Shown: one piece after another, positions 1 through 64,000 of the stretch
How positions within the stretch are numbered: the first letter of the stretch is position 1
How the letters are laid out: each line of letters starts with the position of its first letter
Assembly (NCBI GenBank): GCA_046116545.1
Contig: CP175956.1
Span: 961,734-1,025,733 of the forward strand
Length of the DNA stretch: 64,000 nucleotides
From: Candidatus Moraniibacteriota bacterium
GTDB taxonomy: Bacteria; Patescibacteriota; Minisyncoccia; Moranbacterales; GCA-2747515
Direction of reading: 5' to 3'
The notes under the pieces: model-generated
Databases searched by the model: none
Seen by the model: only the letters and a program-made list of their open reading frames with translations
What the model was told of the DNA's origin: nothing
Made by a program: the position numbers and the translations under genes

Positions 1-639
1 ATCTTTTCTTTTACGAAATGCTATTACCAAGTTAGCTCCGAATAATCCAAAAATAGCTCCAGATGCACCTATCCCTATAACTAATTTATCGACTGACTCA
101 AAAAGAGTTTGTGCAAAAAATACTGCTAAAATACCTGATATAAAATATATAAATAAATATCTTGAAACAGTTACTCGGCTCTCAACGTAAGCTCCTACCA
201 ACAACAAAAATAACATGTTACCAAGTAAATGCCACCAACTTTTATGTATGAACATACTCGTTACAGATGTGTAAAATGTTTTTAAAACATTTGTGTTTTT
301 CGTACTAAATCCAACAGCGTTGAATGCTTTAGTTTTCATTGAACCACACGTTTCTATAACATTATCATATTTATAACAATTATTTATATCATAATAACAA
401 GATTCTACATTTAAATTATTTCCATTAGCATACAAAATACAATCGATATACTCTTTTGATATCTCTTTTTTTTCAATACATTCAGGCGCAACACCCTTGA
501 TACAATCAAACGTATTAATAGTGTCTGGAGAGCTTAATACAAAAATATAAAAATATAAAAACACTACAACATTAATGATGATTAATATGTATGTAATATA
601 AGATTTGTAGAATATGTTTATTTTTCCCATGAACTGACC

Positions 640-1554
640 TTACTTTTCCAAGTATTTTCTCACTGCTATAAAACTGCTTATAAATCCCAATGCTATACCT
701 AGTAAAATTATAGCTAGTATAACACCAACCATATTTTGATTGTAAAATGCTGCAATATTTGATTCTTCTATCACATTTTTAGCAAGTGGACTAATAGCAT
801 AAATTGTTATTATCAAAAATATTGACGCCACGATTGCACTAGCAAATCCATATAAAACACCTTCAACAAGAGTAGGTATTTTTATATACAGATTTGATGC
901 CCCTACCAATCGCATTACCTCGAACTCTTTTCTATGTGAATACAAACTCATTCTGATAGTATTCAATGTAACTAATACAGCAATTATGCCAAATAAAATT
1001 CCTAGCATAATTCCGCCATTTCTTATAAAAACTATAAAATCATGTAATTCATTTATGACTTCTTTATTTTTATCAAGATTAGTACTCATGATATAATCAC
1101 CATATTCTTGATATAGATAAGAATTTATTTTTTCATAATCAACAGTATCATGAGCTACTATAACCAATGAAGCTGGTAACGGATTTTCGCCTATCATATC
1201 TAGAGCCTCTCTTATCTCTTCACTATCACCTTCTCTTTCCATGAAGTCTTTCAAAGCATCATCCCTTGATATGTACGTCACTGACTGAACTTCTTTAACA
1301 GATTTTCCTTCTAATTCATTTTTAATTTCAATTATCCTCTCTTCATCTACAGTAAAATCAAAATACATACTTACATTAATTCTACTTTCAACAGAATCAA
1401 TTACATGCAAAACTCCAAATCCTAAAAATACAGCCACACCAATGAGATATAATGATAAAGACATTATAATAACAGTCGCTAATGTAAGCCACTTATCTCT
1501 ATAAAAATTTTGCCATCCTTCGCGTATTACACGCGCTAATTTAATTGTTTTCAT
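640..1554 (-). CDS. ftsX: Cell-division ABC transporter permease FtsX
   Basis: 304 aa. One N-terminal TM helix, a large periplasmic loop and a C-terminal block of 3 TM helices. Lies directly downstream of ftsE. Confidence 0.8.
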   Translation of the reverse strand: MKTIKLARVIREGWQNFYRDKWLTLATVIIMSLSLYLIGVAVFLGFGVLHVIDSVESRINVSMYFDFTVDEERIIEIKNELEGKSVKEVQSVTYISRDDALKDFMEREGDSEEIREALDMIGENPLPASLVIVAHDTVDYEKINSYLYQEYGDYIMSTNLDKNKEVINELHDFIVFIRNGGIMLGILFGIIAVLVTLNTIRMSLYSHRKEFEVMRLVGASNLYIKIPTLVEGVLYGFASAIVASIFLIITIYAISPLAKNVIEESNIAAFYNQNMVGVILAIILLGIALGFISSFIAVRKYLEK

Positions 1555-1560
1555 AAATAT

Positions 1561-2253
1561 TTAACCACTAATAATATATTTACCATGTAGATCATCACGT
1601 ATTATGCGACCCTTATCCATCAAAATAACTCTCTTATTCAATTTATCAACAATTGATTTATCATGTGTAGCCAAAATAACAGTTGTTCCAAATGAATTGA
1701 TTTTCAATAATAGTTTTACAATTTCCAATGCTGAGATAGGATCCAGATTTCCCGTTGGTTCATCAGCAATGAGAACCCTTGGTCTGTGTATAACTGCTCT
1801 AGCTAGAGATATACGTTGCTGCTCACCTCCACTAATTTGGTGTGGATATCTATCAGCCTTACTTTCCATTTTTACAATACGTAACATATTTTCCACCTCA
1901 TCTGCAATTTGAGCATCTGACTTCCCTTGAACCTCCAATGTATATGCCACATTTTCAAATATAGTTTTTTGTGGTAATAATTTAAAATCTTGAAACACTG
2001 TTCCAAAATTTCTCCTAAAATGTGGTAAGATTTTTCTTTTCAAATCTGCAATATTTTTTCCTCCAAAATACACAGCTCCATCTGTAGGAAACTCATCTGC
2101 ATATATCATTTTTAATAAAGTTGACTTTCCAGCACCACTAGAGCCCACCAAGGAAACAAATTCTCCTTGATCAATTGTGCAATTGATATTATCCAATCCA
2201 ACAAATCCATCAGAATATTCTTTTGCTACATTTTCCAATGTAATTAATTTCAT
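1561..2253 (-). CDS. ftsE: Cell-division ABC transporter ATP-binding protein FtsE
   Basis: Walker A motif GSSGAGKST, ABC signature LSGGEQQR and Walker B ILIADEPT. 230 aa. Adjacent to ftsX. Confidence 0.85.
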   Translation of the reverse strand: MKLITLENVAKEYSDGFVGLDNINCTIDQGEFVSLVGSSGAGKSTLLKMIYADEFPTDGAVYFGGKNIADLKRKILPHFRRNFGTVFQDFKLLPQKTIFENVAYTLEVQGKSDAQIADEVENMLRIVKMESKADRYPHQISGGEQQRISLARAVIHRPRVLIADEPTGNLDPISALEIVKLLLKINSFGTTVILATHDKSIVDKLNKRVILMDKGRIIRDDLHGKYIISG

Positions 2254-2344
2254 ATCTTTATTTCATCTTCCATGACTCTCAGAGCAATGTAAGATTTTTT
2301 TATTTTATATCTAAATCTATACTGTAGTTAATTATACCACAAAA

Positions 2345-3425
2345 TTATTTCATTCTCAAAAATGCAGTTATGAATTCATCTATATCACCATCCAACACAT
2401 CATCAACTTGAGCTGACTCATGTTTTGTGCGATGATCTTTAACTAATTTATATGGATGTAGTACGTATGAACGTATCTGATTTCCCCAACCAGCTTCTTT
2501 CATTTCACCTCTCAACTCTCTTTTTTTAGCTTCTTTTTCTTCTAAAAATTGCTTATGCAATTTTGCTTTTAACATTTTCATTGCGTGTTCTTTATTCTGT
2601 GCTTGCGACCTCTCACTCTGACATTGAGCTGTTATCCCCGTTAGTTCATGAGTTATACGAACAGCACTATCAGTTGTATTTACATGTTGTCCACCTGCTC
2701 CAGATGCCCTGTAAGTATCAATACGCAAATCATCTGATTTTATTTCGAAATCTTCTACATCATCAATGATGGGCATTACATCCACACGAGCAAACGATGT
2801 TTGTCGTAAATTATCAGAATTAAACGGAGACAATCTCACCATCCTATGCACACCTGATTCTGCTCGCATATGACCATAAGCCCATCTTCCATCAATCTCT
2901 ATAGTTGCACTTTTAATTCCTGCCTCATTTCCATTAACCTTATCCAGTAATCGAACTTTAAACTCTTTATTTTCAGCCCATTTCATAAACATTCGCAAAA
3001 GCATTTCAGACCAATCTTGTGCATCTACACCACCAGCTCCAGTGTTAATAGTAACTATTGCACTATTTACATCATATTCCCCATCAAATAATGTATAAAA
3101 TTCTATTTGTTCAATATTTTTTTGCAATTGTACAACTTGTTTTTCTATATCAGTCCATTCTTCATCAGAACTCACTATCTCACATAACTCCTCTACATCA
3201 TTTAATTCTACTTCTAGCTTTTCAAAAGATTCTACTTCACTCCTTAATCCCTCAAGTTCTTGCATTATATTTTTTGCTCTAACTTGATCATCCCAAAAAC
3301 CCTCTTCACTCGAAAGAATTTCATTTTGAATTATTTTGTGCTTCTTATCTTCAACGTCAAAGAGATTCCCGCAACTGCAGGGATTTATCTTGTAATTTAT
3401 TAATTTTTTCTATAACTTCACGCAT
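2345..3425 (-). CDS. prfB: Peptide chain release factor 2, made by a programmed +1 frameshift
   Basis: The main ORF (2345..3265 frame) carries the SPF tripeptide and the GGQ motif (RASGAGGQHVNTTDS). Upstream there is a 22-codon frame-0 leader MREVIEKINKLQDKSLQLRESL from the ATG at 3425 down to 3360. It ends in the canonical CTT TGA C shift site (TGA at 3357-3359). Frame +1 from GAC (3358..3356) is continuous with the annotated ORF. Confidence 0.85.
3356..3362 (-). other. Programmed +1 ribosomal frameshift site CTT TGA C of prfB
   Basis: The plus strand reads GTCAAAG, whose reverse complement is CTTTGAC. It is the same heptamer as the autoregulatory shift site of bacterial RF2. Confidence 0.8.
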
Positions 3426-3446
3426 ATTTCATTTTTATTATTCACG

Positions 3447-3519
3447 AGCCATCCATCGGAATCGAACCGATGACCTACGCGTTACGAGTGCGTTGCTCTG
3501 CCAACTGAGCTAGAATGGC
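3447..3519 (-). tRNA. tRNA-Thr, anticodon CGT
   Basis: Folded by hand from the reverse complement: 7-bp acceptor stem GCCATTC/GGATGGC, D-arm GCTC-AGTTGGCA-GAGC, anticodon loop CTCGTAA, T-arm ATCGG-TTCGATT-CCGAT. CCA is not encoded. Confidence 0.7.
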
Positions 3520-3583
3520 GTATGAAATAAGTATGCCACACTTATTTTAACAAAACAATATATTTAAAAGATACCAAAAAATA

Positions 3584-3611
3584 AAAACATCTCATTTTCA
3601 GAGATGTTTTT
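3584..3611. terminator. Palindromic hairpin plus T-tract between the two tRNA genes; terminator-like in both directions
   Basis: Stem aaaacatctc/gagatgtttt with a 7-nt loop, flanked by T/A runs on both strands. Confidence 0.4.
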
Positions 3612-3621
3612 ATATATTTTG

Positions 3622-3694
3622 GGCGACTAGAGGGAATTGAACCCTCATCCTCGGTACCACAAACCGATGTTCTAACCGTTGAACTATAGTCGCC
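3622..3694 (-). tRNA. tRNA-His, anticodon GTG, with genomically encoded G-1
   Basis: The reverse complement gives an extra 5' G before acceptor stem GCGACTA/TAGTCGC, and discriminator C73 that pairs with G-1. Anticodon stem TCGGT/ACCGA with loop TTGTGGT, T-arm GAGGG-TTCAATT-CCCTC. G-1 is a hallmark of tRNA-His. Confidence 0.8.
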
Positions 3695-3743
3695 ACGATA
3701 AAAACGTTTTACTTAAAATATTATACCAGAATATTTCAAAAAA

Positions 3744-4601
3744 TCAAGTCTCATTTTTCAAATCTACAATAGCCTTAGCTTCTGCTACAATTTGTTCTAA
3801 TTTTCTACCTCTAACTCCAGCATGTTCAAGTATATCTTTTTTATATTCAACCTCCCTGCATAATATCAAACCCTTACTCAAAATTGTATCTTTTTGTCTT
3901 TTGGATAATTTTGTTATGGCTGTTATTGGATGTAATCCTGTCTTATCAATTAACTCTGCCAAACTTTTGCCATGTGGATATCTCCAACTCATAAGCTCAA
4001 TTCCTGCACATCTTGCATAATCAACTGCCTGTGAAGTAAATTGTGTATTTGTAACAAGCCATAATTTATGAAGATGTTTATCTCTTCCCTCATGTATTCC
4101 ATCCCATCTTTTTTTTATATCATCAAATCTTGCCTTCATATACAATACAGTTTGTACATCACTTTTATACCCCAACTTATTATGAAATTTACATTCAAAT
4201 ATGAAATGTCTATTATCTCTATATGCCATTACATCAATCTCATGCGTTATACAACTCCCTCTAAGTGTTCTATTTGTACTTGTTTTATATCCACGAGCAT
4301 CTAAAAGACGTGCTACAAACTGTTCAAAAGGATACCCACTTGGACCAAGCATCTTCAGAGCTCTTTTTAAATTATATCTTGCAGCTGTTGGTGCATTACG
4401 TGTTTTTAATTTATTGTATGCAGATCTATGAATTTTCACAGTAGTATCTAAATTTGATTCTTTTGAGATTTCTTTTGCAACAGCCTTTGCCCTTTCACTA
4501 TCAATTCCAGCACGCTCAAGAGACCTCTGTAATTTACTTGCAGAAAACTCTTCTTTTTCCCCTGTTGTTTTTTTTATTTCTTTATTCATTACAGACACCA
4601 T
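3744..4601 (-). CDS. ATP-cone domain fused to an Mrr-like PD-(D/E)xK restriction-endonuclease domain
   Basis: The N-terminal ~90 aa match the ATP-cone pattern (EIKKTTGEKEEFSASKLQRSLERAG). The C-terminal half matches the Mrr_cat pattern: FEQFVARLLDARGY ... GSCITHEIDVMAY ... FIFECKFHNK (D...ExK). It overlaps the upstream LOG gene by 20 nt. Confidence 0.6.
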   Translation of the reverse strand: MVSVMNKEIKKTTGEKEEFSASKLQRSLERAGIDSERAKAVAKEISKESNLDTTVKIHRSAYNKLKTRNAPTAARYNLKRALKMLGPSGYPFEQFVARLLDARGYKTSTNRTLRGSCITHEIDVMAYRDNRHFIFECKFHNKLGYKSDVQTVLYMKARFDDIKKRWDGIHEGRDKHLHKLWLVTNTQFTSQAVDYARCAGIELMSWRYPHGKSLAELIDKTGLHPITAITKLSKRQKDTILSKGLILCREVEYKKDILEHAGVRGRKLEQIVAEAKAIVDLKNET

Positions 4602-5343
4602 TTATATCACATGTATCAATAATCTCACAAGCCTCCTCAGCAGTATCTACTAAATGAAATAGTTCCATATCTTCTTCTTTTATTGCACGATTTTTTCCCC
4701 AAACTACACCACGAATCCAATCTACTAAAGGACCCCAATACTCCTTATTAACAAGTATTACTGGAATAGGTTTTGTCTTACCTGTTTGTATAAGAGTAAG
4801 CATTTCAAATAATTCATCAAGCGTACCAAATCCTCCTGGAAAAAATATGTATACTTGTGACGCAAATGAAAGTATCACCTTTCTGGAAAAAAAGAAATCA
4901 AATGATTCTGAATCAGTAATATACTGATTTTTACGTTCTGTCACACTATGATTTGGTAAATTAATATTAATTCCAACACTTCTACCATTAGCCTCTTTTG
5001 CACCCTTATTAGCAGCTTCCATAATACCAGGACCGCCGCCAGTAAATACCGCAAAGTCTCTTTCAGCTAATTTATATGCCAATTTTTCTGCTTCTTGATA
5101 TACATCATTATCAAAACCAAATCTAGCACTACCAAAAATACTAGCAGCCTTATCAAAACGCGATAGGAAATCATGACCTTTAACAAATTCTGATTGAATC
5201 TTTAAAATCCTCCATGATAAACCACTTGTATAATGTTCTTCCTCAGCAATTTCTGGAGACAAAAACTCACGTTCACGATTTAATGACACATCAAACTTTT
5301 CACCTCCCACAGTAAATGTTACTTGTTTATCTTTATCTATCAT
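4582..5343 (-). CDS. LOG-family protein (TIGR00730 / nucleotide 5'-monophosphate nucleosidase-like) with a ~65-aa N-terminal extension
   Basis: Core motifs VFTGGGPGIMEAANKGA and PGGFGTLDELFEMLTLIQTGK (LOG signatures GGGxGxM and GGxGTxxE). Confidence 0.75.
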   Translation of the reverse strand: MIDKDKQVTFTVGGEKFDVSLNREREFLSPEIAEEEHYTSGLSWRILKIQSEFVKGHDFLSRFDKAASIFGSARFGFDNDVYQEAEKLAYKLAERDFAVFTGGGPGIMEAANKGAKEANGRSVGININLPNHSVTERKNQYITDSESFDFFFSRKVILSFASQVYIFFPGGFGTLDELFEMLTLIQTGKTKPIPVILVNKEYWGPLVDWIRGVVWGKNRAIKEEDMELFHLVDTAEEACEIIDTCDINGVCNE

Positions 5344-5402
5344 ATTTTTATTTTGTCCAACATAACTACTTCAAATTGAGTAAATGAGGATTCCATTTTT
5401 AT

Positions 5403-7298
5403 TTAATTATTTTCTTCTATACTTTTTATAATAGCATTAAAATCAATTTCTTCATATTTCAATAACTCTTCTGTGGTACCACTTTGTGGAATACGTTTAA
5501 CAGATAAACTACTTATATTTCCATTAAAACCATCTAATGCACTTCTAACAGCTTCGTACATACCTCCTTCAGAATAACCATCCTCAACTACAATTATGTT
5601 TTTTATATCTCCTATATTTTTAATTAATGATTTACCATTTATCGGTTTTACACAATACAAATCAATGATACGTATACTTTTATTTTTTACTTTCAGTATT
5701 TCGTATGCTTTCAATGCTTCTGTTATCGTTATCCCTGCTGCAATTATAACTGCGATATCTTCATCACTGCCCTTCAATATTTTTGAATCACCAATTTTAA
5801 ACTCATCCTTTTTACCATATAGCACACTTGTTTTTTCACGAGTTGTTCTAATATAATTTATACCTTCACCACAATTTTTTATTAAAAATTTTGCAGATAT
5901 AATATCAGATGGATACAAGACTTTACCATCAATAATTGACCTCATCATAGCTATATCACTGAGTCCCATCTGTGAACTACCATCAGCACCAATAGAAACG
6001 CCAGCATGAGAACCTACAAATGTAATATTGCTTTCACTGAGTCTTGCCATTCTTATTTGATCATGAGCTCTTGTAAAAAATGCAGCAAAGGTTGAGCAAA
6101 ATGGTTTATATCCCATACGTGACAGTCCAACGGCAACACTTACCATATTTTGTTCAGCTATGAACATTTCGAAAAACCTTTCAGGATAATATGCTTTTAC
6201 TTTCTCGGACCTAGTTGAATTACTAACCTCAGCATCCAAAACAATTATCTTTTCATCTTCACTCATCATTTCCACAAGTGCATCGCCATAAGCATCACGA
6301 GTTGCATACTTTTCATCAATATTAAATTCACTACCAACACTATTGTCATTCCTGCGAAGGCAGGAATCTTTCTGCAAAACTATAGATGCATCACTTGATA
6401 AATACTTACCGTCTCGAGACTGACAAGGTTGTGGCAACGCAATAGAACCACGTACATCAAAATCAATATCTCCAAGTTCATTTACTGCCTCAATAAATTC
6501 TTCTTCCTTCAAAACTTTTCCATGCCAACTATATTTATCTTCCAAAAATGATATGCCACGCCCCTTATATGTTTTTGCAATTATCATCAATGGTTTTTTA
6601 TGCTCCCCTATCATATCTTTATATACCCTCAATATTTCGTCCACATCATGACCATCTACAACAACACTTCTCCAGCCAAAAGCTTTTGCACGTGCTACAT
6701 ATTTATCCACATCATGACCATCCATAGTCTCACCCCTCTGCCCAAGCCTATTTACATCAACTACTGCAATCAGATTTCCTAATTCATAATAACTAGCAAG
6801 ATTCATTGCTTCCCAAACTTGACCCTCAGCCATTTCACTATCTCCCAACAGCACATAAGTTTTAGCAATAGATTTGTCTATTTTTTTTTGAGCTAACGCC
6901 ATACCCACTCCCACAGAAAGTCCTTGACCAAGAGAGCCCGTGGATGCTTCAGTAAACGGAAACTTCATTGTAGGATGTCCTTCTAAATTACTCCCAAACT
7001 TTCTAAAGGTGTTTAATTCTTCTGGTTTTACAGCGCCAGCAGCTGTCCACAAAGAATAAAAAAGTGGCGAAGCATGTCCTTTTGAGAAAATAAGCCTATC
7101 ATTATTTTCATCTCTTATGTTTTTTATATCAAACTTAAAAACTCCAGAAAACATAAGTGAACTCATTATTTCTACAGCACTAAGTGAAGATGTAGGATGA
7201 CCAGAACCAGCTGTTGTAGTCATATCCAAAATCCAATATCTAAGCAATTTATTTATTTTTTCTAGTTGTTGTATTTTTTCTTTTTGTTTTATTGACAT
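5403..7298 (-). CDS. tkt: Transketolase
   Basis: 631 aa. TPP-binding N-terminus (GSGHPTSSLSAVEI, GDSEMAEGQVWEA), pyrimidine-binding and C-terminal domains all present. Confidence 0.85.
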   Translation of the reverse strand: MSIKQKEKIQQLEKINKLLRYWILDMTTTAGSGHPTSSLSAVEIMSSLMFSGVFKFDIKNIRDENNDRLIFSKGHASPLFYSLWTAAGAVKPEELNTFRKFGSNLEGHPTMKFPFTEASTGSLGQGLSVGVGMALAQKKIDKSIAKTYVLLGDSEMAEGQVWEAMNLASYYELGNLIAVVDVNRLGQRGETMDGHDVDKYVARAKAFGWRSVVVDGHDVDEILRVYKDMIGEHKKPLMIIAKTYKGRGISFLEDKYSWHGKVLKEEEFIEAVNELGDIDFDVRGSIALPQPCQSRDGKYLSSDASIVLQKDSCLRRNDNSVGSEFNIDEKYATRDAYGDALVEMMSEDEKIIVLDAEVSNSTRSEKVKAYYPERFFEMFIAEQNMVSVAVGLSRMGYKPFCSTFAAFFTRAHDQIRMARLSESNITFVGSHAGVSIGADGSSQMGLSDIAMMRSIIDGKVLYPSDIISAKFLIKNCGEGINYIRTTREKTSVLYGKKDEFKIGDSKILKGSDEDIAVIIAAGITITEALKAYEILKVKNKSIRIIDLYCVKPINGKSLIKNIGDIKNIIVVEDGYSEGGMYEAVRSALDGFNGNISSLSVKRIPQSGTTEELLKYEEIDFNAIIKSIEENN

Positions 7299-7377
7299 TT
7301 CAAGTTTTATTATATAAACTATGATATCGTCCTTTTACATATACATATTACCACAATTTTACACATAGGAGAAAATC

Positions 7378-7842
7378 ATGAGTGATAATGTAAAGAATAT
7401 CTTATTAAAAGCTTCTGGAGATGTTTTTAAAAGCAAAGATTTTAAACATTTTGCAACAGAGCTGGCAACAAAATCTTTTGTTGTTATTGTAGTTGGTGGT
7501 GGAACAGAAATCAGCAAAAGACTAGAGGCAGCTGGTTATACCATTGCCTTTGATGATGTCCATGGACGAATCACTGAAAGCTGGGAAGAACGTAAAATAG
7601 CCCGTAACGTCTTGGAAGAAAATACCAAAAAACTACAAGATGATTTAGTAGGAACTGGTGCATTTGTCATTCCTTCAGTTATTGATATTGCTGGTGTAAC
7701 ATGTCATATTAATGGTGATAACTATATCAAGTCTGCATACCTTGGCTTTGATGAGTTGTATGTATTTACAACAGCTGAACGTATAGAAGCTAAATCTAAA
7801 ATATTTAGTAGCTATCCAAAAGTAAAAGTACGTGCCGTTTAA
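7378..7842 (+). CDS. Short amino-acid-kinase-fold protein, UMP-kinase-like, function unknown
   Basis: LLKASGDVF and VVIVVGGGTEISKRL resemble the N-lobe of carbamate/UMP kinases, but the protein is only 154 aa. Divergent from tkt. One of only two plus-strand CDSs. Confidence 0.35.
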   Translation: MSDNVKNILLKASGDVFKSKDFKHFATELATKSFVVIVVGGGTEISKRLEAAGYTIAFDDVHGRITESWEERKIARNVLEENTKKLQDDLVGTGAFVIPSVIDIAGVTCHINGDNYIKSAYLGFDELYVFTTAERIEAKSKIFSSYPKVKVRAV

Positions 7843-7878
7843 AAAGTTATCCGTAAAAGAATTAAAATAAATTATAGA

Positions 7879-7910
7879 GCAATTAACTACAAGTAGTTAA
7901 TTGCTTTTTT
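7879..7910 (+). terminator. Intrinsic terminator of the 7378..7842 gene
   Basis: 12-bp perfect stem gcaattaactac/gtagttaattgc with a 2-nt loop, followed by TTTTTT. Confidence 0.6.
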
Positions 7911-7950
7911 ATATAAAAAGTCCAACCTAAGGTCGACCCCCGGTTGGACT
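7911..7950 (-). terminator. Intrinsic terminator of gdh, read on the minus strand
   Basis: Stem agtccaacc/ggttggact enclosing a GTCGAC palindrome. On the minus strand it is followed by TTTTT. Confidence 0.5.
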
Positions 7951-7957
7951 TTATCAA

Positions 7958-7992
7958 AATTCTTAATTCTTAATTCTTAATTCTTAATTCCT
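7958..7992. repeat. Heptanucleotide microsatellite (AATTCTT) x ~5
   Basis: Direct tandem copies at 7958, 7965, 7972, 7979 and a variant at 7986. The last copy contains the gdh stop codon. Confidence 0.7.
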
Positions 7993-9272
7993 TAAATCCA
8001 ACCCCTTCCCTGCATTGCACTTTCAATCCTTTCTATCGCAAGTATAAATGAAGCTTTTCTATAATCAATTTTATATTTCTTAGCTTTATTACAAACATTG
8101 TCATATGATTCAATCATAATTTCTGCTAATTTTCTATTTGTCTCACTCTCACTCCAAGATGTGTTTTGCATGTTTTGTAGCCACTCAAAATATGAAACTG
8201 TAACACCTCCAGCATTTGCCAATACATCAGGAATAATTACAACATCTTTTTTATATAAAATTTCATCAGCTTCTGGAGTTGTTGGTCCATTTGCTAATTC
8301 TATAATTGTAGTTGCTTTTATATTGTCTGCATTGTCCTGCGTTATTTGATTTTCAATCGCTGCTGGCACCAACACATCACAATCCATTTCCAATAATTCT
8401 TCATTTGTTGCACTTAAATACTCATCTGTATCACATACTGATTTATCACAATAAATTTTGCCTTTTTTATTTTTCATATCAATGACCCTTGTCACATCAA
8501 TACCTTTACCATTTTTACTAACAATTGCACCACGTGAATCACTAACTCCAACTACTTTATACCCTGCTTCATGTACCAGTGTTGCAAAAACCTGACCAGC
8601 ATTTCCAAATCCCTGAATAGCAATTCTTAAGTCCTCTGGCTTTTTATTTAGTTTCTCTGCAATTCGCTCAAGCAAAACAAATCCACCTCTAGCAGTTGCA
8701 GTTGCTCTTGCAGTGATACCACCTATTGCAACTGGCTTTCCCGTGAATGATCCCGGCACAGTATAACCTTTAAGTCTAGAATACTGATCCATCATCCATC
8801 CCATTATCTGTTCATTTGTATAAACATCTGGAGCTGGTATATCAATCTTTGGACCAATTTCTAAATAAAGACCCCTAACATATCCACGACTAAGCTCTTG
8901 TAATTCAGCATCTGACAACTCTTTAGGATTCACTTCCACTCCACCCTTAGCTCCACCATATGGTATATCCACAACAGCACATTTAATAGCCATCCAAAAA
9001 GCCAATGCTTTCACTTCATCGATATCAACCGCAGGATGAAATCTCACACCTCCCTTATACGGACCACGTGCATTATTATGTTGTACACGATAACCTCGAA
9101 ATGTCTTTAATTTCCCATCATCCATCTTCACAGGAATCGCAATTTCATGGATTCTTTGAGGACTTTTTAACATCTCAATTGTATCTTTATCTATATTTGC
9201 AACTTCAGCAGCATTTTTCAACTGTTGCATTGCATTTTCAAATGGATTTTGCATAATTTTGTAGAGACACAT
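7992..9272 (-). CDS. gdhA: Glutamate dehydrogenase
   Basis: Classic Glu/Leu/Phe/Val dehydrogenase active-site region KGGVRFHP...DIPYGGAKGG. 426 aa. Confidence 0.9.
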   Translation of the reverse strand: MCLYKIMQNPFENAMQQLKNAAEVANIDKDTIEMLKSPQRIHEIAIPVKMDDGKLKTFRGYRVQHNNARGPYKGGVRFHPAVDIDEVKALAFWMAIKCAVVDIPYGGAKGGVEVNPKELSDAELQELSRGYVRGLYLEIGPKIDIPAPDVYTNEQIMGWMMDQYSRLKGYTVPGSFTGKPVAIGGITARATATARGGFVLLERIAEKLNKKPEDLRIAIQGFGNAGQVFATLVHEAGYKVVGVSDSRGAIVSKNGKGIDVTRVIDMKNKKGKIYCDKSVCDTDEYLSATNEELLEMDCDVLVPAAIENQITQDNADNIKATTIIELANGPTTPEADEILYKKDVVIIPDVLANAGGVTVSYFEWLQNMQNTSWSESETNRKLAEIMIESYDNVCNKAKKYKIDYRKASFILAIERIESAMQGRGWI

Positions 9273-9344
9273 TGCAATGTGTCTCTACATCATTACAATA
9301 TTTCTCTTATTTTTTAATAATTAGTAATAAAATTTGTCTCATTA

Positions 9345-9450
9345 CTCCCTCTCCCTATGGGAGAGGGCTGGGGTGAGGGTAAAAATTATTAAGTTTATCG
9401 CACTTTACAACTCTATCTATCTACCCCTCACCTCAGGGGAGAGGCGGTTT
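9345..9450. repeat. GC-rich imperfect palindromic element (~105 bp)
   Basis: Local hairpin ccctctccc-tat-gggagaggg (9347..9367). Then arm ggggtgagggta (9369..9381), a 40-bp AT-rich spacer, the inverted arm tacccctcacc (9422..9432) and ggggagagg, followed by TTTTT. Confidence 0.5.
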
Positions 9451-9460
9451 TTAAAAATCA

Positions 9461-10111
9461 TTATTCTTCTAAAGAAACTGACTCATCCACCAACTTCACC
9501 AACTCACCATAAGCACCCACAACATCATCACTCTGTAAAATTGCACTTCCAACCCCGGCAGCATCAACACCTTTTTGACTGACTTTCAAAATTGTTTCTT
9601 TATTAACACCACCATCTACTGATATCCAAATATCTCCACGACGCTCTCTTAAATATGAAATTTTATTCAATGACTCTTCCAAAAATTTACTACCCTGAGT
9701 ACCTGGAATAACAGTCATAACTTGAACAGCATCAATCTCATCTATATATGTAAATACATCTTCAACCGGAGTTTGGGGTGATAATGCAATTCCTTTTGTA
9801 AAATCATAAGGATCCATAGCAGTTAAAACTTGAGATGGACTCTCAACCTCTCCAAGATGAAAATAAACTCGTTTAGCATTCAGTGCAGCACATGTATCTA
9901 AATATTTTTCAGGATGTTTGCTCATAAGATGAATCTCTACATCAAAATCATCAACTTCACCAACTAAGTCATACAAATCAAAAGTTTCACTATCAGTCAT
10001 AGTATTATCAGCTAAATCAATCTGAATCCAATCTACAGAACCACGCAACACATTCAATTGTTGAATTACATTATCACTATCTGTATCTAAAATTGCTGGA
10101 ATTATCAACAT
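9461..10111 (-). CDS. rpe: Ribulose-phosphate 3-epimerase
   Basis: 216 aa. Conserved blocks (W)IQIDLADNTM, HLMS and VDGGVN with GVGSAI. Confidence 0.8.
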   Translation of the reverse strand: MLIIPAILDTDSDNVIQQLNVLRGSVDWIQIDLADNTMTDSETFDLYDLVGEVDDFDVEIHLMSKHPEKYLDTCAALNAKRVYFHLGEVESPSQVLTAMDPYDFTKGIALSPQTPVEDVFTYIDEIDAVQVMTVIPGTQGSKFLEESLNKISYLRERRGDIWISVDGGVNKETILKVSQKGVDAAGVGSAILQSDDVVGAYGELVKLVDESVSLEE

Positions 10112-10151
10112 AATTTTGTATATTTATAATTTACGGATTATCATTACTCCT

Positions 10152-10236
10152 TTTTGTCATTCCGGAAAGTTTATTTTCTCGTAGGGACAGTGCCTTGTGC
10201 CTGTCCACGATATTTGAAAATCACTTGTCCGGAATC
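10152..10236. repeat. Copy A of a repeated intergenic element with TTCCGGAA-type palindromic ends
   Basis: Left end tttttgtcattccggaaag, right end cttgtccggaatc, internal hairpin ggacag-N10-ctgtcc. Lies 40-125 bp upstream of the rpe start. Confidence 0.5.
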
Positions 10237-10279
10237 TTATACTCTACTAGTAAAGTTCAGATTCCAAATCAAACCTAAA

Positions 10280-10750
10280 CTAATAGTTATCAATTTTTGC
10301 AATTCTTCTAACATGTCTTTCTTCCTCACTAAATTTCGTCTCAAGCCATAACTTCACAGAATCTTTAGCATCCTCAATACTTAAAAATCTAGCACCCAGT
10401 GAAAGAACATTTGCATTATTATGTTCTTTTGATAAAGTTATTATTTCCTTCGGACCACCATAGTATACAGCACATCTAATGCCACTAGTTCTATTTGCTA
10501 CAATCGCCTCACCCTGACCAGAACCTCCTAAAATAATTCCCAGATTCTCACTATCAGCAACTACCTCTGCAACAGGTTTTATAAAATCAGGATAATCATC
10601 ATTTTTATCAAATGAATCAGCACCAAAATCAACAACTTCAAAATTAAGTTCTTCTGTTAAAAATATCTTCAATTGTTCCTTTAAATCATAACCTGCATGG
10701 TCTGTTCCTAAATATATTTTCATACTTCTATTATATAACTTCAAAAACAA
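10280..10750 (-). CDS. rpiB: Ribose-5-phosphate isomerase B
   Basis: 156 aa. RpiB/LacAB family motifs GTDHAGYDLK and GIILGGSGQGEAIVANR. Confidence 0.85.
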   Translation of the reverse strand: MFLKLYNRSMKIYLGTDHAGYDLKEQLKIFLTEELNFEVVDFGADSFDKNDDYPDFIKPVAEVVADSENLGIILGGSGQGEAIVANRTSGIRCAVYYGGPKEIITLSKEHNNANVLSLGARFLSIEDAKDSVKLWLETKFSEEERHVRRIAKIDNY

Positions 10751-10809
10751 TATTACAACTAAAAAACAGTATCCCTAAAATAATACTGTTTTTATACTTG
10801 TTATACTAA

Positions 10810-11223
10810 TTATTTATTAACACATTCTTGAGATTCTCTTGCACCATCATCACTCATTTTTATATTAGATTCAGTTGTGCTCCCTGATGGCCAAACAAAA
10901 AAATCACTTGCAATCGAATTGATTGAAAAAATCATCCCATCATTATTTAATTGATTTATTGAAAATGTTGCTATATCCTCAATGTCTAATTCAGGATTCT
11001 TTAGATTAGCACTAACAAAATAAACACTTTTAAAATCATTAGATTTTACCACCTGTCCATTATGTAGTGTAACTTCCCCATTTTTTAAACCACTCTCAAT
11101 TTTTTGCAATACAGAATCCGAAACATCTTCACAATAACTAGCGGTTGTAACAACCTCAGTTGAAGCACATCCGGTAGTAAATAATATAAGACTTGCCACT
11201 AAGAAAATTTTTCTCATATTCAT
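10810..11223 (-). CDS. Putative lipoprotein, function unknown
   Basis: Signal peptide with lipobox LFTTGC (MNMRKIFLVASLILFTTGCAST). 137 aa. Confidence 0.45.
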   Translation of the reverse strand: MNMRKIFLVASLILFTTGCASTEVVTTASYCEDVSDSVLQKIESGLKNGEVTLHNGQVVKSNDFKSVYFVSANLKNPELDIEDIATFSINQLNNDGMIFSINSIASDFFVWPSGSTTESNIKMSDDGARESQECVNK

Positions 11224-11238
11224 TAAGTTACTAATTTT

Positions 11239-12165
11239 TTAATTTTTCTTTATATATTCATGAGCAGACAAAAGTGCCTTTATAGCATCTCCTACAGCTA
11301 TGTTATTTTGACGAAATATTGAATTTGTTACATCTCCTGCAGCAAATACTCCAGCACAGCTTGTTTCTTGCGTTTCAAAATTTACCACTATATTATTCCA
11401 ATCATCAGTATCTACAAATTCTCCTACAATTTCACTATTTGGAACAGAACCAATTTCTACAAATACTCCTTGCACAGCAAGTTCTTTTTCTTCATCGCTA
11501 TCATTGTGTTTGTATTTCAATCCAGTTACCATCATTTCTCCAACTACTTCAGATGCATTTGATTCATAAATTATCTCAACTTTATCTGAATTCATAATTT
11601 CCTCCTGTGTTATAGGATCACCTCTAAGTCCACCTTCTGGCTTGCGTGCTATCAAATAAACTTTATTTGCATATTTCATAAGATCAACAACTGCTTCAAG
11701 TCCACTATTTCCGCCACCTACAACTGCAACATCTTTATCCTTGAAAAAAGGCGCATCACACGTTGCACAAAATGCAACCCCCTTACCTTCAAAGTCAGAT
11801 TCACCAGGAACACCCATCCTCCTATGTCGTCCACCCGAACAAACTATAACTGTTTTTGTTTCATATTTATCGTCTCCTACAATAACTTCAAAAGTTCCAT
11901 CTTCTTTTTTATTTACAACATCCACTTTTTCACCAATGTGCAAATCAATATTATCTTTTTGAGATTCTAAGTGTTTTTTTAATTTAATAGCCAAATCAGC
12001 TCCGGCTATAACTTCTTCACCAATCCAATTTTCAATACCATCAGACACAACAGATTGTCCACCAATCTGCTGGGCAAATAAAGCTGTTTTGATTTGTTTA
12101 CGAGCCGCATAAACGCCTGCTGCTACAGCTGCTGGACCACCTCCAATAATAATAGTTTCGTACAT
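11239..12165 (-). CDS. trxB: Thioredoxin-disulfide reductase
   Basis: FAD-binding IIGGGPAAVAAG, redox-active CATCD, NAD(P)H-binding GGGNSGLEA. 308 aa. Confidence 0.85.
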   Translation of the reverse strand: MYETIIIGGGPAAVAAGVYAARKQIKTALFAQQIGGQSVVSDGIENWIGEEVIAGADLAIKLKKHLESQKDNIDLHIGEKVDVVNKKEDGTFEVIVGDDKYETKTVIVCSGGRHRRMGVPGESDFEGKGVAFCATCDAPFFKDKDVAVVGGGNSGLEAVVDLMKYANKVYLIARKPEGGLRGDPITQEEIMNSDKVEIIYESNASEVVGEMMVTGLKYKHNDSDEEKELAVQGVFVEIGSVPNSEIVGEFVDTDDWNNIVVNFETQETSCAGVFAAGDVTNSIFRQNNIAVGDAIKALLSAHEYIKKN

Positions 12166-12239
12166 AATTTTATAAAATAAAAATAATAAATCTAATAATG
12201 AAGTGGATGAAAATATCTATCCACTTCATTCAAGATTGA

Positions 12240-12485
12240 CTATAGTCCTAAAAGATTTGTAAGTTGAACTTGATCAAATCCAACTAATACTTCTTCTTGA
12301 CCATCTTTCTCAATAATAATTACTGGAACTCCCATTTGTCCAGTTTTTTCTACCATTGCTTGAGCTTTTTGTTGATCTACAGAAACATCCACTTCTTCAT
12401 ATTCTACACCCTTTTCTTGCAAAAAATCCTTTGCCATTGTGCAATAACCACATGTTGGTGTGGAATAAATTGTTACTTTTGCCAT
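12240..12485 (-). CDS. Glutaredoxin-like / NrdH-like small redoxin
   Basis: 81 aa with a CGYC active site in a thioredoxin-fold context (TCGYCTMAKDFL). Confidence 0.7.
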   Translation of the reverse strand: MAKVTIYSTPTCGYCTMAKDFLQEKGVEYEEVDVSVDQQKAQAMVEKTGQMGVPVIIIEKDGQEEVLVGFDQVQLTNLLGL

Positions 12486-12552
12486 AATGCTTTTCTTACT
12501 TATTACTTATAATACTAATTATTTTAGCATATAATCAATTATACGCACAACC

Positions 12553-12581
12553 TTGACTAAACACTTTTTTTTGTGCATAAT
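12553..12581 (+). promoter_or_regulatory. Putative sigma70-type promoter of tRNA-Arg
   Basis: TTGACT (12553..12558), a 17-bp spacer, then CATAAT (12576..12581), about 22 nt upstream of the tRNA 5' end. Confidence 0.4.
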
Positions 12582-12603
12582 GAATAAATACTGTTAATCC
12601 CAT

Positions 12604-12676
12604 GCCCTCGTGGTGAAATTGGATATCACATTTGGTTTCGGCCCAAACGTTCTAGGTTCAAGTCCTGGCGAGGGCA
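12604..12676 (+). tRNA. tRNA-Arg, anticodon TCG
   Basis: Acceptor GCCCTCG/CGAGGGC, D-arm GTGA-AATTGGATA-TCAC, anticodon stem TTTGG/CCAAA with loop TTTCGGC, T-arm CTAGG-TTCAAGT-CCTGG. Confidence 0.65.
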
Positions 12677-12685
12677 CAATAAATA

Positions 12686-12720
12686 AAAAAGCATTTATTA
12701 TATAAATGCTTTTTTATTTT
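12686..12720. terminator. Bidirectional intrinsic terminator for tRNA-Arg (+) and the pil operon (-)
   Basis: Stem gcatttat/ataaatgc with loop tat, flanked by A-runs upstream and T-runs downstream. Confidence 0.55.
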
Positions 12721-12724
12721 TATG

Positions 12725-13090
12725 TTATACATCACTTTCAACATCTATTTTATCTTCATAAAAAACATCTCGATATTCTTGCCTACCCTCATTAAACTTA
12801 CTCCCACGAGCATCAATTAAATCATTCGCATTGTCAAATTTTTTCTTTTCTAAAATAACTTCCTTTTTCTTAGCTTCTACATACTCTACAGTTTCAACTT
12901 GACTCACCTCATTTTCATATAAATATGAGTACCAAAAGTAAACCAGAGTACCTGCCACAAAAATCGCTAATACAGCCAATATATACTTAAATGACTTTAT
13001 CCACCATTTACGTGCTGATTTAATGATTTTACCAGCATTACTAACTGGATCATTAAATGTATCACGACCTTTTAATCCAAACATACACAA
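12725..13090 (-). CDS. Small membrane protein, last gene of the pil operon (PilP-like position)
   Basis: 121 aa, single TM helix (ILAVLAIFVAGTLVYFWYSYLY). Confidence 0.35.
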   Translation of the reverse strand: MCMFGLKGRDTFNDPVSNAGKIIKSARKWWIKSFKYILAVLAIFVAGTLVYFWYSYLYENEVSQVETVEYVEAKKKEVILEKKKFDNANDLIDARGSKFNEGRQEYRDVFYEDKIDVESDV

Positions 13091-13101
13091 TCCTTATATT
13101 A

Positions 13102-13740
13102 CTATTTATTATCTAGATAAAACACGGTAATCATAGTTGTTTTTAATAACTCATTTTTCATTTCCTCAACATCAGTAGTGCTCATATTAATATTTGATTC
13201 TGTTCTACTTGTTACAAGTGATAATACATCATTAAAATATTTCATATTTTCCAATTTTTGCAAAAACTCTATTAAATCATTTTGATTCCCTGTTAATGCA
13301 ATCTTTAATTTCATATTATTCTTTGTTAACGGTTCGATACTGACTTTTTCATCAGTTTCATCTTCTTTTACTTTTGCCTTTGTTTTCTTTACAACTACAG
13401 CACTATTCACAACCTCCAGAGATATCTTATTACCCGTATTATTAGCAATCTCTTCTAATTGTGAAAATAAATTAATTTTTTCATCATCATTATCTGGCAA
13501 TAACACATTTAACCCTTCTTTTTCTATAGATATGTATTCGGAAGTTTTTTCAAATTCATAAACATTCACTAAAAACTCTTCAGCTAACGCATGACCTAAT
13601 TGTAATTGCTCTAATTCTGCTGATTTATTTTTTATCAATCCAATAATATCAAAGGATTTATTGAACATAACAATAATCAATACTAAAAATATAAATATGG
13701 TTATTATTTGTTTATAATATTTTTTTATAAAATATGCCAT
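13102..13740 (-). CDS. pilO: Type IV pilus assembly protein PilO-like
   Basis: 212 aa bitopic protein (N-terminal TM IITIFIFLVLIIVMF). Its position after pilM-pilN supports the call. Confidence 0.5.
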   Translation of the reverse strand: MAYFIKKYYKQIITIFIFLVLIIVMFNKSFDIIGLIKNKSAELEQLQLGHALAEEFLVNVYEFEKTSEYISIEKEGLNVLLPDNDDEKINLFSQLEEIANNTGNKISLEVVNSAVVVKKTKAKVKEDETDEKVSIEPLTKNNMKLKIALTGNQNDLIEFLQKLENMKYFNDVLSLVTSRTESNINMSTTDVEEMKNELLKTTMITVFYLDNK

Positions 13741-13744
13741 AAAT

Positions 13745-14308
13745 TTACTTCAAACAATCTAAATTAATCTTAAACGTCATTGTAAAAAAAATATCAACAG
13801 GAGTTGCTAATTGCTCCTCTGGAACAACAACATTTGTAAAACACTTTTTTTCATCATATTCCATATCCTTAAGTGCATTCTTAAACTCCACCACACTCTC
13901 CCGTGTATTTGCTTGAGCCTTAATTGATACAGAATCATTTGTTGTTTTTATGCTCTCAATAACTATACTACTAGGAACAGTTTCACTTAAAAATATAATC
14001 ATCCTAGACCATTTTAAATGATTTTTATCTAACTTATTAATCAAATCAACCTTTTTATTCACTTCAATAAATTCATCATGCATTACTGCAACTTTTTTAT
14101 ATCTTTCATTTTCTGTAACACTAGACTTTACTTCTTCCATAACAGAAATTTCAGTCTTTAATATAAAATAAACAGCAAATAATCCACCTATCAAAAACAA
14201 AAACGCTATCATGACATGAATTTCCTGTTCCATTATTATTCTAAATGTTTTACGCCTATTCAAATGGTCTTTTTGTTTTTTTGGCAATAAATTGAATTTT
14301 ATTTTCAT
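13745..14308 (-). CDS. pilN: Type IV pilus assembly protein PilN-like
   Basis: 187 aa with a TM helix (IAFLFLIGGLFAVYFIL), directly downstream of pilM. Confidence 0.55.
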   Translation of the reverse strand: MKIKFNLLPKKQKDHLNRRKTFRIIMEQEIHVMIAFLFLIGGLFAVYFILKTEISVMEEVKSSVTENERYKKVAVMHDEFIEVNKKVDLINKLDKNHLKWSRMIIFLSETVPSSIVIESIKTTNDSVSIKAQANTRESVVEFKNALKDMEYDEKKCFTNVVVPEEQLATPVDIFFTMTFKINLDCLK

Positions 14309-14314
14309 ATAATT

Positions 14315-15376
14315 TTATATACTCTTTGAAGCTAAACCAATCACTGTTGCATATTGAACGGACGCTTCTCTATTTATTGGTGGCACACTTTTGAAATTCA
14401 CATTCACCCACGGATTTCCAAGCTCAATATTATAACCCAATCTACGAGATAAATAAGGTGCAATTCCCAATGTTCTAGCACCACCTCCACACATTATAAT
14501 TTTATCTATTTTATCAGTATAATTTAATCCATTCAAATAAAAATCAATAGATTTTTGTGCTTCACCAGCAAAGTTCTCCATAACAGCTTTAGTCGCTTGA
14601 AATACATGATCATTTTTCAATACTGACCCAACACCATATGTTATTTTAATATTTTCAGCCTCTGAATAAGTTATTCCAAATGTTTGCTCTATTGTTTTAG
14701 TCATGGCTTCGGAAGATAATGGAATACTTGATGTAAAAACAGGAATATTGTCAACAGTAACAACAAAACTAGTTCCCTTATCTCCTATATCTATAATCAT
14801 AGTGGTAGCACCTTTTTCATCATCTCTCAATAAACTATTGGATTGAGCTACTGATTCAATCTCAAATCCATACGCGGTTAACCCAGCTCTTCTGAGCATT
14901 TTTATATACCTATTTATAAAATCCTTAGACACAGCAACTATAATAACATCCATCTGTTTCTTATCTTTTGTAAGTCTCCTATCAAGTACTTGCCAATCAT
15001 AATAAACTTGATCAATAGAAAGAGGTATTGCAGCTTCTATCTCCCATTTAATAGCTTCAGCAACTTCCTCATCTTTCATATTTGGAATAGTTACTATTCG
15101 CAAAAATGATTTTGACTCTGGAAGTGAACAAATAACATTACGAGCTGATATTCCAGCTTTTTTTCTTGCTCTATCGATGGCACCTAGTACAACATCAAAA
15201 TTAGTAATATCCCCATTATTTACTATTCCTGCAGGTATTTTTTCAGATGCAAAGCCATACACATCATCATATTCTCCATGATGTGTAATCTGTAAAACCT
15301 TTATAGAAAGATCGCTAATATCCAAACCAAAAAATGGTGGCGTTGGATCAATGAATTTCTTATTAAATATGGACAT
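14315..15376 (-). CDS. pilM: Type IV pilus assembly protein PilM (actin-like ATPase fold)
   Basis: 353 aa with the actin/FtsA-like layout (FGLDISDLSIKVLQI ... IIDIGDKGTSFVV ... IIMCGGGA). Confidence 0.75.
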   Translation of the reverse strand: MSIFNKKFIDPTPPFFGLDISDLSIKVLQITHHGEYDDVYGFASEKIPAGIVNNGDITNFDVVLGAIDRARKKAGISARNVICSLPESKSFLRIVTIPNMKDEEVAEAIKWEIEAAIPLSIDQVYYDWQVLDRRLTKDKKQMDVIIVAVSKDFINRYIKMLRRAGLTAYGFEIESVAQSNSLLRDDEKGATTMIIDIGDKGTSFVVTVDNIPVFTSSIPLSSEAMTKTIEQTFGITYSEAENIKITYGVGSVLKNDHVFQATKAVMENFAGEAQKSIDFYLNGLNYTDKIDKIIMCGGGARTLGIAPYLSRRLGYNIELGNPWVNVNFKSVPPINREASVQYATVIGLASKSI

Positions 15377-15426
15377 TTATTTTTTATTTGTTTTTACCTA
15401 GTTACATGATATCACATACTCCACTT

Positions 15427-16803
15427 CTATTCCATCTCTGTCCACTGATCAATAACATAAGAACTTCCAGTTGGAAAATATGGAGGAGCTGTTACTAAAA
15501 AATTTGGATCATATGTCAATGTACTTGTGCCAACACTCGACTGTTCTAATCCTTGTTTTGTCGCAATTGCACCGTAAAAATCCATGTCTATAATTGTATC
15601 GTATTCACTACTGCGACCAACAAAACCAAATTGAGACAAAATTGCCGCATCAATCTCCAAGACTCCACTATCATTCCCAGCACCATCTATAATTGGCTCT
15701 TTTACTGTATCGATATTATTTTCAGCAGCAAGACCTAATACAGTCCATGAATCATGATTTTCATATACAACATCACCATTTATATAAATATCTTGATTTC
15801 GCCCACCTCCATTATGATGTGCAGCAATTGTCAAACGTTTACCAGCATCTAATGTTCCATCAATCCACAAATCATTTCGTAAGTAAATTGCACTTGTGTC
15901 TTGTAATGTGATTGTTTGATCAAATGATTCTTTTGTGATTGCCTTTGTATCTTTATGATGTTTTTTCACCCACCAAACATCAGCAGTACCATCTGCTTGT
16001 AAAATAATATGCCATCCTTGTCCTCCTGCTAAAGTTGGTAGTGTATATTGCCCTTGTGCTGCCGATGCTATTTCTGCAAAACTCACCACAATACTATTAA
16101 AGTCTTGGACTGGTGATGGGAATATTTTTGCACCTGCAAAAAAACCATTACCAGTTTGACTCCAGATACCCTCTTTCTCTTCAGTGGCACTATTATTATC
16201 ATGGTCATATGTTGCAACACTACTAGATACTGCACCATAAGCGCTACCATTAAACTCAATCCCATCATTTGCATGTACTGCGCCATAAAATGTTGTTTTA
16301 TTGTTAATAATCAAACTGGAATCAGATAACAAAACAAATTCACTCCAAGCAGGTCGACGCATACGAACACGTACACTACGCGTTACGTCCGGTTCTTTAT
16401 ATGTCCAACCAGTAGCTAAAATTTCTGCATCAGTAGATCCTGAACTTGGCCTAATTACGCAAATACGATATCTTCCAATTGTATTAGTTCCATCATAATC
16501 AACTTCATAAGCTTCCGACTCACTACATTCACCATCATTATCAGAATCAACTCCATAAGGATTACCATTTTCCCAAAAATCTGCAACTTCTTCCGCTGTT
16601 TTACCATCTACATTATGTCCTAAATACCATCTATAAAAATATATACCAGATTCTGCCATGTGAAGAGCTTGTTGTCTTGGTTGTGCATGCAGACTATATT
16701 TAAAATGTTCTGTAACAAAACGTATTAATCCAGTAAAAATAACAGCCACTGAAACAATAACAATAAGACCATATACCAATGCTGTTCCTTTTTTTATTTG
16801 CAT
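15427..16803 (-). CDS. PilX-N-like pilus-associated protein, paralog 1
   Basis: N-terminus MQIKKGTALVYGLIVIVSVAVIF matches the PilX_N-type hydrophobic segment. Shares blocks with the 19030..20553 protein (GIYFYRWYL(A/G)HNV(E/D)GKTA). Confidence 0.5.
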   Translation of the reverse strand: MQIKKGTALVYGLIVIVSVAVIFTGLIRFVTEHFKYSLHAQPRQQALHMAESGIYFYRWYLGHNVDGKTAEEVADFWENGNPYGVDSDNDGECSESEAYEVDYDGTNTIGRYRICVIRPSSGSTDAEILATGWTYKEPDVTRSVRVRMRRPAWSEFVLLSDSSLIINNKTTFYGAVHANDGIEFNGSAYGAVSSSVATYDHDNNSATEEKEGIWSQTGNGFFAGAKIFPSPVQDFNSIVVSFAEIASAAQGQYTLPTLAGGQGWHIILQADGTADVWWVKKHHKDTKAITKESFDQTITLQDTSAIYLRNDLWIDGTLDAGKRLTIAAHHNGGGRNQDIYINGDVVYENHDSWTVLGLAAENNIDTVKEPIIDGAGNDSGVLEIDAAILSQFGFVGRSSEYDTIIDMDFYGAIATKQGLEQSSVGTSTLTYDPNFLVTAPPYFPTGSSYVIDQWTEME

Positions 16804-16828
16804 ATAATTTAAATTATTTTACGTAAAA

Positions 16829-17461
16829 TTAAGTCGGTGTTTTACCAAATAAAGACAAGTTACGCATAAGTACCTGTGATTGTATGCGCACATTATTTGG
16901 TTGACGAATTTGATCTACATTTACAAAAAGTAAAATTTTCACCAAAGATACACTCCCTGTATTTACAGGAGATGTAAGTTCTGTATTTGTTAAATCATAA
17001 TATGTAAATATGGGATCTTGTTCAGAATTATTCACAACATAGTTTGCAACACGAGTTATAATTTCATCATTAGCAACATCATAAATTGGCGGAGTCACTG
17101 TTGTGTCCAAGTTCGTAACTCCAACATTAAATGTATCATCAACATCATTTAAAAAATATCTAATACGCTCAATTTCATCATCACCATCATAATTTGCATA
17201 AAAAATAAATTCTGACACATCTGCAAATTCTACTGCATGTGCACCATCCCCACCAGAACTAGCACGACGAATATTTTTCACTGCATCATCTACACCGCGA
17301 GAAGCATGTAATGTTGCATAACCTAACTCAATAGCAAAATGATTCATCTCCCACACTTTTATAAAAAACATTGTAAATCCTAAAAGCACCATCGATGTAA
17401 TAGTAATCACCACAATAGTTTCAATAAGAGTAAATCCTTTTTTATTTTCTATATACATCAT
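16829..17461 (-). CDS. Type IV minor pilin / pseudopilin with prepilin leader
   Basis: Class III signal KKG|FTLIETIVVITI (cleavage after G, Glu at +5). 210 aa. Confidence 0.7.
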   Translation of the reverse strand: MMYIENKKGFTLIETIVVITITSMVLLGFTMFFIKVWEMNHFAIELGYATLHASRGVDDAVKNIRRASSGGDGAHAVEFADVSEFIFYANYDGDDEIERIRYFLNDVDDTFNVGVTNLDTTVTPPIYDVANDEIITRVANYVVNNSEQDPIFTYYDLTNTELTSPVNTGSVSLVKILLFVNVDQIRQPNNVRIQSQVLMRNLSLFGKTPT

Positions 17462-17479
17462 ATTAATTATGCATCAAAA

Positions 17480-18964
17480 TTAACTACTGGGATTCAATTC
17501 AATACTAACACTCTCCAAACCACTTATTGTAACTGAATCGTCATCATCTGTTATATAATCACTTGCTGTTACAGTAATATTGTATTGCTCTCCATCAATT
17601 AAAACATCATCAGCAACCCCATCACCATCTCCATCATTTTCTGCCACATCCACCGGAAAATACACTTTACCATGAACGTCAGTTTGTTGTGACACGTCAT
17701 ATCCAAGTGTTGTATTTTCCAGTTGCACTGTTACACCCTCAAATGGACCAGTTGTTAATGAATCAGTTATTGACACAATGACACCTGGCTCACTTTCATC
17801 AATAATAATCATGTCACTATTATATACACCACTTTCTACGGATATTGAGTTTTGTTCAGTATCTGAACCAGGATTAAATTTCCATAAAACATATCCTGAT
17901 TCATCTAATATGAAATCATATTTTCCAATACTTGACTCATATCCAGCAATATCAGCATCAAAATCAACTTCGCCTTCATTCCCTGATTCTGTACTAGAAA
18001 CTGCATTAAGAGCTGTATTAATATACACAGGATCATTGCTTACATACAAAAACCCCAACACTCTACCACCTGAGAAAGTAAAATCAATATCGGACACAAC
18101 ATTACCAAAAGGATCTTTTGTAAAAATATGAAGTTCTGGCAAAACATCCTCCACAATAGTAATTGTTGTAATTGTTCCTGCAATTATCGATGCATCTGTA
18201 TACATTGGATAATATGATGATACTGGATAAGGTGCCATTGTTTGTATTTCTTCACTTCCCGAAAGTAAAACAGTTATTTGATACATATCCATTCCAGGCA
18301 TCAATCCTTCAAATAAAACATTACCAGCAGAATCAGTTGTATTACTAAAATCTGGTGTCGGATTACCACTCCCAACAATATCAACACCTACAGTAGCACC
18401 ACTTACAGCAGCGCCTTCCGAGTCAACAACATTCACTGACAATATTCCATCTATTACGGCAGATTCATTTCCTGAAGGTGGTACAAAAAATGATGTTAAT
18501 TCGATGCTATTTACAGTATTAGAAACATCAACCATTCCTACTCCCCATAAAATCTTAATGTTTACACGCTTATAATCATTTGGGATGCTATCTCCGCCAC
18601 CAAAACCATCATCTGGATTATCAACATAATAAATCTCTGTTAAAACACGATACATACTGTTATTTATAGTTTTAACCTCATCATAATCTAACCCAGTACC
18701 TGAACCTGTAATCACACTCCCGTCTGGTGGATTTGTCGTTGAATCCAAAAAAATATTATCATATGGTGTATTACGCAAAATCTCCAGTTCTGCTGTAGCA
18801 AGTTCAACAGCTTCCGTACGCTGTTTTGTTTCAAGTGAATAACTTACGACAAGAGCGTATGTTTTGTAAAAGGTCATTACAGAGATACTAAAAATAAACA
18901 ATAACACTATACTTTCTATTAAAGTAAAGCCTTTTTTTTTATTGTAAAAATATGAAAAATTCAT
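17480..18964 (-). CDS. Large pilin-like protein with prepilin leader (494 aa)
   Basis: N-terminus KKKG|FTLIESIVLLFIFSISV. Thr/Ser/Gly/Asp-rich C-terminal region. Confidence 0.65.
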   Translation of the reverse strand: MNFSYFYNKKKGFTLIESIVLLFIFSISVMTFYKTYALVVSYSLETKQRTEAVELATAELEILRNTPYDNIFLDSTTNPPDGSVITGSGTGLDYDEVKTINNSMYRVLTEIYYVDNPDDGFGGGDSIPNDYKRVNIKILWGVGMVDVSNTVNSIELTSFFVPPSGNESAVIDGILSVNVVDSEGAAVSGATVGVDIVGSGNPTPDFSNTTDSAGNVLFEGLMPGMDMYQITVLLSGSEEIQTMAPYPVSSYYPMYTDASIIAGTITTITIVEDVLPELHIFTKDPFGNVVSDIDFTFSGGRVLGFLYVSNDPVYINTALNAVSSTESGNEGEVDFDADIAGYESSIGKYDFILDESGYVLWKFNPGSDTEQNSISVESGVYNSDMIIIDESEPGVIVSITDSLTTGPFEGVTVQLENTTLGYDVSQQTDVHGKVYFPVDVAENDGDGDGVADDVLIDGEQYNITVTASDYITDDDDSVTISGLESVSIELNPSS

Positions 18965-19029
18965 TTATTATATTTTAATTTTTGTATTATATTTCAATAA
19001 CCTACAAATTCATTATAGCATACGACACC

Positions 19030-20553
19030 TTAATCAGCTGAATTCCACATATCAATCGCATATGAATTACCTGTTGGGAAAAGTGGTGGTGGTTGATATA
19101 ATAGATTACCATCAAATATTAAATTACGTGTCTCAAATCCTGTTCCATCTGTATATCCAAATCCCATACGATTATTCGTTGCAATTGAACCATATAATTC
19201 TATGGTATCTTTGTAATTATTTGACCAATATTTTCTTCCTACTCTTCCATTTTGTGATAGAAGCGCAGCATCAATTGTTAAAGTTTCAGTATCTGAACCA
19301 CTTGAAGCATTTAAATCACCTTCAGAATTACGTATAAATTCAATATTTCCCTCTGCCGCAAGACCCAGTACAGAATCACTATTACGATCTTCATACACAA
19401 TATCATCTGCGCCTAAAAAAATTCTTGCTTCATGTCCATTGTCTGGACTATGCGCAGCAACTGTCAATTTTTTACCTGCTGGTAATACTCCTTCAATCCA
19501 TACATTGTCACGCACATATAAAATACCTACATCCGGAATATCAACAATATCAACATCAGAATTACGTAATCGTGTAATAGATAGTGTATTATTATTAAAT
19601 TTCCGAACTCTAGTAATACGCATTTGATTTGAAGTAGGGACACCAAGCTCTATAAATCTACCCCTTTCTTCAGGACCATAATACAATCCCATAGCTTGTG
19701 CTGCCTCACGCATTAAATCAAAATTAGCTGTCACACTATTAAAATCTTGGGCTACAACAGGAAATTCTTTTCCCGCAAGAAAATGTTCACTATCATCCAC
19801 ATCTTCACTATTATCAAAACCAGGAAAAGCTGCAGCCCAAACTCCAGACCGCCAACCTCGCACATCACTATCATTATCATAATATGATGAAACCGAACTT
19901 GTAACGATATTATGAGCTATTCCATCAAAATGAAATCCACCATTGATATGCATTGGACCATATACTTCAGTACCTGAACTCAATCTAATCCTATTATTTG
20001 CCAAAATTGCAAACTCACTCCACGATGGTTTACGCAACCTAGCACTAATTGTACGTTCTTGATTTATGCCTGATGAACTAGCACTACCTTGTGATTTTAC
20101 ATTTAGAACAGTCGAATATTCTGTTGGTGCTGTAACACAAAGTTTATATTGTCCAATTTTATTATGATTTTCATCTTCATAATCTACAATATAAGCCTCT
20201 GTACCATCTCCATCTCCATCAGCAGTATCTGCATCATCACAATCTCCATCTCCATTATCATCAACACCCAATGGATTATTTGTCCAAAATTCTTCAATCT
20301 GAGTAGCTGTCTTCCCTTCAACATTATGAGCTAAATACCATCTATAAAAATAAATACCAGCTTCTGAAACATGTATTGCTTGTGTATCTGGTTCAAGTGA
20401 AGTATTATATTTCACATGAGAAACAACAAATTGAATCGTACCCGCAAATAAAACACTAGCTGCTGCAACAACAGTTAAAACATAAACCAATGCCGTTCCT
20501 CGCATTATATATTTTCCTAAAAATTTTTCTTTATTAAATTTCATAATTTTCAC
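19030..20553 (-). CDS. PilX-N-like pilus-associated protein, paralog 2
   Basis: N-terminus MRGTALVYVLTVVAAASVLFAG. Paralog of 15427..16803. Asp/Gly-rich inserts (GDGDCDDADTADGDGDGTEAY). Confidence 0.5.
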   Translation of the reverse strand: MKIMKFNKEKFLGKYIMRGTALVYVLTVVAAASVLFAGTIQFVVSHVKYNTSLEPDTQAIHVSEAGIYFYRWYLAHNVEGKTATQIEEFWTNNPLGVDDNGDGDCDDADTADGDGDGTEAYIVDYEDENHNKIGQYKLCVTAPTEYSTVLNVKSQGSASSSGINQERTISARLRKPSWSEFAILANNRIRLSSGTEVYGPMHINGGFHFDGIAHNIVTSSVSSYYDNDSDVRGWRSGVWAAAFPGFDNSEDVDDSEHFLAGKEFPVVAQDFNSVTANFDLMREAAQAMGLYYGPEERGRFIELGVPTSNQMRITRVRKFNNNTLSITRLRNSDVDIVDIPDVGILYVRDNVWIEGVLPAGKKLTVAAHSPDNGHEARIFLGADDIVYEDRNSDSVLGLAAEGNIEFIRNSEGDLNASSGSDTETLTIDAALLSQNGRVGRKYWSNNYKDTIELYGSIATNNRMGFGYTDGTGFETRNLIFDGNLLYQPPPLFPTGNSYAIDMWNSAD

Positions 20554-20559
20554 TTATTT

Positions 20560-21216
20560 TTATGTTGGAATATCATCAAATTCTGTTAAGTTTCTAACAA
20601 CAACAAAAGATTCTATCCGCACATCATCTGGAGAACGAAATATTGGTTCTGGATTAACATATAATACTATTTTTACCATACGTACGTCTGCCGGTGTTGC
20701 CATCGTTTCCAAAGCCATTCCATTAATATCATCATATTCATAAATAGTACCATCAACATCATAATATTCAAAAATGACCTCTCCCGATGCAACATCATTT
20801 GTAATATTATTTGCCATATCTCGCACTTCTTCAGTACCACTATATTCTGGTGGCGTACTGGTATCAGGCTCAGTAATACCTCTTTTGAAGATGCTATCTT
20901 CAACAAAATATCTAACTCTCTCAACTATGCCATCATTATCATAGTCTGCATAAAAAATAAACTCATGATCATCAGCTAACTCTATTGGAAATGCACCATT
21001 TTGTGCTTGTTGTGCCTTGCGCATAGTATTTATAGCATCTTCAACAGCATTGCTTGCAACAAATGATGCCACCCCACTCTTAATTGCAAAGTGATTCATA
21101 GTCCACATCTTAACAAAAAAAAGTGATGCACCCAACATAACAATTGACGTAATTGCAATTGTTACAATCATCTCAACAAATGTCACACCTTTATAAGTTT
21201 TTTTAAAATTAATCAT
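20560..21216 (-). CDS. Type IV minor pilin / pseudopilin with prepilin leader, paralog of 16829..17461
   Basis: YKG|VTFVEMIVTIAITSIV leader. Shared block ER(I/V)RYF with the other 210-aa pilin. Confidence 0.7.
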   Translation of the reverse strand: MINFKKTYKGVTFVEMIVTIAITSIVMLGASLFFVKMWTMNHFAIKSGVASFVASNAVEDAINTMRKAQQAQNGAFPIELADDHEFIFYADYDNDGIVERVRYFVEDSIFKRGITEPDTSTPPEYSGTEEVRDMANNITNDVASGEVIFEYYDVDGTIYEYDDINGMALETMATPADVRMVKIVLYVNPEPIFRSPDDVRIESFVVVRNLTEFDDIPT

Positions 21217-22745
21217 GAACTAAGTATTAATGCAATCTCTTTTTCTGTTAATTCACTAATTTCTATAGAATCCGTTTCTTCATCATATTCTTCTGCATTA
21301 ACTACTATATTATAATCTTCTCCATCAACTAGTGTATCTGTTGTATTTTCTGGAAAATATACATATCCAAATTCATCTGTTATCAATGTAACTTCATAAA
21401 CAGGATCTAATGTCGTACTCTGTAATTTAACACTTGCACCCTCAATTGGTACAGATTCTGCATCAATAATTTCTATAATGCGAATAAATGCACTATCATA
21501 TTCATTATTAATAAAAATCATCTTTGATTGTGTATTTACACCAGAAGTGACTACTGTATTTTGTGGATTATCTTCATCATTTGGATTCATTTTCCAAAAA
21601 GTATAATTTGAAAAACTGCCTGGTAAAACAATATTATCAACTTTGTATATGCCTGAGTTAGCATAATTACCATTTAACACATCTGAAGTAGAATATACAT
21701 CTATATCAAATGTTGTTGTATCAGTGATTTCTCCTGTAGAATTCAAATTATACACATTTTCGATGTCATCATCTGCAGTTGTGCCCAAAACCGCACCACC
21801 TATAATATCAAACTGCACATCAGGAATGCCTACTTCAAAAGGATCCTGAGATTTAATATTTAATTGCGAAATTTTATTAGTATTAAAAGCTGTAGTTGTA
21901 ATACTACCTGCAGCAACACTTTGATGAATATATACTGGATTATATTCCCCTTCATTTAATGGCTCTATTAAATCATTTCCAGAAAATGCACTCAAAGTTT
22001 CTCGTGTTTCATAACCATTTTTTTCTATAGTAATCTCATAACAAGTATCACAAATTGGTGCACCCACATACATAAAATTACCATCAGAATCAGTAGTTCC
22101 CGTCAAAATTGATTCACTGCACGCAGGATGTCCAACAATATCACACATATTGTCACTAATGGAAACTATTACACCCTCAACAGACTCTACTGGTTCAACA
22201 CCAGTATCTAAAACATTTATAGATAATATACCTCCAGTTGGCATAGCCTCTAGACCACCTGGTGGTACAAATTGTGATACTAAATTTATTTGTTTTGATT
22301 GATACTTTACATCATTTAATGCATCAGCCTTAGAGACAGAATCACTAAGACCAGGACCCCAAATAATTGTTACACCTACTCTCTTATAATCCTCAAATCT
22401 AATATCAGATGGAGCAGAACCATCTGTTGGATCATCCACAAAAAATACAGATGTGATTATCCTATAATTCAAACCATTCACACTTGCAACCTCATCATCC
22501 TCTATGTCCCCTATAGGTGCATTTGCTTTTGTGGCAACATTTTCATAAGCTAAATTTCTAAAATGTTCCATTCTTTCATTTGCTAATGCAACAGCTCCTC
22601 GACGATATTTAGAATCTTGCATATGTCCCATAGTTTCTGTAAATACCTTATAAAAAGTAACAACTAAAATTGAAAAGACAGCAAGGGCAACTAGCCCTTC
22701 TATCAGTGTAAAACCCTTTTTATGTTGTATCTTTTTTATAACCAT
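21213..22745 (-). CDS. Large pilin-like protein with prepilin leader, paralog of 17480..18964
   Basis: Start moved to the internal Met (MVIKKIQHKKG|FTLIEGLVALAVF). The longer ORF would overlap the pilC 3' end. Confidence 0.65.
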   Translation of the reverse strand: MVIKKIQHKKGFTLIEGLVALAVFSILVVTFYKVFTETMGHMQDSKYRRGAVALANERMEHFRNLAYENVATKANAPIGDIEDDEVASVNGLNYRIITSVFFVDDPTDGSAPSDIRFEDYKRVGVTIIWGPGLSDSVSKADALNDVKYQSKQINLVSQFVPPGGLEAMPTGGILSINVLDTGVEPVESVEGVIVSISDNMCDIVGHPACSESILTGTTDSDGNFMYVGAPICDTCYEITIEKNGYETRETLSAFSGNDLIEPLNEGEYNPVYIHQSVAAGSITTTAFNTNKISQLNIKSQDPFEVGIPDVQFDIIGGAVLGTTADDDIENVYNLNSTGEITDTTTFDIDVYSTSDVLNGNYANSGIYKVDNIVLPGSFSNYTFWKMNPNDEDNPQNTVVTSGVNTQSKMIFINNEYDSAFIRIIEIIDAESVPIEGASVKLQSTTLDPVYEVTLITDEFGYVYFPENTTDTLVDGEDYNIVVNAEEYDEETDSIEISELTEKEIALILSS

Positions 22746-22746
22746 A

Positions 22747-23964
22747 CTAAATATTTTCAAGAACACTATACATAGGAGTAAGCATAGCAACTGCAAAAAA
22801 TCCAACAGCTCCACCAATAACAAGCATCAACACCGGCTCTATAATTGAAGAAAGATTTTTTGTAATTTGATTTACCTCTTCTTCATAAAATTCAGCAAGT
22901 TTGTTCATCATATCTTCTGTCTTACCCGTTTCTTCACCAACTTGAATCATCTGTGCAACTATAACTGGAAATATATTTGGATATTCTGCAATCACACTAG
23001 ACAACTCAACACCTCTTTGAATTTTACTACGCCCCTCCATTATGGCATCTTTAAAAAATGTATTTGAAAGTGTATTAGCAACAATTTCCAGTGAATCAAC
23101 AACAGATACTCCACTGTGCAACAATGAACTATAAATTCTAGCAAATCTAGCACAATTAACTTTTATTACAATATTTTTAATTGCTGGTGTTTTCAATAAA
23201 ATGAAGCTCATTGTCTTTTTACCTATTTGAGTAGATGTGAACATTTTCATTCCAATTCCACCACCAATTAATACAAATGCAATTAAAAAACCATGATTTT
23301 GCAAAGCATCACTCATACCTATTATAAATCTAGTAGCGGCAGGCAATTCAACTTCCATATCTCCAAATACTCCAAGAATTTGCGGTAAGATATACGTCAA
23401 CATAATAACAGCCACAATCATCATAGCAAATACAATTACCGCAGGATAAATCATGGCACCTTTAACTTTTGATTTTAATTCATGTTCCTTTTCCATCTGA
23501 ATAGTTACAATATCCAAAGATTGATCCAATGTTCCTCCGATTTCACCAACTCTTATCATGTTTACAAATAAGTCATTGAAAATAAGTGGATATTTTGCAA
23601 GAGATTCACTAAAAACGACTCCTTCTTGTACATCTTTATAGATATTTTCCAAAACTTCTTGAAAATGTTTATTTTTCGTCTGCACACTTAAATTCGATAA
23701 CGATCTTCCAATAGTTAATCCAGATGCAATCATAACACTTAAATTCCTAGTGAAAAATAATTTTTCTTTCAAGCTAACACCATTTAATCTATCCATCAAT
23801 TTAACATGTGGTTTACTGCCCTGCACTTCCATTCTTTCTATTGATGTAACAACAAAACCCTCACCACGCAATTGCATAGCAAGACCTCTTTCATTTGTTG
23901 CATCCATTTCTCCTGACTTAGGAGTACCGTCAACACTTTTTGATGTATATAAATATTTTGGCAT
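22747..23964 (-). CDS. pilC: Type IV pilus inner-membrane platform protein PilC (GspF family)
   Basis: 405 aa with the duplicated T2SSF-domain layout and 3 TM segments. Confidence 0.85.
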   Translation of the reverse strand: MPKYLYTSKSVDGTPKSGEMDATNERGLAMQLRGEGFVVTSIERMEVQGSKPHVKLMDRLNGVSLKEKLFFTRNLSVMIASGLTIGRSLSNLSVQTKNKHFQEVLENIYKDVQEGVVFSESLAKYPLIFNDLFVNMIRVGEIGGTLDQSLDIVTIQMEKEHELKSKVKGAMIYPAVIVFAMMIVAVIMLTYILPQILGVFGDMEVELPAATRFIIGMSDALQNHGFLIAFVLIGGGIGMKMFTSTQIGKKTMSFILLKTPAIKNIVIKVNCARFARIYSSLLHSGVSVVDSLEIVANTLSNTFFKDAIMEGRSKIQRGVELSSVIAEYPNIFPVIVAQMIQVGEETGKTEDMMNKLAEFYEEEVNQITKNLSSIIEPVLMLVIGGAVGFFAVAMLTPMYSVLENI

Positions 23965-23973
23965 TATTTTATT

Positions 23974-25749
23974 TTATTCTTTTGTTACTCTCATAACTTC
24001 TTCTATACTTGTTACACCTTGAATGATTTTATTAAATCCATCTTCAACCATTGTCACCATTCCATCTTCACGAGCTTTCCTTTCCATCGCATCCGATGTT
24101 GCATTTTGAGTTATCAACTTTTCTATTGCTTCAGTTATTTCAAATACTTCATAAATACCAGCTCGCCCTTTATATCCGCTTCCATTACATTGTGAGCAAC
24201 CATTTGGCTTAAATAATTCAATATCGGTCCAACTAACACCCGGCTTTAAAACTTTAACTCTCTGAAGTGTTTTTGTGATAGCTTCAATATCATAATTAAG
24301 TGATAATGTTTCAACCTCCTTTTCATCTAACTTATACGATTCTCGACATTCAACACATAATTTACGAACCAATCGTTGAGCTACAACTATATTTGTAGTA
24401 GATGCTATTAAAAATGGTTCCGCTCCCATATCCACCATACGAGGAATTGCTCCAGCAGCTGAATTTGTATGCAATGTTGAAAGCACTAAATGTCCAGTCA
24501 TGGCAGCATGAATTGCAATTTCAAGAGTCTCTTTATCACGAATCTCACCAACCATTATAATATCTGGATCTTGACGAAGAAGTGATCTAAGTCCAGCCGC
24601 AAATGTCATACCAATTTTTGACTGAACCTGTGTTTGATTTATACTATCCATTCTATATTCAACAGGATCTTCTACTGTGGAAATATTTACCTCTGGAGAA
24701 TTTAAAATATCTACAATTGTATACAACGTTGTTGTCTTACCAGAACCAGTAGGTCCCGTCACCAAAACCATCCCATTTGGCTTTCTTATCTCTCTTTGTA
24801 TTGCTTCCAATGATTCTCCCTGTAATCCCATTTTTTCCAATGTAAGTCCATGTGATGATTCATCTAACAGACGCATTACAATTTTTTCACCATCAAAAAC
24901 TGGTAATATGCTTACACGAAAAGAAAGTTTATATTCATCAGTTTCCATTTTAAATCGCCCATCCTGTGGTAATCTGTGTTCATCCAATTTCAATTTTGAT
25001 AATACTTTTATACGCGCAGTAACTCCGCTCATAGCATCTTTTGGCAATGTCATAGCCTGGCGCAAAATACCATCAATCCTATATCTAACAATTATTTTTT
25101 TCTCTTGTGGTTCAATGTGAATATCAGATGCTCCGTCTAAAATTGCATGTTTAATAAGTGTATCCACTATTCTAACTATTGGGAGATCTTCAGAAATTTT
25201 CACTAAATCTTCATTTTTTTCACTATTTTCAATATCATCAGCATCAGAATCCTTTATCATATCTCCAAATTCAGCTTCCAAGCTTTTCGTGTATTGTTTC
25301 AAAATAGTTTTAATACTGTCATCTGTTGTTACATATGGCATTATATCCAAACCTGTTTTTTTCTTAAGAAAGTCTATCATCTGCAAATCTTCTGGATCCA
25401 ACATAGCTACCTTCAAAGTTTCACCAGCTTTCTCAAAAGCAACTACTTGAGATTTTTTTGCCACTTGTTCAGGAATTATATTTAATACTTTTGCATCGAC
25501 TTCCTCCTTTGTTAAATCCACAAATGGAAATCCTAATATAGAAGCAAAGCTTTTTATACAATCCATCTCATTAATAATCTCTTTTTCCATTAATAACTCA
25601 CAAAGTTGCACATTTTCTCTTTGAGCACGCACAAAAACAGGAGCAATCTCTGCTTCTTTTACAATTTTATTTTCTATTAAATAGTCATACAGTTGATCAT
25701 TTTCTATTTTCATCCTATCTATTTTTATTTCAATTCTATTATACACCAA
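23974..25749 (-). CDS. pilB: Type IV pilus assembly ATPase PilB (GspE family)
   Basis: Walker A VTGPTGSGKTTTLYT, Asp box, Walker B MVGEIRD, His box, C-terminal CxxC...CxxC (CVEC...CSQC). Confidence 0.85.
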   Translation of the reverse strand: MVYNRIEIKIDRMKIENDQLYDYLIENKIVKEAEIAPVFVRAQRENVQLCELLMEKEIINEMDCIKSFASILGFPFVDLTKEEVDAKVLNIIPEQVAKKSQVVAFEKAGETLKVAMLDPEDLQMIDFLKKKTGLDIMPYVTTDDSIKTILKQYTKSLEAEFGDMIKDSDADDIENSEKNEDLVKISEDLPIVRIVDTLIKHAILDGASDIHIEPQEKKIIVRYRIDGILRQAMTLPKDAMSGVTARIKVLSKLKLDEHRLPQDGRFKMETDEYKLSFRVSILPVFDGEKIVMRLLDESSHGLTLEKMGLQGESLEAIQREIRKPNGMVLVTGPTGSGKTTTLYTIVDILNSPEVNISTVEDPVEYRMDSINQTQVQSKIGMTFAAGLRSLLRQDPDIIMVGEIRDKETLEIAIHAAMTGHLVLSTLHTNSAAGAIPRMVDMGAEPFLIASTTNIVVAQRLVRKLCVECRESYKLDEKEVETLSLNYDIEAITKTLQRVKVLKPGVSWTDIELFKPNGCSQCNGSGYKGRAGIYEVFEITEAIEKLITQNATSDAMERKAREDGMVTMVEDGFNKIIQGVTSIEEVMRVTKE

Positions 25750-25840
25750 AAAGACAACACAACCAAATCAAAAAGCGAACCTAATTGGTTCACTTTTTGT
25801 TTAAATACTATCAATATTTAAATTTTCATTTTCTCTATAT

Positions 25841-27502
25841 TTACATCATTCCACCCATACCTGGCATTCCACCACCCATACCTGCCATAGCTGCTGCAGC
25901 ATCAGATCCGCCATCTTCACTAGGTTTATCAGTTATTACAACTTCCGTTGTAAGCAGCATTGATGCAACACTTACAGCATTTTCGATTGCAGTTCTAGTA
26001 ACTTTCAAAGGATCAATAATTCCTGATTTCACCATATCATCTTCATATATATCTTCCAATGCATTATATCCAAATCTTTTTCCCTTTCCTTCTATTACAG
26101 CATTATACACAACTGCTGCATCTCGCTCACCTGCATTTTGGGCAATTTGTTTAAGTGGTGCTGAAAGAGCATTCAATAATGTCTTATATCCAGCCTTAAA
26201 TTCATTACTAGCATCTTCATCTATTTTCAAAGTCATGCCAGCTTTAGCTAATGCAGTTCCACCACCAGCCACAACACCCTCTTCCACAGCAGCTTTTGTA
26301 GCAGCTAATGCATCTTCCAATTTATGACGCACATATCCCATTTCTGTTTCTGTTGCAGCACCAGCGCGTATCACAGCCACTCCACCAGACAACTTAGCAA
26401 TTCGTTTTTGCAATTTTTCCTGTTCATAACTTGAATCTTCAGATTGAGCTTGTCTAGATATTTGTTCAGCTCGTTCTTTTATAGATTTCTTTGTACCTCT
26501 TCCATCAACAATTATAGTCTCGTCTTTTGTTGATACTACTTTTGCAGCACTACCCAAAACGTCAAGGTCTACATTTTCCATAGTCATTCCCTTGTCTTCT
26601 ACAATAACAGTAGCACCAGTAACTATCGCGATATCTTCCAAAACATCTTTTCTAGTATCACCAAATTCAGGTGCCTTAATAGCTAACACATTCATTGTTC
26701 CACGTAATTTATTCACAACCAAAGTTGCCAACGCCTCACCTTCAAGCTCTTCACAAATAATAACTAAATCCTTTTTACCACTCTGTGCAATTTTCTCAAG
26801 CAATGGCAAAATATCATTTATAGCTGTTATTTTTTTATCAGTAATCAAAATTGCAGGTTCTTTAATTTCTGCTTTTCGAGATTCTGCATCGGTTATCATA
26901 TACGGTGATACATAACCCTTATCAAATTGCATCCCCTCTACTACATCATAACTCAATCCAACAGTTTGAGATTCTTCCACGGTAATAACACCATTTTTTC
27001 CAACCTGTTCCATAACATCAGCAATCATCTGACCCATTTCTACATTTTCAGCACTAATAGTGGCTACTTGTGCAATTTCTTCTTTTGAAATCACTTTTTT
27101 TGAATTTTTTTGCAAAACCTCTACAACATCATTCTTTGCAGCTTCTAATCCTTTACGTATTCCCACAGGATTTATCCCTGTTTCTACAAATTTCAAACCT
27201 TCATTTACAATTGCTTGCATCATTATCGTTGAAGTTGTAGTTCCATCACCTGCTGCATCATTAGTTTTATCAGCAACTTCTTTAATTAATTCCGCACCAA
27301 TATTTTCAAATTTATCTTCAAGTTCAATTTCTTTTGCAATTGAAACACCATCATTTGTTACAGTGGGGGCTCCGAATCCTTTATCCAAAACAACATTTCT
27401 ACCCTTTGGTCCAATTGTAGTTTTTACTGCATTTGCAACTATATCAATACCTGCTACAACTTTTTTACGAGCATCTGCTCCAAATTCTATTTGCTTTGAC
27501 AT
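25841..27502 (-). CDS. groEL: Chaperonin GroEL
   Basis: Motifs AAVEEGVVAGGGTAL and C-terminal GGM repeats (GGMPGMGGMM). Start placed at MSKQIEFGADAR rather than the longer ORF start. Confidence 0.9.
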   Translation of the reverse strand: MSKQIEFGADARKKVVAGIDIVANAVKTTIGPKGRNVVLDKGFGAPTVTNDGVSIAKEIELEDKFENIGAELIKEVADKTNDAAGDGTTTSTIMMQAIVNEGLKFVETGINPVGIRKGLEAAKNDVVEVLQKNSKKVISKEEIAQVATISAENVEMGQMIADVMEQVGKNGVITVEESQTVGLSYDVVEGMQFDKGYVSPYMITDAESRKAEIKEPAILITDKKITAINDILPLLEKIAQSGKKDLVIICEELEGEALATLVVNKLRGTMNVLAIKAPEFGDTRKDVLEDIAIVTGATVIVEDKGMTMENVDLDVLGSAAKVVSTKDETIIVDGRGTKKSIKERAEQISRQAQSEDSSYEQEKLQKRIAKLSGGVAVIRAGAATETEMGYVRHKLEDALAATKAAVEEGVVAGGGTALAKAGMTLKIDEDASNEFKAGYKTLLNALSAPLKQIAQNAGERDAAVVYNAVIEGKGKRFGYNALEDIYEDDMVKSGIIDPLKVTRTAIENAVSVASMLLTTEVVITDKPSEDGGSDAAAAMAGMGGGMPGMGGMM

Positions 27503-27638
27503 ATCTTTATTTATCCCACCACAGCTCTCATTGAACAATGATAGATTATTATTATTTACATTTATAAATTAGCAATCTCTCAAAACGAGTGCTAATCACT
27601 TAAGTATTGTACCGAATTTCATCTTGCTGTCAAGAATT

Positions 27639-28691
27639 TTATACTTTAAATTCTACAACATCACCATCTTGCATGATGTAGTCTTTTCCAACTGTTTGTA
27701 AATCCCCACTTTCCCTTGATGCACTCCAGCTTCCAGCATCAAGTAATTTTTGCCAATTTACAATATCAGCCCTTATAAATGAATCCTTAAAATCATTATG
27801 AATTGCAGCTCCTGCCTCTGGAGCAGTAGAACCCTTCTTAATAGTCCAAGCTCTAGTTTCAATTTCACCAGTTGTGAGAAATGTTTGCAATCCCAATAAC
27901 TCAAATGCCTCAACTATCAAATCATTTAGATGAGATTCCATTCCCAATTCGCTAGCTTCCTCCACACTCATTTCCATTAACTCTTCTTCTATTTTTATAT
28001 CCAATTTCACATGCGGCCTTGATTCTAATTCATCTTCAAGTTTTTTATCAGTATCTGATACATTGTAAATATACATTATCGGCTTCATAGTCAAAAGACT
28101 CATTTCAGTAATAATTTTTTTATGAGGTTCATGTGTAAAATCTATTTCCATAGTATTAGCAAGATTTCCATCATCCAATAATTGTTGCATTTTTTCAACT
28201 AATTCCATTTGACTAACAGCTTCTTTATCATTGCTCCGAACTAATTTTTCAAGTCGTAAAACAGTCTTGTCTACAGTAGCCATGTCAGCAAGAATAAGTT
28301 CCGTCTCAACAATTTCAATATCTCGAATAGGATCAATACTATCATGCACATGTGTAATATTTCCATCATCAAAAACTCTTACAACCTGAGCAATTGCATC
28401 AACGTCACGAATATTAGACAAAAATTTATTTCCAAGTCCCTCACCTTCAGATGCTCCCTTAACCAATCCTGCAATATCAACAAACTCAACAACTGTTGGA
28501 ATAATTTTTTGAGTCTTTGACATCTCAGCTAATTTATCCAATCTCTCATCTGGTACCTCCACAACTCCAACATTTGGCTCAATCGTACAAAATGGATAAT
28601 TATTTATATCAACTGGATTATTTGTCATTGCTTTAAAAAGAGTTGACTTCCCAACATTAGGAAGACCAACGATACCTACCTGTAACGCCAT
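27639..28691 (-). CDS. ychF: Ribosome-binding ATPase YchF
   Basis: G1 motif [14 protein letters not shown]. YchF layout with a C-terminal TGS domain. Confidence 0.85.
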
Positions 28692-28738
28692 ATAATAATA
28701 TATTTAGTAATTAATTAATGAATAATCTGCACAATAAT

Positions 28739-28951
28739 TTATTCGAGTTCATCAAGTTTAAAATCATTTACGAAAAGAACAAAAAGTCCAATACCTAATG
28801 CAACTGAATAACTTAATGCCTCATTATCTGGAAATAAAAAAGTTTCTAACAATCCAAACATGCCATACCAAAACATCACAATTGCCACTGCAACAATAAC
28901 AACATATCCATTATGATACGTATTACGAATTCTCCTCAATGTTTTCCTCAT
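28739..28951 (-). CDS. Small two-TM membrane protein, unknown function
   Basis: 70 aa, hydrophobic. Confidence 0.3.
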   Translation of the reverse strand: MRKTLRRIRNTYHNGYVVIVAVAIVMFWYGMFGLLETFLFPDNEALSYSVALGIGLFVLFVNDFKLDELE

Positions 28952-29074
28952 ATATAAAAATAATATTTTAATATATACACATTACCACGCAATCAACAAA
29001 AAATAAAGAGAAGTTTATATCTTTTTATTAACTTTAAAGGAGTAATTAATTCAATATTGTTTCAAGTTTGTTGT

Positions 29075-31045
29075 CTACTGCCAATACCCACTAGCATCAG
29101 AAGTGGCTGTGTATGTCACAGATCCAGTATAAACTCCTGAAGGTTGTGATGGTGATACATCTACTTTGTAACATACATCAGTTGTTGATGAAGTTGAATT
29201 ATATGCTGTGTATGCTGCTATTGCTTGAGCTGTTTGTGGTACACCTGCATATTCTGCATCATCATTTGTTGTTCCTTCTTCACACAGATCTCCTGAGGTT
29301 GTCCATATGTTATTGAAGGTGTTATGAGTTGTATCATTTTGTGGAAATTGTATTACTGAGAAACCTAAACCTTTTGTTGTTGGAGCGTTCCAAGATTCTG
29401 TTACTTTTGTTGTTTGATCAAATTGTGTTAGGTCTGGTATTTCATCTGTATTATTTGAATGTACTAGGGTTGTATTTGAAGCTCCATTATCATTTATCAT
29501 TGATAGGTAGTAACCTTGGGTATCATTTGTTGTTACTATACAAGTTGATTGTCCTACTGCTGGAGTTCCTGCTATTACTATTCCTGGGTTTGCTACTGTT
29601 CCTAGTATTACATCATAATCTCCTGTTGATCCATCTTTATCATAACAATCCATTGATAGGGTTGCATTTACTTCTACATTTAGGTTTAGGTCATCTATTC
29701 CTGATATTGTTCCATCTCCGTTTACAATATAAGTTGTTGCATGGTTTGTTGTGAATGTACATATTCCGTTTGTTACTGTACATGTTGTATGGGTATTCCA
29801 TGTTACTTCTCCTTCTAGTTGTGAAAGGACTTCTAGTTCCATATCATTGTAAGCTTCGCTTACAGTTATTTCCATTGTTATATCATTTGAGAAGGTTAGG
29901 TTTTCATTTGGTATACCTAATCTTACTGCTCCTACTGCATTTGGATGATCTCCTCTTTCTTCATTTAATGTATTTTGGGTTATGAAGTTTTCAAAGTTGA
30001 AGTTTCCATTTAATGCTTCTGTTATCACTGTATTATTTGGGAATATTGCATTTGTTGTGTTTGATTGAAATGTTACTTGTGCACTTGCTGTTATCTGAGT
30101 TGTTGAGTCTATTGTTCCGTTATCTACTGAGATGTAGCTATCATTTACTGCATCGTTTAATTGTGAACTGTCTGGATTATTTATCACTATATCCATTGGG
30201 CCTGAGTAATAAATTACCAAACGACCTTCATTACCTGGAAGTCCCACACTTCCACCAACTCCAATACCAATTTGATAATCAGAATCACTAGTATTAGCAG
30301 GAGTTATTCCAGAGCCTCCCTCAATAACTATATCATCTGCAGCCGGATCCACATGACTTGAACCTCCACCGCCTGACCGAACATTACCATTATTATAAAG
30401 TCCTGCATAACCACCATACCAACCAGCTCCACCACCGCCACCGCCACCGTCACCGTCACCTCCAATAAATTGTCCAGCACCACTTGATTGAGTTCCTCCT
30501 GCTCCACCATCACATCCTGCACCTGCAGATCCAATTAATCCTCCACCTGCTCCACCTGCTCCAGAACATTTATTAAAACAAGTGCCATCCTCAGCCTTCG
30601 TACCTCCTGCTCCACCACCACCAGCTGTTATGATTTCTGTAGAATCAGAATTACGAATAATACCACTTCGCCCACCACCACCAGCACGTCCAGACCCGCC
30701 ACCACCAAAACCCCCAGCTCCACCATCATGACCACCACCAGCTACAATAACTGTAAATGCACTCCCTGGAATTACATTAAACGTTCCTGTAGCATAACCA
30801 GCACCACCTCCAGGATAACCTGTTCCACTAGGACAAGAACTAGAAGCCCATGGATCTTCACCTGCGCCACCTCCACCCCAAGCTTTAATTTGAATTGAAT
30901 CACATCCAGTTGGTACTGTAAAATTTTGATTAATTCCACTATATTCAAAAACTTGACTACCTGGTTGACAACCAGCATGGGCTGGGGACATAAAGAAAAA
31001 TACACCAATGCATAATACCCCAGTTCCATATAATATTTTACTCAT
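29075..31045 (-). CDS. Secreted protein with an ALK/LTK-like glycine-rich domain (Gly_rich family) and a large Thr/Asn-rich C-terminal region
   Basis: Signal peptide (MSKILYGTGVLCIGVFFFMSPAHA). Then FEYSGINQNFTVPTGCDSIQIKAWGGGGAG... and long poly-Gly blocks typical of the bacterial Gly_rich domain. Confidence 0.5.
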   Translation of the reverse strand: MSKILYGTGVLCIGVFFFMSPAHAGCQPGSQVFEYSGINQNFTVPTGCDSIQIKAWGGGGAGEDPWASSSCPSGTGYPGGGAGYATGTFNVIPGSAFTVIVAGGGHDGGAGGFGGGGSGRAGGGGRSGIIRNSDSTEIITAGGGGAGGTKAEDGTCFNKCSGAGGAGGGLIGSAGAGCDGGAGGTQSSGAGQFIGGDGDGGGGGGGAGWYGGYAGLYNNGNVRSGGGGSSHVDPAADDIVIEGGSGITPANTSDSDYQIGIGVGGSVGLPGNEGRLVIYYSGPMDIVINNPDSSQLNDAVNDSYISVDNGTIDSTTQITASAQVTFQSNTTNAIFPNNTVITEALNGNFNFENFITQNTLNEERGDHPNAVGAVRLGIPNENLTFSNDITMEITVSEAYNDMELEVLSQLEGEVTWNTHTTCTVTNGICTFTTNHATTYIVNGDGTISGIDDLNLNVEVNATLSMDCYDKDGSTGDYDVILGTVANPGIVIAGTPAVGQSTCIVTTNDTQGYYLSMINDNGASNTTLVHSNNTDEIPDLTQFDQTTKVTESWNAPTTKGLGFSVIQFPQNDTTHNTFNNIWTTSGDLCEEGTTNDDAEYAGVPQTAQAIAAYTAYNSTSSTTDVCYKVDVSPSQPSGVYTGSVTYTATSDASGYWQ

Positions 31046-31250
31046 ATATTTTTATATTATTTTATCCTTTTATTAGTATATCATATATTTTCATCTTTAT
31101 AAAAAATATATTTGAGTCAACTTTATTTTATTAATATCTTTCTCTTTATACTATCCACATGTGACATATGTTTTTAGTTTAAATCATTATGTTTGTAATC
31201 ACCTCATAAAAAGTGATATACTAGATATTATAAATACGTAATATTTTTCT

Positions 31251-32588
31251 ATGAATAAAGAAATTTTTAAAGCATATGATGTTCGAGGAATTTACCCAAC
31301 TGATATTGATGAAGATGCTGTTTATAAAATTGGTCGTGCTATTGTAGCTGAACTTGATGCAAAATCATTGGCAGTTGGACGAGATGCTCGTGAATCTGGA
31401 CCTGCACTTCATACAGCACTTATAAATGGAATCACTGATGCTGGATGTGATGTTATTGATTTAAATATGATTACTACTCCCATGCTTTATTTTTCATCAC
31501 ATCAATTGGATGTTGATGGTGCTGTAGCTGTTACAGCATCTCACAATCCTGGTCAATATAATGGGATAAAGGTTTGTCGTAAAAATGCAGTTCCCGTAGG
31601 CAGTGCTAGTGGACTTAATAATATACGAGATGCTGTTATTACCAATGATTTTGATGCAGTTACAAATATTGGTATTGTTTCTCAACATGACATTAAACCA
31701 AACTATTATGAATACTTCAGCAAATTTGCTAACTTCGGAGATCGAAAATTCACTATTGTAGTTGACTGTGCAAATACAATGGGAATACTTGAGCTTCCCT
31801 TTTACAAAAAAGAATTTGCGGATAACTTTGATGTTATTGAACTTTATTGTGATTTGGACAATGCCTACAATGCACATGAAGCAAATCCCCTAAATACTGA
31901 TACTCTCGGAGAATTACAAACAAAAGTTATTGAAGAAGGTGCTGATCTTGGAATTGCATATGACGGTGATGCGGACCGCATCGGTTTCGTAGATGAAACT
32001 GGAGCTATTATCCCAATGGACTTAACAACAGGATTAATTGCAAAAGTATTATTGGAAACAAATCCTGATTCAACAATTTTGTATGATCTTCGTTCATCCC
32101 GAGCTGTCAAAGAAGTTATCGAAGAAAATGACGGAATTGCACATGAATGCCGCGTTGGTCATGCATTTATCAAACAACAAATGATTGAAGAAAATGCATT
32201 ATTTGCCGGTGAACTTTCTGGACATTATTATTTTCAAGCAAATAAAAATGGTGAGGTTAGCACACTTGCAGCATTTACACTCCTAAATCTAATGACTGAA
32301 ACAAATAAAAAAATCTCAGAATTAATAAAAGACTTACGACGATATAGCCACAGTGGTGAAATAAATTCAGATGTCCAAGATAAAGATTCTATTATTGCAA
32401 AACTAAAAGAAAAATATTCTGATGGAGAGCTTTCTGAATTAGATGGTATTAAAATAGATTTTCCAGATTGGTGGTTTAATGTACGAGCATCAAATACAGA
32501 GCCAGTTCTACGGCTAAATTGTGAAGCTAAAACCCAGGAGCAAATGGAAGAAAAACGAGACGAACTACTTGCAATCATCAGAGGATAG
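31251..32588 (+). CDS. Phosphohexomutase (phosphoglucomutase / phosphomannomutase family)
   Basis: Active-site loop TASHNPGQYNGIK, metal-binding DGDADR, sugar-binding GELSGH. Confidence 0.8.
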   Translation: MNKEIFKAYDVRGIYPTDIDEDAVYKIGRAIVAELDAKSLAVGRDARESGPALHTALINGITDAGCDVIDLNMITTPMLYFSSHQLDVDGAVAVTASHNPGQYNGIKVCRKNAVPVGSASGLNNIRDAVITNDFDAVTNIGIVSQHDIKPNYYEYFSKFANFGDRKFTIVVDCANTMGILELPFYKKEFADNFDVIELYCDLDNAYNAHEANPLNTDTLGELQTKVIEEGADLGIAYDGDADRIGFVDETGAIIPMDLTTGLIAKVLLETNPDSTILYDLRSSRAVKEVIEENDGIAHECRVGHAFIKQQMIEENALFAGELSGHYYFQANKNGEVSTLAAFTLLNLMTETNKKISELIKDLRRYSHSGEINSDVQDKDSIIAKLKEKYSDGELSELDGIKIDFPDWWFNVRASNTEPVLRLNCEAKTQEQMEEKRDELLAIIRG

Positions 32589-32666
32589 CTCAACCTCATA
32601 TAAATAAAAATTACCATTTTAATTACATAATTAAAATGGTAATTTTATATTTTCAATCTCAACTAT

Positions 32667-33650
32667 CTACACAACAAATCCGATTTTTTCTTTCACATCC
32701 TTCATTTTTTGTTCAGCTTGCTCATTTGCTTTTTTTGCACCTCTGCTCAAAATTTCTTTTATCGCCTCATCGCTAATATTATTTACTTTTTGCTGAAATG
32801 GTTCCAAAAACTCAATAATTACTTCCGCTAATTCATTTTTAAAATCTCCATATCCCTTTCCTTGATATTTTTGTTCAATTTCTTCTGTTTTCTTATTTGA
32901 TAACAATGAATAAATGTTTATCAAGTTTTGCAATGCTGGTTTGTCATCACTGTAAATAATTTCACTACCACTATCAGTTACTGCTTTTTTAATCTTCTTA
33001 CGCACAACATCAGCATCATCCATAAGTGTAATATAATTATATTCACTTGTTGCAGATTTACTCATTTTTTTACTAGGATCATCAAGTCCCATAATTCTCT
33101 TACCTTCTTCTGATAAAACTGGTTGTGGAACCATGAATGTATTACCGAATTTCTTGTTAAATCTACGTGCTAATGTACGAGCTAATTCAACATGTTGCAC
33201 TTGATCCTCACCAACTGGCACAACATCAGTATCATACAAAATAATATCAGCAGCCATAAGTACTGGATAATCAAAAAGTCCCACACTAGATCTCTCAGAG
33301 CCCTCCTTATTACTCTTATCTTTAAACTGCGTCATTTTTTCCATATCCCCCATTCGTGCGGCCACACAATTCAAAATCCAACAAAGTTCTGAATGAGCAC
33401 TTACATCAGACTGTACAAAAATATTTGATTTTTCTGGATCAATGCCAAGTGCTACATACATCTTTGCAACATCTAAAATCCTTCTATTTAATTCTTCTGG
33501 ATTTTGTCCTACAGTTATAGCATGTAAATCAACAATACAAAAAGTTGCATCATACTCATCTTGCATTTTAACCCAGTTTTTTATAGCTCCTAAATAATTT
33601 CCCAAATGTAAATCACCACTAGGCTGTACTCCCGAAAATGTCTTTTTCAT
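32667..33650 (-). CDS. trpS: Tryptophan--tRNA ligase
   Basis: Class I motifs HLGN (HIGH) and KMSKS. 327 aa. Confidence 0.85.
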   Translation of the reverse strand: MKKTFSGVQPSGDLHLGNYLGAIKNWVKMQDEYDATFCIVDLHAITVGQNPEELNRRILDVAKMYVALGIDPEKSNIFVQSDVSAHSELCWILNCVAARMGDMEKMTQFKDKSNKEGSERSSVGLFDYPVLMAADIILYDTDVVPVGEDQVQHVELARTLARRFNKKFGNTFMVPQPVLSEEGKRIMGLDDPSKKMSKSATSEYNYITLMDDADVVRKKIKKAVTDSGSEIIYSDDKPALQNLINIYSLLSNKKTEEIEQKYQGKGYGDFKNELAEVIIEFLEPFQQKVNNISDEAIKEILSRGAKKANEQAEQKMKDVKEKIGFVV

Positions 33651-33739
33651 AATATTTTATTTAATATTTCAATGCCTCAATTGTAACATAATAAAAAGAA
33701 CACCTACAAGAGGTGTCCTTTTTTATATTCAAGTAAAAA

Positions 33740-35764
33740 CTATACTTCAATAACAACTGGAAGAACCATTGGTCTTCGTTGTGTCTTTTGAAATAAGAAT
33801 TCACCAACTCTATCACGGATATCAGTTTCAACTTGTCTATAATCCATTTTAGAATCAGTACTAGTTGTTTTTTTGATGACATCTCTAACTTTTCTTTTTG
33901 TATCATTAATTAAGTCAAAGTTATCTTTAACATAAATAAATCCACGAGAAGTTATTTGCATATTCCCAACAACTTGTTTAGTTTTACTATCAATAAGTAC
34001 AGTGATTACATACATACCATCTTCAGCAAGCATTTGTCTGTCTCTAAGTACAACATGACCAATATCACCCACACCAAGACCGTCCACAAATACATAGCTA
34101 GAATCAGCTTTTTCCTTACGGATTTTAACTCCTGTTTTTCTAAATTCTATAATACTACCATTATCCAAAATCGCAATACGCTTTGGAGGAAATCCATCTG
34201 CAATAGCAAGTTTAGAAGCTTCTTTCAACATAAAGTAATTTGCATAAATAGGAATGAAATATTGTGGCTGCACCATTTTTATCATTTTTTGAATATCCTG
34301 CTTTGTTGCATGTCCACTAGTATGGATGTCTGCCATAATACTAGAATGCACAACATTATCACATTTTCTGTACAAATTATCTTTCAACCGCTGTACTGAC
34401 CTTTCATTTCCAGGTATAACAGATGAAGAAAATACTATTGTATCTGATTTTTTAATCTTAATGAATCTATGATTATCAGTAACTATCCTATTAAGAACTG
34501 CATTATGCTCTCCTTGAGCACCTGTGCAAAGCACTATGACCTTATTATCAGGATATTTCTCAATATCATTTATAGGTATCAATAGATCTTTTGCAACATC
34601 CAAGTAACCCAAATTTTGAGCAACTTCAACATTAGTTCTCATTGAGTATCCATCAAGCGCAACTCTTTTACCTAATTTACTAGCGTATTGAAGCAATAAT
34701 TTAATACGTTTAATCTGTGAAGAAAAAGTTGCTATGACAATACGACCTTTTGCATCTCTAATAAGAGTTTCTATATTTCCTTGTACCTCTTTTTCGCTCT
34801 TTGATTCTGAAGACATAACACCTAAACTCTCGAGCATAAGAATTCTAGGTTCTGGAAAATCTTTCAATTTTTCATATGAAATAACACTCCCATCTGCAGG
34901 GTCATTACTAATCATCCAATCACCTAAATGAATTGGAGTTCCAACTGGTGTTACAAGTGCAACTCCCATAGAATCCATAATTGAATGTTCTACTTCAAAA
35001 AAGTTTGCCATGAATGCACCAAGTCTAATTTTCCTATCAATATTTTTAACACTGATAGTCCGTATTTTATCACTTCCACCAGGATTACCATCTTCTAATT
35101 TCTTTTTTATTAAAGCCAATGTTAGATCACGAGCAATTACTGGAGGATACCCTAGTTCTTTTAATAAAACTGAAGCAGCACCAATGTGATCAAGATGTCC
35201 ATGTGTAAAAATCACACCACGTATATTTTGTTCTTTCCCTTTTAGATAGTTTATATTTGGAACTATATAATCAATCCCAGGCATATCTTCTTCTGGAAAT
35301 TGCATCCCCATATCAACTATAACTATGTCTTTTCCATATTCAAAAACTGTCATATTACGCCCTACCTCTTCCTGACCACCAATAGGTATAATACGAAGTG
35401 TCTCTTTTTCTACTTTTGGAATTTTAAATTCTCTTCCATCTCCATTTGAATTAGTTGAAGATACTATTCTTTCAGCATTAGTCTGAACCATTTGCCTTCT
35501 ACCACCTCTTTTTTTACCATGCTTCTTAGTTGCTTTTTTTGTAGCTTTCTTTGTGATTTTTTTTGAAGCATATTTTAAAGTAGTTTTTTTCGTACCTTGG
35601 ACACTAGTCTTTTTTGTAGTTTTTTTAAATGCTTTTTTATTTTGCTCACTTTTTTTCTTTGCATTTTCACGAGCTTTTTCTGCATTTTTCTGTGCAGTTC
35701 TACTTACAGCTCCTGTAGTTTTTTGTAAACTTGAGCTATTAGTATTTCTTGTTTTTTTTATCAT
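33740..35764 (-). CDS. rnj: Ribonuclease J with a ~110-aa lysine-rich N-terminal extension
   Basis: Metallo-beta-lactamase motif HGHLDHIG, beta-CASP and C-terminal domains. N-terminus KKTTKKTSVQGTKKTTLKYASKKITKKATKKATKKHGKKRGGRR. Confidence 0.8.
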   Translation of the reverse strand: MIKKTRNTNSSSLQKTTGAVSRTAQKNAEKARENAKKKSEQNKKAFKKTTKKTSVQGTKKTTLKYASKKITKKATKKATKKHGKKRGGRRQMVQTNAERIVSSTNSNGDGREFKIPKVEKETLRIIPIGGQEEVGRNMTVFEYGKDIVIVDMGMQFPEEDMPGIDYIVPNINYLKGKEQNIRGVIFTHGHLDHIGAASVLLKELGYPPVIARDLTLALIKKKLEDGNPGGSDKIRTISVKNIDRKIRLGAFMANFFEVEHSIMDSMGVALVTPVGTPIHLGDWMISNDPADGSVISYEKLKDFPEPRILMLESLGVMSSESKSEKEVQGNIETLIRDAKGRIVIATFSSQIKRIKLLLQYASKLGKRVALDGYSMRTNVEVAQNLGYLDVAKDLLIPINDIEKYPDNKVIVLCTGAQGEHNAVLNRIVTDNHRFIKIKKSDTIVFSSSVIPGNERSVQRLKDNLYRKCDNVVHSSIMADIHTSGHATKQDIQKMIKMVQPQYFIPIYANYFMLKEASKLAIADGFPPKRIAILDNGSIIEFRKTGVKIRKEKADSSYVFVDGLGVGDIGHVVLRDRQMLAEDGMYVITVLIDSKTKQVVGNMQITSRGFIYVKDNFDLINDTKRKVRDVIKKTTSTDSKMDYRQVETDIRDRVGEFLFQKTQRRPMVLPVVIEV

Positions 35765-36166
35765 AAATAAAATATGTAAATATATTCTAACCGAATAAAA
35801 TCAAAAGAATAATTTACAATAATAAATTTCGTTAATTAAATTAGTTCTCTATAGAAATTACTATAAATAAAATTTCTGTAGAGATTTACCATTATATAAA
35901 TAAAAGTTTGTTTTACAATATATTTTTTGAAAAATAATTTCGACCTTTTCAAAAAATATATAGTTTTTGCTTTATAATGTGTATCTTGTAAGAGATTCGA
36001 ACTCTACCAAATTTAAAAATTAAATTTGTACCAATGCTTTCATGCATTCAAGATAAAATACATCAAATCCTTTTAGAAAATGAAAGATGTATTATTTTGT
36101 AGCTTAGAAGAAACCTTTATAATCTACTAACTATAGCACGATTCCCAGCTATTTGCAATAGTGAAA

Positions 36167-37189
36167 TTACTTCAATGCCTTTTTAAAGTCTTCCACCATA
36201 TCAACTGGTGTTGGATCTTGATTGTACTCCAATGCTAGATAATATGAAATCCAATCACTTAACGCAATTGTCACAAATGCACGATATAATATATCTCCCT
36301 CTGGAATATCAATAATTTCTGTCTCTACACCCTTTTCTTCCAAAAACTTAGCCGTTGCTTCATATCGCAATAAATTACGTGGATGATCATCACTATCTCG
36401 TAACATTAACACATAAAATTTTGATTGTGGATTCGTAAACCCAACAAACTCATTATGATTTAACTCTGGAAAATAATTCCAAAATGCTGGAGTCTTGGCA
36501 TTTTCATTAATTTTAATCTTCCAAATCATTGCTAACGCCTTAAATTTTGTGGACGCATATACTACAGGCGTCTTACCTACAAGACGTTTTGCGATCTCTT
36601 TCCCTTGTATTTCCAACTGTGCAATCCCTTCTTTAAGATTATCTGTCATAGATTTATTGGCAATTGCATCCTGTGATAACTTCCCTGCATTTACCAATAA
36701 TTGAATCATTACTGCCACAAAATGACCTGTTGCTGTTCGTGGTTGAAAATTTTCATATGGAATTGGTAACTTTATATGTGGAACCCCATTTTTTTTACAC
36801 ATTTCTTCTACAGTACCTCCTGCAGAAATCCCAATGCATGGCAAATTATTATCCAAAGCCTCTTGAAAAGAAGCTATCGTTTCTTCTGTATTTCCTGAAT
36901 GTGAACAAATCAAGTTCAAACAATCTACATATGCTTCTGGTGGTAAAGAATAAAATCTATTTTGATATACATCAACCTTTACATAATTCTTGTATTGTAA
37001 CGCAAACTCATTGATATACATTCGTAATACATTTGCTGGCAAAGCACTACCACCCATTCCAGAAATCATAATACGTGAAAAATCGGCGTTTACAGTAATG
37101 TCTTTTGCTGCTGCAAACCCCTCAGCAAATTGTTCTGAAGTTGATAAAATTACACGACGCAAATCACTTTTATCTATTTTATTATTCAT
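36167..37189 (-). CDS. Bifunctional phosphoglucose / phosphomannose isomerase (SIS-domain, archaeal-type PGI/PMI)
   Basis: ISGMGGSALPANVL SIS motif. 340 aa. Confidence 0.7.
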   Translation of the reverse strand: MNNKIDKSDLRRVILSTSEQFAEGFAAAKDITVNADFSRIMISGMGGSALPANVLRMYINEFALQYKNYVKVDVYQNRFYSLPPEAYVDCLNLICSHSGNTEETIASFQEALDNNLPCIGISAGGTVEEMCKKNGVPHIKLPIPYENFQPRTATGHFVAVMIQLLVNAGKLSQDAIANKSMTDNLKEGIAQLEIQGKEIAKRLVGKTPVVYASTKFKALAMIWKIKINENAKTPAFWNYFPELNHNEFVGFTNPQSKFYVLMLRDSDDHPRNLLRYEATAKFLEEKGVETEIIDIPEGDILYRAFVTIALSDWISYYLALEYNQDPTPVDMVEDFKKALK

Positions 37190-37305
37190 GTTATTTATTT
37201 TATTAAATTGCTTTGCAGCATCAAATACTGTTCAACAATTTTCACTTTTAATAATTATTTTTTATATTTCATCATTCCATTACCCAACTTACTATACCCT
37301 TAACA

Positions 37306-39033
37306 TTATTTTCTCACTCGTTTCTCTTTCACAAACCAGTTAATTATATCTGAATAACGATCATATGATGCATTAACTCTTTGCGTATTCATACCTTTCA
37401 CAACTTCACTATGCATGAAAGATAATTTTGGTGAAAAAAGAAATATAGCTGGATTTTCTTCTTTTAGCCTAATTTGTTGTTTTTTATAAGACTCATTCTT
37501 GTCATTTTCATCCTTAATCATTCTAAAATCATTCAATGTTGTATTCATCTCATCATCATCAAATAAAGCATAATTCATTCCTGGATCACTCTTTTCATCT
37601 CCATGCCACAAAGGATTTAAACTTGGCTCAAATCTCATCTGATGTGCATACAAAAGAGCATCATAATCTCGTGGCTTAATGATGTTTGAATTCAAATCAC
37701 CTTTTTCATGTTCCTGCACACTCACGTCAACACCAATCTCTTTCCACTGATTCTTCAATTCTTGCGCAACTTTCTTTATTTGTTCGTGATTATTCCCAAC
37801 ATGTAAAACAAACTTCAACTTATCATCACCCTTCACACGAAATCCATCATCTCCCATTTTCCAACCCTTATCATCCAACAATTTATTTGCTGCTTCAATA
37901 TTAAATTTTTCTTGCTGATTTTCTTCATCAAATCCAACAACACCTTCTGCGAATGGAGAATGCCTCGTATTTGCATGGTCTTCAAAAATTGTTTGTACAA
38001 TTTGATCTCTATTCGTAGCCATTGATAATGCTTCTCGTACTTCATCAAATGCCAACGGAACACTCTTTGTTTGATTTAAGAATACAGCAAAATAATGCGG
38101 CAACTCCATTTCTTTATTTTGTGCCAAAGTCTCCAACCTACTTACATGTTCCTGATTATCAACAACAACTGCTGAGACGCTACCATCAATATAAGCCTCC
38201 ACAGCCTCTGCTCTAGTTGGATAAAAATTTGCTACAAATTTTGTAATAAATGGTTCTTTTATATAATATTCTTTATTAGATCTAAGTATATATGCTGTGA
38301 TTGTCTCGTTGTCTACGTCAATATCAAAATCAACAAATTCATACGGACCTGAACCAATTGGTTTTTGATTATATTCAGATAATTGAAATTTATCTGGAGA
38401 TATATCTTCCCAAACATGTTTTGGCAATAATCCCATAGTTAAATTATGCAAAAAATCACTATCACCTTCTTTTAATTTAAATTTTATAGTTCTATCATCT
38501 ATTTTTTCAACTTGAACATCACTCCATAATAATCTCATTTCATTACTAACACCAGCTGCTCCATATTCTATATTGCTTACTATATTGGCCGTAAACAATA
38601 CATCATCAGATGTAACCTTCACACCATCATGCCAAAAAACATTATCTTTTAAAAATATTGTATATTCTCTCAAGTCATCACTTTTCTCAAATCTTTCTGC
38701 TATTTGTCCTATTAATACACCATTCTCATCATAATCAAACAATCCGTCAAAAATCAATTCTGACAAACTTTTATCTGAAGATGATGAATGTGACAAAAGT
38801 GGATTTATATACCTAGGTTGACCAACAAAAGCCTCCACATATTTACCTCCACTTGAAGGCTGCGCAACTGTTACGAAGTTATAAATTGATATCATCCACC
38901 AAAAAAAACTACCTACTATTAACGCCACTAGAAAAATTACAAACATTTTTCCAACAACAGACAACTCTTTCGTTGCATAAAAAAGCTTTTTGGGAGATAA
39001 AATTGTACTTAAAATTGAAGATTTTATAAACAA
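37306..39033 (-). CDS. ABC transporter substrate-binding protein, family 5 (oligopeptide-binding OppA-like), membrane-anchored
   Basis: 575 aa. N-terminal TM anchor followed by SBP_bac_5-like architecture. Confidence 0.6.
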   Translation of the reverse strand: MFIKSSILSTILSPKKLFYATKELSVVGKMFVIFLVALIVGSFFWWMISIYNFVTVAQPSSGGKYVEAFVGQPRYINPLLSHSSSSDKSLSELIFDGLFDYDENGVLIGQIAERFEKSDDLREYTIFLKDNVFWHDGVKVTSDDVLFTANIVSNIEYGAAGVSNEMRLLWSDVQVEKIDDRTIKFKLKEGDSDFLHNLTMGLLPKHVWEDISPDKFQLSEYNQKPIGSGPYEFVDFDIDVDNETITAYILRSNKEYYIKEPFITKFVANFYPTRAEAVEAYIDGSVSAVVVDNQEHVSRLETLAQNKEMELPHYFAVFLNQTKSVPLAFDEVREALSMATNRDQIVQTIFEDHANTRHSPFAEGVVGFDEENQQEKFNIEAANKLLDDKGWKMGDDGFRVKGDDKLKFVLHVGNNHEQIKKVAQELKNQWKEIGVDVSVQEHEKGDLNSNIIKPRDYDALLYAHQMRFEPSLNPLWHGDEKSDPGMNYALFDDDEMNTTLNDFRMIKDENDKNESYKKQQIRLKEENPAIFLFSPKLSFMHSEVVKGMNTQRVNASYDRYSDIINWFVKEKRVRK

Positions 39034-39061
39034 GTATTACATATTATACACAATCATATTG

Positions 39062-39280
39062 CTATGAACTGACACGTGCGATTGTAAGTGCAATCCCTAG
39101 AAATAACACTGATAATACCACTGTAGATCGTGTTAAAAATTTTTCAAAACCACGCTTAGTATGGTATGAGCCACTAAAATCACCAGCAACCACACCCAAA
39201 CCTTCTCCTTTGTTTTGCATTAAAATCACAACTACAAGTAGTATTGATACAATAGCCTGAATCATTAATAATGTTTTCAT
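39062..39280 (-). CDS. secG: Preprotein translocase subunit SecG
   Basis: 72 aa. Two TM segments and the LMQNKGEGLG motif. Confidence 0.7.
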   Translation of the reverse strand: MKTLLMIQAIVSILLVVVILMQNKGEGLGVVAGDFSGSYHTKRGFEKFLTRSTVVLSVLFLGIALTIARVSS

Positions 39281-39428
39281 TTCAAAATTTCTTAATTCTA
39301 TCTTTAATTCTTAAGATGATACTATAGTATACTTAAAAAGTCAAAATAAAATATATATTTAAATAGAAAATAAAAACCCTTCTCCCAAATATCATATATT
39401 TGTAAAAAAGGATTTTAAAGTATATCGT

Positions 39429-39881
39429 CTAACGCTTGCTCCATTGTGGTGAACGACGAGCCTTCCTAAGTCCTGGCTTTTTACGCTCAACTTTACGTGC
39501 ATCTCTAGTTAATAATCCATCAGCCTTAAGCGATGGTCTCAATGTTTCATCATATTTTACTAAAGCACGAGCAATCCCTAATTTTACAGCATCTGCTTGA
39601 CCTGAAATACCTCCGCCTTTCACAAGTACAGAAACAGCACATTTTTCATCCATTCCAGCAACTTTCAATGCTTGCAAAAAAGCATCCTTTTGTGTATCTG
39701 TATGAAAATATTCAGTATATTTTTTACCATTAACAATAAGTCCATCCTCAGTTACAGCATCCTTACCATCACAATAAATACGAATTTGCGCAGTAGCTGT
39801 CTTTCGACGACCTACTCCATAGTGATAAGTTCCTGTAAAGAACTTATTATCTGATTTTTTTACCTTATCTTTTGTTACCAT
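39429..39881 (-). CDS. rpsI: 30S ribosomal protein S9
   Basis: C-terminal KARRSPQWSKR, GGGISGQADA. Confidence 0.9.
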   Translation of the reverse strand: MVTKDKVKKSDNKFFTGTYHYGVGRRKTATAQIRIYCDGKDAVTEDGLIVNGKKYTEYFHTDTQKDAFLQALKVAGMDEKCAVSVLVKGGGISGQADAVKLGIARALVKYDETLRPSLKADGLLTRDARKVERKKPGLRKARRSPQWSKR

Positions 39882-39917
39882 AATTCTTATTAAATATATC
39901 GATTATACGCTGATAAA

Positions 39918-40307
39918 TTATTCATGCACAATATCAATGTTTTTATTGTGTTCTTCTCCTGCATAAATAAATAATCTCGTTTGCATTTGACTACCAAGTT
40001 TATTTTTTGGTAGCATTCCAACAATAGATCTACGCAAAATTTCTTCTGGTTTATCTTCACGCATCTCCTTAACAGTAGTTTCCTTCATTCCACCATGATA
40101 TCCAGAATAATTATAATACTTTTTATCATTTTCTTTATTTCCTGTCAAATTAATTTTTTCAGCATTAATAATAACAACTCCATCACCTCCATCAATATGT
40201 GGTGTGTAGTCAACTTTATTTTTTCCTGATAAAATCTTAGCTATCTCAGTTGATAGTCTCCCTAAGACATAGTTTTTTGCGTCAAATGAATGATATTGCC
40301 GTTCCAT
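39918..40307 (-). CDS. rplM: 50S ribosomal protein L13
   Basis: Matches the L13 family. Adjacent to rpsI. Confidence 0.85.
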   Translation of the reverse strand: MERQYHSFDAKNYVLGRLSTEIAKILSGKNKVDYTPHIDGGDGVVIINAEKINLTGNKENDKKYYNYSGYHGGMKETTVKEMREDKPEEILRRSIVGMLPKNKLGSQMQTRLFIYAGEEHNKNIDIVHE

Positions 40308-40332
40308 GTTATTTTAATCAAATACTTACAAT

Positions 40333-40827
40333 TTATTTTGATGATTTCTTATCATCAGATTTCTTCACATCTTTAGTCTCTTTAGTCTCTTTAGTCTTCT
40401 TAGATTCTTTGGGTTTACCTTCTGATTTCTTTTCTGCCTTAACTTGTTTTTTTCCACCCTTATTTTCAGATAAATCAACTAATTCTAGTATTGCTATTCT
40501 CGCACTATCACTTTTTCTTGGTGATAATTTAATAACACGAGCATACCCACTATCACGACTATCAAACTTTTTGATATCTTGAATTAATTTAGTTAAAGCT
40601 TCTTTTGATAATTCACCCTCTAGCTTTCGTACAATCTCCATTTTATTACCATCAGCACGCTTTGCTTTTGTGATAATTTTATCAATTAAGCTTTTAGATT
40701 CTTTTGCCTTTGCTTCTGTAGTTTCAATGCGACCATGTATAATAAGACTACTCAAAAGAGAATTCAAAAGCGCTTTTCTTTGAGAACGCACACGACCAAA
40801 TTGTCTACCTGTTTTACAGTGTTTCAT
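40333..40827 (-). CDS. rplQ: 50S ribosomal protein L17 with a K/E-rich C-terminal tail
   Basis: N-terminus MKHCKTGRQFGRVRSQRKALL. ~45-aa lysine/glutamate-rich tail. Confidence 0.85.
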   Translation of the reverse strand: MKHCKTGRQFGRVRSQRKALLNSLLSSLIIHGRIETTEAKAKESKSLIDKIITKAKRADGNKMEIVRKLEGELSKEALTKLIQDIKKFDSRDSGYARVIKLSPRKSDSARIAILELVDLSENKGGKKQVKAEKKSEGKPKESKKTKETKETKDVKKSDDKKSSK

Positions 40828-40849
40828 GACTATATAAAATTATATTTAC

Positions 40850-41560
40850 TTATTCTTCATCTTCAGTAGCATCTACACCACCTGCTGATAGTGCACCAAA
40901 TTGCTCTACTAAAATATTTACTGAATCATCAAATGCCTCTTGTGGAGTAATACTTCCATCAGTAACTATCTCAAGAGTAACTTTTTCATAATCAGTTCTT
41001 TTTCCAACACGCATATTTTCAACATTGTAATTCACACGCTTTACTGGTGTATATACGGCATCTATAACTATTGAGCCTAGTTCTCTATCATCACTAGAAT
41101 ACTGATCAGAAGAAACATACCCAATACCTTTTTCCACAGTAAATTCCATTTCAAGAGTTGTCTTTTTATCTGTAATTGTTGCAATTTGTTGCTTTCCATC
41201 CACAATCTCCAAATCAGCTGAAGTTTCAATATCTGCAGCAGTAATTTTACCTTCACCCTTGACTTTCAAAGTAGCTGTCATTTTTTCATCAGTATGCATC
41301 TTAAAATTAAGTTGCTTTAAATTTAAAATAATCTGAACAACGTCCTCCATCACACCATCAATCGCTGAAAATTCATGTGAAACTCCCTTTATTTTAACAG
41401 AAGTTATTGCAGAACCTTTCAATGAAGATAAAAGAACTCTTCTAATAGCATTTCCCAAAGTTGTTCCATAACCCGGAAAACAAGCAGGAATTTCAATTGT
41501 TCCTGAATTATCCTTACCCTCTTTATATTGAGAAGCTTCTGGTACTGATATTGTTGACAT
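40850..41560 (-). CDS. rpoA: DNA-directed RNA polymerase alpha subunit, N-terminal domain only (no alpha-CTD)
   Basis: 236 aa. The alpha-NTD is complete (ACFPGYGTTLGNAIRRVLLSS...) and ends ILVEQFGAL...DATEDEE, 22 nt before rplQ. There is no room for a CTD in any frame. Confidence 0.8.
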   Translation of the reverse strand: MSTISVPEASQYKEGKDNSGTIEIPACFPGYGTTLGNAIRRVLLSSLKGSAITSVKIKGVSHEFSAIDGVMEDVVQIILNLKQLNFKMHTDEKMTATLKVKGEGKITAADIETSADLEIVDGKQQIATITDKKTTLEMEFTVEKGIGYVSSDQYSSDDRELGSIVIDAVYTPVKRVNYNVENMRVGKRTDYEKVTLEIVTDGSITPQEAFDDSVNILVEQFGALSAGGVDATEDEE

Positions 41561-41597
41561 ATTTTTTATTTAGTAAATTATAAAAATATAAAATGAA

Positions 41598-42218
41598 TTA
41601 TTTTGAGTAAAACTCAACGATGATTTGTGCATTAATATTTGCATCAAAATCATCTCGTTTTGGCAAAGCAATCATTTTCCCACTCATATCTTTATTATCA
41701 AGAGTAAGCCAGCTTACAACGTGTTTTTTATTCGTAATATATTGTTCTTGATTCTTGAAATATCCATTTCCTTTTTTTGTAGGATTGATAGTTATAACAT
41801 CTCCAACTTTAACTTCATATGAAGGTATAGACATTTTCTTTCCATTAACCTGAATCATCGAATGATTTACAATCTGTCTAGACTGAGGACGAGTATTAGC
41901 AAATCCCAATCTATAAACAACATTGTCTAATCGCTGTTCTAATCTAGCTAATAACAAATCACCAGTAACACCTGGACGATTTTTTACATCCTCATAATGT
42001 TTTCGAAATTGCTTTTCCATAACACCGTAAATATATTTTGCTTTTTGCTTCATAGCAAGCTGCTTCCCATATTCACTTTTATTACGAGAAAAACTTTTAC
42101 CATGTACTCCAGGAGCATAGTTTTTACGAGATAAAATTCTATCGTACTTTTCAGCACCATAAATGTTTTCGCCAAATCGACGACATATTTTTGCTTTTGG
42201 TCCTCTATATCGAGCCAT
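41598..42218 (-). CDS. rpsD: 30S ribosomal protein S4
   Basis: MARYRGPKAKICRRFGENI. 206 aa. Confidence 0.9.
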   Translation of the reverse strand: MARYRGPKAKICRRFGENIYGAEKYDRILSRKNYAPGVHGKSFSRNKSEYGKQLAMKQKAKYIYGVMEKQFRKHYEDVKNRPGVTGDLLLARLEQRLDNVVYRLGFANTRPQSRQIVNHSMIQVNGKKMSIPSYEVKVGDVITINPTKKGNGYFKNQEQYITNKKHVVSWLTLDNKDMSGKMIALPKRDDFDANINAQIIVEFYSK

Positions 42219-42255
42219 ACCTTCTGTAATTAAATAAATTTATTATAAGAAAAAA

Positions 42256-42744
42256 TTATACACGACGTGGTTTACGACGTCTACACCCATTATGTGCAAT
42301 AGGAGTTATGTCTTTTATCAAACTAATTTCAAATCCTTTTGCAGCCAATGCTCTGATAGAAGCATCTCTTCCACCTCCAACACCTTTTACAAAAACTTGC
42401 AATTCTTTGATATTATTTTTTTCAACTTTTTCAACAACAGCATTTACAATCTGAGAAGCTGCATACGGAGTAGATTTTTTAGCACCTTTGAATCCAAGCA
42501 TTCCAGCACTTGCCCAACCTAGTACAGCACCATTTAAATCTGTAATAGTTACAATCGTATTATTATATGTAGATTGAATATGTGCCTGACCTTTACGAAT
42601 CTGTCTTTTACCAGACTTTTTTGATTTTGTAGGACGAACATCTTTTTTTGCATCATCACTTACTGAATTAGCTTTAGCTTTAACAGTATTTTTTGATTCT
42701 GTCTCTACAACCTTATCTTCTTTTTTATTCATTTCTTCACTCAT
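42256..42744 (-). CDS. rpsK: 30S ribosomal protein S11 with a ~35-aa basic N-terminal extension
   Basis: Core GQAHIQSTYNNTIVTITDLNGAVLGWASAGMLGFKG. Confidence 0.9.
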   Translation of the reverse strand: MSEEMNKKEDKVVETESKNTVKAKANSVSDDAKKDVRPTKSKKSGKRQIRKGQAHIQSTYNNTIVTITDLNGAVLGWASAGMLGFKGAKKSTPYAASQIVNAVVEKVEKNNIKELQVFVKGVGGGRDASIRALAAKGFEISLIKDITPIAHNGCRRRKPRRV

Positions 42745-42802
42745 GATAATTCTATATAAAACCTTTTACAAAAATAAACTTTGGATTTAAACTAAATATT
42801 TC

Positions 42803-43192
42803 TTATGTCTTAGAAGCTGCTCCTGATCTACCGCTTCCAGCCGTCATTCTTTTGTTTCCACGAACTGTTCTGTTATTTGTCTTTGTCCTTTGACCTCTAA
42901 CAGGTAATCCTTTTTGATGACGAGTCCCACGATAACAACCAACTTCTTTCAACCTACGTACATTCATTTTACGCTCATGCCTCAACTCACCCTCTGTACT
43001 ATGATCTTTCTCTATAACATCACGTAATCTATCAGCATCTTTTTTCTCAACGTCTTTAGTTCGAGTTATAGGATCAATTTTTAACTCTTCAAGTATTTTT
43101 CTACTTGTAGTCAAACCAATACCATAGATATATGTCAATGATATATCAATACATTTTTCATCTGGAATATTAACACCTGCAATACGAATCAT
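42803..43192 (-). CDS. rpsM: 30S ribosomal protein S13
   Basis: MIRIAGVNIP...IYGIG. Confidence 0.9.
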   Translation of the reverse strand: MIRIAGVNIPDEKCIDISLTYIYGIGLTTSRKILEELKIDPITRTKDVEKKDADRLRDVIEKDHSTEGELRHERKMNVRRLKEVGCYRGTRHQKGLPVRGQRTKTNNRTVRGNKRMTAGSGRSGAASKT

Positions 43193-43215
43193 ATCTTTAT
43201 TATACTTAAAATATT

Positions 43216-43329
43216 TTAACCTTGTCGTTGTTTGTGCTTTGGATTAACACAAATAACATAAACTCGCCCTCTACGACGAACTATTTTACATTGTTTACAC
43301 ATTTTCTTTACTGATGCACGAACTTTCAT
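43216..43329 (-). CDS. rpmJ: 50S ribosomal protein L36 (not in the ORF track)
   Basis: Hand translation of the reverse complement: [37 protein letters not shown] (37 aa) with the C-x2-C-x12-C-x4-H zinc ribbon. Confidence 0.85.
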
Positions 43330-43386
43330 TTCTCTATATCTTAATAATTTTAAATCATCTTTTTTTATAGGCTATAAATTTTATAT

Positions 43387-43602
43387 TTATAGTCTTTGCG
43401 TAATTCTACCTTTTGTTAGATCATACGGACTCATCTCCACAATAACGCGATCTCCAGGTAGCAATCGTATATAATGCACACGCATTTTACCTGATATATG
43501 AGCCAATACTTCATGTCCATTATCCAATTCAACCTTAAATGTTGTACTTGGTAATGTCTCCACTACTACGCCTTCTAATTTAATTGTATCTTTTTTTGCC
43601 AT
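43387..43602 (-). CDS. infA: Translation initiation factor IF-1
   Basis: 71 aa S1-like OB fold (GVVVETLP...[20 protein letters not shown]). Confidence 0.9.
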
Positions 43603-43815
43603 AAATTATATAAATATAAGTTTAAAAAAATCGTAACATCAAAAAACAAGAGGGTGTCATCCACATATTCCATTCCTAAATCTTGATAACCAATTCACAG
43701 GAAAACCTCTTCGTAATATTATATTATGAAACTTTCTTCAAACTCGTACTAACTATACTACCAAATAATAAAAACTTGTCAAGTGCCTTGAGTTATTTAT
43801 CCCTTATTAGCACAC

Positions 43816-45744
43816 TTATCTAACTTTTATTTCCGTCATGAAATCAAATTTTGAAATATGATCAGAAATAAATACTGGAAAACCAGGCACAACACTCTCT
43901 AAAATTATCTTCTCTATCACATCTTTATATTCACTTTCTATAACACTTAATAAATCATCATGTTTTTCACCTCTTATATCATCTCTAAACGAATCAACAT
44001 CTACAGTAGCTACCACAACTGCCGATCCTCTAGCACTCATTTTTACACTATCATTTTCAAAATCAGAACTAACATTACTATATTCAACATTTACATCAAC
44101 TTTTTCTCTATTATATTGATTATATTTTTCTGATAAATTAGATTCCATCACACCTATAACATCTTGCTGCGAAAATATGATAGCCTCAACATCAGAAACT
44201 ATTTCATACATAAATTGATCAGCCATTGTTCCAGCACTAACACTTGGCTCTGATCTTAATATTTCATATTTCACATTTTCATCCAATAACACTTCATCAT
44301 CTGGTCTCAATAATCCATTAATTTGACTTTTTATATATTCATCTAATTCTTCATTCATCTGATTTTCAGCTGCTTCAATATCCTCTTCAGCTACCAACGA
44401 AACTCCATCACCTCCAACGCCTCCACCGGTCATAACCCGTTCACTCATTGCATAAATTTTTTCTTTTTTCGGACCACTACTAAATCCAGGTATTGAAAAT
44501 TTTGTTGGAGCAATATTTGAAGACTCTCCTGATTTATCTGCAATAACTAATGCCTCAACACTACCAGGCTCTGTCCCTTTCATACCAGGAACCGTTGCAG
44601 CCTTAACTAATCTAAACAAAGTTCCATCTTCAGCTAAAAATCTTGTAGTGGCAACTAACGGTTGCGAAACATTACTAAATTCATTAAATATAGTAATGGT
44701 TCCCTGTGCTTTTTGTGCATCGACATCGCCAGTGCCTGTTGCATTAAACGTCTTTGTAAATGTCATATCTCTTTCGATTACTCTAGCTGGTATAATCCTA
44801 CGGTCTGCATCAGCTATGCTTTGATCAGCTTTTGCTGTCATTTCCATGGTCTCATCAATATTGATTTGCTTTGGTTCTATCTCCAATTTTGTTTTTGGCA
44901 AGATTATTACCATAACAGCAATAACCAACATGACACTAACTGCGCCAACAAAACTCCTAACTACAAACTTTGAAGTACTTGACATTGCAACTTCACTTTG
45001 TTGTTTTTTAGCTTTTTTAACTTTTTTCTTATTTTTAGTATGGTTTTTTTCAGCACTCTCAGAATACTGGTTTTGAAAATTATTTTGATGTGACATACCA
45101 TTGCTAACGACTGAATTTTTCAGTGTTTTTTCATACTCATCAAATCCCATTTCTTGCTTTTTAGCATAACCACCGTGCATTTGTTGCTTTGGTGCTACTT
45201 TAGATTGTCGTTGATGTACTTCGCCACCCATTGCAACACCACTTACGCTACTATTAGAAATATTTCTTTGAGGAACAGCATTCATCCTAGATGATTTTTT
45301 TGCTTGTTGCATACTCTCACTATGACCCATATCCATCCCAACACTAGAACTAACTATAGGAGTAGAAATAGGGATTTGATTCTGATTTATCTTATTATTT
45401 TTTACAGGAATATGTTGATTTTTCTTGATTTCAACATGATTTTCTTGATTTGTTCCCAGTGAATTCGCCCTAATGTCTTCATCTTCAGCAAAATACTTAA
45501 CATTTATCCCTGCACGCTGCGCAAAAGACATCCCATCTTCATCATTAGTGATAAGAAGCATCTTTTTACCATATCTCTTTGATTCTTGTAATAACAGCTT
45601 CAGGTTAACAACACTCTGCAATAACAAAGCATGCTGAGGAACAATTACTTCTATATTAATATATGACGATTGCTTTAATCTATCTATAACAGTTGTTATT
45701 TCCTCATCTACATCTACATAGATTTTTTGTACATTATTATTCAT
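43816..45744 (-). CDS. Hypothetical membrane protein (642 aa) between ftsA and the alpha operon
   Basis: Central TM helix (FVGAVSVMLVIAVMVIILP). Q/N/K-rich linker. No recognisable catalytic motifs. Confidence 0.4.
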   Translation of the reverse strand: MNNNVQKIYVDVDEEITTVIDRLKQSSYINIEVIVPQHALLLQSVVNLKLLLQESKRYGKKMLLITNDEDGMSFAQRAGINVKYFAEDEDIRANSLGTNQENHVEIKKNQHIPVKNNKINQNQIPISTPIVSSSVGMDMGHSESMQQAKKSSRMNAVPQRNISNSSVSGVAMGGEVHQRQSKVAPKQQMHGGYAKKQEMGFDEYEKTLKNSVVSNGMSHQNNFQNQYSESAEKNHTKNKKKVKKAKKQQSEVAMSSTSKFVVRSFVGAVSVMLVIAVMVIILPKTKLEIEPKQINIDETMEMTAKADQSIADADRRIIPARVIERDMTFTKTFNATGTGDVDAQKAQGTITIFNEFSNVSQPLVATTRFLAEDGTLFRLVKAATVPGMKGTEPGSVEALVIADKSGESSNIAPTKFSIPGFSSGPKKEKIYAMSERVMTGGGVGGDGVSLVAEEDIEAAENQMNEELDEYIKSQINGLLRPDDEVLLDENVKYEILRSEPSVSAGTMADQFMYEIVSDVEAIIFSQQDVIGVMESNLSEKYNQYNREKVDVNVEYSNVSSDFENDSVKMSARGSAVVVATVDVDSFRDDIRGEKHDDLLSVIESEYKDVIEKIILESVVPGFPVFISDHISKFDFMTEIKVR

Positions 45745-45757
45745 AACTCAAATACTA

Positions 45758-47032
45758 TTACTTTTGAACATCCTTCATTGCTTTTTTTAATATTCTTGAT
45801 ATTTCCTTTTCTTTAGTAAGTTCAGAAACAGCTAAATTTGCGAGTGCTAAGGGCGTTACATCCTGTGGATTATCTAATTCTCCAGTCTCATCTATCATAT
45901 GAATAACATCCCTTGGTTGCAAAAAATTAACACTTAATGATTTCGTAAATGGTAACTTTTTAACCCACTCAGTCTCTAGTAAAACATGTCCTATTTCTGG
46001 TAAAGCGCTTCCACCTCCACATAAATAAATATTTGATGGCAAAAGATCTTTATCCGCAAATTCCATAAGTGATAATTCTACCCCGCCCAACCACACTAGA
46101 CTGTCTTGTAATAATATCTTTGAAAATTGCTCAGATACGTTTGACTGTAATTTACCATGAGTATACTTAATTTTCAATGTTTCTGCTTCTTCAAAGGGAA
46201 TTCTCAGTGATTGAGCTAATCTTTTTGTGAATGCTCGTCCTCCAAGAGCAAACATTTTGGTTCCTTCCAAGCCACCATTGCGAACAACTGCAATATCTGT
46301 TGTCCCACCTCCAATATCTATAAATATTCCATTAAAGTCCAATATATCCTCATACCCAACTGAAGCAGAAACTGCATAAGGCTCAGCAGCAACACGCATC
46401 AAATCAAGATTTAATTCTTGAGCAATCATATCTATGGCTCCCAAATGCATAAGAGGTGCATATGAATTAAAAATACTTATTGATAGATTTTTTCCCTGAA
46501 AATTAAGTGGATTCGCCACTCTATAACCATCTATCCTAACATCAACTATTGCAGCATTTATCAACTTCACATCCACACTTCTGCCTAACTCCCATTCCAT
46601 TTGCTCTCGTATCCTTTCTAATGCCTTCCACTGAACTCTTTGTATTATTTCCTTCAACTCTGGTAACTCCATCCTATTTGATGGATTTGCCCTATCATAA
46701 TGAACTGTTGTTGTAGTACCTTTCACTAACTCTCCAGCCACACCCATAACTGCATGAGATACATCATCAACTCCAGCCATTTTTTTTGCTTGACTGATTG
46801 ATTTTTTACATATTTCTATAACACCATTAATATCTGATATTGCACCACTTTGCATGTTATTTCTTTTTTGTCTTTCTTTGCCAATGCCAACAACTACACC
46901 CTTAGTACTCTCTTCATCAATCCTAAAAACTATTGACTTTACCATTTCAGTACCAATATCCAAAGCAAGATAGTATTCACCATCTTTACTGCCTTTTTTG
47001 AATTTATCAAATATTCCCATTATTTTATTCAA
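45758..47032 (-). CDS. ftsA: Cell division protein FtsA (actin-like ATPase)
   Basis: YYLALDIGTEMVKSIVF phosphate-1 and IDIGGGTTDIAVV phosphate-2 motifs. 424 aa. Confidence 0.75.
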   Translation of the reverse strand: MNKIMGIFDKFKKGSKDGEYYLALDIGTEMVKSIVFRIDEESTKGVVVGIGKERQKRNNMQSGAISDINGVIEICKKSISQAKKMAGVDDVSHAVMGVAGELVKGTTTTVHYDRANPSNRMELPELKEIIQRVQWKALERIREQMEWELGRSVDVKLINAAIVDVRIDGYRVANPLNFQGKNLSISIFNSYAPLMHLGAIDMIAQELNLDLMRVAAEPYAVSASVGYEDILDFNGIFIDIGGGTTDIAVVRNGGLEGTKMFALGGRAFTKRLAQSLRIPFEEAETLKIKYTHGKLQSNVSEQFSKILLQDSLVWLGGVELSLMEFADKDLLPSNIYLCGGGSALPEIGHVLLETEWVKKLPFTKSLSVNFLQPRDVIHMIDETGELDNPQDVTPLALANLAVSELTKEKEISRILKKAMKDVQK

Positions 47033-48077
47033 TTTCAGTTACAGGAAATTTGCCTATTCTGTCCTGTATTGAATTAATTGTCATCAACTTTTCATGTGCC
47101 CCATATTCATCTATAACAGCATCACCATTCGCACTACCCCACGCAATCCCTTGACTAACAGAATTACCATGTAACATGCTAGCAAGGAATCCACTTGCAA
47201 ACGCATCGCCAGCACCTGTTGAATCCTTAACATACTTATCTATTGTTTTTGTGTGATACGTTTTTATTCCATCAAAAACCCAAGCACCATTAATCCCATC
47301 AGTTAAAACTACTATTCCATCGTCGTTTAACATGTGTGAACTTATAGTTTTTAATAAAAACACTATATCTTTATTATACTCTAAATCAAATTTAGACACA
47401 ATTGAAATTGCCTCTTCCTTATTTAAAAATACAATACTGGAATGATGTATTAAATCCAATACAATATTTTCATCTTGTTTTATATTTTTTCCACCTGGAT
47501 TATATGCGAGTTTTAAATTATATTCAGAGACAGCTTTATGTATTTTTTGCATATTAATATCTATATCTTCTCCATATAGAGAACCCACAAAACACCAATC
47601 TATATCTACTAACTCAGATTCTTCTATCTGAAAATTCTCACCAACATCCCTGTTTACAAAAATGGTTCTCTCTCCAGTGTTTTGATCAACTATAATAACT
47701 GATATATCAGTGTCTGACTCTTTAATAATCTGTACACCACCCACATCTACATTTTGAGATTTCAATTTTTCTACAATCCACGCACCATCAGTATCACCAC
47801 CAACATTTCCAGATGCATAAGCTTCAATTCCTAACCTAGTCAACCCCACAGAAACATTACAAGCACATCCACCAGGAGCTGTGAATCTATCTTCCACATG
47901 AACCTTTCCACCATAGCCAAAACAAAACTTTTTTTCATCTTTATTCTGACCTGAATTTTCTATCACAGTACCTGACAAAATCGGAAAAAAAATATCTTTT
48001 CCCATACTTCCCAAACAAATTACTTTTGATATTGTTTCACCTTGATTTTGCATAAAGGTAGATTTTAATTCTTTCAT
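47025..48077 (-). CDS. PfkB-family carbohydrate kinase (ribokinase-like)
   Basis: C-terminal signature DSTGAGDAFASGFLAS. Its 5' end overlaps the ftsA 3' end by 8 nt. Confidence 0.7.
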   Translation of the reverse strand: MKELKSTFMQNQGETISKVICLGSMGKDIFFPILSGTVIENSGQNKDEKKFCFGYGGKVHVEDRFTAPGGCACNVSVGLTRLGIEAYASGNVGGDTDGAWIVEKLKSQNVDVGGVQIIKESDTDISVIIVDQNTGERTIFVNRDVGENFQIEESELVDIDWCFVGSLYGEDIDINMQKIHKAVSEYNLKLAYNPGGKNIKQDENIVLDLIHHSSIVFLNKEEAISIVSKFDLEYNKDIVFLLKTISSHMLNDDGIVVLTDGINGAWVFDGIKTYHTKTIDKYVKDSTGAGDAFASGFLASMLHGNSVSQGIAWGSANGDAVIDEYGAHEKLMTINSIQDRIGKFPVTEIE

Positions 48078-48081
48078 ATTT

Positions 48082-49332
48082 TTATACCTGCTCTGATATT
48101 GTTAGCAATCTATTGTACTTGCATAATCTCTCACCTCTTGATAATGAACCTGTTTTAATAAAGTCCGCAGCAACTCCAACTGACAAATCAGCTATGAAAT
48201 CATCAATTGTTTCACCACTCCTATGAGATACTATTGTCTTCATATTATTATCTTGAGCTAACTTAATACATTCTAAAGTTTCTGTAACTGTACCTATTTG
48301 ATTTGGTTTTATCAATACTGAATTACATGACTTCTCATTGATTGCTCTTTGCAATCTTTTTGTATTTGTAACTATCAAATCATCACCTATAAGCATAATT
48401 TGTTCATCAAATTTTTCATACATTTCGTGCCAACCTTCCCAATCATACTCTGTAAGTCCATCCTCTATACTCATAATATAGTGCTCATCAACCCATTTTT
48501 GATACTCATCCAATAGCTCTGGAACTGTAAATGCTTTATCTTCAATTTCAAATGCATAATGACCACATTTTTCATGATAAAAAGAATTTGCAGCTGCATC
48601 AATTGCAATTCCTATTTCATCACCCATCTTATAACCAGCTTTTTCCACAGCATCTTCAATGGCTATTAGTGGTGCCATATTATTGTCCAACCTCGGAGCA
48701 AAGCCTCCTTCATCCCCAACAGATGTCGCTAATTCCTTATCTGCTAAATACTTTTTTAATGCATGAAAAATTTCTGAACCTGCTCGATATTGTTCTTTGA
48801 AAGTTTTAATTCCATGGGGCACAACCTTATATTCTTGAATAGCCAATCCACTATCTGCATGTTGACCACCATTTATAATATTAAACATAGGGATTGGCAT
48901 TGCCACATCTTCTGTTTTATGCAAATCTGCAATATGTTCATATAATTGCTTTCCTTTGCTAATTGCAGTTACCCTACAAACAGCAAGAGACACTGACAGT
49001 ATGGCATTAGCTCCAAGTCTTTCCTTATTGTCTGTGCCATCAAGTTCAATCATTTTTTTATCAATTTCACTTTGATCAACAACACTCATACCTACAACAG
49101 CTTTTTGTATTTCTCCATTTACATTTTCAATAGCTTTTAGCACACCTTTACCATTATATCTAGCTTTATCTCCGTCTCTCAATTCCAATGCTTCAAATTC
49201 ACCTGTTGATGCTCCACTTGGAACCTGAGCCCAAGCTTTTGTCCCATCATCTAAATATATTTCTGTTTCCAATGTAGGATTACCTCTTGAATCAAGTATT
49301 TCTCTAGCGAATATTTTTTTTATTTTTGCCAT
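48082..49332 (-). CDS. eno: Enolase
   Basis: N-terminus IKKIFAREILDSRGNPTLETE. Full length, 416 aa. Confidence 0.9.
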   Translation of the reverse strand: MAKIKKIFAREILDSRGNPTLETEIYLDDGTKAWAQVPSGASTGEFEALELRDGDKARYNGKGVLKAIENVNGEIQKAVVGMSVVDQSEIDKKMIELDGTDNKERLGANAILSVSLAVCRVTAISKGKQLYEHIADLHKTEDVAMPIPMFNIINGGQHADSGLAIQEYKVVPHGIKTFKEQYRAGSEIFHALKKYLADKELATSVGDEGGFAPRLDNNMAPLIAIEDAVEKAGYKMGDEIGIAIDAAANSFYHEKCGHYAFEIEDKAFTVPELLDEYQKWVDEHYIMSIEDGLTEYDWEGWHEMYEKFDEQIMLIGDDLIVTNTKRLQRAINEKSCNSVLIKPNQIGTVTETLECIKLAQDNNMKTIVSHRSGETIDDFIADLSVGVAADFIKTGSLSRGERLCKYNRLLTISEQV

Positions 49333-49371
49333 AGTTTTTTTAATATTAATTATTTTTTATTATATCATACC

Positions 49372-50445
49372 CTATACACATTTACCTCCATCACATATAA
49401 GTACATCTATCCCAGGCATTTCTTCTCCACCTAAATATGCAAGCATTGCTCCTCCGCCAGTAGACACAAATGATATTTCACTCATCAATCCACTCTCTTC
49501 CACCATTTGAGCACTCTCTCCACCACCTATCAAACTAAATGCCTTTTTATTTTGAGCAATCGCCTCTATTAACTTCAAAGTCCCTTTTTTATATTTTTCC
49601 TTTTCTATCAGTCCCATTGGACCATTCCATACAATTGTATTAGCAGTGCTAATATATTTACAAAAATTTTCTATAGTTTTAGTCCCTATATCATAATACT
49701 TATACTCAAAATCAATTGGTAATACGACATTATCTTCAAGTTTCATTTTCTTATCTCTTGCCTCTACTGCAGTTTTTCCACCAACTAATACCGTATCATA
49801 TTTCCCAGCAAGCTCCTTCATCATTGGAACTTTAGTCTCTATTTTCGATCCACCTATTATTGCTACCGCTGGATGCTCCGGCTCATGCTTCACACGCTTT
49901 AAATTCTTCAATTCTTTTTGGACCCATAATCCTGCAAATGACGGGATACACGTTGTTATTGCATGCACAGATGCATGTTTCCTGTGACAAACAGCAAATG
50001 CATCACTTACATATATATCAAAAGATTTACATAGCTTAGACGCAAATGATTTCACATCTTTTTTTTCTTCTTCATAAAAACGTACATTTTCAAGTAATAT
50101 CACTTTACCATCTCCAAAACCCTCCACTGCACGTTCCACATCCTCACCGATACAATCAGAGACAAATTCAATGTCTCTTTCTAAAATTCCAGAAATATCA
50201 CCAACCATTTTTTTTAGTGAATATTTTTCATTCACTTTTCCGTCAGGCCTGCCAAAATGTGTTAGAAGTGCTACATGCGATGCACCATTTTTAATTAAAA
50301 AATCAACAGTATTTTTAACTGCTGCTATCTTATATACTGATTTAACATGTCCATATTCATCTCTAGACACATTGAAATCAGCCCTTACTATGATTTTTTT
50401 ACCATTAACATTTGTGTCTTGTATTTTTTTTATTTTCATAAACAC
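49372..50445 (-). CDS. pgk: Phosphoglycerate kinase
   Basis: RADFNVS N-terminal motif. GGGES...TGGGA C-domain motifs. 357 aa. Confidence 0.8.
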   Translation of the reverse strand: MFMKIKKIQDTNVNGKKIIVRADFNVSRDEYGHVKSVYKIAAVKNTVDFLIKNGASHVALLTHFGRPDGKVNEKYSLKKMVGDISGILERDIEFVSDCIGEDVERAVEGFGDGKVILLENVRFYEEEKKDVKSFASKLCKSFDIYVSDAFAVCHRKHASVHAITTCIPSFAGLWVQKELKNLKRVKHEPEHPAVAIIGGSKIETKVPMMKELAGKYDTVLVGGKTAVEARDKKMKLEDNVVLPIDFEYKYYDIGTKTIENFCKYISTANTIVWNGPMGLIEKEKYKKGTLKLIEAIAQNKKAFSLIGGGESAQMVEESGLMSEISFVSTGGGAMLAYLGGEEMPGIDVLICDGGKCV

Positions 50446-50460
50446 TCTTGATTTTTATTT

Positions 50461-51558
50461 TTACCCCATACCTATTATTCCTATAATAAGCCCCAGACTA
50501 ACCATGACGGCTGTGAAAATCCATGCCCTCATCGTAATCTTCGGTTCAGGCCAACCCAATGCTTCAAAATGATGATGTATTGGAGCTGCTAAAAATACTT
50601 TTCGTTTGAAAAATTTCTTTGAAGTAATTTGTATAAATGCACTACCTGATTCTAATACATACACAAATACTATAATAAACAATATAACAACTGAATTAGT
50701 GAGCATGGCAACAACCCCTAACGTAGCGCCTAAACTTATAGCCCCTGTGTCCCCCATAAAAAATCTAGCTGGGTAAACATTAAACCATAAGAATGCAAGT
50801 AAAGCACCTGATATTGCCAAACAAAAAGCAGCTAAGTCAACCTTATTTTGCGTAAATGCAATAAGTGCAAAAGCTGAAAAAGCCATCATGAGTATTCCCC
50901 CATTCAAACCATCAAGCCCATCTGTTTCATTTGAAGAAAATGCTGTAAAGATAATAACAAATATAAACAATGGTATATACCATAAACCTATACTGAAATC
51001 TCCAACTGCTGGAATGTGCATAACATCCCATCCCAGTTTTGAATAAAACCACCAAGCTCCTAATGCAGCTATACCAAATAACCACCAAAATCTTACTGCA
51101 AACCTCATGCCACCACCTTTATTACTTCCCCATCCCCGAACACTCATTACATCATCAAATAGGCCCAATATGCCTGTTGCTATCAAGGCAAATAATGGTA
51201 GCCATGTTTGACTACGAGAAAGAAAATCCATTCTTGCCAAAAAATTAATGTCCATGAGCCAAGCTATCAACGGAAAAATATAATGCGATGCTAATATAAA
51301 AATAAATATACTAAACCAAACTATTACACCTCCCATCGTAGGAGTTCCTGCTTTATCTGCGTGAAGAGTATTAACAAATTGCAATGAATCACCCTGAACA
51401 CTTTTTTTCTTTATTTTAATCCCTAACTTATATTTATATAAAAAATGAGTCCATATAGGAGTTATCAGAAATGCAAGACAAAACGCCATAATACCTGTAA
51501 GCATTATCTTTAAAACATTTTCGATTTCTGGCGTTCCACAAATTGCTTGAAGTTCCAT
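50461..51558 (-). CDS. mraY: Phospho-N-acetylmuramoyl-pentapeptide transferase
   Basis: 10-TM protein with GLFDDV (DD motif) and PIHHHFEALGWPEPKI, which matches the MraY HHH loop. Confidence 0.8.
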   Translation of the reverse strand: MELQAICGTPEIENVLKIMLTGIMAFCLAFLITPIWTHFLYKYKLGIKIKKKSVQGDSLQFVNTLHADKAGTPTMGGVIVWFSIFIFILASHYIFPLIAWLMDINFLARMDFLSRSQTWLPLFALIATGILGLFDDVMSVRGWGSNKGGGMRFAVRFWWLFGIAALGAWWFYSKLGWDVMHIPAVGDFSIGLWYIPLFIFVIIFTAFSSNETDGLDGLNGGILMMAFSAFALIAFTQNKVDLAAFCLAISGALLAFLWFNVYPARFFMGDTGAISLGATLGVVAMLTNSVVILFIIVFVYVLESGSAFIQITSKKFFKRKVFLAAPIHHHFEALGWPEPKITMRAWIFTAVMVSLGLIIGIIGMG

Positions 51559-51579
51559 ATATAATTATTATAACACAAC

Positions 51580-52647
51580 TTACTTCCAAACGTAATTTTC
51601 AAATGCCCACTCACTCATTTTTTGAACATCATTAAATCTTTGATAATCATCTAGAACTATAGAGACAATGTCATGTTCTTTGTCAGTACTAGTTGAAGTG
51701 AGCGCTAAACAATATCCAGCCCTAGGAGTAAACCCTGTTTTAGCACCTACTAAATTATCCATCTCACCTACTAATCTATTTGTATTTTTTAGCTCATGTA
51801 CAATTTCACCATCCACAGATGTAAATGTTCCTTCTTTTGTTTTCATTATGTCCCACAAAACACTATATTTATCATGTTTTCTCAAATGAGCAACAACTCT
51901 GGCTATGTCATAAGCACTTGAATAACAGGATTCTTCATTTTCATCCAATTCTAACCCAGATGGTCTACAAAAATTTGTGTTTCCAGCACCTACCTCTTTC
52001 ATACGAGCATTCATAAGTTTTGCAAACTCCTCTTCACTCCCAGCAATATGTATCGCCAGAGTTGTAGCTACATCATTTGCACTAAACATCAGCATTGCTC
52101 TTAATAAATCTTTTACTCTAACTTTTTCACCCACTTGCAACCTTGGAGCATTACAAATAACTGACGTAGGACAACCCACTTTTGTACCTTCAATTCTCAT
52201 AACTGACTCAGGTATTACAACAACTTCATTTAAATCTCTAATTCTATCAATCACAACCATTGCCGTAACTAATTTTGTAATCGAAGCAATTGACCTTCTT
52301 TCAGTTGAGTTCTTTTCCCATAAAATAGTACCTGACTTTGTATCAAATATAATTCCCGCATGAGCATCTTCAACGCTCAAATTATAAAAATCCTCTTTCT
52401 TTACAGGCTGACTAATAACTTCTGTAATGATATCATTTTGTTTAGACAAAACAGTTTTCATCCTTCGGATTTTTTCCTTACTAACTTGATTGTCCTTACG
52501 TAATTCTATTTCTTCATTTTTAACAATATTTTCATCATTTTTTTGCACAAATATACTAACACCTATTATAAATGCAAAAAACACAAATACAGCAACTGGA
52601 TATGTTACTAATGAATTTTGTTGTTTTTTAGATAATTCTTCTGTCAT
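51580..52647 (-). CDS. D-alanyl-D-alanine carboxypeptidase (peptidase S11, PBP5-like)
   Basis: SxxK active site SIASITK, SxN and KTG triads, N-terminal TM anchor. Confidence 0.75.
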   Translation of the reverse strand: MTEELSKKQQNSLVTYPVAVFVFFAFIIGVSIFVQKNDENIVKNEEIELRKDNQVSKEKIRRMKTVLSKQNDIITEVISQPVKKEDFYNLSVEDAHAGIIFDTKSGTILWEKNSTERRSIASITKLVTAMVVIDRIRDLNEVVVIPESVMRIEGTKVGCPTSVICNAPRLQVGEKVRVKDLLRAMLMFSANDVATTLAIHIAGSEEEFAKLMNARMKEVGAGNTNFCRPSGLELDENEESCYSSAYDIARVVAHLRKHDKYSVLWDIMKTKEGTFTSVDGEIVHELKNTNRLVGEMDNLVGAKTGFTPRAGYCLALTSTSTDKEHDIVSIVLDDYQRFNDVQKMSEWAFENYVWK

Positions 52648-52672
52648 AAAAAATACAATGAATCAATCTCAA

Positions 52673-53251
52673 TTAAAGCTGTCCTTGATTTTCATTATCA
52701 CTGTAAATTATAGCGTCAATTCGCTTATCATTTGAAAGCTCTTCAAATTCTGGTAATTCATTAACTGATTCTACGCCCAAAACACGCAAAAAATCAATTG
52801 TTGTCTGATATTTCTGTAATCTTTTATTTTCTTCGTTTTTTGATTGTTCTATCAAACCTCTTCTTTTCAAATTTCTGATAGTAAATGCACAATTGACTCC
52901 ACGAATTGCCTCTACATCAATTTTATTAATTGGTCCACGGTAAGCTATAATAGCCAAAACTTCCATAGCAACTGGAGTCAAAGGACCTTCCAATTCTTTT
53001 TTTGTAATTTGTTCAATGATTTTAGATGATTCAGGATTTGTAACCATTTGAATTTCATCATCATGACTCAAAATACGCATACCACAACTCTTTCGTGATT
53101 CATATTCTTCTTTTAAATTATCAACAGCAGACTTCACATCTTCATCAGTCAGCTCCAATAATTCGCCGATTTTATCAAATGTTATTTCTCTTCCATACAT
53201 AAATAACAAAGATTCCAAAACTGCAACAATATTTATATTTTTATTCTCCAT
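52673..53251 (-). CDS. scpB: Segregation and condensation protein B
   Basis: Winged-helix ScpB N-terminus (IVAVLESLLFMYGREITFDKIGELL). Confidence 0.8.
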   Translation of the reverse strand: MENKNINIVAVLESLLFMYGREITFDKIGELLELTDEDVKSAVDNLKEEYESRKSCGMRILSHDDEIQMVTNPESSKIIEQITKKELEGPLTPVAMEVLAIIAYRGPINKIDVEAIRGVNCAFTIRNLKRRGLIEQSKNEENKRLQKYQTTIDFLRVLGVESVNELPEFEELSNDKRIDAIIYSDNENQGQL

Positions 53252-53266
53252 AATTCATAATATTAA

Positions 53267-54001
53267 TTAAGTCTTTACTTTATCATTTTTAATGATGATA
53301 TCCTCAAAAACACTACTCTGTTTTACAATAACAATTTGCTGTTTCACCAATTCCAAAATTGCCAAAAATGATACAACCACCTCAGATTTATCTGTCGCAT
53401 TTTTAGTTATTTCAGAAAATATAATTATAGCTCTTTGCTCTACACTCTTTTGAATAAATACAATTCTACGCTCCAATGATATCACATCACTAACAATTTT
53501 TTCTTCCAATGATTCCATCCTGGGAATAGTATGTAATGATGATAAAAATGCACTTCTCAAGTCTTCAAGTACAATTCCTTCAGGCGGACAAAAATGAGCA
53601 TCCTGACCCCAAACTCCTTTATTACTGTAAGAACCTTGTGTTACTTCAAAAAAATCATTAAATGTTTCATTATGATCTTTAAAAACTTTGAGAGCTGCTA
53701 ACTGTCTTTCAAGTTCCTCTAAATCACTTTCTTCTTCCTCATCTAATTGTAGCAATGGAAGAAGCGCCTGAGATTTAACCAGAATCAGCTTGGCTGCCAC
53801 TGACAAAAAATCAGTAAGATTACTGAGTGAAATATCTTCTTTTTCATTGATATAATTCAAATATTCATCTGTAATATTAGCTAGCGAAACTCTAGTAATA
53901 TCAACCTTTTCCTTATCAATTAAATCCAAGAGTAAATCAAGAGGACCTTCAAATTGTTCAGTTTTTACTTTATAAGTCATAAAAATAGTATACCACAACA
54001 A
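53267..54001 (-). CDS. scpA: Segregation and condensation protein A
   Basis: FEGPLDLLLDLIDKEKVDITRVSLANITDEYL is the ScpA N-terminal signature. Followed by scpB. Confidence 0.75.
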   Translation of the reverse strand: MLWYTIFMTYKVKTEQFEGPLDLLLDLIDKEKVDITRVSLANITDEYLNYINEKEDISLSNLTDFLSVAAKLILVKSQALLPLLQLDEEEESDLEELERQLAALKVFKDHNETFNDFFEVTQGSYSNKGVWGQDAHFCPPEGIVLEDLRSAFLSSLHTIPRMESLEEKIVSDVISLERRIVFIQKSVEQRAIIIFSEITKNATDKSEVVVSFLAILELVKQQIVIVKQSSVFEDIIIKNDKVKT

Positions 54002-54056
54002 CTAACTTATTGAGAACTAATAGACAGTAGTTATTCAAATCTATCCAAACTAAATA

Positions 54057-54128
54057 TTTTGTCATTCCAGAAATGTATATTTTTCCAAGAACGAAGTGAT
54101 TAGTAAAAAAATATCATTGTCCGGAATC
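54057..54128. repeat. Copy B of the repeated intergenic element with TTCCGGAA-type ends
   Basis: Left end ttttgtcattccagaaatg, right end cattgtccggaatcc. Its position and orientation relative to the downstream gene start (scpA) match copy A. Confidence 0.5.
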
Positions 54129-54338
54129 CATCCTAACAAATTAAAAAAATTAAGTCTTACAAAAAGATTACCACTTTCACTGGAACTCCCATGAATACAC
54201 CAAAATAGTTACAATGGATAATAATTCATAATAAATTATCAATCTATTTACAGAAACTACTCCAACATACCTTACAAAACAATAACTGATTAATTATTTA
54301 TTAATCAGCTATTACTTTTAGTTTTTATTCTTCAAGAC

Positions 54339-57300
54339 TTAATTAACAACAAACCAATCAACAACTAAATCCTCCTCTAATATATTTCCAATTTCAACGA
54401 TAAATCCACCTTCAATAATATTTTTCACTTGCGTAGCAACAATATTAACAGCATCTCTAACTGTCACAAACACACGACTACCCTCATGAACTCCATCACT
54501 TTCAATTGAAACCTCAGTCTCACCAGCAACTATAGTAGCAGTTCCAATGGATGAAGCATTGATTTCGTTACCTTGTTCATCGTGTGTTGTTATATCGTCA
54601 TTGATGTTCAATGTATTTGTTTCTATACTATTTACTTTTAAGTCATCTAATACAGTTAGACCTTCTATCGTGGTTATGAGTCTTGTAGTAGACATTGTAT
54701 TATTATCTATTGTAAACAAGAATCTTTCATTTATGGCTAGAACTGTATCTGAATTTTTAGACACTGTACTTGCTAGATCTGACTGATATCCATCTAATTC
54801 ATCCATTCTATCTTCTATTTCAGTTAGAGTTTCTGTTGCTAAAGTATTTGCATTTATTTGTAGTGACAGTACCTCGTGCCTGTCATTAATTCCTCCTATG
54901 TCATCCTGAACTTGATTCAGGATCTCAGATGCATCATTTGTTTGTAATGACAAACCTAATTGTTTATCATTTAAATCTATAATTTGAGTATCAATTTCTG
55001 TTATCTTTTGTGGAGTTGGTAGGTTTGATATATCTATCAGATTTAGATTTGGTACTTCTTGTCCTGTTGTTATATCTGTTATATATATTAGTTGTTGTCC
55101 TGTTAGTTTTTCTATCAATCTTACTGTTTTTGTCATATCTACATTTATTGATTTGTTGTCTTTTTCTGAGTAATAGCTCCATGCTAATTCTTCACTTTCT
55201 CCTCCGGGTATAGTTGAGAAATTATGTGGAGATAGAGTTGTTGTATTTCCTGCTTCATCTCTTACTCTTAGTTCATGGGACCCACTTTGATCTACTGCAA
55301 ACAGTTGTATCCCATTAACTATTGATGTTGTTGGAGCTATTGAGTTTGAGATTGTTAGGATATTATCTGCGTTTGTTCCATAGTTTGAACTTCCTATTCC
55401 TACATTTCCTGATGTGTAGGCTATATTATTTCCTGTTTGGGTCCAGAGTGATGATGCGCTTGATGTTCCACTATCAATGAGTGAACCTGAAAACTTAGTT
55501 TGATAAATTGTACCACCAATGATTGTTCCACCACCATTATTCACCCACAATTCTACATAGTCAGTTGTTCCATTCATATCAATAATATCGGACGTCATAG
55601 TAAGTCCATCTGAATCCCGAGTAAACCCATGTGACCAATAGGTGTCATTTTTTTTAATCATAACAGAACATGACGTCGTGTCATCGCAATATGCAGAACC
55701 CGTTAATGAATATTTTCCTGTGATTGTTGGCTGAAACTTATCAGTTACTAAATCAAAATCATTATTAGAATCAAATGCCTCATTTGACCATGTTACTTTT
55801 GTCCATGTGTTTGTTGTTACTGTTTGATTTGTTCCATTTTTATTTACACTAAAACTAGATGATAATTCGACTGCACTATCTGCACATTCCCATGCACTAC
55901 CTGCTTCATTATATGAAAGAGTTTGACCATCTGTACATGTTGGTAAACTTGTTCCAGATGAAGTCATCACAGCGTCAGTCGTTTCAACTGAAGTTGTTTT
56001 GAATGATTCTTCAGCAATAGCTATGTAAATGTAGGTACTTCCATTATAATTCATCTCAGGATTTGCACCTCTTTGTTTAAAACCATTGGATAATATATCC
56101 AACTGATTTTGAGGGGATCTCGTAGAACCATCATTTTCAACTTCTAAACTATTTGCCCAAAGTTCTTGTGTTGCTACATTAGAAGGATCTCTTGCCGTAT
56201 CATGAATGCTCCAAGATTCTGCACGATTTGTATCTTTAATCATTATCCACCTTGGTTTAAATCCTGTATTAACAAAAGGTCCATCTGCACTTCCATTTCC
56301 TGTATAAGACCCAACTTTAGAGTAACCAGGAACAGAGTGGAATGCGTAGGCGATGTGAGTATTTCCACTATGATTAATGCCATCAACCGAACCCAATGAG
56401 AACACTGAAGGTGTCGGACTTGTATTATTCCAAGATCCAAAATTTTGTGCGTCTGATGTTAAATTTAAACGCAACGAATCAACATTGCCAGTAGGTTCAC
56501 TATAAACTTGCCAATTCCAAACATCACTATCTCTATCTTTAAAAATCAACATTTCAGGCTCAGAATTTAATCCATGTCCAACTGTTGCTCCTGCTATTCC
56601 ATTTCCTGTATAGCTAATTATTGAAAATCCAGCATCAGTGTTAGCAGAAACTTGCGAAGAAATTGTTCCACTTGTATTGGCAATAGCAGCTCCTCCCGCT
56701 TTCCATGCCCAAGCGACATAAGTTGCAGCATTAGAATTTGCTTGCGCTGATGTACCAACTTCAAATCCATTTGATAAAAAATTAGTTACATGATTGTAGG
56801 TATTTTCTATAGCTGTAGAATCTGATGATAATCCCTTAAGAACCCCTCTCACAGAATCTACTAAGGCATGTGAATTTAAATTGCTGCGTTGCTTTAACCA
56901 CACTAAATCAGGCTGAAAATCCAATCCTGTAATTGATTGTGTAGTTCCATTACCTGTATAAGTTGCTACATCAAAATGTTCCGATGGTTTAATTATTGTT
57001 GAACTTGGTAAATTCGCTGAAGAAAGAGCTTTGAATCCAGTAGGTGGAGTATACTTGAAATATCCGTTAGCATCAGAGTCGTAAGTTAAACTGGCTTGAG
57101 CATTTTGACCAAAATTGATAGCTACTTTATCTGCAGTAGACACCACTGGGAATACCGTATCACTTAAACCACTAAATGCAGTGCCTTGACTTGACCCATT
57201 TTTATAAAATTCAATAGTTTTTGCATCCATATCTACTGCAATACCAATTACATCATTTGTCGTAAATGTATCACCGTAACTAGCACCACTTCCATTATTC

Positions 57301-60300
57301 CATTTTTGACCACTATCACCCGCATAAACATATCCAGCTGGAGTACTTCCAACCCATGTATCCAATCCTGTTTCTGTATCAGTTGCAACTCCAGCATGAA
57401 TATCATTAGCATTTGATTCCCATGTTGTTTCCCAATACCATTTGCCAGATGATATACCAATAGTACCTCTAGGACTTCTGTATGCTACCGATGAAGCAAA
57501 TTCGAGATTTCCCTCTGTATATGTTTCATCAGAAATATTTAACAATGGATTAAATACTGCAAAATTATTAAACGGAGTATCAATAACTTGATCAGTCGCA
57601 TCAAGGTTGTTTGTTGTCCATGTATTGCTATTTCCAGATATATCTGCACCTAGATTTGTATCATCTTCAAAATTTAAGTGAAACCCATTTGTTCCGTAAG
57701 TACCAGAGTAATCTTTTGCTATCCATTTTCCTGTTGTGGCATCTATTTCTCCAAAACTTGTTGGAGTAAGTGCTTGACCATCAATAAAGTTGATATCGGA
57801 GAGGTAACCATCAAAAGGAAGTGTGGCATCATCACTAAGATCCACTCCAGCTCCTAGATAATGAGCAATGTTACTATTTGACATTAGGTCAGCATCCTGA
57901 GCAGGATAATTACTTGTAGTAAACTCTGTTATCTGTTCTCCATCAACAAATAATTTTGTTCTATTGGAAGCAGTTGCTTGTGTTGTGTCAATTTGCACAG
58001 CTATATGATACCAAGTGGATGAATCCCTATAAACAGAACTTGTTATCAACATTAAAGCATCTGTGTTTTGACTATCGTTAATTCTAATTTGATCATCAGC
58101 CGTAAAATTCATAACAAAGAAGTCTCCACCACCCGTCCTTGTTTCAACAAAGAATTGATTTGTTCCCAAATTTCCTCTCTTCACCCAACCACTCCAAGTC
58201 CAAGTCTTCCTATTTCCAGCAGAGCTTGGTGTTCTTGATAGATAAGCTGAATCATCGTCATTGAAACGAAGCGCGTTTTTAATAATGTCTTCTTGAACAC
58301 ACTCCCAAGTACTATTTACATCATTATAAGTTAAATCCCCTCCATTTGGACAAGTTGGTGTACTCCCACTGGAGAAAACACCCCAAGCAGTTCCATTACA
58401 AAACTCCATGACTTTTGTAGAGTCATTGTATCTCATTGCACCTTCTTTGTTTGCGTCACATGCATCTGTATCACCTCCTAATTGAATAGAACTTGTTGTT
58501 TTAATTTTATTATCAAAATTAAATGTATTACTTGCTGTAAGGTAACTTATCACACCTTCATCTCCATCTTCTCCTATATGTAATGATGATGGTCCTAGGT
58601 ATAGATCTCTAAATCTATTTGTTGAAGATCCTAGGTCGTATGTATCATCTGTATCTGGTCCTATATGTCCTGCTACTTGTAGTGTGAAGTTATCTGGTGT
58701 TGTTGTTCCTATTCCTATATTTCCTATATCGTAATATGCGTCTGATCCATTTGCTGTCCATAGGGATGAACCACTTGTTCCGGTTGTATCATATTTTACT
58801 TTCCAATCTTTATTTTCATCTAATGTTGGGAATACTGTGTTTATTGGGGCTTTATAGATTACATTTGTAGCAACGCTTCCGTTATACCCTCCAAAAAGGT
58901 ACACATAATCACCAACAATTGCCATCTGAGAAACTCCTAAATTACCTGGTAATACCGAACTTGTATTTACCCAATTTGTTGGGTCTGATATTGGTGCTCT
59001 ATAAATCAGACTTGTATACGATCCATTGTACCCTCCAAAAAGATATACGTAATCACCAATAATGGCTAATTGTGAAAGGCGTAAGATACCTGGTAATGTT
59101 GAACCTGTATCTACCCAATTTGTTGGGTCTGATATTGGTGCACGATAAATTTCATTCATAGCTGTACCAGTACTATCACCACCAAAAAGATATACGTGAT
59201 CACCAATAATTGCCACTTGAGATTGACTGAAAGTTCCTGGTAATGTTGAACCTGTATCTACCCAATTTGTTGGGTCTGCTGTTGGTGCTCTATATATCGT
59301 ATTTACAACTAAACTATCTACACCACCAAAAAGATATACGTAATCACCAATAATGGCTACTTGAGAATTTCGCAGATTACTTGGTAATGTTGAACCTGTA
59401 TCTACCCAATTTGTTGGGTCTGCTGTTGGTGCTCTATATATAGTATTTACACTTACAGCAGCAGCATATCCACCAAAAAGATATACGTAATCACCAATAA
59501 TGGCTACTTGAGAATTTCGCAGATTACTTGGTAATGTTGAACCTGTATCTACCCAATTTGTTGGGTCTGCTATTGGTGCACGATAAACTATACTTGTATC
59601 TGAACCATTACCACCTCCAAAAAGATATATGTAATCACCAATAATTGCTGTTTGCGAATTATACAAAGCACCTGGTAATACAGCTCCCGTATCAACCCAC
59701 TCATTCTCAACAAGCTTTGGTTGATAAGCAGCTGAAGCAGTTCCACTCGAACTCCCAGCAGCAGAAGAACTTATTGTTACAGTTTGTGTTCCTGGTGATT
59801 TTTTAACTATTGTTAGAGTTTGATCTCCTAATCCTGTTGTTTGATATACAGTATAATCATTTGTTACATTTTTTTGTGCGTATCCTGTTGCATCAATATT
59901 TACATCTATTCTTTTTAGATTTGGGTTTTGTGTATCAGATGTTGAATAGAAAGTTGATGATAGATCAAAAGTTGTTTGATCTACTGCAAAGGATCCTGAT
60001 AATTCCCATTCTGAATCATGTATTTCTTCTAGCACTGTAGAATTCATTTGATTCATTATTCCACTTTCTACTGCTTTTGATATTGCGCTATTTGCATTAT
60101 CTTCTATTCCTGTTGTACTCCATGTATCTACGTTATCTCTAAAATACCAAGTTCCATCAGTTCCAGAGTGGACTGATGCTTCTTTACTTGCAATGTCTCT
60201 CCATGCAGTTCCTGTCCATACTTTAAATGTATGTCTATTATTGAAACTTGCTGCGTAAAATATTGATTGAGAGTTTAGATTTTCTAATACACTTACTGAG

Positions 60301-63300
60301 TTTATATCTGTCCAGTTTGCACTATCTAATCCATCCTTATTTGTTATTGTTGTTACGTATGCTCCTGTATAGTTTCCTAGGGTTTTTTCGTAGAATTCTA
60401 ATTCTGAAATACTTACATAACTTTGACCATTATTTGCAGTAATATTTATACGATAATATCTATATGCTGTATTATTTGTAAATCCACTATAATTTCTTTT
60501 TTCATTATTTAACCAAGTCATTTCAGATAATCGCGTATCTAAAGCAGTCCAAGTGTTTGCATCATTGCTTCCTTCAAATGTCCAGTCCTTTGGAGATGAA
60601 GTCGTACCATCTGTATCTCGACTTCTTACAGAATATTCATAAACAATAGCCTCATTCCCTGAACCTAAATCATATTGAAGCCAACCTGTTCTAATTCCAC
60701 TTTGAGAAATCCATTCTGATGCATTATTATCATCAAATCCATATGCTGGAAGAAATGATGTACTATATGTTGTACTAGCAGTTGCAGCACCCCCAGTAGC
60801 AATATCACTAACATATTTAACACTAGTAGCCTGTCCCAATGTATGAGCTGCATTACTTCCATCGAAGTATGTTCCATATATATTATCTACATCATATATT
60901 CCTAATTCTATTTCATTATCATTTGTGATATGAACTGATTCATTTGCTGTTCCATCTCCTGTTATGTCTGTAATTGTAAACCACTCATCTTCCATTTTAA
61001 ATCTTGATCCTACTCTTACTTTATCTGCAGTATTTCCACTTCCTATTGATACTGCTGTATCTGATACGTCTTCGAAGTGTCCTTTGTTATTGTGTTGGTC
61101 TGCGAAGAATTCTAATTCTGAAATACTTACATAACTTTGACCATTATTTGCAGTAATATTTAATCTATAATATCTATACGCTGTATCATTTGTAAATCCT
61201 GAATAGTTTCTTTTTTCAATATCTAACCATCCCATCTCAGCTGATCGTGTATCCAATGCAGTCCATGTATTTGCATCATTACTTCCTTCAAATGTCCAAT
61301 CCTTTGGAGATGAAGTATCGGCACCCGTATCTCGACTTCTTACAGAATATTCATAAATAATAGCTTCATTTCCTGAACCTAAATCATATTGCAACCAACC
61401 TGTTGGCACTCCATTTTGAGATATCCACTCTGATACATTATTATCATCAAATGCATATGATGGTAAAAATGTTCCATCATAATATGTACTAGCAGAAGCA
61501 GCACCACCCGTAGCCAAATCAGGACCAGTGCCTCCACCAGTATCAACTAAATCAACTTGGAATTGAGTTATGTTTTCTTTTAGGTCTTCTTGAGTATAGT
61601 TATCTTCTGAATTGTAATTTATGTTTTGTATTTTATCAGTTTCTGTTTGTTCTTCTGTGATACTTACAATTGCTGAACCTGATACTGTTGTTGATTCTCC
61701 TTGGCTTAGAGTTACTTGAGTTTGAGTTACTCCACTTCCTCCTGTTCCTGTTGATAGTCCTCCCCATATAGTTCCATTACAAAACTCCATGACTTTTGTA
61801 GTGTCATTGTATCTCATTGCACCTTCTTTTGTTACGTCACAAGCTGATGCGTCATTATTTAGAGTTATACTTCCTCCTATTGCTAGATTGTTTCCATCAT
61901 ATGTGAAGTTTGAGTTTTGAGTTATTGCATTTCCTGCACTATTTGCAAATTGTATTTGATTTGCACTTAGGCTTGCTGGTGTATCTGTTAATCCTGTATA
62001 TGTTGAAACTCCTCCACTTGATGTTAGAGAGTTCCATGTTGAACCATCGTATCCTTCTAGGTCTGTTCCTGACCATCTTATCATTCCTGCTACTGCATTT
62101 GTACTTGTTCCAAATACTGCTGCTTTATCAAAGTTGAAAGCTTCGTTTGTTGTATCGTAGCTTATTATTCCTTCATTTCCGTTTTCTCCTATATGTAGAG
62201 AGTTTGAGCTTAGGTATAGATCTTTCCATCTTAATAAGGTTGTTCCTAGATTATATGCATCGTCTGTTTCTGGAACTATATCTCCATCTACTTGTAGTTT
62301 ATAGTCTGGGGTTGTTGTTCCTATTCCTATGTTTCCAGTATTCAATACTGTAAGATATTTTGTAGTAAAGTTTGCATCTCCAATATGATATGCATTCGAT
62401 GCATCATCATCGACCCCCGTATAAAATCTTTCTGTAAAATCACTATTTGAATATATTGTTGCTACCTGATTATCAACTCCTGATGTATTAGACCTTAATT
62501 CTGTAGACAAATGCTGTTGACCACCTAATGATAATAATTGACTTGGACTATCTGTCCCTATTCCTACGTTTCCTGCTGTATAATTAATATTTGGTGCATC
62601 ATGAGTCCATAGTCCATTTCCTCCGTCTATTCTTGAGCCTGAAAATGATGTACTTGTTGCAGCACCTGCCACATCTTCAGAAGTAGCTGCATTGAGCATG
62701 CTCGCATAAACCTCAAAATAATCCGTTGTTCCGTTTGCTTCAACAACTTTTGATATTGTAACGGTATGATGTCTTGCGGTATCCATATCAGGTGTATACT
62801 CACGTAAGATATTTGAACCATTTTTATACAACATAACATAAGATCTGTTATTTGCATCTACTGAATTAACTGTCACTGTTGTTGTTAAAAGGTACTTACC
62901 AGGAACTGTTGGCTGAAATCTCTCATTTGTAAGGTCAAAATCACCATTAGAGTCAAAGGTCTCTGTTGACCATGTTATTTTTGCCGGATTGTCAGTAATT
63001 GTTTGAACTACATTATTTTTATGCACACTAAAACTAGGACTTATATCTCCACTCATATCTGCCCAAGATGTGTCACCTAATCCATCCGTCATAAGCACTT
63101 GTCCAGCATTTCCATATCCTGATGGTGTATCTGATAATCCTGTTAAAGTTGTTGCACCTATAGCTGATGAGTCTACCCAGTTTGTTCCTGTTGCTGTTGA
63201 AGTTAACACTTGTCCATTTAATCCTGGATCATTATTTGCATCATAATATGATCCTTCCAATCTTAAGTTTCCATTTATATGAAGGAGTTGTGATGGACTT

Positions 63301-64000
63301 ATTATTCCTATTCCAACATTTCCACCTTTTTGGAATGTCATAACATCAACACCTGTTGTGACATCTCTAATATCTAAATTATCACTAGAAGCAGTACTAA
63401 GAATATTCCATTGTTGTGTAGCATCCTTTATTGCTATTCCATTTGCACCATCACTTGAATCTTCTATCAAAATCACAGATGTTGGTCCATAAAGATGTAA
63501 TCTTTGATCAGGATTATCTATTCCTATACCAACTTTTTTATTAGAAGAATTTACAAAAAAAGCATCCGTATTTACCGTAAAATCATCATTAACAGATAAA
63601 GTCCCAGTCTTAGTTTGAGCTGTAGCAGAAGTATCAATATAGTTATCAGCAGTAAATCCATTAAACCTATGTGAGTTTAAAGCAAAACCTGTAGGAGTTA
63701 TCTTTCTCCTTGGAGTCATTTCTGGATTTGAGTTTATTGTTACTCCTAAGTAATAGTTTGAATCAAAAGATATATCTAATAGGTTATCTCCTGTTTCTCC
63801 TAGAGTTGTACTAAATATTCCATTTGTTATTGTAATTGTTTTTGAAGTTGGAGTTCCACATGATCCTCTACTTGTCCATAGACAATTTCCTCCTGTGTCT
63901 GCATCGTATATTGTTAATGTAAAATCATAATCTCCATCTGATACTGCTACGTTATTAGTATCTGTTAGTTTTCCATGATATGTTAGTTCACTGTCTGGTG
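54339..64000 (-). CDS. Giant multi-domain surface/adhesin-like protein (more than 3,220 aa; 5' end lies outside the window)
   Basis: The reading frame stays open from 54339 to the window edge; the Met at 63719 is only the first in-frame Met inside the window. The protein contains repeated GN(V/I)GIGTxxP tail-fibre-like motifs, two discoidin (F5/8 type C)-like domains, six Kelch-like blades (VAIIGDYVYLFGG), LamG/ConA-like and SPRY-like segments, and a C-terminal coiled region. Confidence 0.8.
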   Translation of the reverse strand, partial: PDSELTYHGKLTDTNNVAVSDGDYDFTLTIYDADTGGNCLWTSRGSCGTPTSKTITITNGIFSTTLGETGDNLLDISFDSNYYLGVTINSNPEMTPRRKITPTGFALNSHRFNGFTADNYIDTSATAQTKTGTLSVNDDFTVNTDAFFVNSSNKKVGIGIDNPDQRLHLYGPTSVILIEDSSDGANGIAIKDATQQWNILSTASSDNLDIRDVTTGVDVMTFQKGGNVGIGIISPSQLLHINGNLRLEGSYYDANNDPGLNGQVLTSTATGTNWVDSSAIGATTLTGLSDTPSGYGNAGQVLMTDGLGDTSWADMSGDISPSFSVHKNNVVQTITDNPAKITWSTETFDSNGDFDLTNERFQPTVPGKYLLTTTVTVNSVDANNRSYVMLYKNGSNILREYTPDMDTARHHTVTISKVVEANGTTDYFEVYASMLNAATSEDVAGAATSTSFSGSRIDGGNGLWTHDAPNINYTAGNVGIGTDSPSQLLSLGGQQHLSTELRSNTSGVDNQVATIYSNSDFTERFYTGVDDDASNAYHIGDANFTTKYLTVLNTGNIGIGTTTPDYKLQVDGDIVPETDDAYNLGTTLLRWKDLYLSSNSLHIGENGNEGIISYDTTNEAFNFDKAAVFGTSTNAVAGMIRWSGTDLEGYDGSTWNSLTSSGGVSTYTGLTDTPASLSANQIQFANSAGNAITQNSNFTYDGNNLAIGGSITLNNDASACDVTKEGAMRYNDTTKVMEFCNGTIWGGLSTGTGGSGVTQTQVTLSQGESTTVSGSAIVSITEEQTETDKIQNINYNSEDNYTQEDLKENITQFQVDLVDTGGGTGPDLATGGAASASTYYDGTFLPSYAFDDNNVSEWISQNGVPTGWLQYDLGSGNEAIIYEYSVRSRDTGADTSSPKDWTFEGSNDANTWTALDTRSAEMGWLDIEKRNYSGFTNDTAYRYYRLNITANNGQSYVSISELEFFADQHNNKGHFEDVSDTAVSIGSGNTADKVRVGSRFKMEDEWFTITDITGDGTANESVHITNDNEIELGIYDVDNIYGTYFDGSNAAHTLGQATSVKYVSDIATGGAATASTTYSTSFLPAYGFDDNNASEWISQSGIRTGWLQYDLGSGNEAIVYEYSVRSRDTDGTTSSPKDWTFEGSNDANTWTALDTRLSEMTWLNNEKRNYSGFTNNTAYRYYRINITANNGQSYVSISELEFYEKTLGNYTGAYVTTITNKDGLDSANWTDINSVSVLENLNSQSIFYAASFNNRHTFKVWTGTAWRDIASKEASVHSGTDGTWYFRDNVDTWSTTGIEDNANSAISKAVESGIMNQMNSTVLEEIHDSEWELSGSFAVDQTTFDLSSTFYSTSDTQNPNLKRIDVNIDATGYAQKNVTNDYTVYQTTGLGDQTLTIVKKSPGTQTVTISSSAAGSSSGTASAAYQPKLVENEWVDTGAVLPGALYNSQTAIIGDYIYLFGGGNGSDTSIVYRAPIADPTNWVDTGSTLPSNLRNSQVAIIGDYVYLFGGYAAAVSVNTIYRAPTADPTNWVDTGSTLPSNLRNSQVAIIGDYVYLFGGVDSLVVNTIYRAPTADPTNWVDTGSTLPGTFSQSQVAIIGDHVYLFGGDSTGTAMNEIYRAPISDPTNWVDTGSTLPGILRLSQLAIIGDYVYLFGGYNGSYTSLIYRAPISDPTNWVNTSSVLPGNLGVSQMAIVGDYVYLFGGYNGSVATNVIYKAPINTVFPTLDENKDWKVKYDTTGTSGSSLWTANGSDAYYDIGNIGIGTTTPDNFTLQVAGHIGPDTDDTYDLGSSTNRFRDLYLGPSSLHIGEDGDEGVISYLTASNTFNFDNKIKTTSSIQLGGDTDACDANKEGAMRYNDSTKVMEFCNGTAWGVFSSGSTPTCPNGGDLTYNDVNSTWECVQEDIIKNALRFNDDDSAYLSRTPSSAGNRKTWTWSGWVKRGNLGTNQFFVETRTGGGDFFVMNFTADDQIRINDSQNTDALMLITSSVYRDSSTWYHIAVQIDTTQATASNRTKLFVDGEQITEFTTSNYPAQDADLMSNSNIAHYLGAGVDLSDDATLPFDGYLSDINFIDGQALTPTSFGEIDATTGKWIAKDYSGTYGTNGFHLNFEDDTNLGADISGNSNTWTTNNLDATDQVIDTPFNNFAVFNPLLNISDETYTEGNLEFASSVAYRSPRGTIGISSGKWYWETTWESNANDIHAGVATDTETGLDTWVGSTPAGYVYAGDSGQKWNNGSGASYGDTFTTNDVIGIAVDMDAKTIEFYKNGSSQGTAFSGLSDTVFPVVSTADKVAINFGQNAQASLTYDSDANGYFKYTPPTGFKALSSANLPSSTIIKPSEHFDVATYTGNGTTQSITGLDFQPDLVWLKQRSNLNSHALVDSVRGVLKGLSSDSTAIENTYNHVTNFLSNGFEVGTSAQANSNAATYVAWAWKAGGAAIANTSGTISSQVSANTDAGFSIISYTGNGIAGATVGHGLNSEPEMLIFKDRDSDVWNWQVYSEPTGNVDSLRLNLTSDAQNFGSWNNTSPTPSVFSLGSVDGINHSGNTHIAYAFHSVPGYSKVGSYTGNGSADGPFVNTGFKPRWIMIKDTNRAESWSIHDTARDPSNVATQELWANSLEVENDGSTRSPQNQLDILSNGFKQRGANPEMNYNGSTYIYIAIAEESFKTTSVETTDAVMTSSGTSLPTCTDGQTLSYNEAGSAWECADSAVELSSSFSVNKNGTNQTVTTNTWTKVTWSNEAFDSNNDFDLVTDKFQPTITGKYSLTGSAYCDDTTSCSVMIKKNDTYWSHGFTRDSDGLTMTSDIIDMNGTTDYVELWVNNGGGTIIGGTIYQTKFSGSLIDSGTSSASSLWTQTGNNIAYTSGNVGIGSSNYGTNADNILTISNSIAPTTSIVNGIQLFAVDQSGSHELRVRDEAGNTTTLSPHNFSTIPGGESEELAWSYYSEKDNKSINVDMTKTVRLIEKLTGQQLIYITDITTGQEVPNLNLIDISNLPTPQKITEIDTQIIDLNDKQLGLSLQTNDASEILNQVQDDIGGINDRHEVLSLQINANTLATETLTEIEDRMDELDGYQSDLASTVSKNSDTVLAINERFLFTIDNNTMSTTRLITTIEGLTVLDDLKVNSIETNTLNINDDITTHDEQGNEINASSIGTATIVAGETEVSIESDGVHEGSRVFVTVRDAVNIVATQVKNIIEGGFIVEIGNILEEDLVVDWFVVN
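58830..59730 (-). repeat. Six tandem ~147-bp near-identical coding repeats (Kelch-like blades) inside the giant gene
   Basis: The DNA block ...aaaaagatatacgtaatcaccaataatggctacttgagaatttcgcagattacttggtaatgttgaacctgtatctacccaatttgttgggtctg... recurs at ~58880, 59030, 59180, 59330, 59480 and 59625. Confidence 0.75.
60370..61420 (-). repeat. Two ~330-bp near-identical copies (60370..60700 and 61090..61420) encoding the duplicated discoidin-like domain
   Basis: Both copies encode ...WTFEGSNDANTWTALDTR...NYSGFTN(D/N)TAYRYYR(L/I)NITANNGQSYVSISELEF(F/Y). The DNA is more than 90% identical by eye (for example tcgtagaattctaattctgaaatacttacataactttgaccattatttgcagtaatattta in both). Confidence 0.7.

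What the first reader, a model, noticed from the sequence alone, without database searches (positions are those of the whole stretch)
15427..22745. Tandem duplication of a three-gene minor-pilin module inside the type IV pilus operon
The order pilB-pilC-[large pilin 536 aa]-[pilin 218]-[PilX-like 507]-[large pilin 494]-[pilin 210]-[PilX-like 458]-pilM-N-O shows two paralogous cassettes. Each encodes a ~500-aa prepilin-leader protein, a ~210-aa prepilin-leader protein and a PilX_N-like protein. The paralogues have clearly diverged (shared blocks such as GIYFYRWYL.HNV.GKTA and ER(I/V)RYF, variable Asp/Gly/Thr-rich inserts). The window holds no ~150-aa major pilin, pilD or pilT. The duplicated tip or minor-pilin sets suggest two alternative pilus tip complexes, or adhesin diversification.
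Basis: partly seen in the sequence, partly recalled or inferred. Interest (0 to 1): 0.55.

Follow-up and report, generated by a model that had tools for sequence, protein, structure and literature searches.

The report
Duplicated pilus-tip gene set in Moranbacteria
An ultrasmall uncultured bacterium (Candidatus Moraniibacteriota) carries two diverged copies, side by side, of the three genes predicted to build the tip of its type IV pilus; related genomes keep both, only the first or only the second copy, which suggests two interchangeable tips on one pilus machine, a pattern already known in other bacteria.

Summary
On the minus strand the order is pilB, pilC, cassette A (22745-19030), cassette B (18964-15427), pilM, pilN, pilO. 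The three colinear pairs are clear paralogues: 35%, 43% and 38% identity, E 8e-68, 1e-54 and 5e-99.

Each cassette encodes three proteins:
- a modular PilV/GspI/ComGE-like prepilin with three Ig-like beta-sandwich domains;
- a ~210-aa prepilin;
- a pilin-like protein lacking Glu5, whose confident AlphaFold2 model (pLDDT 92) best matches ComZ, the Thermus tip pilin with an inserted beta-solenoid (Foldseek E 3.7e-11).

In 64 of 69 related loci that hold both pilC and pilM there is one cassette. Two occur only in this genome and three relatives. Cassette trees (bootstrap 200/200) show one ancestral duplication of the whole module, followed by whole-cassette losses: some relatives keep only A, others only B. 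All six genes are intact, with dN/dS 0.08-0.32.

Best reading (inferred): two alternative priming/tip complexes share one PilBC-MNO machine. Each is sufficient alone; they may be specialised for different targets. Myxococcus, cyanobacteria and Saccharibacteria give precedents, so this is a new member of a known kind and of moderate interest. No major pilin, pilD or pilT lies in the window.

The parts
23974..25749 (-). pilB, the pilus extension ATPase; first gene of the operon
   Evidence: NCBIfam type_IV_pilB E 1.8e-180. A 13-bp-stem terminator-like hairpin (25799-25769) lies just upstream, after groEL.
22747..23964 (-). pilC, the platform protein
   Evidence: NCBIfam PilC/GspF E 1e-94.
21213..22745 (-). 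Cassette A, gene 1: modular PilV/GspI/ComGE-like prepilin (510 aa from the ATG at 22745) with Ig-like C-terminal domains
   Evidence: Leader MVIKKIQHKKG|FTLIE. Pfam N_methyl 28.9 bits; CarboxypepD_reg. NCBIfam ComGE/PilV/GspI N-terminal matches. 35% identical to cassette B gene 1.
20560..21216 (-). Cassette A, gene 2: 218-aa prepilin in the PilW/GspJ slot (assigned by position and size only)
   Evidence: Leader MINFKKTYKG|VTFVE. N_methyl 27.2 bits. 43% identical to the 210-aa paralogue.
19030..20553 (-). Cassette A, gene 3: ComZ/GspK-like cap pilin (504-507 aa) without Glu5
   Evidence: G|TALVY N-terminus. 38% identical to the 458-aa paralogue. Weak NCBIfam GspK match. Same family as the modelled paralogue.
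18965..19029 (-). 65-nt gap between the cassettes, containing TGCTATAAT (looks like an extended -10 element)
   Evidence: TATAAT is also present at the same junction in L005 and L003 but not in L010. This is a possible internal promoter and is untested.
17480..18964 (-). Cassette B, gene 1: modular prepilin (494 aa), a pilin module plus three beta-sandwich domains
   Evidence: Leader MNFSYFYNKKKG|FTLIE. AlphaFold2 pLDDT 79. Foldseek matches the Ig-like domain chains of Gram-positive sortase pilins and adhesins (TIE, PitA, BcpA, SdrD), E 8e-16 to 4e-8.
16829..17461 (-). Cassette B, gene 2: 210-aa prepilin
   Evidence: Leader MMYIENKKG|FTLIE. N_methyl 29.8 bits. The family has a near-invariant D-x-D-x-x-x-E loop.
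15427..16803 (-). Cassette B, gene 3: ComZ/GspK-like cap pilin (458 aa) with an inserted beta-solenoid
   Evidence: AlphaFold2 pLDDT 92, pTM 0.82. Best Foldseek PDB match is ComZ 6qvi, E 3.7e-11, probability 1.0, followed by ice-binding-protein solenoids and tapirin.
13102..15376 (-). pilM, pilN and pilO, the alignment/platform subcomplex
   Evidence: Pfam PilM_2 E 1.6e-49 and a weak PilN match. The gene order is conserved in all related loci.
12725..13090 (-). Conserved small single-pass membrane protein downstream of pilO (121 aa); not a prepilin
   Evidence: A 111-150-aa gene sits at the same position in L001, L002, L003 and L005. It has no prepilin motif.

Best explanation
The region holds two paralogous copies of the core minor-pilin (priming/tip) module of a Gram-positive-style type IV pilus, in a Candidatus Moraniibacteriota (Patescibacteria/CPR) genome.

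Shown computationally. Each cassette encodes three proteins. (i) A PilV/GspI/ComGE-like prepilin whose pilin module is followed by three Ig-like beta-sandwich domains. (ii) A ~210-aa prepilin. (iii) A pilin-like protein without Glu5, with a ComZ-like architecture: N-terminal helix, small pilin sheet, a large beta-solenoid, then a final strand. The whole module was duplicated once in the ancestor of a Moranbacteria subclade. Both copies stay intact under purifying selection in at least four genomes. Other descendants lost cassette A or cassette B cleanly and as a whole.

Inferred. By analogy with GspI-J-K, ComZ-PilA2 and the PilVWX(Y1) priming complexes, the three proteins of one cassette would assemble through their N-terminal helices on the PilC/PilMNO platform. 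The Glu5-less solenoid protein would sit on top. The complex would nucleate polymerisation of a major pilin encoded elsewhere and end up at the pilus tip, with the solenoid and the Ig-like domains as the exposed binding surfaces. With two cassettes, one machine can make pili with either of two tips. Each tip is sufficient on its own. The pair is retained because the tips differ in target (host-cell surface, substrate or DNA) or in filament behaviour.
For: - Paralogy of all three pairs.
- Prepilin leaders in four proteins and no Glu5 in the two cap proteins. In the cap family, Gly at -1 and Tyr at +5 are nearly invariant.
- Cap protein model pLDDT 92, with ComZ as best PDB match. The ComZ paper describes a GspK-like pilin domain with the solenoid inserted before the last strand, a tip location, and binding to the adjacent GspI-like PilA2 (PMC6561018).
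- Big pilin: pilin module plus three Ig-like domains.
- One cassette in 64 of 69 loci that hold both pilC and pilM; two only in the window, L003, L005 and L010.
- Concatenated cassette tree: A clade, B clade (including the single-cassette loci L001 and L007) and monophyly of all 13 cassettes each get 200/200 bootstraps. The single-gene trees agree. The A and B subtrees mirror the pilC+pilM tree.
- The single-cassette loci have no remnant of a second cassette: 3.3-3.9 kb lie between pilC and pilM.
- dN/dS is 0.08-0.32 for all six genes against L005.
- Precedents for several minor-pilin sets on one machine: Myxococcus xanthus, where cluster_1 or cluster_3 alone suffices (PMC7541494); cyanobacteria, where two core sets with solenoid PilX prime two filament types (bioRxiv 10.64898/2026.02.12.705559); Saccharibacteria PilV/W/X sets whose PilX proteins were not predicted to have a PilD signal peptide (PMC11623550).
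Against: - There is no experimental evidence for any of these proteins.
- Complex formation and tip location are inferred from analogy and from co-inheritance of the genes.
- The ~210-aa pilin has no detectable family assignment beyond its N-terminal motif.
- No FimU/GspH-like fourth core minor pilin and no major pilin, pilD or pilT are in the window, so the filament itself is unseen.
- Divergence between A and B is spread fairly evenly over all domains, 31-54% identity, rather than concentrated in the distal domains. This gives no specific sign of changed binding specificity.
- All six proteins are acidic, pI 4.0-4.7, which does not favour generic DNA binding.
- dS is about 1, near saturation, so the dN/dS values are rough.
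- The trees are distance-based (neighbour joining).
Confidence: 0.65

Rival explanations
1. Division of labour of the Com/adhesion type. One cassette primes a short DNA-uptake (competence) pilus or pseudopilus, and the other primes an adhesive or motility pilus used for attachment to a host. This is a specific sub-case of the best explanation.
For: ComZ, the closest structural match, is a competence-associated DNA-binding tip pilin. In cyanobacteria, Com-type and EPS-type core sets with solenoid PilX prime two distinct filaments on one machine. The big pilins give weak NCBIfam ComGE matches.
Against: Both cap proteins and both big pilins are strongly acidic and have the same domain layout, so nothing marks one as a DNA binder. 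Relatives live with only A or only B, so neither function would be indispensable. In Saccharibacteria TM7x, mutants of the T4P-2 pilin genes kept wild-type competence.
Confidence: 0.2
2. A single composite tip. The six proteins co-assemble into one larger hetero-oligomeric priming complex, with the paralogues filling different positions, for example replacing the missing FimU/GspH-like and PilY1-like subunits.
For: Canonical T4aP priming complexes have four or five minor pilins plus PilY1, whereas one cassette here has only three. All six genes lie in one tightly packed operon, with gaps of 0-65 nt.
Against: 64 of 69 related loci work with three genes only. Close relatives of the two-cassette genomes have lost a whole cassette, either A or B, with no remnant. 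Both cap paralogues lack Glu5, as expected for two alternative top subunits rather than two stacked ones.
Confidence: 0.1
3. Plain redundancy or drift. The second cassette is a functionally equivalent spare, retained by chance or for dosage, and is on its way to being lost.
For: Repeated independent losses of one cassette (L050; L024/L053; L001/L007) show that a cassette is dispensable.
Against: Both cassettes are intact in four genomes that are themselves highly diverged; pilN and pilO are only 44-49% identical between the window and L005 or L003. dN/dS is well below 1. The paralogues have diverged to 35-43% identity, which is unlikely for equivalent spares in a streamlined ~1.3-Mb genome.
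Confidence: 0.1
4. The second cassette was acquired by horizontal transfer from a related Moranbacterium, rather than arising by duplication in place.
For: B-type cassettes group with the single cassettes of L001 and L007, and A-type cassettes with those of L050, L053 and L024. On its own this could also arise by recombination between lineages.
Against: All 13 cassettes form one clade within the family (200/200 bootstraps). Both the A and the B subtree reproduce the pilC/pilM tree of the host genomes, as expected for vertical descent of both copies after one old duplication. GC content shows no step across the region.
Confidence: 0.05

Closest known systems
ComZ-PilA2 competence pilus tip of Thermus thermophilus (PDB 6qvi; PMC6561018)
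   Same: The third protein of each cassette has the same predicted order of elements: hydrophobic N-terminal helix, small GspK-like pilin sheet, a large beta-solenoid, then a final strand. ComZ is the best PDB match (E 3.7e-11, probability 1.0). The gene lies next to genes for small pseudopilin-like partners.
   Different: No sequence-level similarity: a profile search of PDB sequences finds nothing. TM-score is only about 0.3 over the full length. DNA binding is untested and the proteins are acidic. The organism has no outer membrane. The partner pilin carries an extra chain of Ig-like domains.
GspI-GspJ-GspK pseudopilus tip of type II secretion
   Same: There are three adjacent genes: a PilV/GspI-like pilin (matched only in its N-terminal helix), a mid-sized pilin and a large cap subunit. 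The cap lacks Glu5, as GspK does; that GspK lacks Glu5 is stated from my own knowledge of the family and was not tested here. There are weak NCBIfam GspI/GspJ/GspK N-terminal matches.
   Different: The matches are far below family cut-offs. The cap's inserted domain is a beta-solenoid, not GspK's alpha-helical domain. No GspH-like gene is adjacent. The system is a PilB-PilC-PilMNO pilus locus, not a secretion system.
Multiple core minor-pilin sets serving one T4P machine: Myxococcus xanthus clusters 1-3 (PMC7541494) and the cyanobacterial Com and EPS sets (bioRxiv 10.64898/2026.02.12.705559)
   Same: Paralogous sets of core minor pilins are present in one genome. Each set is apparently able to prime pili alone. 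In cyanobacteria, PilX carries a ComZ-like solenoid proposed to replace PilY1, and some species keep one set while others keep both.
   Different: Here the sets have three genes, with no FimU/FimT and no PilY1. They lie in direct tandem inside the machinery operon between pilC and pilM. They arose by a lineage-specific duplication within Moranbacteria. Function is untested.
Saccharibacteria (TM7x) T4P-1 and T4P-2 PilV/PilW/PilX sets (PMC11623550)
   Same: The organism also belongs to Patescibacteria. There are two sets of elaborated minor pilins. The large PilX proteins were not predicted to have a PilD signal peptide and are proposed as tip adhesins for host binding.
   Different: TM7x has two separate systems, each with its own ATPase (pilB2 was deleted separately), and the PilX accessory domains are a jelly-roll and a beta-propeller. 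Here there is one machinery operon, and both caps are beta-solenoids.
Modular type IV pilins (Streptococcus sanguinis PilB with a vWA module; PMC8179133)
   Same: A pilin module is fused to bulky extra domains, suggesting a direct role in adhesion.
   Different: The grafted modules here are three CnaB/CarboxypepD_reg-like beta-sandwich domains. These are otherwise typical of sortase pilins and MSCRAMM adhesins.

Membership tests
Type IV prepilin (class III signal peptide, PF07963/TIGR02532) | Short basic leader ending in Gly, then a hydrophobic segment with Glu at +5 | tested here: met
   Four proteins have KKG|FTLIE or KG|VTFVE. Pfam N_methyl scores are 29.8, 27.2 and 28.9 bits (cut-off 21.2); big pilin B scores 20.3 bits, borderline.
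Type IV prepilin (class III signal peptide, PF07963/TIGR02532) | Cleavage and N-methylation by a PilD-type prepilin peptidase | not testable with these tools
   No peptidase A24 gene lies in the 64-kb window. The rest of the 1.29-Mb contig could not be read.
ComZ-like cap pilin (GspK-like pilin domain with inserted beta-solenoid) | N-terminal pilin helix, small pilin sheet, and a large beta-solenoid placed before the last strand | tested here: met
   AlphaFold2 pLDDT 92: helix 5-65, strands 99-149, beta-rich 156-430, last strand 450-457. Foldseek top match is ComZ 6qvi, E 3.7e-11, followed by ice-binding-protein solenoids. Contacts of the last strand with the pilin sheet could not be inspected.
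ComZ-like cap pilin (GspK-like pilin domain with inserted beta-solenoid) | Detectable sequence homology to ComZ | tested here: not met
   A profile of 120 family members finds no PDB sequence below E 0.2, and ComZ is not among the matches. The relationship is structural only.
ComZ-like cap pilin (GspK-like pilin domain with inserted beta-solenoid) | Binds DNA and a neighbouring GspI-like pilin; located at the tip | not testable with these tools
   Needs biochemistry, or at least multimer structure prediction, which the tools do not offer.
PilX_N (PF14341) | Match to the Pfam model at its threshold | tested here: not met
   Neither window copy matches at E <= 0.1. About a quarter of the 120 listed family members carry a precomputed PF14341 hit, so the family borders on PilX_N.
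GspI/PilV, GspJ/PilW and GspK minor (pseudo)pilin families | Match to the NCBIfam/TIGRFAM equivalog models above their cut-offs | tested here: not met
   Only N-terminal-helix matches far below the cut-offs: ComGE 30.7 of 49, PilV 26.3 of 52, GspI 20.6 of 44, GspK 15.9 of 130 bits. The head domain of the ~210-aa pilin matches nothing.
Tandem gene-module duplication | Colinear paralogous genes in the same order and orientation, adjacent to each other, and monophyletic relative to the single-copy homologues of relatives | tested here: met
   (paralogy). (pilC-to-pilM distance 7.37 kb against a median of 3.6 kb). (all 13 cassettes form one clade; A/B split 200/200).
Multiple alternative core minor-pilin sets on one T4P machine (Myxococcus / cyanobacteria type) | Each set alone supports pilus formation with the same machinery | tested here: inconclusive
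   The support is comparative only. Relatives with orthologous pilBC/MNO carry only A-type (L050, L053, L024) or only B-type (L001, L007) cassettes. No genetics are available.

The most novel reading that the evidence does not exclude
In these presumably host-dependent ultrasmall bacteria, the two cassettes would encode two host- or substrate-recognition heads for the same pilus. Cassette content (A, B or A+B) would then set attachment range. Two-cassette lineages would be generalists or able to switch, possibly through an internal promoter in front of cassette B. Single-cassette lineages would be specialists. If so, tip cassettes would be a genomic marker of CPR host specificity.
Probability: 0.2. 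Interest if true: 0.6.

Novelty: new member of a known kind. Interest (0 to 1): 0.35.

Why it matters
Type IV pili are thought to be the main device by which Patescibacteria find and hold their hosts and take up DNA. Almost nothing is known outside Saccharibacteria. This locus assigns a predicted fold and a role to three "hypothetical" protein families that are conserved between pilC and pilM across Moranbacteria. The cap family alone has 344 clusters at E <= 1e-30. The roles are a ComZ-like solenoid cap, a modular pilin with Ig-like domains, and a partner pilin.

The locus also offers a natural experiment. One old duplication was followed by reciprocal losses of whole cassettes. This argues that the three genes work as a unit and that either unit is enough for the machine. 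That makes the idea of alternative tips testable by multimer modelling, metatranscriptomics or heterologous reconstitution. It does not reveal a new principle, because several minor-pilin sets per machine are already documented in Myxococcus and cyanobacteria.

Tried and rejected
- Sequence profiles of the cap family and of the ~210-aa pilin family against PDB sequences found nothing useful.
- A Pfam scan of 21 members of the ~210-aa pilin family returned only N_methyl.
- A Pfam scan of the whole 120-member cap alignment exceeded the size limit.
- Two protein alignments built from merged tblastn coordinates failed on frame errors and were redone from clean ORFs.
- One script failed because L010 has a truncated pilC; it was rerun without L010, plus a pilM-only tree that includes it.
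- The sigma-70 and terminator scan gave no more promoter-like sites than shuffled sequence, 72 against 78. It is not used as evidence, apart from the hairpin after groEL.
- DNA binding as the special role of one paralogue: no charge difference supports it.
- Divergence concentrated in the distal domains: not seen.
- Horizontal transfer of one cassette: not favoured by the trees.
- The major pilin, pilD and pilT could not be located.

Full report
**1. What is there**

The window is low-GC (about 33%) with nearly all genes on the minus strand. An exact-match protein lookup identifies it as a Candidatus Moraniibacteriota (Patescibacteria/CPR) metagenome-assembled genome on a 1.286-Mb contig. The two PilX-like genes are NCBI ACKUBY_04960 and ACKUBY_04975, both annotated as hypothetical.

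The minus-strand order is as follows:
- groEL, then a terminator-like hairpin;
- pilB 23974-25749 and pilC 22747-23964;
- cassette A: big pilin 21213-22745, 218-aa pilin 20560-21216, cap protein 19030-20553;
- a 65-nt gap;
- cassette B: big pilin 17480-18964, 210-aa pilin 16829-17461, cap protein 15427-16803;
- pilM, pilN, pilO;
- a small membrane protein, then a tRNA.

PilB, PilC and PilM are identified with strong scores; PilN is only a weak Pfam match (19.6 bits against a cut-off of 22.8), and PilO is named by its conserved position.

**2. Check of the observation**

The three pairs are full-length, colinear paralogues:
- cap proteins, 38% identity, E 5e-99;
- ~210-aa pilins, 43%, E 1e-54;
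- big pilins, 35%, E 8e-68.

tblastn against the window finds each protein's paralogue and nothing else. Two ~105-nt DNA blocks of 72-75% identity remain at about 3.7 kb spacing.

Four proteins have canonical prepilin leaders: KKG|FTLIE in three and KG|VTFVE in one. The two cap proteins have G|TALVY without Glu5. The 536-aa ORF is best read as 510 aa from the ATG at 22745.

No other prepilin-like N-terminus, no PilT-like ATPase and no prepilin peptidase is in the window.

**3. What the proteins are**

*Cap protein.* A 120-sequence alignment gave an AlphaFold2 model with pLDDT 92 and pTM 0.82. It has a 60-residue N-terminal helix, a four-stranded sheet, a long beta-rich region (156-430) and a final strand.
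- Foldseek against the PDB puts ComZ of Thermus thermophilus first (6qvi, E 3.7e-11, probability 1.0). Next come ice-binding-protein beta-solenoids and the tapirin C-terminal domain.
- ComZ is described as a GspK-like pilin domain with a beta-solenoid inserted between the penultimate and last strands. It is too bulky for the fibre body and is therefore placed at the tip. It binds the adjacent GspI-like PilA2 and DNA (PMC6561018).
- There is no sequence-level link to any PDB entry.
- The window copies miss Pfam PilX_N, although about a quarter of the family members listed carry it.
- In the family, Gly at -1 and Tyr at +5 are nearly invariant. The absence of Glu5 is the hallmark of the top subunit GspK (established knowledge of pseudopilus tips).

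*Big pilin.* The model has pLDDT 79. It shows a pilin module (helix 15-65 plus a small sheet) followed by three beta-sandwich domains.
- Foldseek matches the Ig-like domain chains of sortase pilins and MSCRAMM adhesins: TIE, PitA, BcpA and SdrD.
- Pfam gives a weak CarboxypepD_reg match.
- NCBIfam gives sub-threshold ComGE, PilV and GspI matches along the helix.

*The ~210-aa pilin.* Its head domain matches nothing. I place it in the PilW/GspJ slot by position and size only.

**4. Comparative genomics**

The cap family has 344 clusters at E <= 1e-30 in the representative library. All named hits are Moranbacteria or Patescibacteria.

In 64 of 69 related loci that hold both pilC and pilM, 3.3-3.9 kb separate the two genes, which fits one cassette. 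The distance is 7.36-7.60 kb in L003, L005 (identical to L011, and near-identical to L006) and L010, and 7.37 kb in the window.

Trees were built for each of the three proteins and for the concatenated cassette. They place all 13 cassettes of nine genomes in one clade of the family. That clade splits into two:
- an A clade: window A, L005 A, L003 A, L010 A, plus the single cassettes of L050, L053 and L024;
- a B clade: window B, L005 B, L003 B, L010 B, plus the single cassettes of L001 and L007.

Each of these groupings has 200/200 bootstrap support. Both subtrees follow the pilC+pilM tree.

The simplest history is one duplication of the whole module before these nine genomes diverged. Cassette A was then lost in the L001/L007 lineage. 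Cassette B was lost in L050 and in L024/L053, without remnants.

All six genes are intact in every two-cassette genome. dN/dS against L005 is 0.08-0.32, with dS about 1, so these values are rough. Cassette B evolves faster than A: big pilin B is 59% identical between the window and L005, against 79% for big pilin A.

**5. Mechanism**

What is shown is the architecture, the paralogy, the history and the selective constraint. What is inferred is the following.
- The three proteins of a cassette form a GspIJK-like or ComZ-PilA2-like complex on the PilC/PilMNO platform.
- This complex primes polymerisation of a major pilin encoded elsewhere and caps the pilus tip.
- The two cassettes provide alternative tips for one machine.

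The reciprocal-loss pattern is the main new argument. Either cassette is enough for the same machinery, and the genes are kept or lost as a unit.

The specialisation remains open. Divergence is evenly spread over the domains, and all six proteins are acidic.

A perfect TATAAT (TGCTATAAT) lies in the gap between the cassettes. It recurs at the same junction in L005 and L003 but not in L010. This hints at separate transcription of cassette B and pilMNO, but it is untested.

**6. Comparison with known systems**

- Several core minor-pilin sets serving one machine are documented in Myxococcus xanthus. It has three clusters, and cluster_1 or cluster_3 alone is sufficient (PMC7541494).
- The same holds for cyanobacteria. 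Two sets, each with a solenoid-bearing PilX likened to ComZ, prime two distinct filaments. Some species keep one set and others keep both (bioRxiv 10.64898/2026.02.12.705559).
- Saccharibacteria TM7x has two pili, each with its own PilV/W/X set. Its large PilX proteins were not predicted to have a PilD signal peptide and are proposed as adhesins (PMC11623550).
- The present case differs in four ways. The sets have three genes, with no FimU/GspH-like pilin and no PilY1. They lie in direct tandem inside the machinery operon. The PilV-like pilin carries three Ig-like domains. The organism is a Moranbacterium.
- A full-text search for 'Moranbacteria' and 'pili' returned four papers; none has either term in its title or abstract, and they were not read.

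**7. Verdict**

It is a new member of a known kind, with a tidy evolutionary story and useful fold assignments for unannotated CPR proteins, but it is not a new principle. Interest 0.35.

Noticed in passing
window 17480-18964 (-): The NCBI gene model for big pilin B (465 aa, 'carboxypeptidase-like regulatory domain-containing protein') starts 29 codons downstream of the ATG at 18964. It therefore omits the prepilin leader MNFSYFYNKKKG|FTLIE and hides the protein's pilin nature.
   Followed up: partly
window 18965-19029 (-); L005 7340-7394; L003 about 7770: A perfect -10-like TATAAT (window TGCTATAAT, L005 TGTTATAAT, L003 ATGTATAAT) sits between cassette A and cassette B in three of the four two-cassette genomes. 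It is absent in L010. It may be an internal promoter for cassette B plus pilMNO.
   Followed up: partly
window 16829-17461 and 20560-21216 (-): The ~210-aa pilin family has a near-invariant acidic loop, Y-x-D-x-D-x-D-x-x-x-E-R-V-H-Y-F (D92, D94 and E98 in the window protein). It resembles DxDxDG-type calcium-binding loops. Asp/Gly-rich inserts (DSDNDGE, DGDGDG, ENDGDGDGVADD) also occur in the cap proteins and in big pilin B.
   Followed up: no
window 54339-63719 (-): A giant 3126-aa protein has C1q, F5/8 type C (discoidin), Kelch, SPRY and DUF7483 domains. It is probably a large surface or adhesion protein.
   Followed up: no
window 29075-31045 (-): A 656-aa protein has an N-terminal signal-like segment and long Gly-rich stretches (GGGAGG-type). 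It matches no Pfam family.
   Followed up: no
L075 and L076 (MAG SZUA-486, contigs QKEW01000002 and QKEW01000006): One MAG holds two contigs that each carry a complete pilB-pilC-cassette-pilM locus, with cap proteins 97% identical. This is either a strain mixture in the bin or a very recent duplication of the whole locus.
   Followed up: partly
L039, L041, L042, L044, L045, L082: In these Moranbacteria loci the three-gene cassette and pilM are present, but tblastn found no pilC within the roughly 10 kb upstream. The machinery genes may be arranged differently in some lineages.
   Followed up: no
window 3744-4601 (-): A protein combines an ATP-cone domain with an Mrr_cat restriction-endonuclease domain, next to tRNA-His and tRNA-Thr.
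   Followed up: no
window 12725-13090 (-), and the same position in L001, L002, L003 and L005: A small (111-150 aa) single-pass membrane protein is conserved directly downstream of pilO in Moranbacteria loci. It is not a prepilin and has no family assignment. It may be an extra machinery component.
   Followed up: no

What the first reader, a model, noticed from the sequence alone, without database searches (positions are those of the whole stretch)
54339..64000. Giant protein of more than 3,200 aa built from eukaryote-like adhesion modules and tail-fibre-like repeats; the ORF is cut by the window edge
The reading frame stays open from 54339 to position 64000, so the true protein is longer than the 3,126 aa listed. 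Visible modules, from the N-terminus: multiple GN(V/I)GIGT(T/D)xP...L.(V/L).G motifs (tail-fibre-like), two discoidin-like domains, six Kelch-like blades, a ConA/LamG-like segment (ALRFNDDDSAYLSRTP...WTWSGWVKRG), an SPRY-like segment (GKWYWETTWESN) and a C-terminal coiled region. No signal peptide can be assessed because the N-terminus is missing. In small-genome episymbiotic bacteria such giant proteins are thought to mediate host attachment.
Basis: partly seen in the sequence, partly recalled or inferred. Interest (0 to 1): 0.65.

Follow-up and report, generated by a model that had tools for sequence, protein, structure and literature searches.

The report
Giant phage-fibre-like surface protein
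A tiny-genome (Moraniibacteriota) bacterium encodes a protein of about 3,250 amino acids that looks like an exported, phage-tail-fibre-style surface fibre carrying many sugar- or protein-binding heads, one of them a complete block otherwise found in marine phages; it probably sticks the cell to a partner, but that function is inferred.

Summary
On the minus strand one frame is open from the stop at 54339-54341 to the window edge: 3,219 codons with one stop, against 142-345 stops in the other five frames. The C-terminal coiled region is only weakly supported.

New points:
- Neighbouring proteins are identical to those of a 1.29 Mb Candidatus Moraniibacteriota genome.
- In 13 homologues the window's first residues (PDxELTYHGKLTD) directly follow a signal-peptide-like leader, so probably only about 25-45 residues are missing.
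- Residues 1916-2671 (LamG-SPRY-DUF7483) align end to end with proteins encoded next to tail-fibre genes in marine podoviruses.
- A strain 99.9% identical downstream carries an unrelated head, and the switch falls exactly at a joint motif.

Best reading: a Sec-exported, probably trimeric, modular adhesin fibre. It is unlikely to be a virion part, because the N-domain is absent from phage records and relatives sit among housekeeping genes. Function is unproven. It is a new variant of a known kind, of moderate interest.

The parts
54339..64000 (-). Giant ORF: 3,219 codons visible, stop at 54339-54341, 5' end cut by the window edge
63684..63998 (-). aa 1-105: conserved N-terminal Ig-like beta-sandwich with Cys pair 39/47. 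It defines the family, and conservation extends to about aa 135.
   Evidence: AF2 pLDDT above 90 for aa 1-100, with no significant PDB match. 12,621 representative proteins match at E<=1e-3, nearly always just after a leader peptide. No Pfam hit. No match in phage records.
63099..63578 (-). aa 141-300: first stalk segment with VGIG/GNVGIG joint motifs
   Evidence: weak tail-fibre PHROG hit
62613..63056 (-). aa 315-462: gC1q-like head A
   Evidence: Pfam C1q 23.8 bits against a cut-off of 23.7. A profile of 21 such domains hits only gC1q-family PDB chains. 45% identical to head B.
61719..62612 (-). aa 463-760: stalk 1 with two joint motifs, the DDAYNLG..RWKDLY motif and a Cys-pair knot (720/740)
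   Evidence: 56-75% identical to stalk 2 over the shared segments
61113..61499 (-). aa 834-962: F5/8 type C (discoidin) domain 1
   Evidence: Pfam E 3.3e-15, 2 stretches; tail-protein PHROGs
60390..60785 (-). aa 1072-1203: F5/8 type C (discoidin) domain 2, 85% identical to domain 1
   Evidence: 300-nt DNA repeat at 88% identity
59757..60389 (-). aa 1204-1414: segment of unknown fold
   Evidence: No Pfam or PHROG hit
58839..59756 (-). aa 1415-1720: six-bladed Kelch-type propeller
   Evidence: Kelch Pfam families above cut-off; six blade motifs; 144-bp tandem repeat
58284..58766 (-). aa 1745-1905: stalk 2 with a joint motif, the DDTYDLGSSTNRFRDLY motif and Cys pairs 1847/1867 and 1883/1900
   Evidence: The motif matches the trimeric fibre gp28 of cyanophage P-SCSP1u (PDB 8I4M) at E 0.007.
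55986..58253 (-). aa 1916-2671: phage-type cassette of LamG (1916-2085), SPRY (2186-2298) and DUF7483 (2337-2664)
   Evidence: phrog_19943 at 659 bits. tblastn covers 99% of the query at 36-44% identity in 50 phage records. Pfam. AF2 pLDDT 91, pTM 0.90. Foldseek against PDB and BFVD.
55446..55874 (-). aa 2709-2851: gC1q-like head B, replaced by an unrelated 168-aa head in strain L001
55083..55433 (-). aa 2856-2972: joint motif plus a roughly 110-aa domain that is the extreme C-terminus of many shorter fibre proteins
   Evidence: phage tail-module contexts L009 and L010
54342..55010 (-). aa 2997-3219: heptad-like (coiled-coil-like) stretch followed by a terminal beta-rich domain ending DWFVVN; this is the family-conserved C-terminus
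   Evidence: 25-44% identical to the C-termini of P0001, P0002, P0003, P0007, P0015, P0018 and P0406. Heptad cluster at aa 2997-3087.

Best explanation
The gene encodes a Sec-exported, probably homotrimeric surface fibre of a Moraniibacteriota (Patescibacteria) bacterium, built on the plan of a phage tail fibre.

Architecture: the two ends are constant. The N-terminal end is a leader peptide followed by an Ig-like domain. The C-terminal end is a fibre-end domain, a coiled-coil-like stretch and a beta-rich domain. Between them lies a string of interchangeable binding heads: gC1q-like, two discoidin domains, a six-bladed Kelch propeller, LamG-SPRY-DUF7483, and a second gC1q-like head. The heads are separated by stalk segments that each begin with the same joint motif (W..x..GN[VI]GIG).

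Proposed working: the fibre projects from the cell. Its lectin-like heads bind glycans or proteins on another cell (host or partner) or on a surface. Recombination at the repeated joint motifs exchanges heads between strains and so changes binding specificity.

Shown:
- the ORF and its domain content;
- the phage relationship of the cassette;
- the family's constant ends;
- the head replacement between strains;
- the CPR origin.

Inferred:
- the signal peptide of this particular protein;
- trimerisation;
- surface location;
- adhesion as the function;
- recombination at the joints as the mechanism of exchange.
For: Export:
- 13 of 13 homologues that carry the window's first motif have a Met-initiated hydrophobic leader of 10-43 aa ending in AA or AT directly before it.
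- Window aa 1 aligns to homologue residues 11-44.
- In about 130 of the 150 best representatives the N-domain starts at about residue 11-90.
- An Ignavibacteriales relative likewise has a leader followed by the N-domain.
- All 12 cysteines form 6 close pairs in conserved motifs. There is no TM segment in the visible 3,219 aa.

Cellular rather than virion:
- The N-domain and the C-terminal 364 aa have no match in 50,697 phage records.
- Downstream genes are ScpA/B, a D-Ala-D-Ala carboxypeptidase (Peptidase_S11), MraY, PGK and enolase, on the same strand.
- Two paralogues in a related 1.18 Mb genome sit among MnmA, NrdR, ComEC and EF-Tu genes.
- GC3 and codon usage equal the background genes.

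Fibre and trimer:
- gC1q domains, known from solved structures to be trimeric.
- Shorter family members carry Peptidase_S74, the trimer-chaperone domain.
- The stalk motif is shared with the trimeric fibre gp28 of P-SCSP1u.
- NCBI names relatives 'tail fiber domain-containing protein'.

Binding heads: Pfam and PHROG hits. The cassette is encoded right after the T7-type tail-fibre gene in podoviruses.

Modularity:
- Giant relatives with the same N-domain carry other middles, such as FG-GAP with S74, or Gly-rich with LamG and F5/8C.
- Strain L001 is 99.9% identical over 12.8 kb, then switches to an unrelated head exactly at the W of the joint motif, aa 2852.
Against: - The protein's own N-terminus was not seen, and the upstream sequence could not be retrieved.
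- No anchoring device was found: no TM segment, no LPXTG, no S-layer or peptidoglycan-binding domain. How the fibre stays on the cell is unknown.
- No ligand, host or expression data exist.
- Trimerisation was not modelled.
- The giant protein is absent from both protein libraries although its neighbours are present. This could mean that the source record treats it as a pseudogene.
- The head exchange rests on one strain pair.
- The function of the phage cassette is itself unknown; no paper was found on DUF7483.
Confidence: 0.6

Rival explanations
1. It is a virion component: the tail fibre of a prophage, a tailocin or another phage-derived particle whose other genes lie upstream, outside the window.
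For: - Strong phage matches: phrog_19943 'virion structural protein' at 659 bits and phrog_24898 'tail fiber protein' at 312 bits.
- The cassette aligns end to end with podovirus proteins.
- The domain at aa 2856-2972 ends true phage fibre genes.
- The upstream region is unseen.
Against: - Homologues start with signal-peptide-like leaders, which virion proteins assembled in the cytoplasm do not need.
- The N-domain, which would be the particle-attachment end, has no match in 50,697 phage records, and the first 300 aa give no strong PHROG hit.
- There is no Phage_T7_tail or other adaptor domain.
- Relatives sit among housekeeping genes with no capsid, portal or terminase genes nearby.
- Downstream genes are core cell genes on the same strand.
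- Cysteines are paired.
Confidence: 0.1
2. It is an exported binding fibre whose targets are not a host cell. Candidates are environmental polysaccharides or particles (nutrient capture, biofilm matrix), a protective fibrous coat, or a decoy that binds phages.
For: - All recognised heads are generic carbohydrate- or protein-binding folds.
- The N-domain family is not restricted to CPR: it occurs in Ignavibacteriales, Saprospiraceae and Lewinellaceae and has 12,621 representatives.
- No data link it to any host.
Against: - Nothing excludes this reading.
- The CPR lifestyle and the literature favour cell attachment, but only by analogy (PMC8080830; PMC10633639).
- No catalytic domain was found that would suggest polymer degradation.
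Confidence: 0.2
3. The ORF is not a functional single gene. Either it is an assembly chimera created by the repeated joint, Kelch and discoidin sequences, or it is a pseudogene disrupted just upstream.
For: - Other assemblies break inside the gene.
- It contains internal DNA repeats of 80-90% identity.
- The protein is absent from both protein libraries although ten neighbours are present.
- No other assembly confirms aa 1-2851.
Against: - 3,219 codons without a stop in AT-rich DNA (about 1e-114 by chance) and uniform codon usage across modules. A chimera would have to keep the frame at every junction.
- The source contig is 1.29 Mb, which is most easily explained by a long-read or curated assembly.
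- Relatives of 3,191-4,422 aa with the same N-domain exist.
- The search for homologous proteins seems to list only proteins up to about 1.7 times the query length, so part of the absence is a property of the tool.
Confidence: 0.07

Closest known systems
'Tail fiber domain-containing proteins' of Parcubacteria/Patescibacteria MAGs (for example P0004, P0001, P0003, P0007, P0018; 800-1,200 aa)
   Same: - Leader peptide followed by the same N-domain: 57-71% BLASTP identity for the five closest (P0001, P0005, P0006, P0009, P0010), and 36-71% across the 13 compared.
- The same GNVGIG joints and DD.Y.LG..RW.DLY stalk.
- The same C-terminal coiled-coil-like stretch plus beta domain ending DWF/MIV.

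   Different: The window protein is about three times longer. It lacks the Peptidase_S74 chaperone domain that most of them have. It strings six or more globular heads in series, where they carry one variable middle.
LamG-(DUF7483)-SPRY-DUF7483 proteins of marine phages: Methylophilales phage MEP301 gp16, Roseobacter phage CRP-811, Pelagibacter phage HTVC011P gp36+gp37, cyanophage SS120-1
   Same: - aa 1916-2671 align over 99% of their length at 36-44% identity.
- The same Pfam set.
- Predicted structures of viral proteins match at E down to 1.5e-70.
   Different: - The phage proteins are stand-alone genes of about 790-1,300 aa, placed after the T7-type tail-fibre gene or in T4-like genomes. 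Most have two DUF7483 copies.
- Here one copy of the block is embedded in the middle of a cellular exported protein.
- Their function in phages is not established; labels such as 'tail fiber' or 'virion structural protein' are annotations.
Giant surface proteins of CPR bacteria, for example the 1,392-4,163 aa membrane proteins of Vampirococcus lugosii (PMC8080830)
   Same: A giant protein in a tiny genome, made of interaction and adhesion domains, and proposed but not proven to mediate recognition of and attachment to the host.
   Different: - Different domain repertoire: WD40, PKD, integrin, fibronectin and DUF11 there, against tail-fibre stalks, gC1q, discoidin, Kelch and LamG-SPRY-DUF7483 here.
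- Those proteins are predicted to be membrane proteins. No TM segment is visible here.
gC1q-headed trimeric fibres (C1q, collagen VIII/X NC1, adiponectin, cerebellin; from my own knowledge also Bacillus exosporium BclA)
   Same: A globular gC1q/TNF-like jelly-roll head on a fibrous stalk. The profile of this domain hits only that family in the PDB. In many shorter relatives it is the terminal tip.
   Different: There are no collagen Gly-X-Y repeats. In the giant protein the heads are internal 'beads' rather than tips. Sequence similarity is remote, at the Pfam cut-off.
T7-like phage tail fibres, for example gp28 of cyanophage P-SCSP1u (PDB 8I4M)
   Same: The shared stalk motif GH[IL].P..[DN][DN]TYDLG[ST]S..R[FW]R[DN][LV]Y near the distal end. 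That fibre is a homotrimer.
   Different: There is no T7-type N-terminal virion-docking domain here. The match is short (46 aa) and borderline (E 0.007).

Membership tests
Pfam DUF7483 (PF24299) | Full-length match to the 330-position model above the gathering score (27 bits) | tested here: met
   377 bits, model positions 1-329 of 330, aa 2337-2664
SPRY (PF00622) | Match above the gathering score, and the SPRY beta-sandwich fold | tested here: met
   77.3 bits against 26.3. PDB sequence hits to RanBP9/10, RyR and Ash2L. The AF2 model matches Ash2L SPRY with TMt 0.84-0.86.
LamG / ConA-like (Laminin_G_3, PF13385) | Match above the gathering score (27.6 bits) | tested here: met
   44.6 bits, E 2e-11, when aa 1900-2190 are scanned alone. 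It was not listed in the whole-protein scan. Homologues carry PF13385. Laminin and neurexin LNS structures appear among the Foldseek hits.
F5/8 type C (discoidin, PF00754) | Match above the gathering score; two copies claimed | tested here: met
   56.8 bits against 28.2, 2 stretches; the copies are 85% identical
Kelch beta-propeller | Kelch-repeat matches above gathering scores; six blades | tested here: met
   PF24681 at 67.3 bits against 50, Kelch_6 at 62.9 against 25.3, Kelch_1 at 32.5 against 20.1. Six blade motifs at a spacing of about 48 aa.
gC1q domain (PF00386) | Match to the C1q model, or specific similarity to solved gC1q domains | tested here: met
   At the cut-off for the single sequence (23.8 against 23.7 bits; 22.2 and 16.2 bits on the isolated segments). 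A 21-sequence profile hits 36 PDB sequences, all of the gC1q family, over the full domain at E 7e-8.
Peptidase_S74 tail fibres/spikes (self-cleaving C-terminal intramolecular chaperone) | PF13884 domain near the C-terminus | tested here: not met
   No PF13884 hit at E<=0.1 on the whole protein or at E<=1 on the C-terminal 350 aa, although many shorter relatives have it
Patescibacteria/Bacteroidota 'N-domain fibre' family (unnamed; defined here) | Conserved about 135-aa N-terminal domain | tested here: met
   57-71% BLASTP identity to the closest members, up to 76% by phmmer; 1,670 representatives at E<=1e-10
Patescibacteria/Bacteroidota 'N-domain fibre' family (unnamed; defined here) | Signal-peptide-like leader directly before the N-domain | not testable with these tools
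   The leader lies beyond base 64000, and scans of genome and metagenome collections did not recover the upstream DNA. It is present in 13 of 13 homologues.
Patescibacteria/Bacteroidota 'N-domain fibre' family (unnamed; defined here) | Conserved C-terminal coiled-coil-like stretch plus beta domain (...DWF/MIV) | tested here: met
   25-44% identity over about 200-380 aa to P0001, P0002, P0003, P0007, P0015, P0018, P0406 and P0408
Phage virion tail fibre | Encoded within a phage structural/tail gene module | tested here: inconclusive
   Downstream genes are housekeeping and upstream is unseen. Paralogues in a related genome have no phage neighbours.
Phage virion tail fibre | N-terminal domain that docks to the tail (for example Phage_T7_tail), shared with phages | tested here: not met
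   No such Pfam hit. The N-domain has no tblastn match in 50,697 phage records and no strong PHROG hit.
LPXTG-anchored Gram-positive adhesins | C-terminal LPXTG motif, hydrophobic segment and charged tail | tested here: not met
   No LP.T[GAS] motif anywhere. The protein ends ...DLVVDWFVVN without a hydrophobic segment.

The most novel reading that the evidence does not exclude
The episymbiont has co-opted phage receptor-binding hardware for its own host recognition. On this reading the LamG-SPRY-DUF7483 block, and perhaps the other heads, bind the same kind of envelope receptors that podoviruses use on the partner bacterium. Strains re-target the fibre by swapping heads at the conserved joint motifs. 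That would make it a cellular counterpart of phage host-range evolution, and the fibre's module content could then predict which organisms a CPR bacterium attaches to.
Probability: 0.2. Interest if true: 0.8.

Novelty: new variant of a known kind. Interest (0 to 1): 0.45.

Why it matters
How Patescibacteria find and hold on to their partners is largely unknown outside a few cultured Saccharibacteria. This locus offers a concrete candidate that can be tested. It is an exported fibre with defined, separately expressible heads, one of which is a block abundant in marine phages and itself of unknown function. If the heads determine partner specificity, their sequences could be used to predict host-symbiont pairs from metagenomes. 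The strain-level head exchange would be a readable record of host switching. The work also defines two unannotated domains: a very large N-terminal domain family (12,621 representatives, no Pfam model) and a fibre-end domain. If the protein is only a generic sticky coat, it is one more giant adhesin.

Tried and rejected
Searches that failed or found nothing:
- The whole-protein homology search timed out.
- An exact look-up of ScpA with the TTG start failed. With the shorter start it returned only the same contig, which breaks inside the gene.
- The upstream DNA was not recovered. The genome-contig scan found only three remote relatives. An exact 32-mer and a protein scan of metagenome contigs found nothing.
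- No paralogue of the N-terminal, C-terminal or stalk segments exists elsewhere in the window.
- NCBIfam gave no hit.
- PHROG scans of the remaining segments gave only weak hits.
- No terminator was found in the 337-nt spacer before ScpA.
- The Rfam scan of the window found only three tRNAs.
- No paper mentions DUF7483.

Ideas rejected or left weak:
- Recent horizontal transfer of the cassette: GC3 and codon usage of every module lie within the range of the background genes.
- My heptad heuristic for the coiled coil is weak overall (41 windows against 29 +/- 15 in shuffles) and is informative only through its clustering at aa 2997-3087.
- A diversity-generating retroelement (DGR) was considered as the source of variation and not pursued. 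No C-type-lectin target domain is present in the protein, and the strain difference is a whole-module replacement.
Full report
1. OBSERVATION

The feature lies on the minus strand. The frame ending at the stop codon 54339-54341 is open up to the window edge, giving 3,219 full codons plus two bases. The 3,126 aa in the ORF list only counts from the first in-frame ATG at 63719. In the same 9.66 kb the other five frames contain 142-345 stops, and their longest open runs are 66-98 codons. From base composition the chance of 3,219 stop-free codons is about 1e-114. The ORF is real.

2. ORGANISM AND SURROUNDINGS

Ten window proteins are identical to NCBI proteins XLQ19892-XLQ19938, labelled 'MAG... 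[Candidatus Moraniibacteriota bacterium]', from a contig of 1,286,331 bp. The lineage is Patescibacteria group > Parcubacteria group.

Directly downstream on the same strand lie ScpA, ScpB, a D-Ala-D-Ala carboxypeptidase (Peptidase_S11), MraY, PGK, enolase, a PfkB kinase, an FtsA-like gene and ribosomal protein genes. A type IV pilus cluster lies further on. Nothing phage-like is visible. The upstream side is outside the window and could not be recovered from the genome or metagenome collections. Other assemblies of the same species break inside the gene. The internal DNA repeats explain this: a 144-bp unit repeated 5.2 times, and a 300-nt pair at 88% identity.

3. DOMAIN MAP (aa numbered from the first visible codon)

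| aa | module | evidence (calls) |
|---|---|---|
| 1-105 | Ig-like beta-sandwich; pLDDT above 90; no significant PDB match; no Pfam model | 41, 65, 67, 69 |
| 141-300 | stalk with joint motifs | 92 |
| 315-462 | gC1q-like head A | 7, 61 |
| 463-760 | stalk 1 | 23, 92 |
| 834-962 and 1072-1203 | two F5/8 type C domains, 85% identical | 7, 23 |
| 1204-1414 | unknown | 41, 86 |
| 1415-1720 | six Kelch blades | 7, 97 |
| 1745-1905 | stalk 2, 56-75% identical to stalk 1 over shared segments | 23 |
| 1916-2085 | LamG (Laminin_G_3, 44.6 bits, seen when scanned alone) | 41 |
| 2186-2298 | SPRY | 7, 30, 49 |
| 2337-2664 | DUF7483, 377 bits, the strongest hit | 7 |
| 2709-2851 | gC1q-like head B, 45% identical to A | 23 |
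| 2856-2972 | fibre-end domain | 82, 83 |
| 2997-3090 | heptad-like stretch | 92 |
| about 3100-3219 | beta-rich end | 53 |

The gC1q assignment sits at the Pfam cut-off for the single sequence. It is secured by a profile of 21 such domains that hits only gC1q-family chains in the PDB.

The AF2 model of aa 1905-2675 is confident (pLDDT 91, pTM 0.90) and all-beta.

All 12 cysteines form six close pairs inside conserved motifs. There is no TM segment and no LPXTG motif.

The 'coiled' C-terminal region is only weakly supported.

4. THE MISSING N-TERMINUS

Thirteen homologues contain the window's first residues (PDxELTYHGKLTD). In each, the motif directly follows a Met-initiated hydrophobic leader of 10-43 aa ending in AA or AT. 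The two shortest leaders are probably mis-called starts.

BLAST places window aa 1 at homologue residues 11-44. Of the 150 best representatives in a 1.84-billion-protein library, about 130 have the domain starting at about residue 11-90. An Ignavibacteriales relative shows the same leader plus domain. The two leftover bases at the window edge (..CA) fit an Ala or Thr codon.

The inference is that only about 25-45 residues, a Sec-type signal peptide, are missing, and that the full protein has about 3,250-3,265 aa. This is homology-based and was not observed.

5. A FAMILY WITH CONSTANT ENDS AND A VARIABLE MIDDLE

The N-domain defines a large unannotated family: 12,621 representatives at E<=1e-3 and 1,670 at E<=1e-10. 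Lengths run from about 200 to 4,422 aa. Close members in Parcubacteria/Moraniibacteria MAGs are named 'tail fiber domain-containing protein'.

They share with the giant protein the N-domain, the stalk motifs and the C-terminal coiled-coil-like stretch plus beta domain. Most also have a Peptidase_S74 chaperone domain, which the giant protein lacks.

Giant relatives carry other middles: FG-GAP repeats with S74, or Gly-rich with LamG and F5/8C.

In a related 1.18 Mb genome, two tandem 1,184-aa paralogues sit among MnmA, NrdR, ComEC and EF-Tu genes without phage genes.

6. THE PHAGE CONNECTION

Residues 1916-2671 match phrog_19943 ('virion structural protein', 659 bits) and phrog_24898 ('tail fiber protein', 312 bits). 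They align over 99% of their length at 36-44% identity with proteins of Methylophilales phage MEP301 (gp16), Roseobacter phage CRP-811, Pelagibacter phages (HTVC011P gp36+gp37), cyanophage SS120-1 and others. That is 86 records, 50 of them with a match covering at least 80% of the query.

In T7-like genomes the gene follows the tail-fibre gene. It also occurs in a T4-like context.

More than 7,900 metagenomic relatives exist, typically 1,100-1,300 aa on phage-sized contigs, and mostly with two DUF7483 copies. BFVD structures match at E down to 1.5e-70.

The fibre-end domain (aa 2856-2972) is the extreme C-terminus of about 60 shorter proteins. The two contexts examined are true phage tail modules.

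The stalk motif matches the trimeric fibre gp28 of cyanophage P-SCSP1u (PDB 8I4M, E 0.007).

The discoidin and gC1q heads have only domain-level similarity to phage tail proteins.

In contrast, the N-domain and the C-terminal 364 aa have no match in 50,697 phage records.

GC3 and codon usage of every module equal the background genes, so nothing points to a recent transfer.

7. STRAIN VARIATION

Contig SWCD01020385.1 (GCA_008633255.1) is 99.9% identical to the window over 12.8 kb, up to window base 55445. Its remaining 546 nt encode an unrelated 168-aa head with no Pfam or PHROG hit. The switch falls exactly at the W of the joint motif WTQTGNNIAYTSGNVGIG, aa 2852.

So a whole head (gC1q-like B) is replaced between near-identical strains at a sequence that recurs at every module boundary. 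That recombination at the joints is the mechanism is an inference from one strain pair.

8. BEST EXPLANATION AND RIVALS

Best explanation (0.6): a Sec-exported, probably trimeric fibre. It has a constant base and a constant end, with a chain of interchangeable lectin-like heads. It acts as an adhesin towards another cell or a surface.
- Shown: the ORF, the domains, the phage relationship, the constant ends, the head swap and the CPR origin.
- Inferred: the leader of this protein, trimerisation (from gC1q, S74 in relatives and the fibre motif), surface exposure, adhesion, and the exchange mechanism.

Rivals:
- A virion or tailocin fibre (0.1). The leaders, the non-phage N-domain and the housekeeping contexts speak against it, but the upstream side is unseen.
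- An exported binder for non-host targets (0.2). This is not excluded.
- A chimeric assembly or pseudogene (0.07). The frame and the uniform codon usage argue against it. One point is unexplained: the protein is absent from both protein libraries although its neighbours are present. The homology tool seems to list only proteins up to about 1.7 times the query length, which explains only part of that absence.

9. COMPARISON WITH WHAT IS KNOWN, AND VERDICT

Giant adhesion-domain proteins in CPR bacteria are known and are proposed to mediate host attachment (PMC8080830). Adhesins are essential for epibiotic growth in Saccharibacteria (PMC10633639). Relatives are already labelled tail-fibre-like in databases.

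What differs here is the architecture. It is a cellular, leader-bearing fibre that strings six or more heads in series. It contains a complete podovirus tail-region cassette, lacks the S74 chaperone, and exchanges heads between strains.

I file it as a new variant of a known kind, interest 0.45. The most novel reading not excluded is that the episymbiont uses phage-type receptor-binding modules to recognise its host and re-targets them by module swapping. I give that a probability of about 0.2; it would be of high interest if true.

Noticed in passing
window 13100-25749, minus strand: A type IV pilus gene cluster. It contains PilB-type ATPase (23974-25749), PilC (22747-23964) and PilM (14315-15376). 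It also has two unusually large pilin-like proteins with an N-terminal methylation motif plus a CarboxypepD_reg-like domain (21213-22823, 536 aa; 17480-18964, 494 aa). Two ORFs without Pfam hits lie between them (19030-20553 and 15427-16803). This is another candidate attachment system in the same window.
   Followed up: partly
window 43816-45744 (-) and 29075-31045 (-): Two long ORFs (642 and 656 aa) with no Pfam hit. The first sits between the FtsA-like gene and infA and is conserved in the other strain's contig. The second is called 'hypothetical protein ACKUBY_05015' in the source record.
   Followed up: no
window 1-64000: Almost all genes are on the minus strand, and GC skew is strongly negative (about -0.3) over the whole window. 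It is much weaker (-0.11 to -0.19) inside the giant gene.
   Followed up: no
L001 1-546 (GCA_008633255.1, SWCD01020385.1): The alternative head that replaces gC1q-like domain B in a 99.9%-identical strain begins GLFSGTIANDTMYYVFLIEKDDGTTDIGFD. It has no Pfam or PHROG match, and its nature is unknown.
   Followed up: partly
L008 10001-17133 (JGI 3300076001, 1.18 Mb contig): Two tandem 1,184-aa paralogues of the fibre family, both with Peptidase_S74, in a related complete-size genome. An rve-family integrase/transposase gene lies 3 kb upstream.
   Followed up: no
L006 5995-8357 (Pelagibacter phage HTVC011P); L011 9001-12402; L012 9001-12936: The phage cassette varies in form. In HTVC011P it is split into two genes (gp36 with LamG-SPRY, gp37 with DUF7483). 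In most podovirus relatives it has two DUF7483 copies. It is also present in a T4-like genome next to DNA polymerase and UvsX-like genes.
   Followed up: partly
window 53267-54001 (-): The ScpA start is ambiguous. The longest ORF starts at TTG 54001 (244 aa), but the protein on record is the 237-aa form starting at 53980. A 337-nt spacer without a recognisable terminator separates it from the giant gene.
   Followed up: partly
(tool behaviour): the search for homologous proteins returned no protein longer than about 1.7 times the query length: at most 1,207, 1,311 and 613 aa for queries of 700, 771 and 350 aa. Failure to recover a giant protein with a partial query is therefore not evidence that it is absent.
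   Followed up: no
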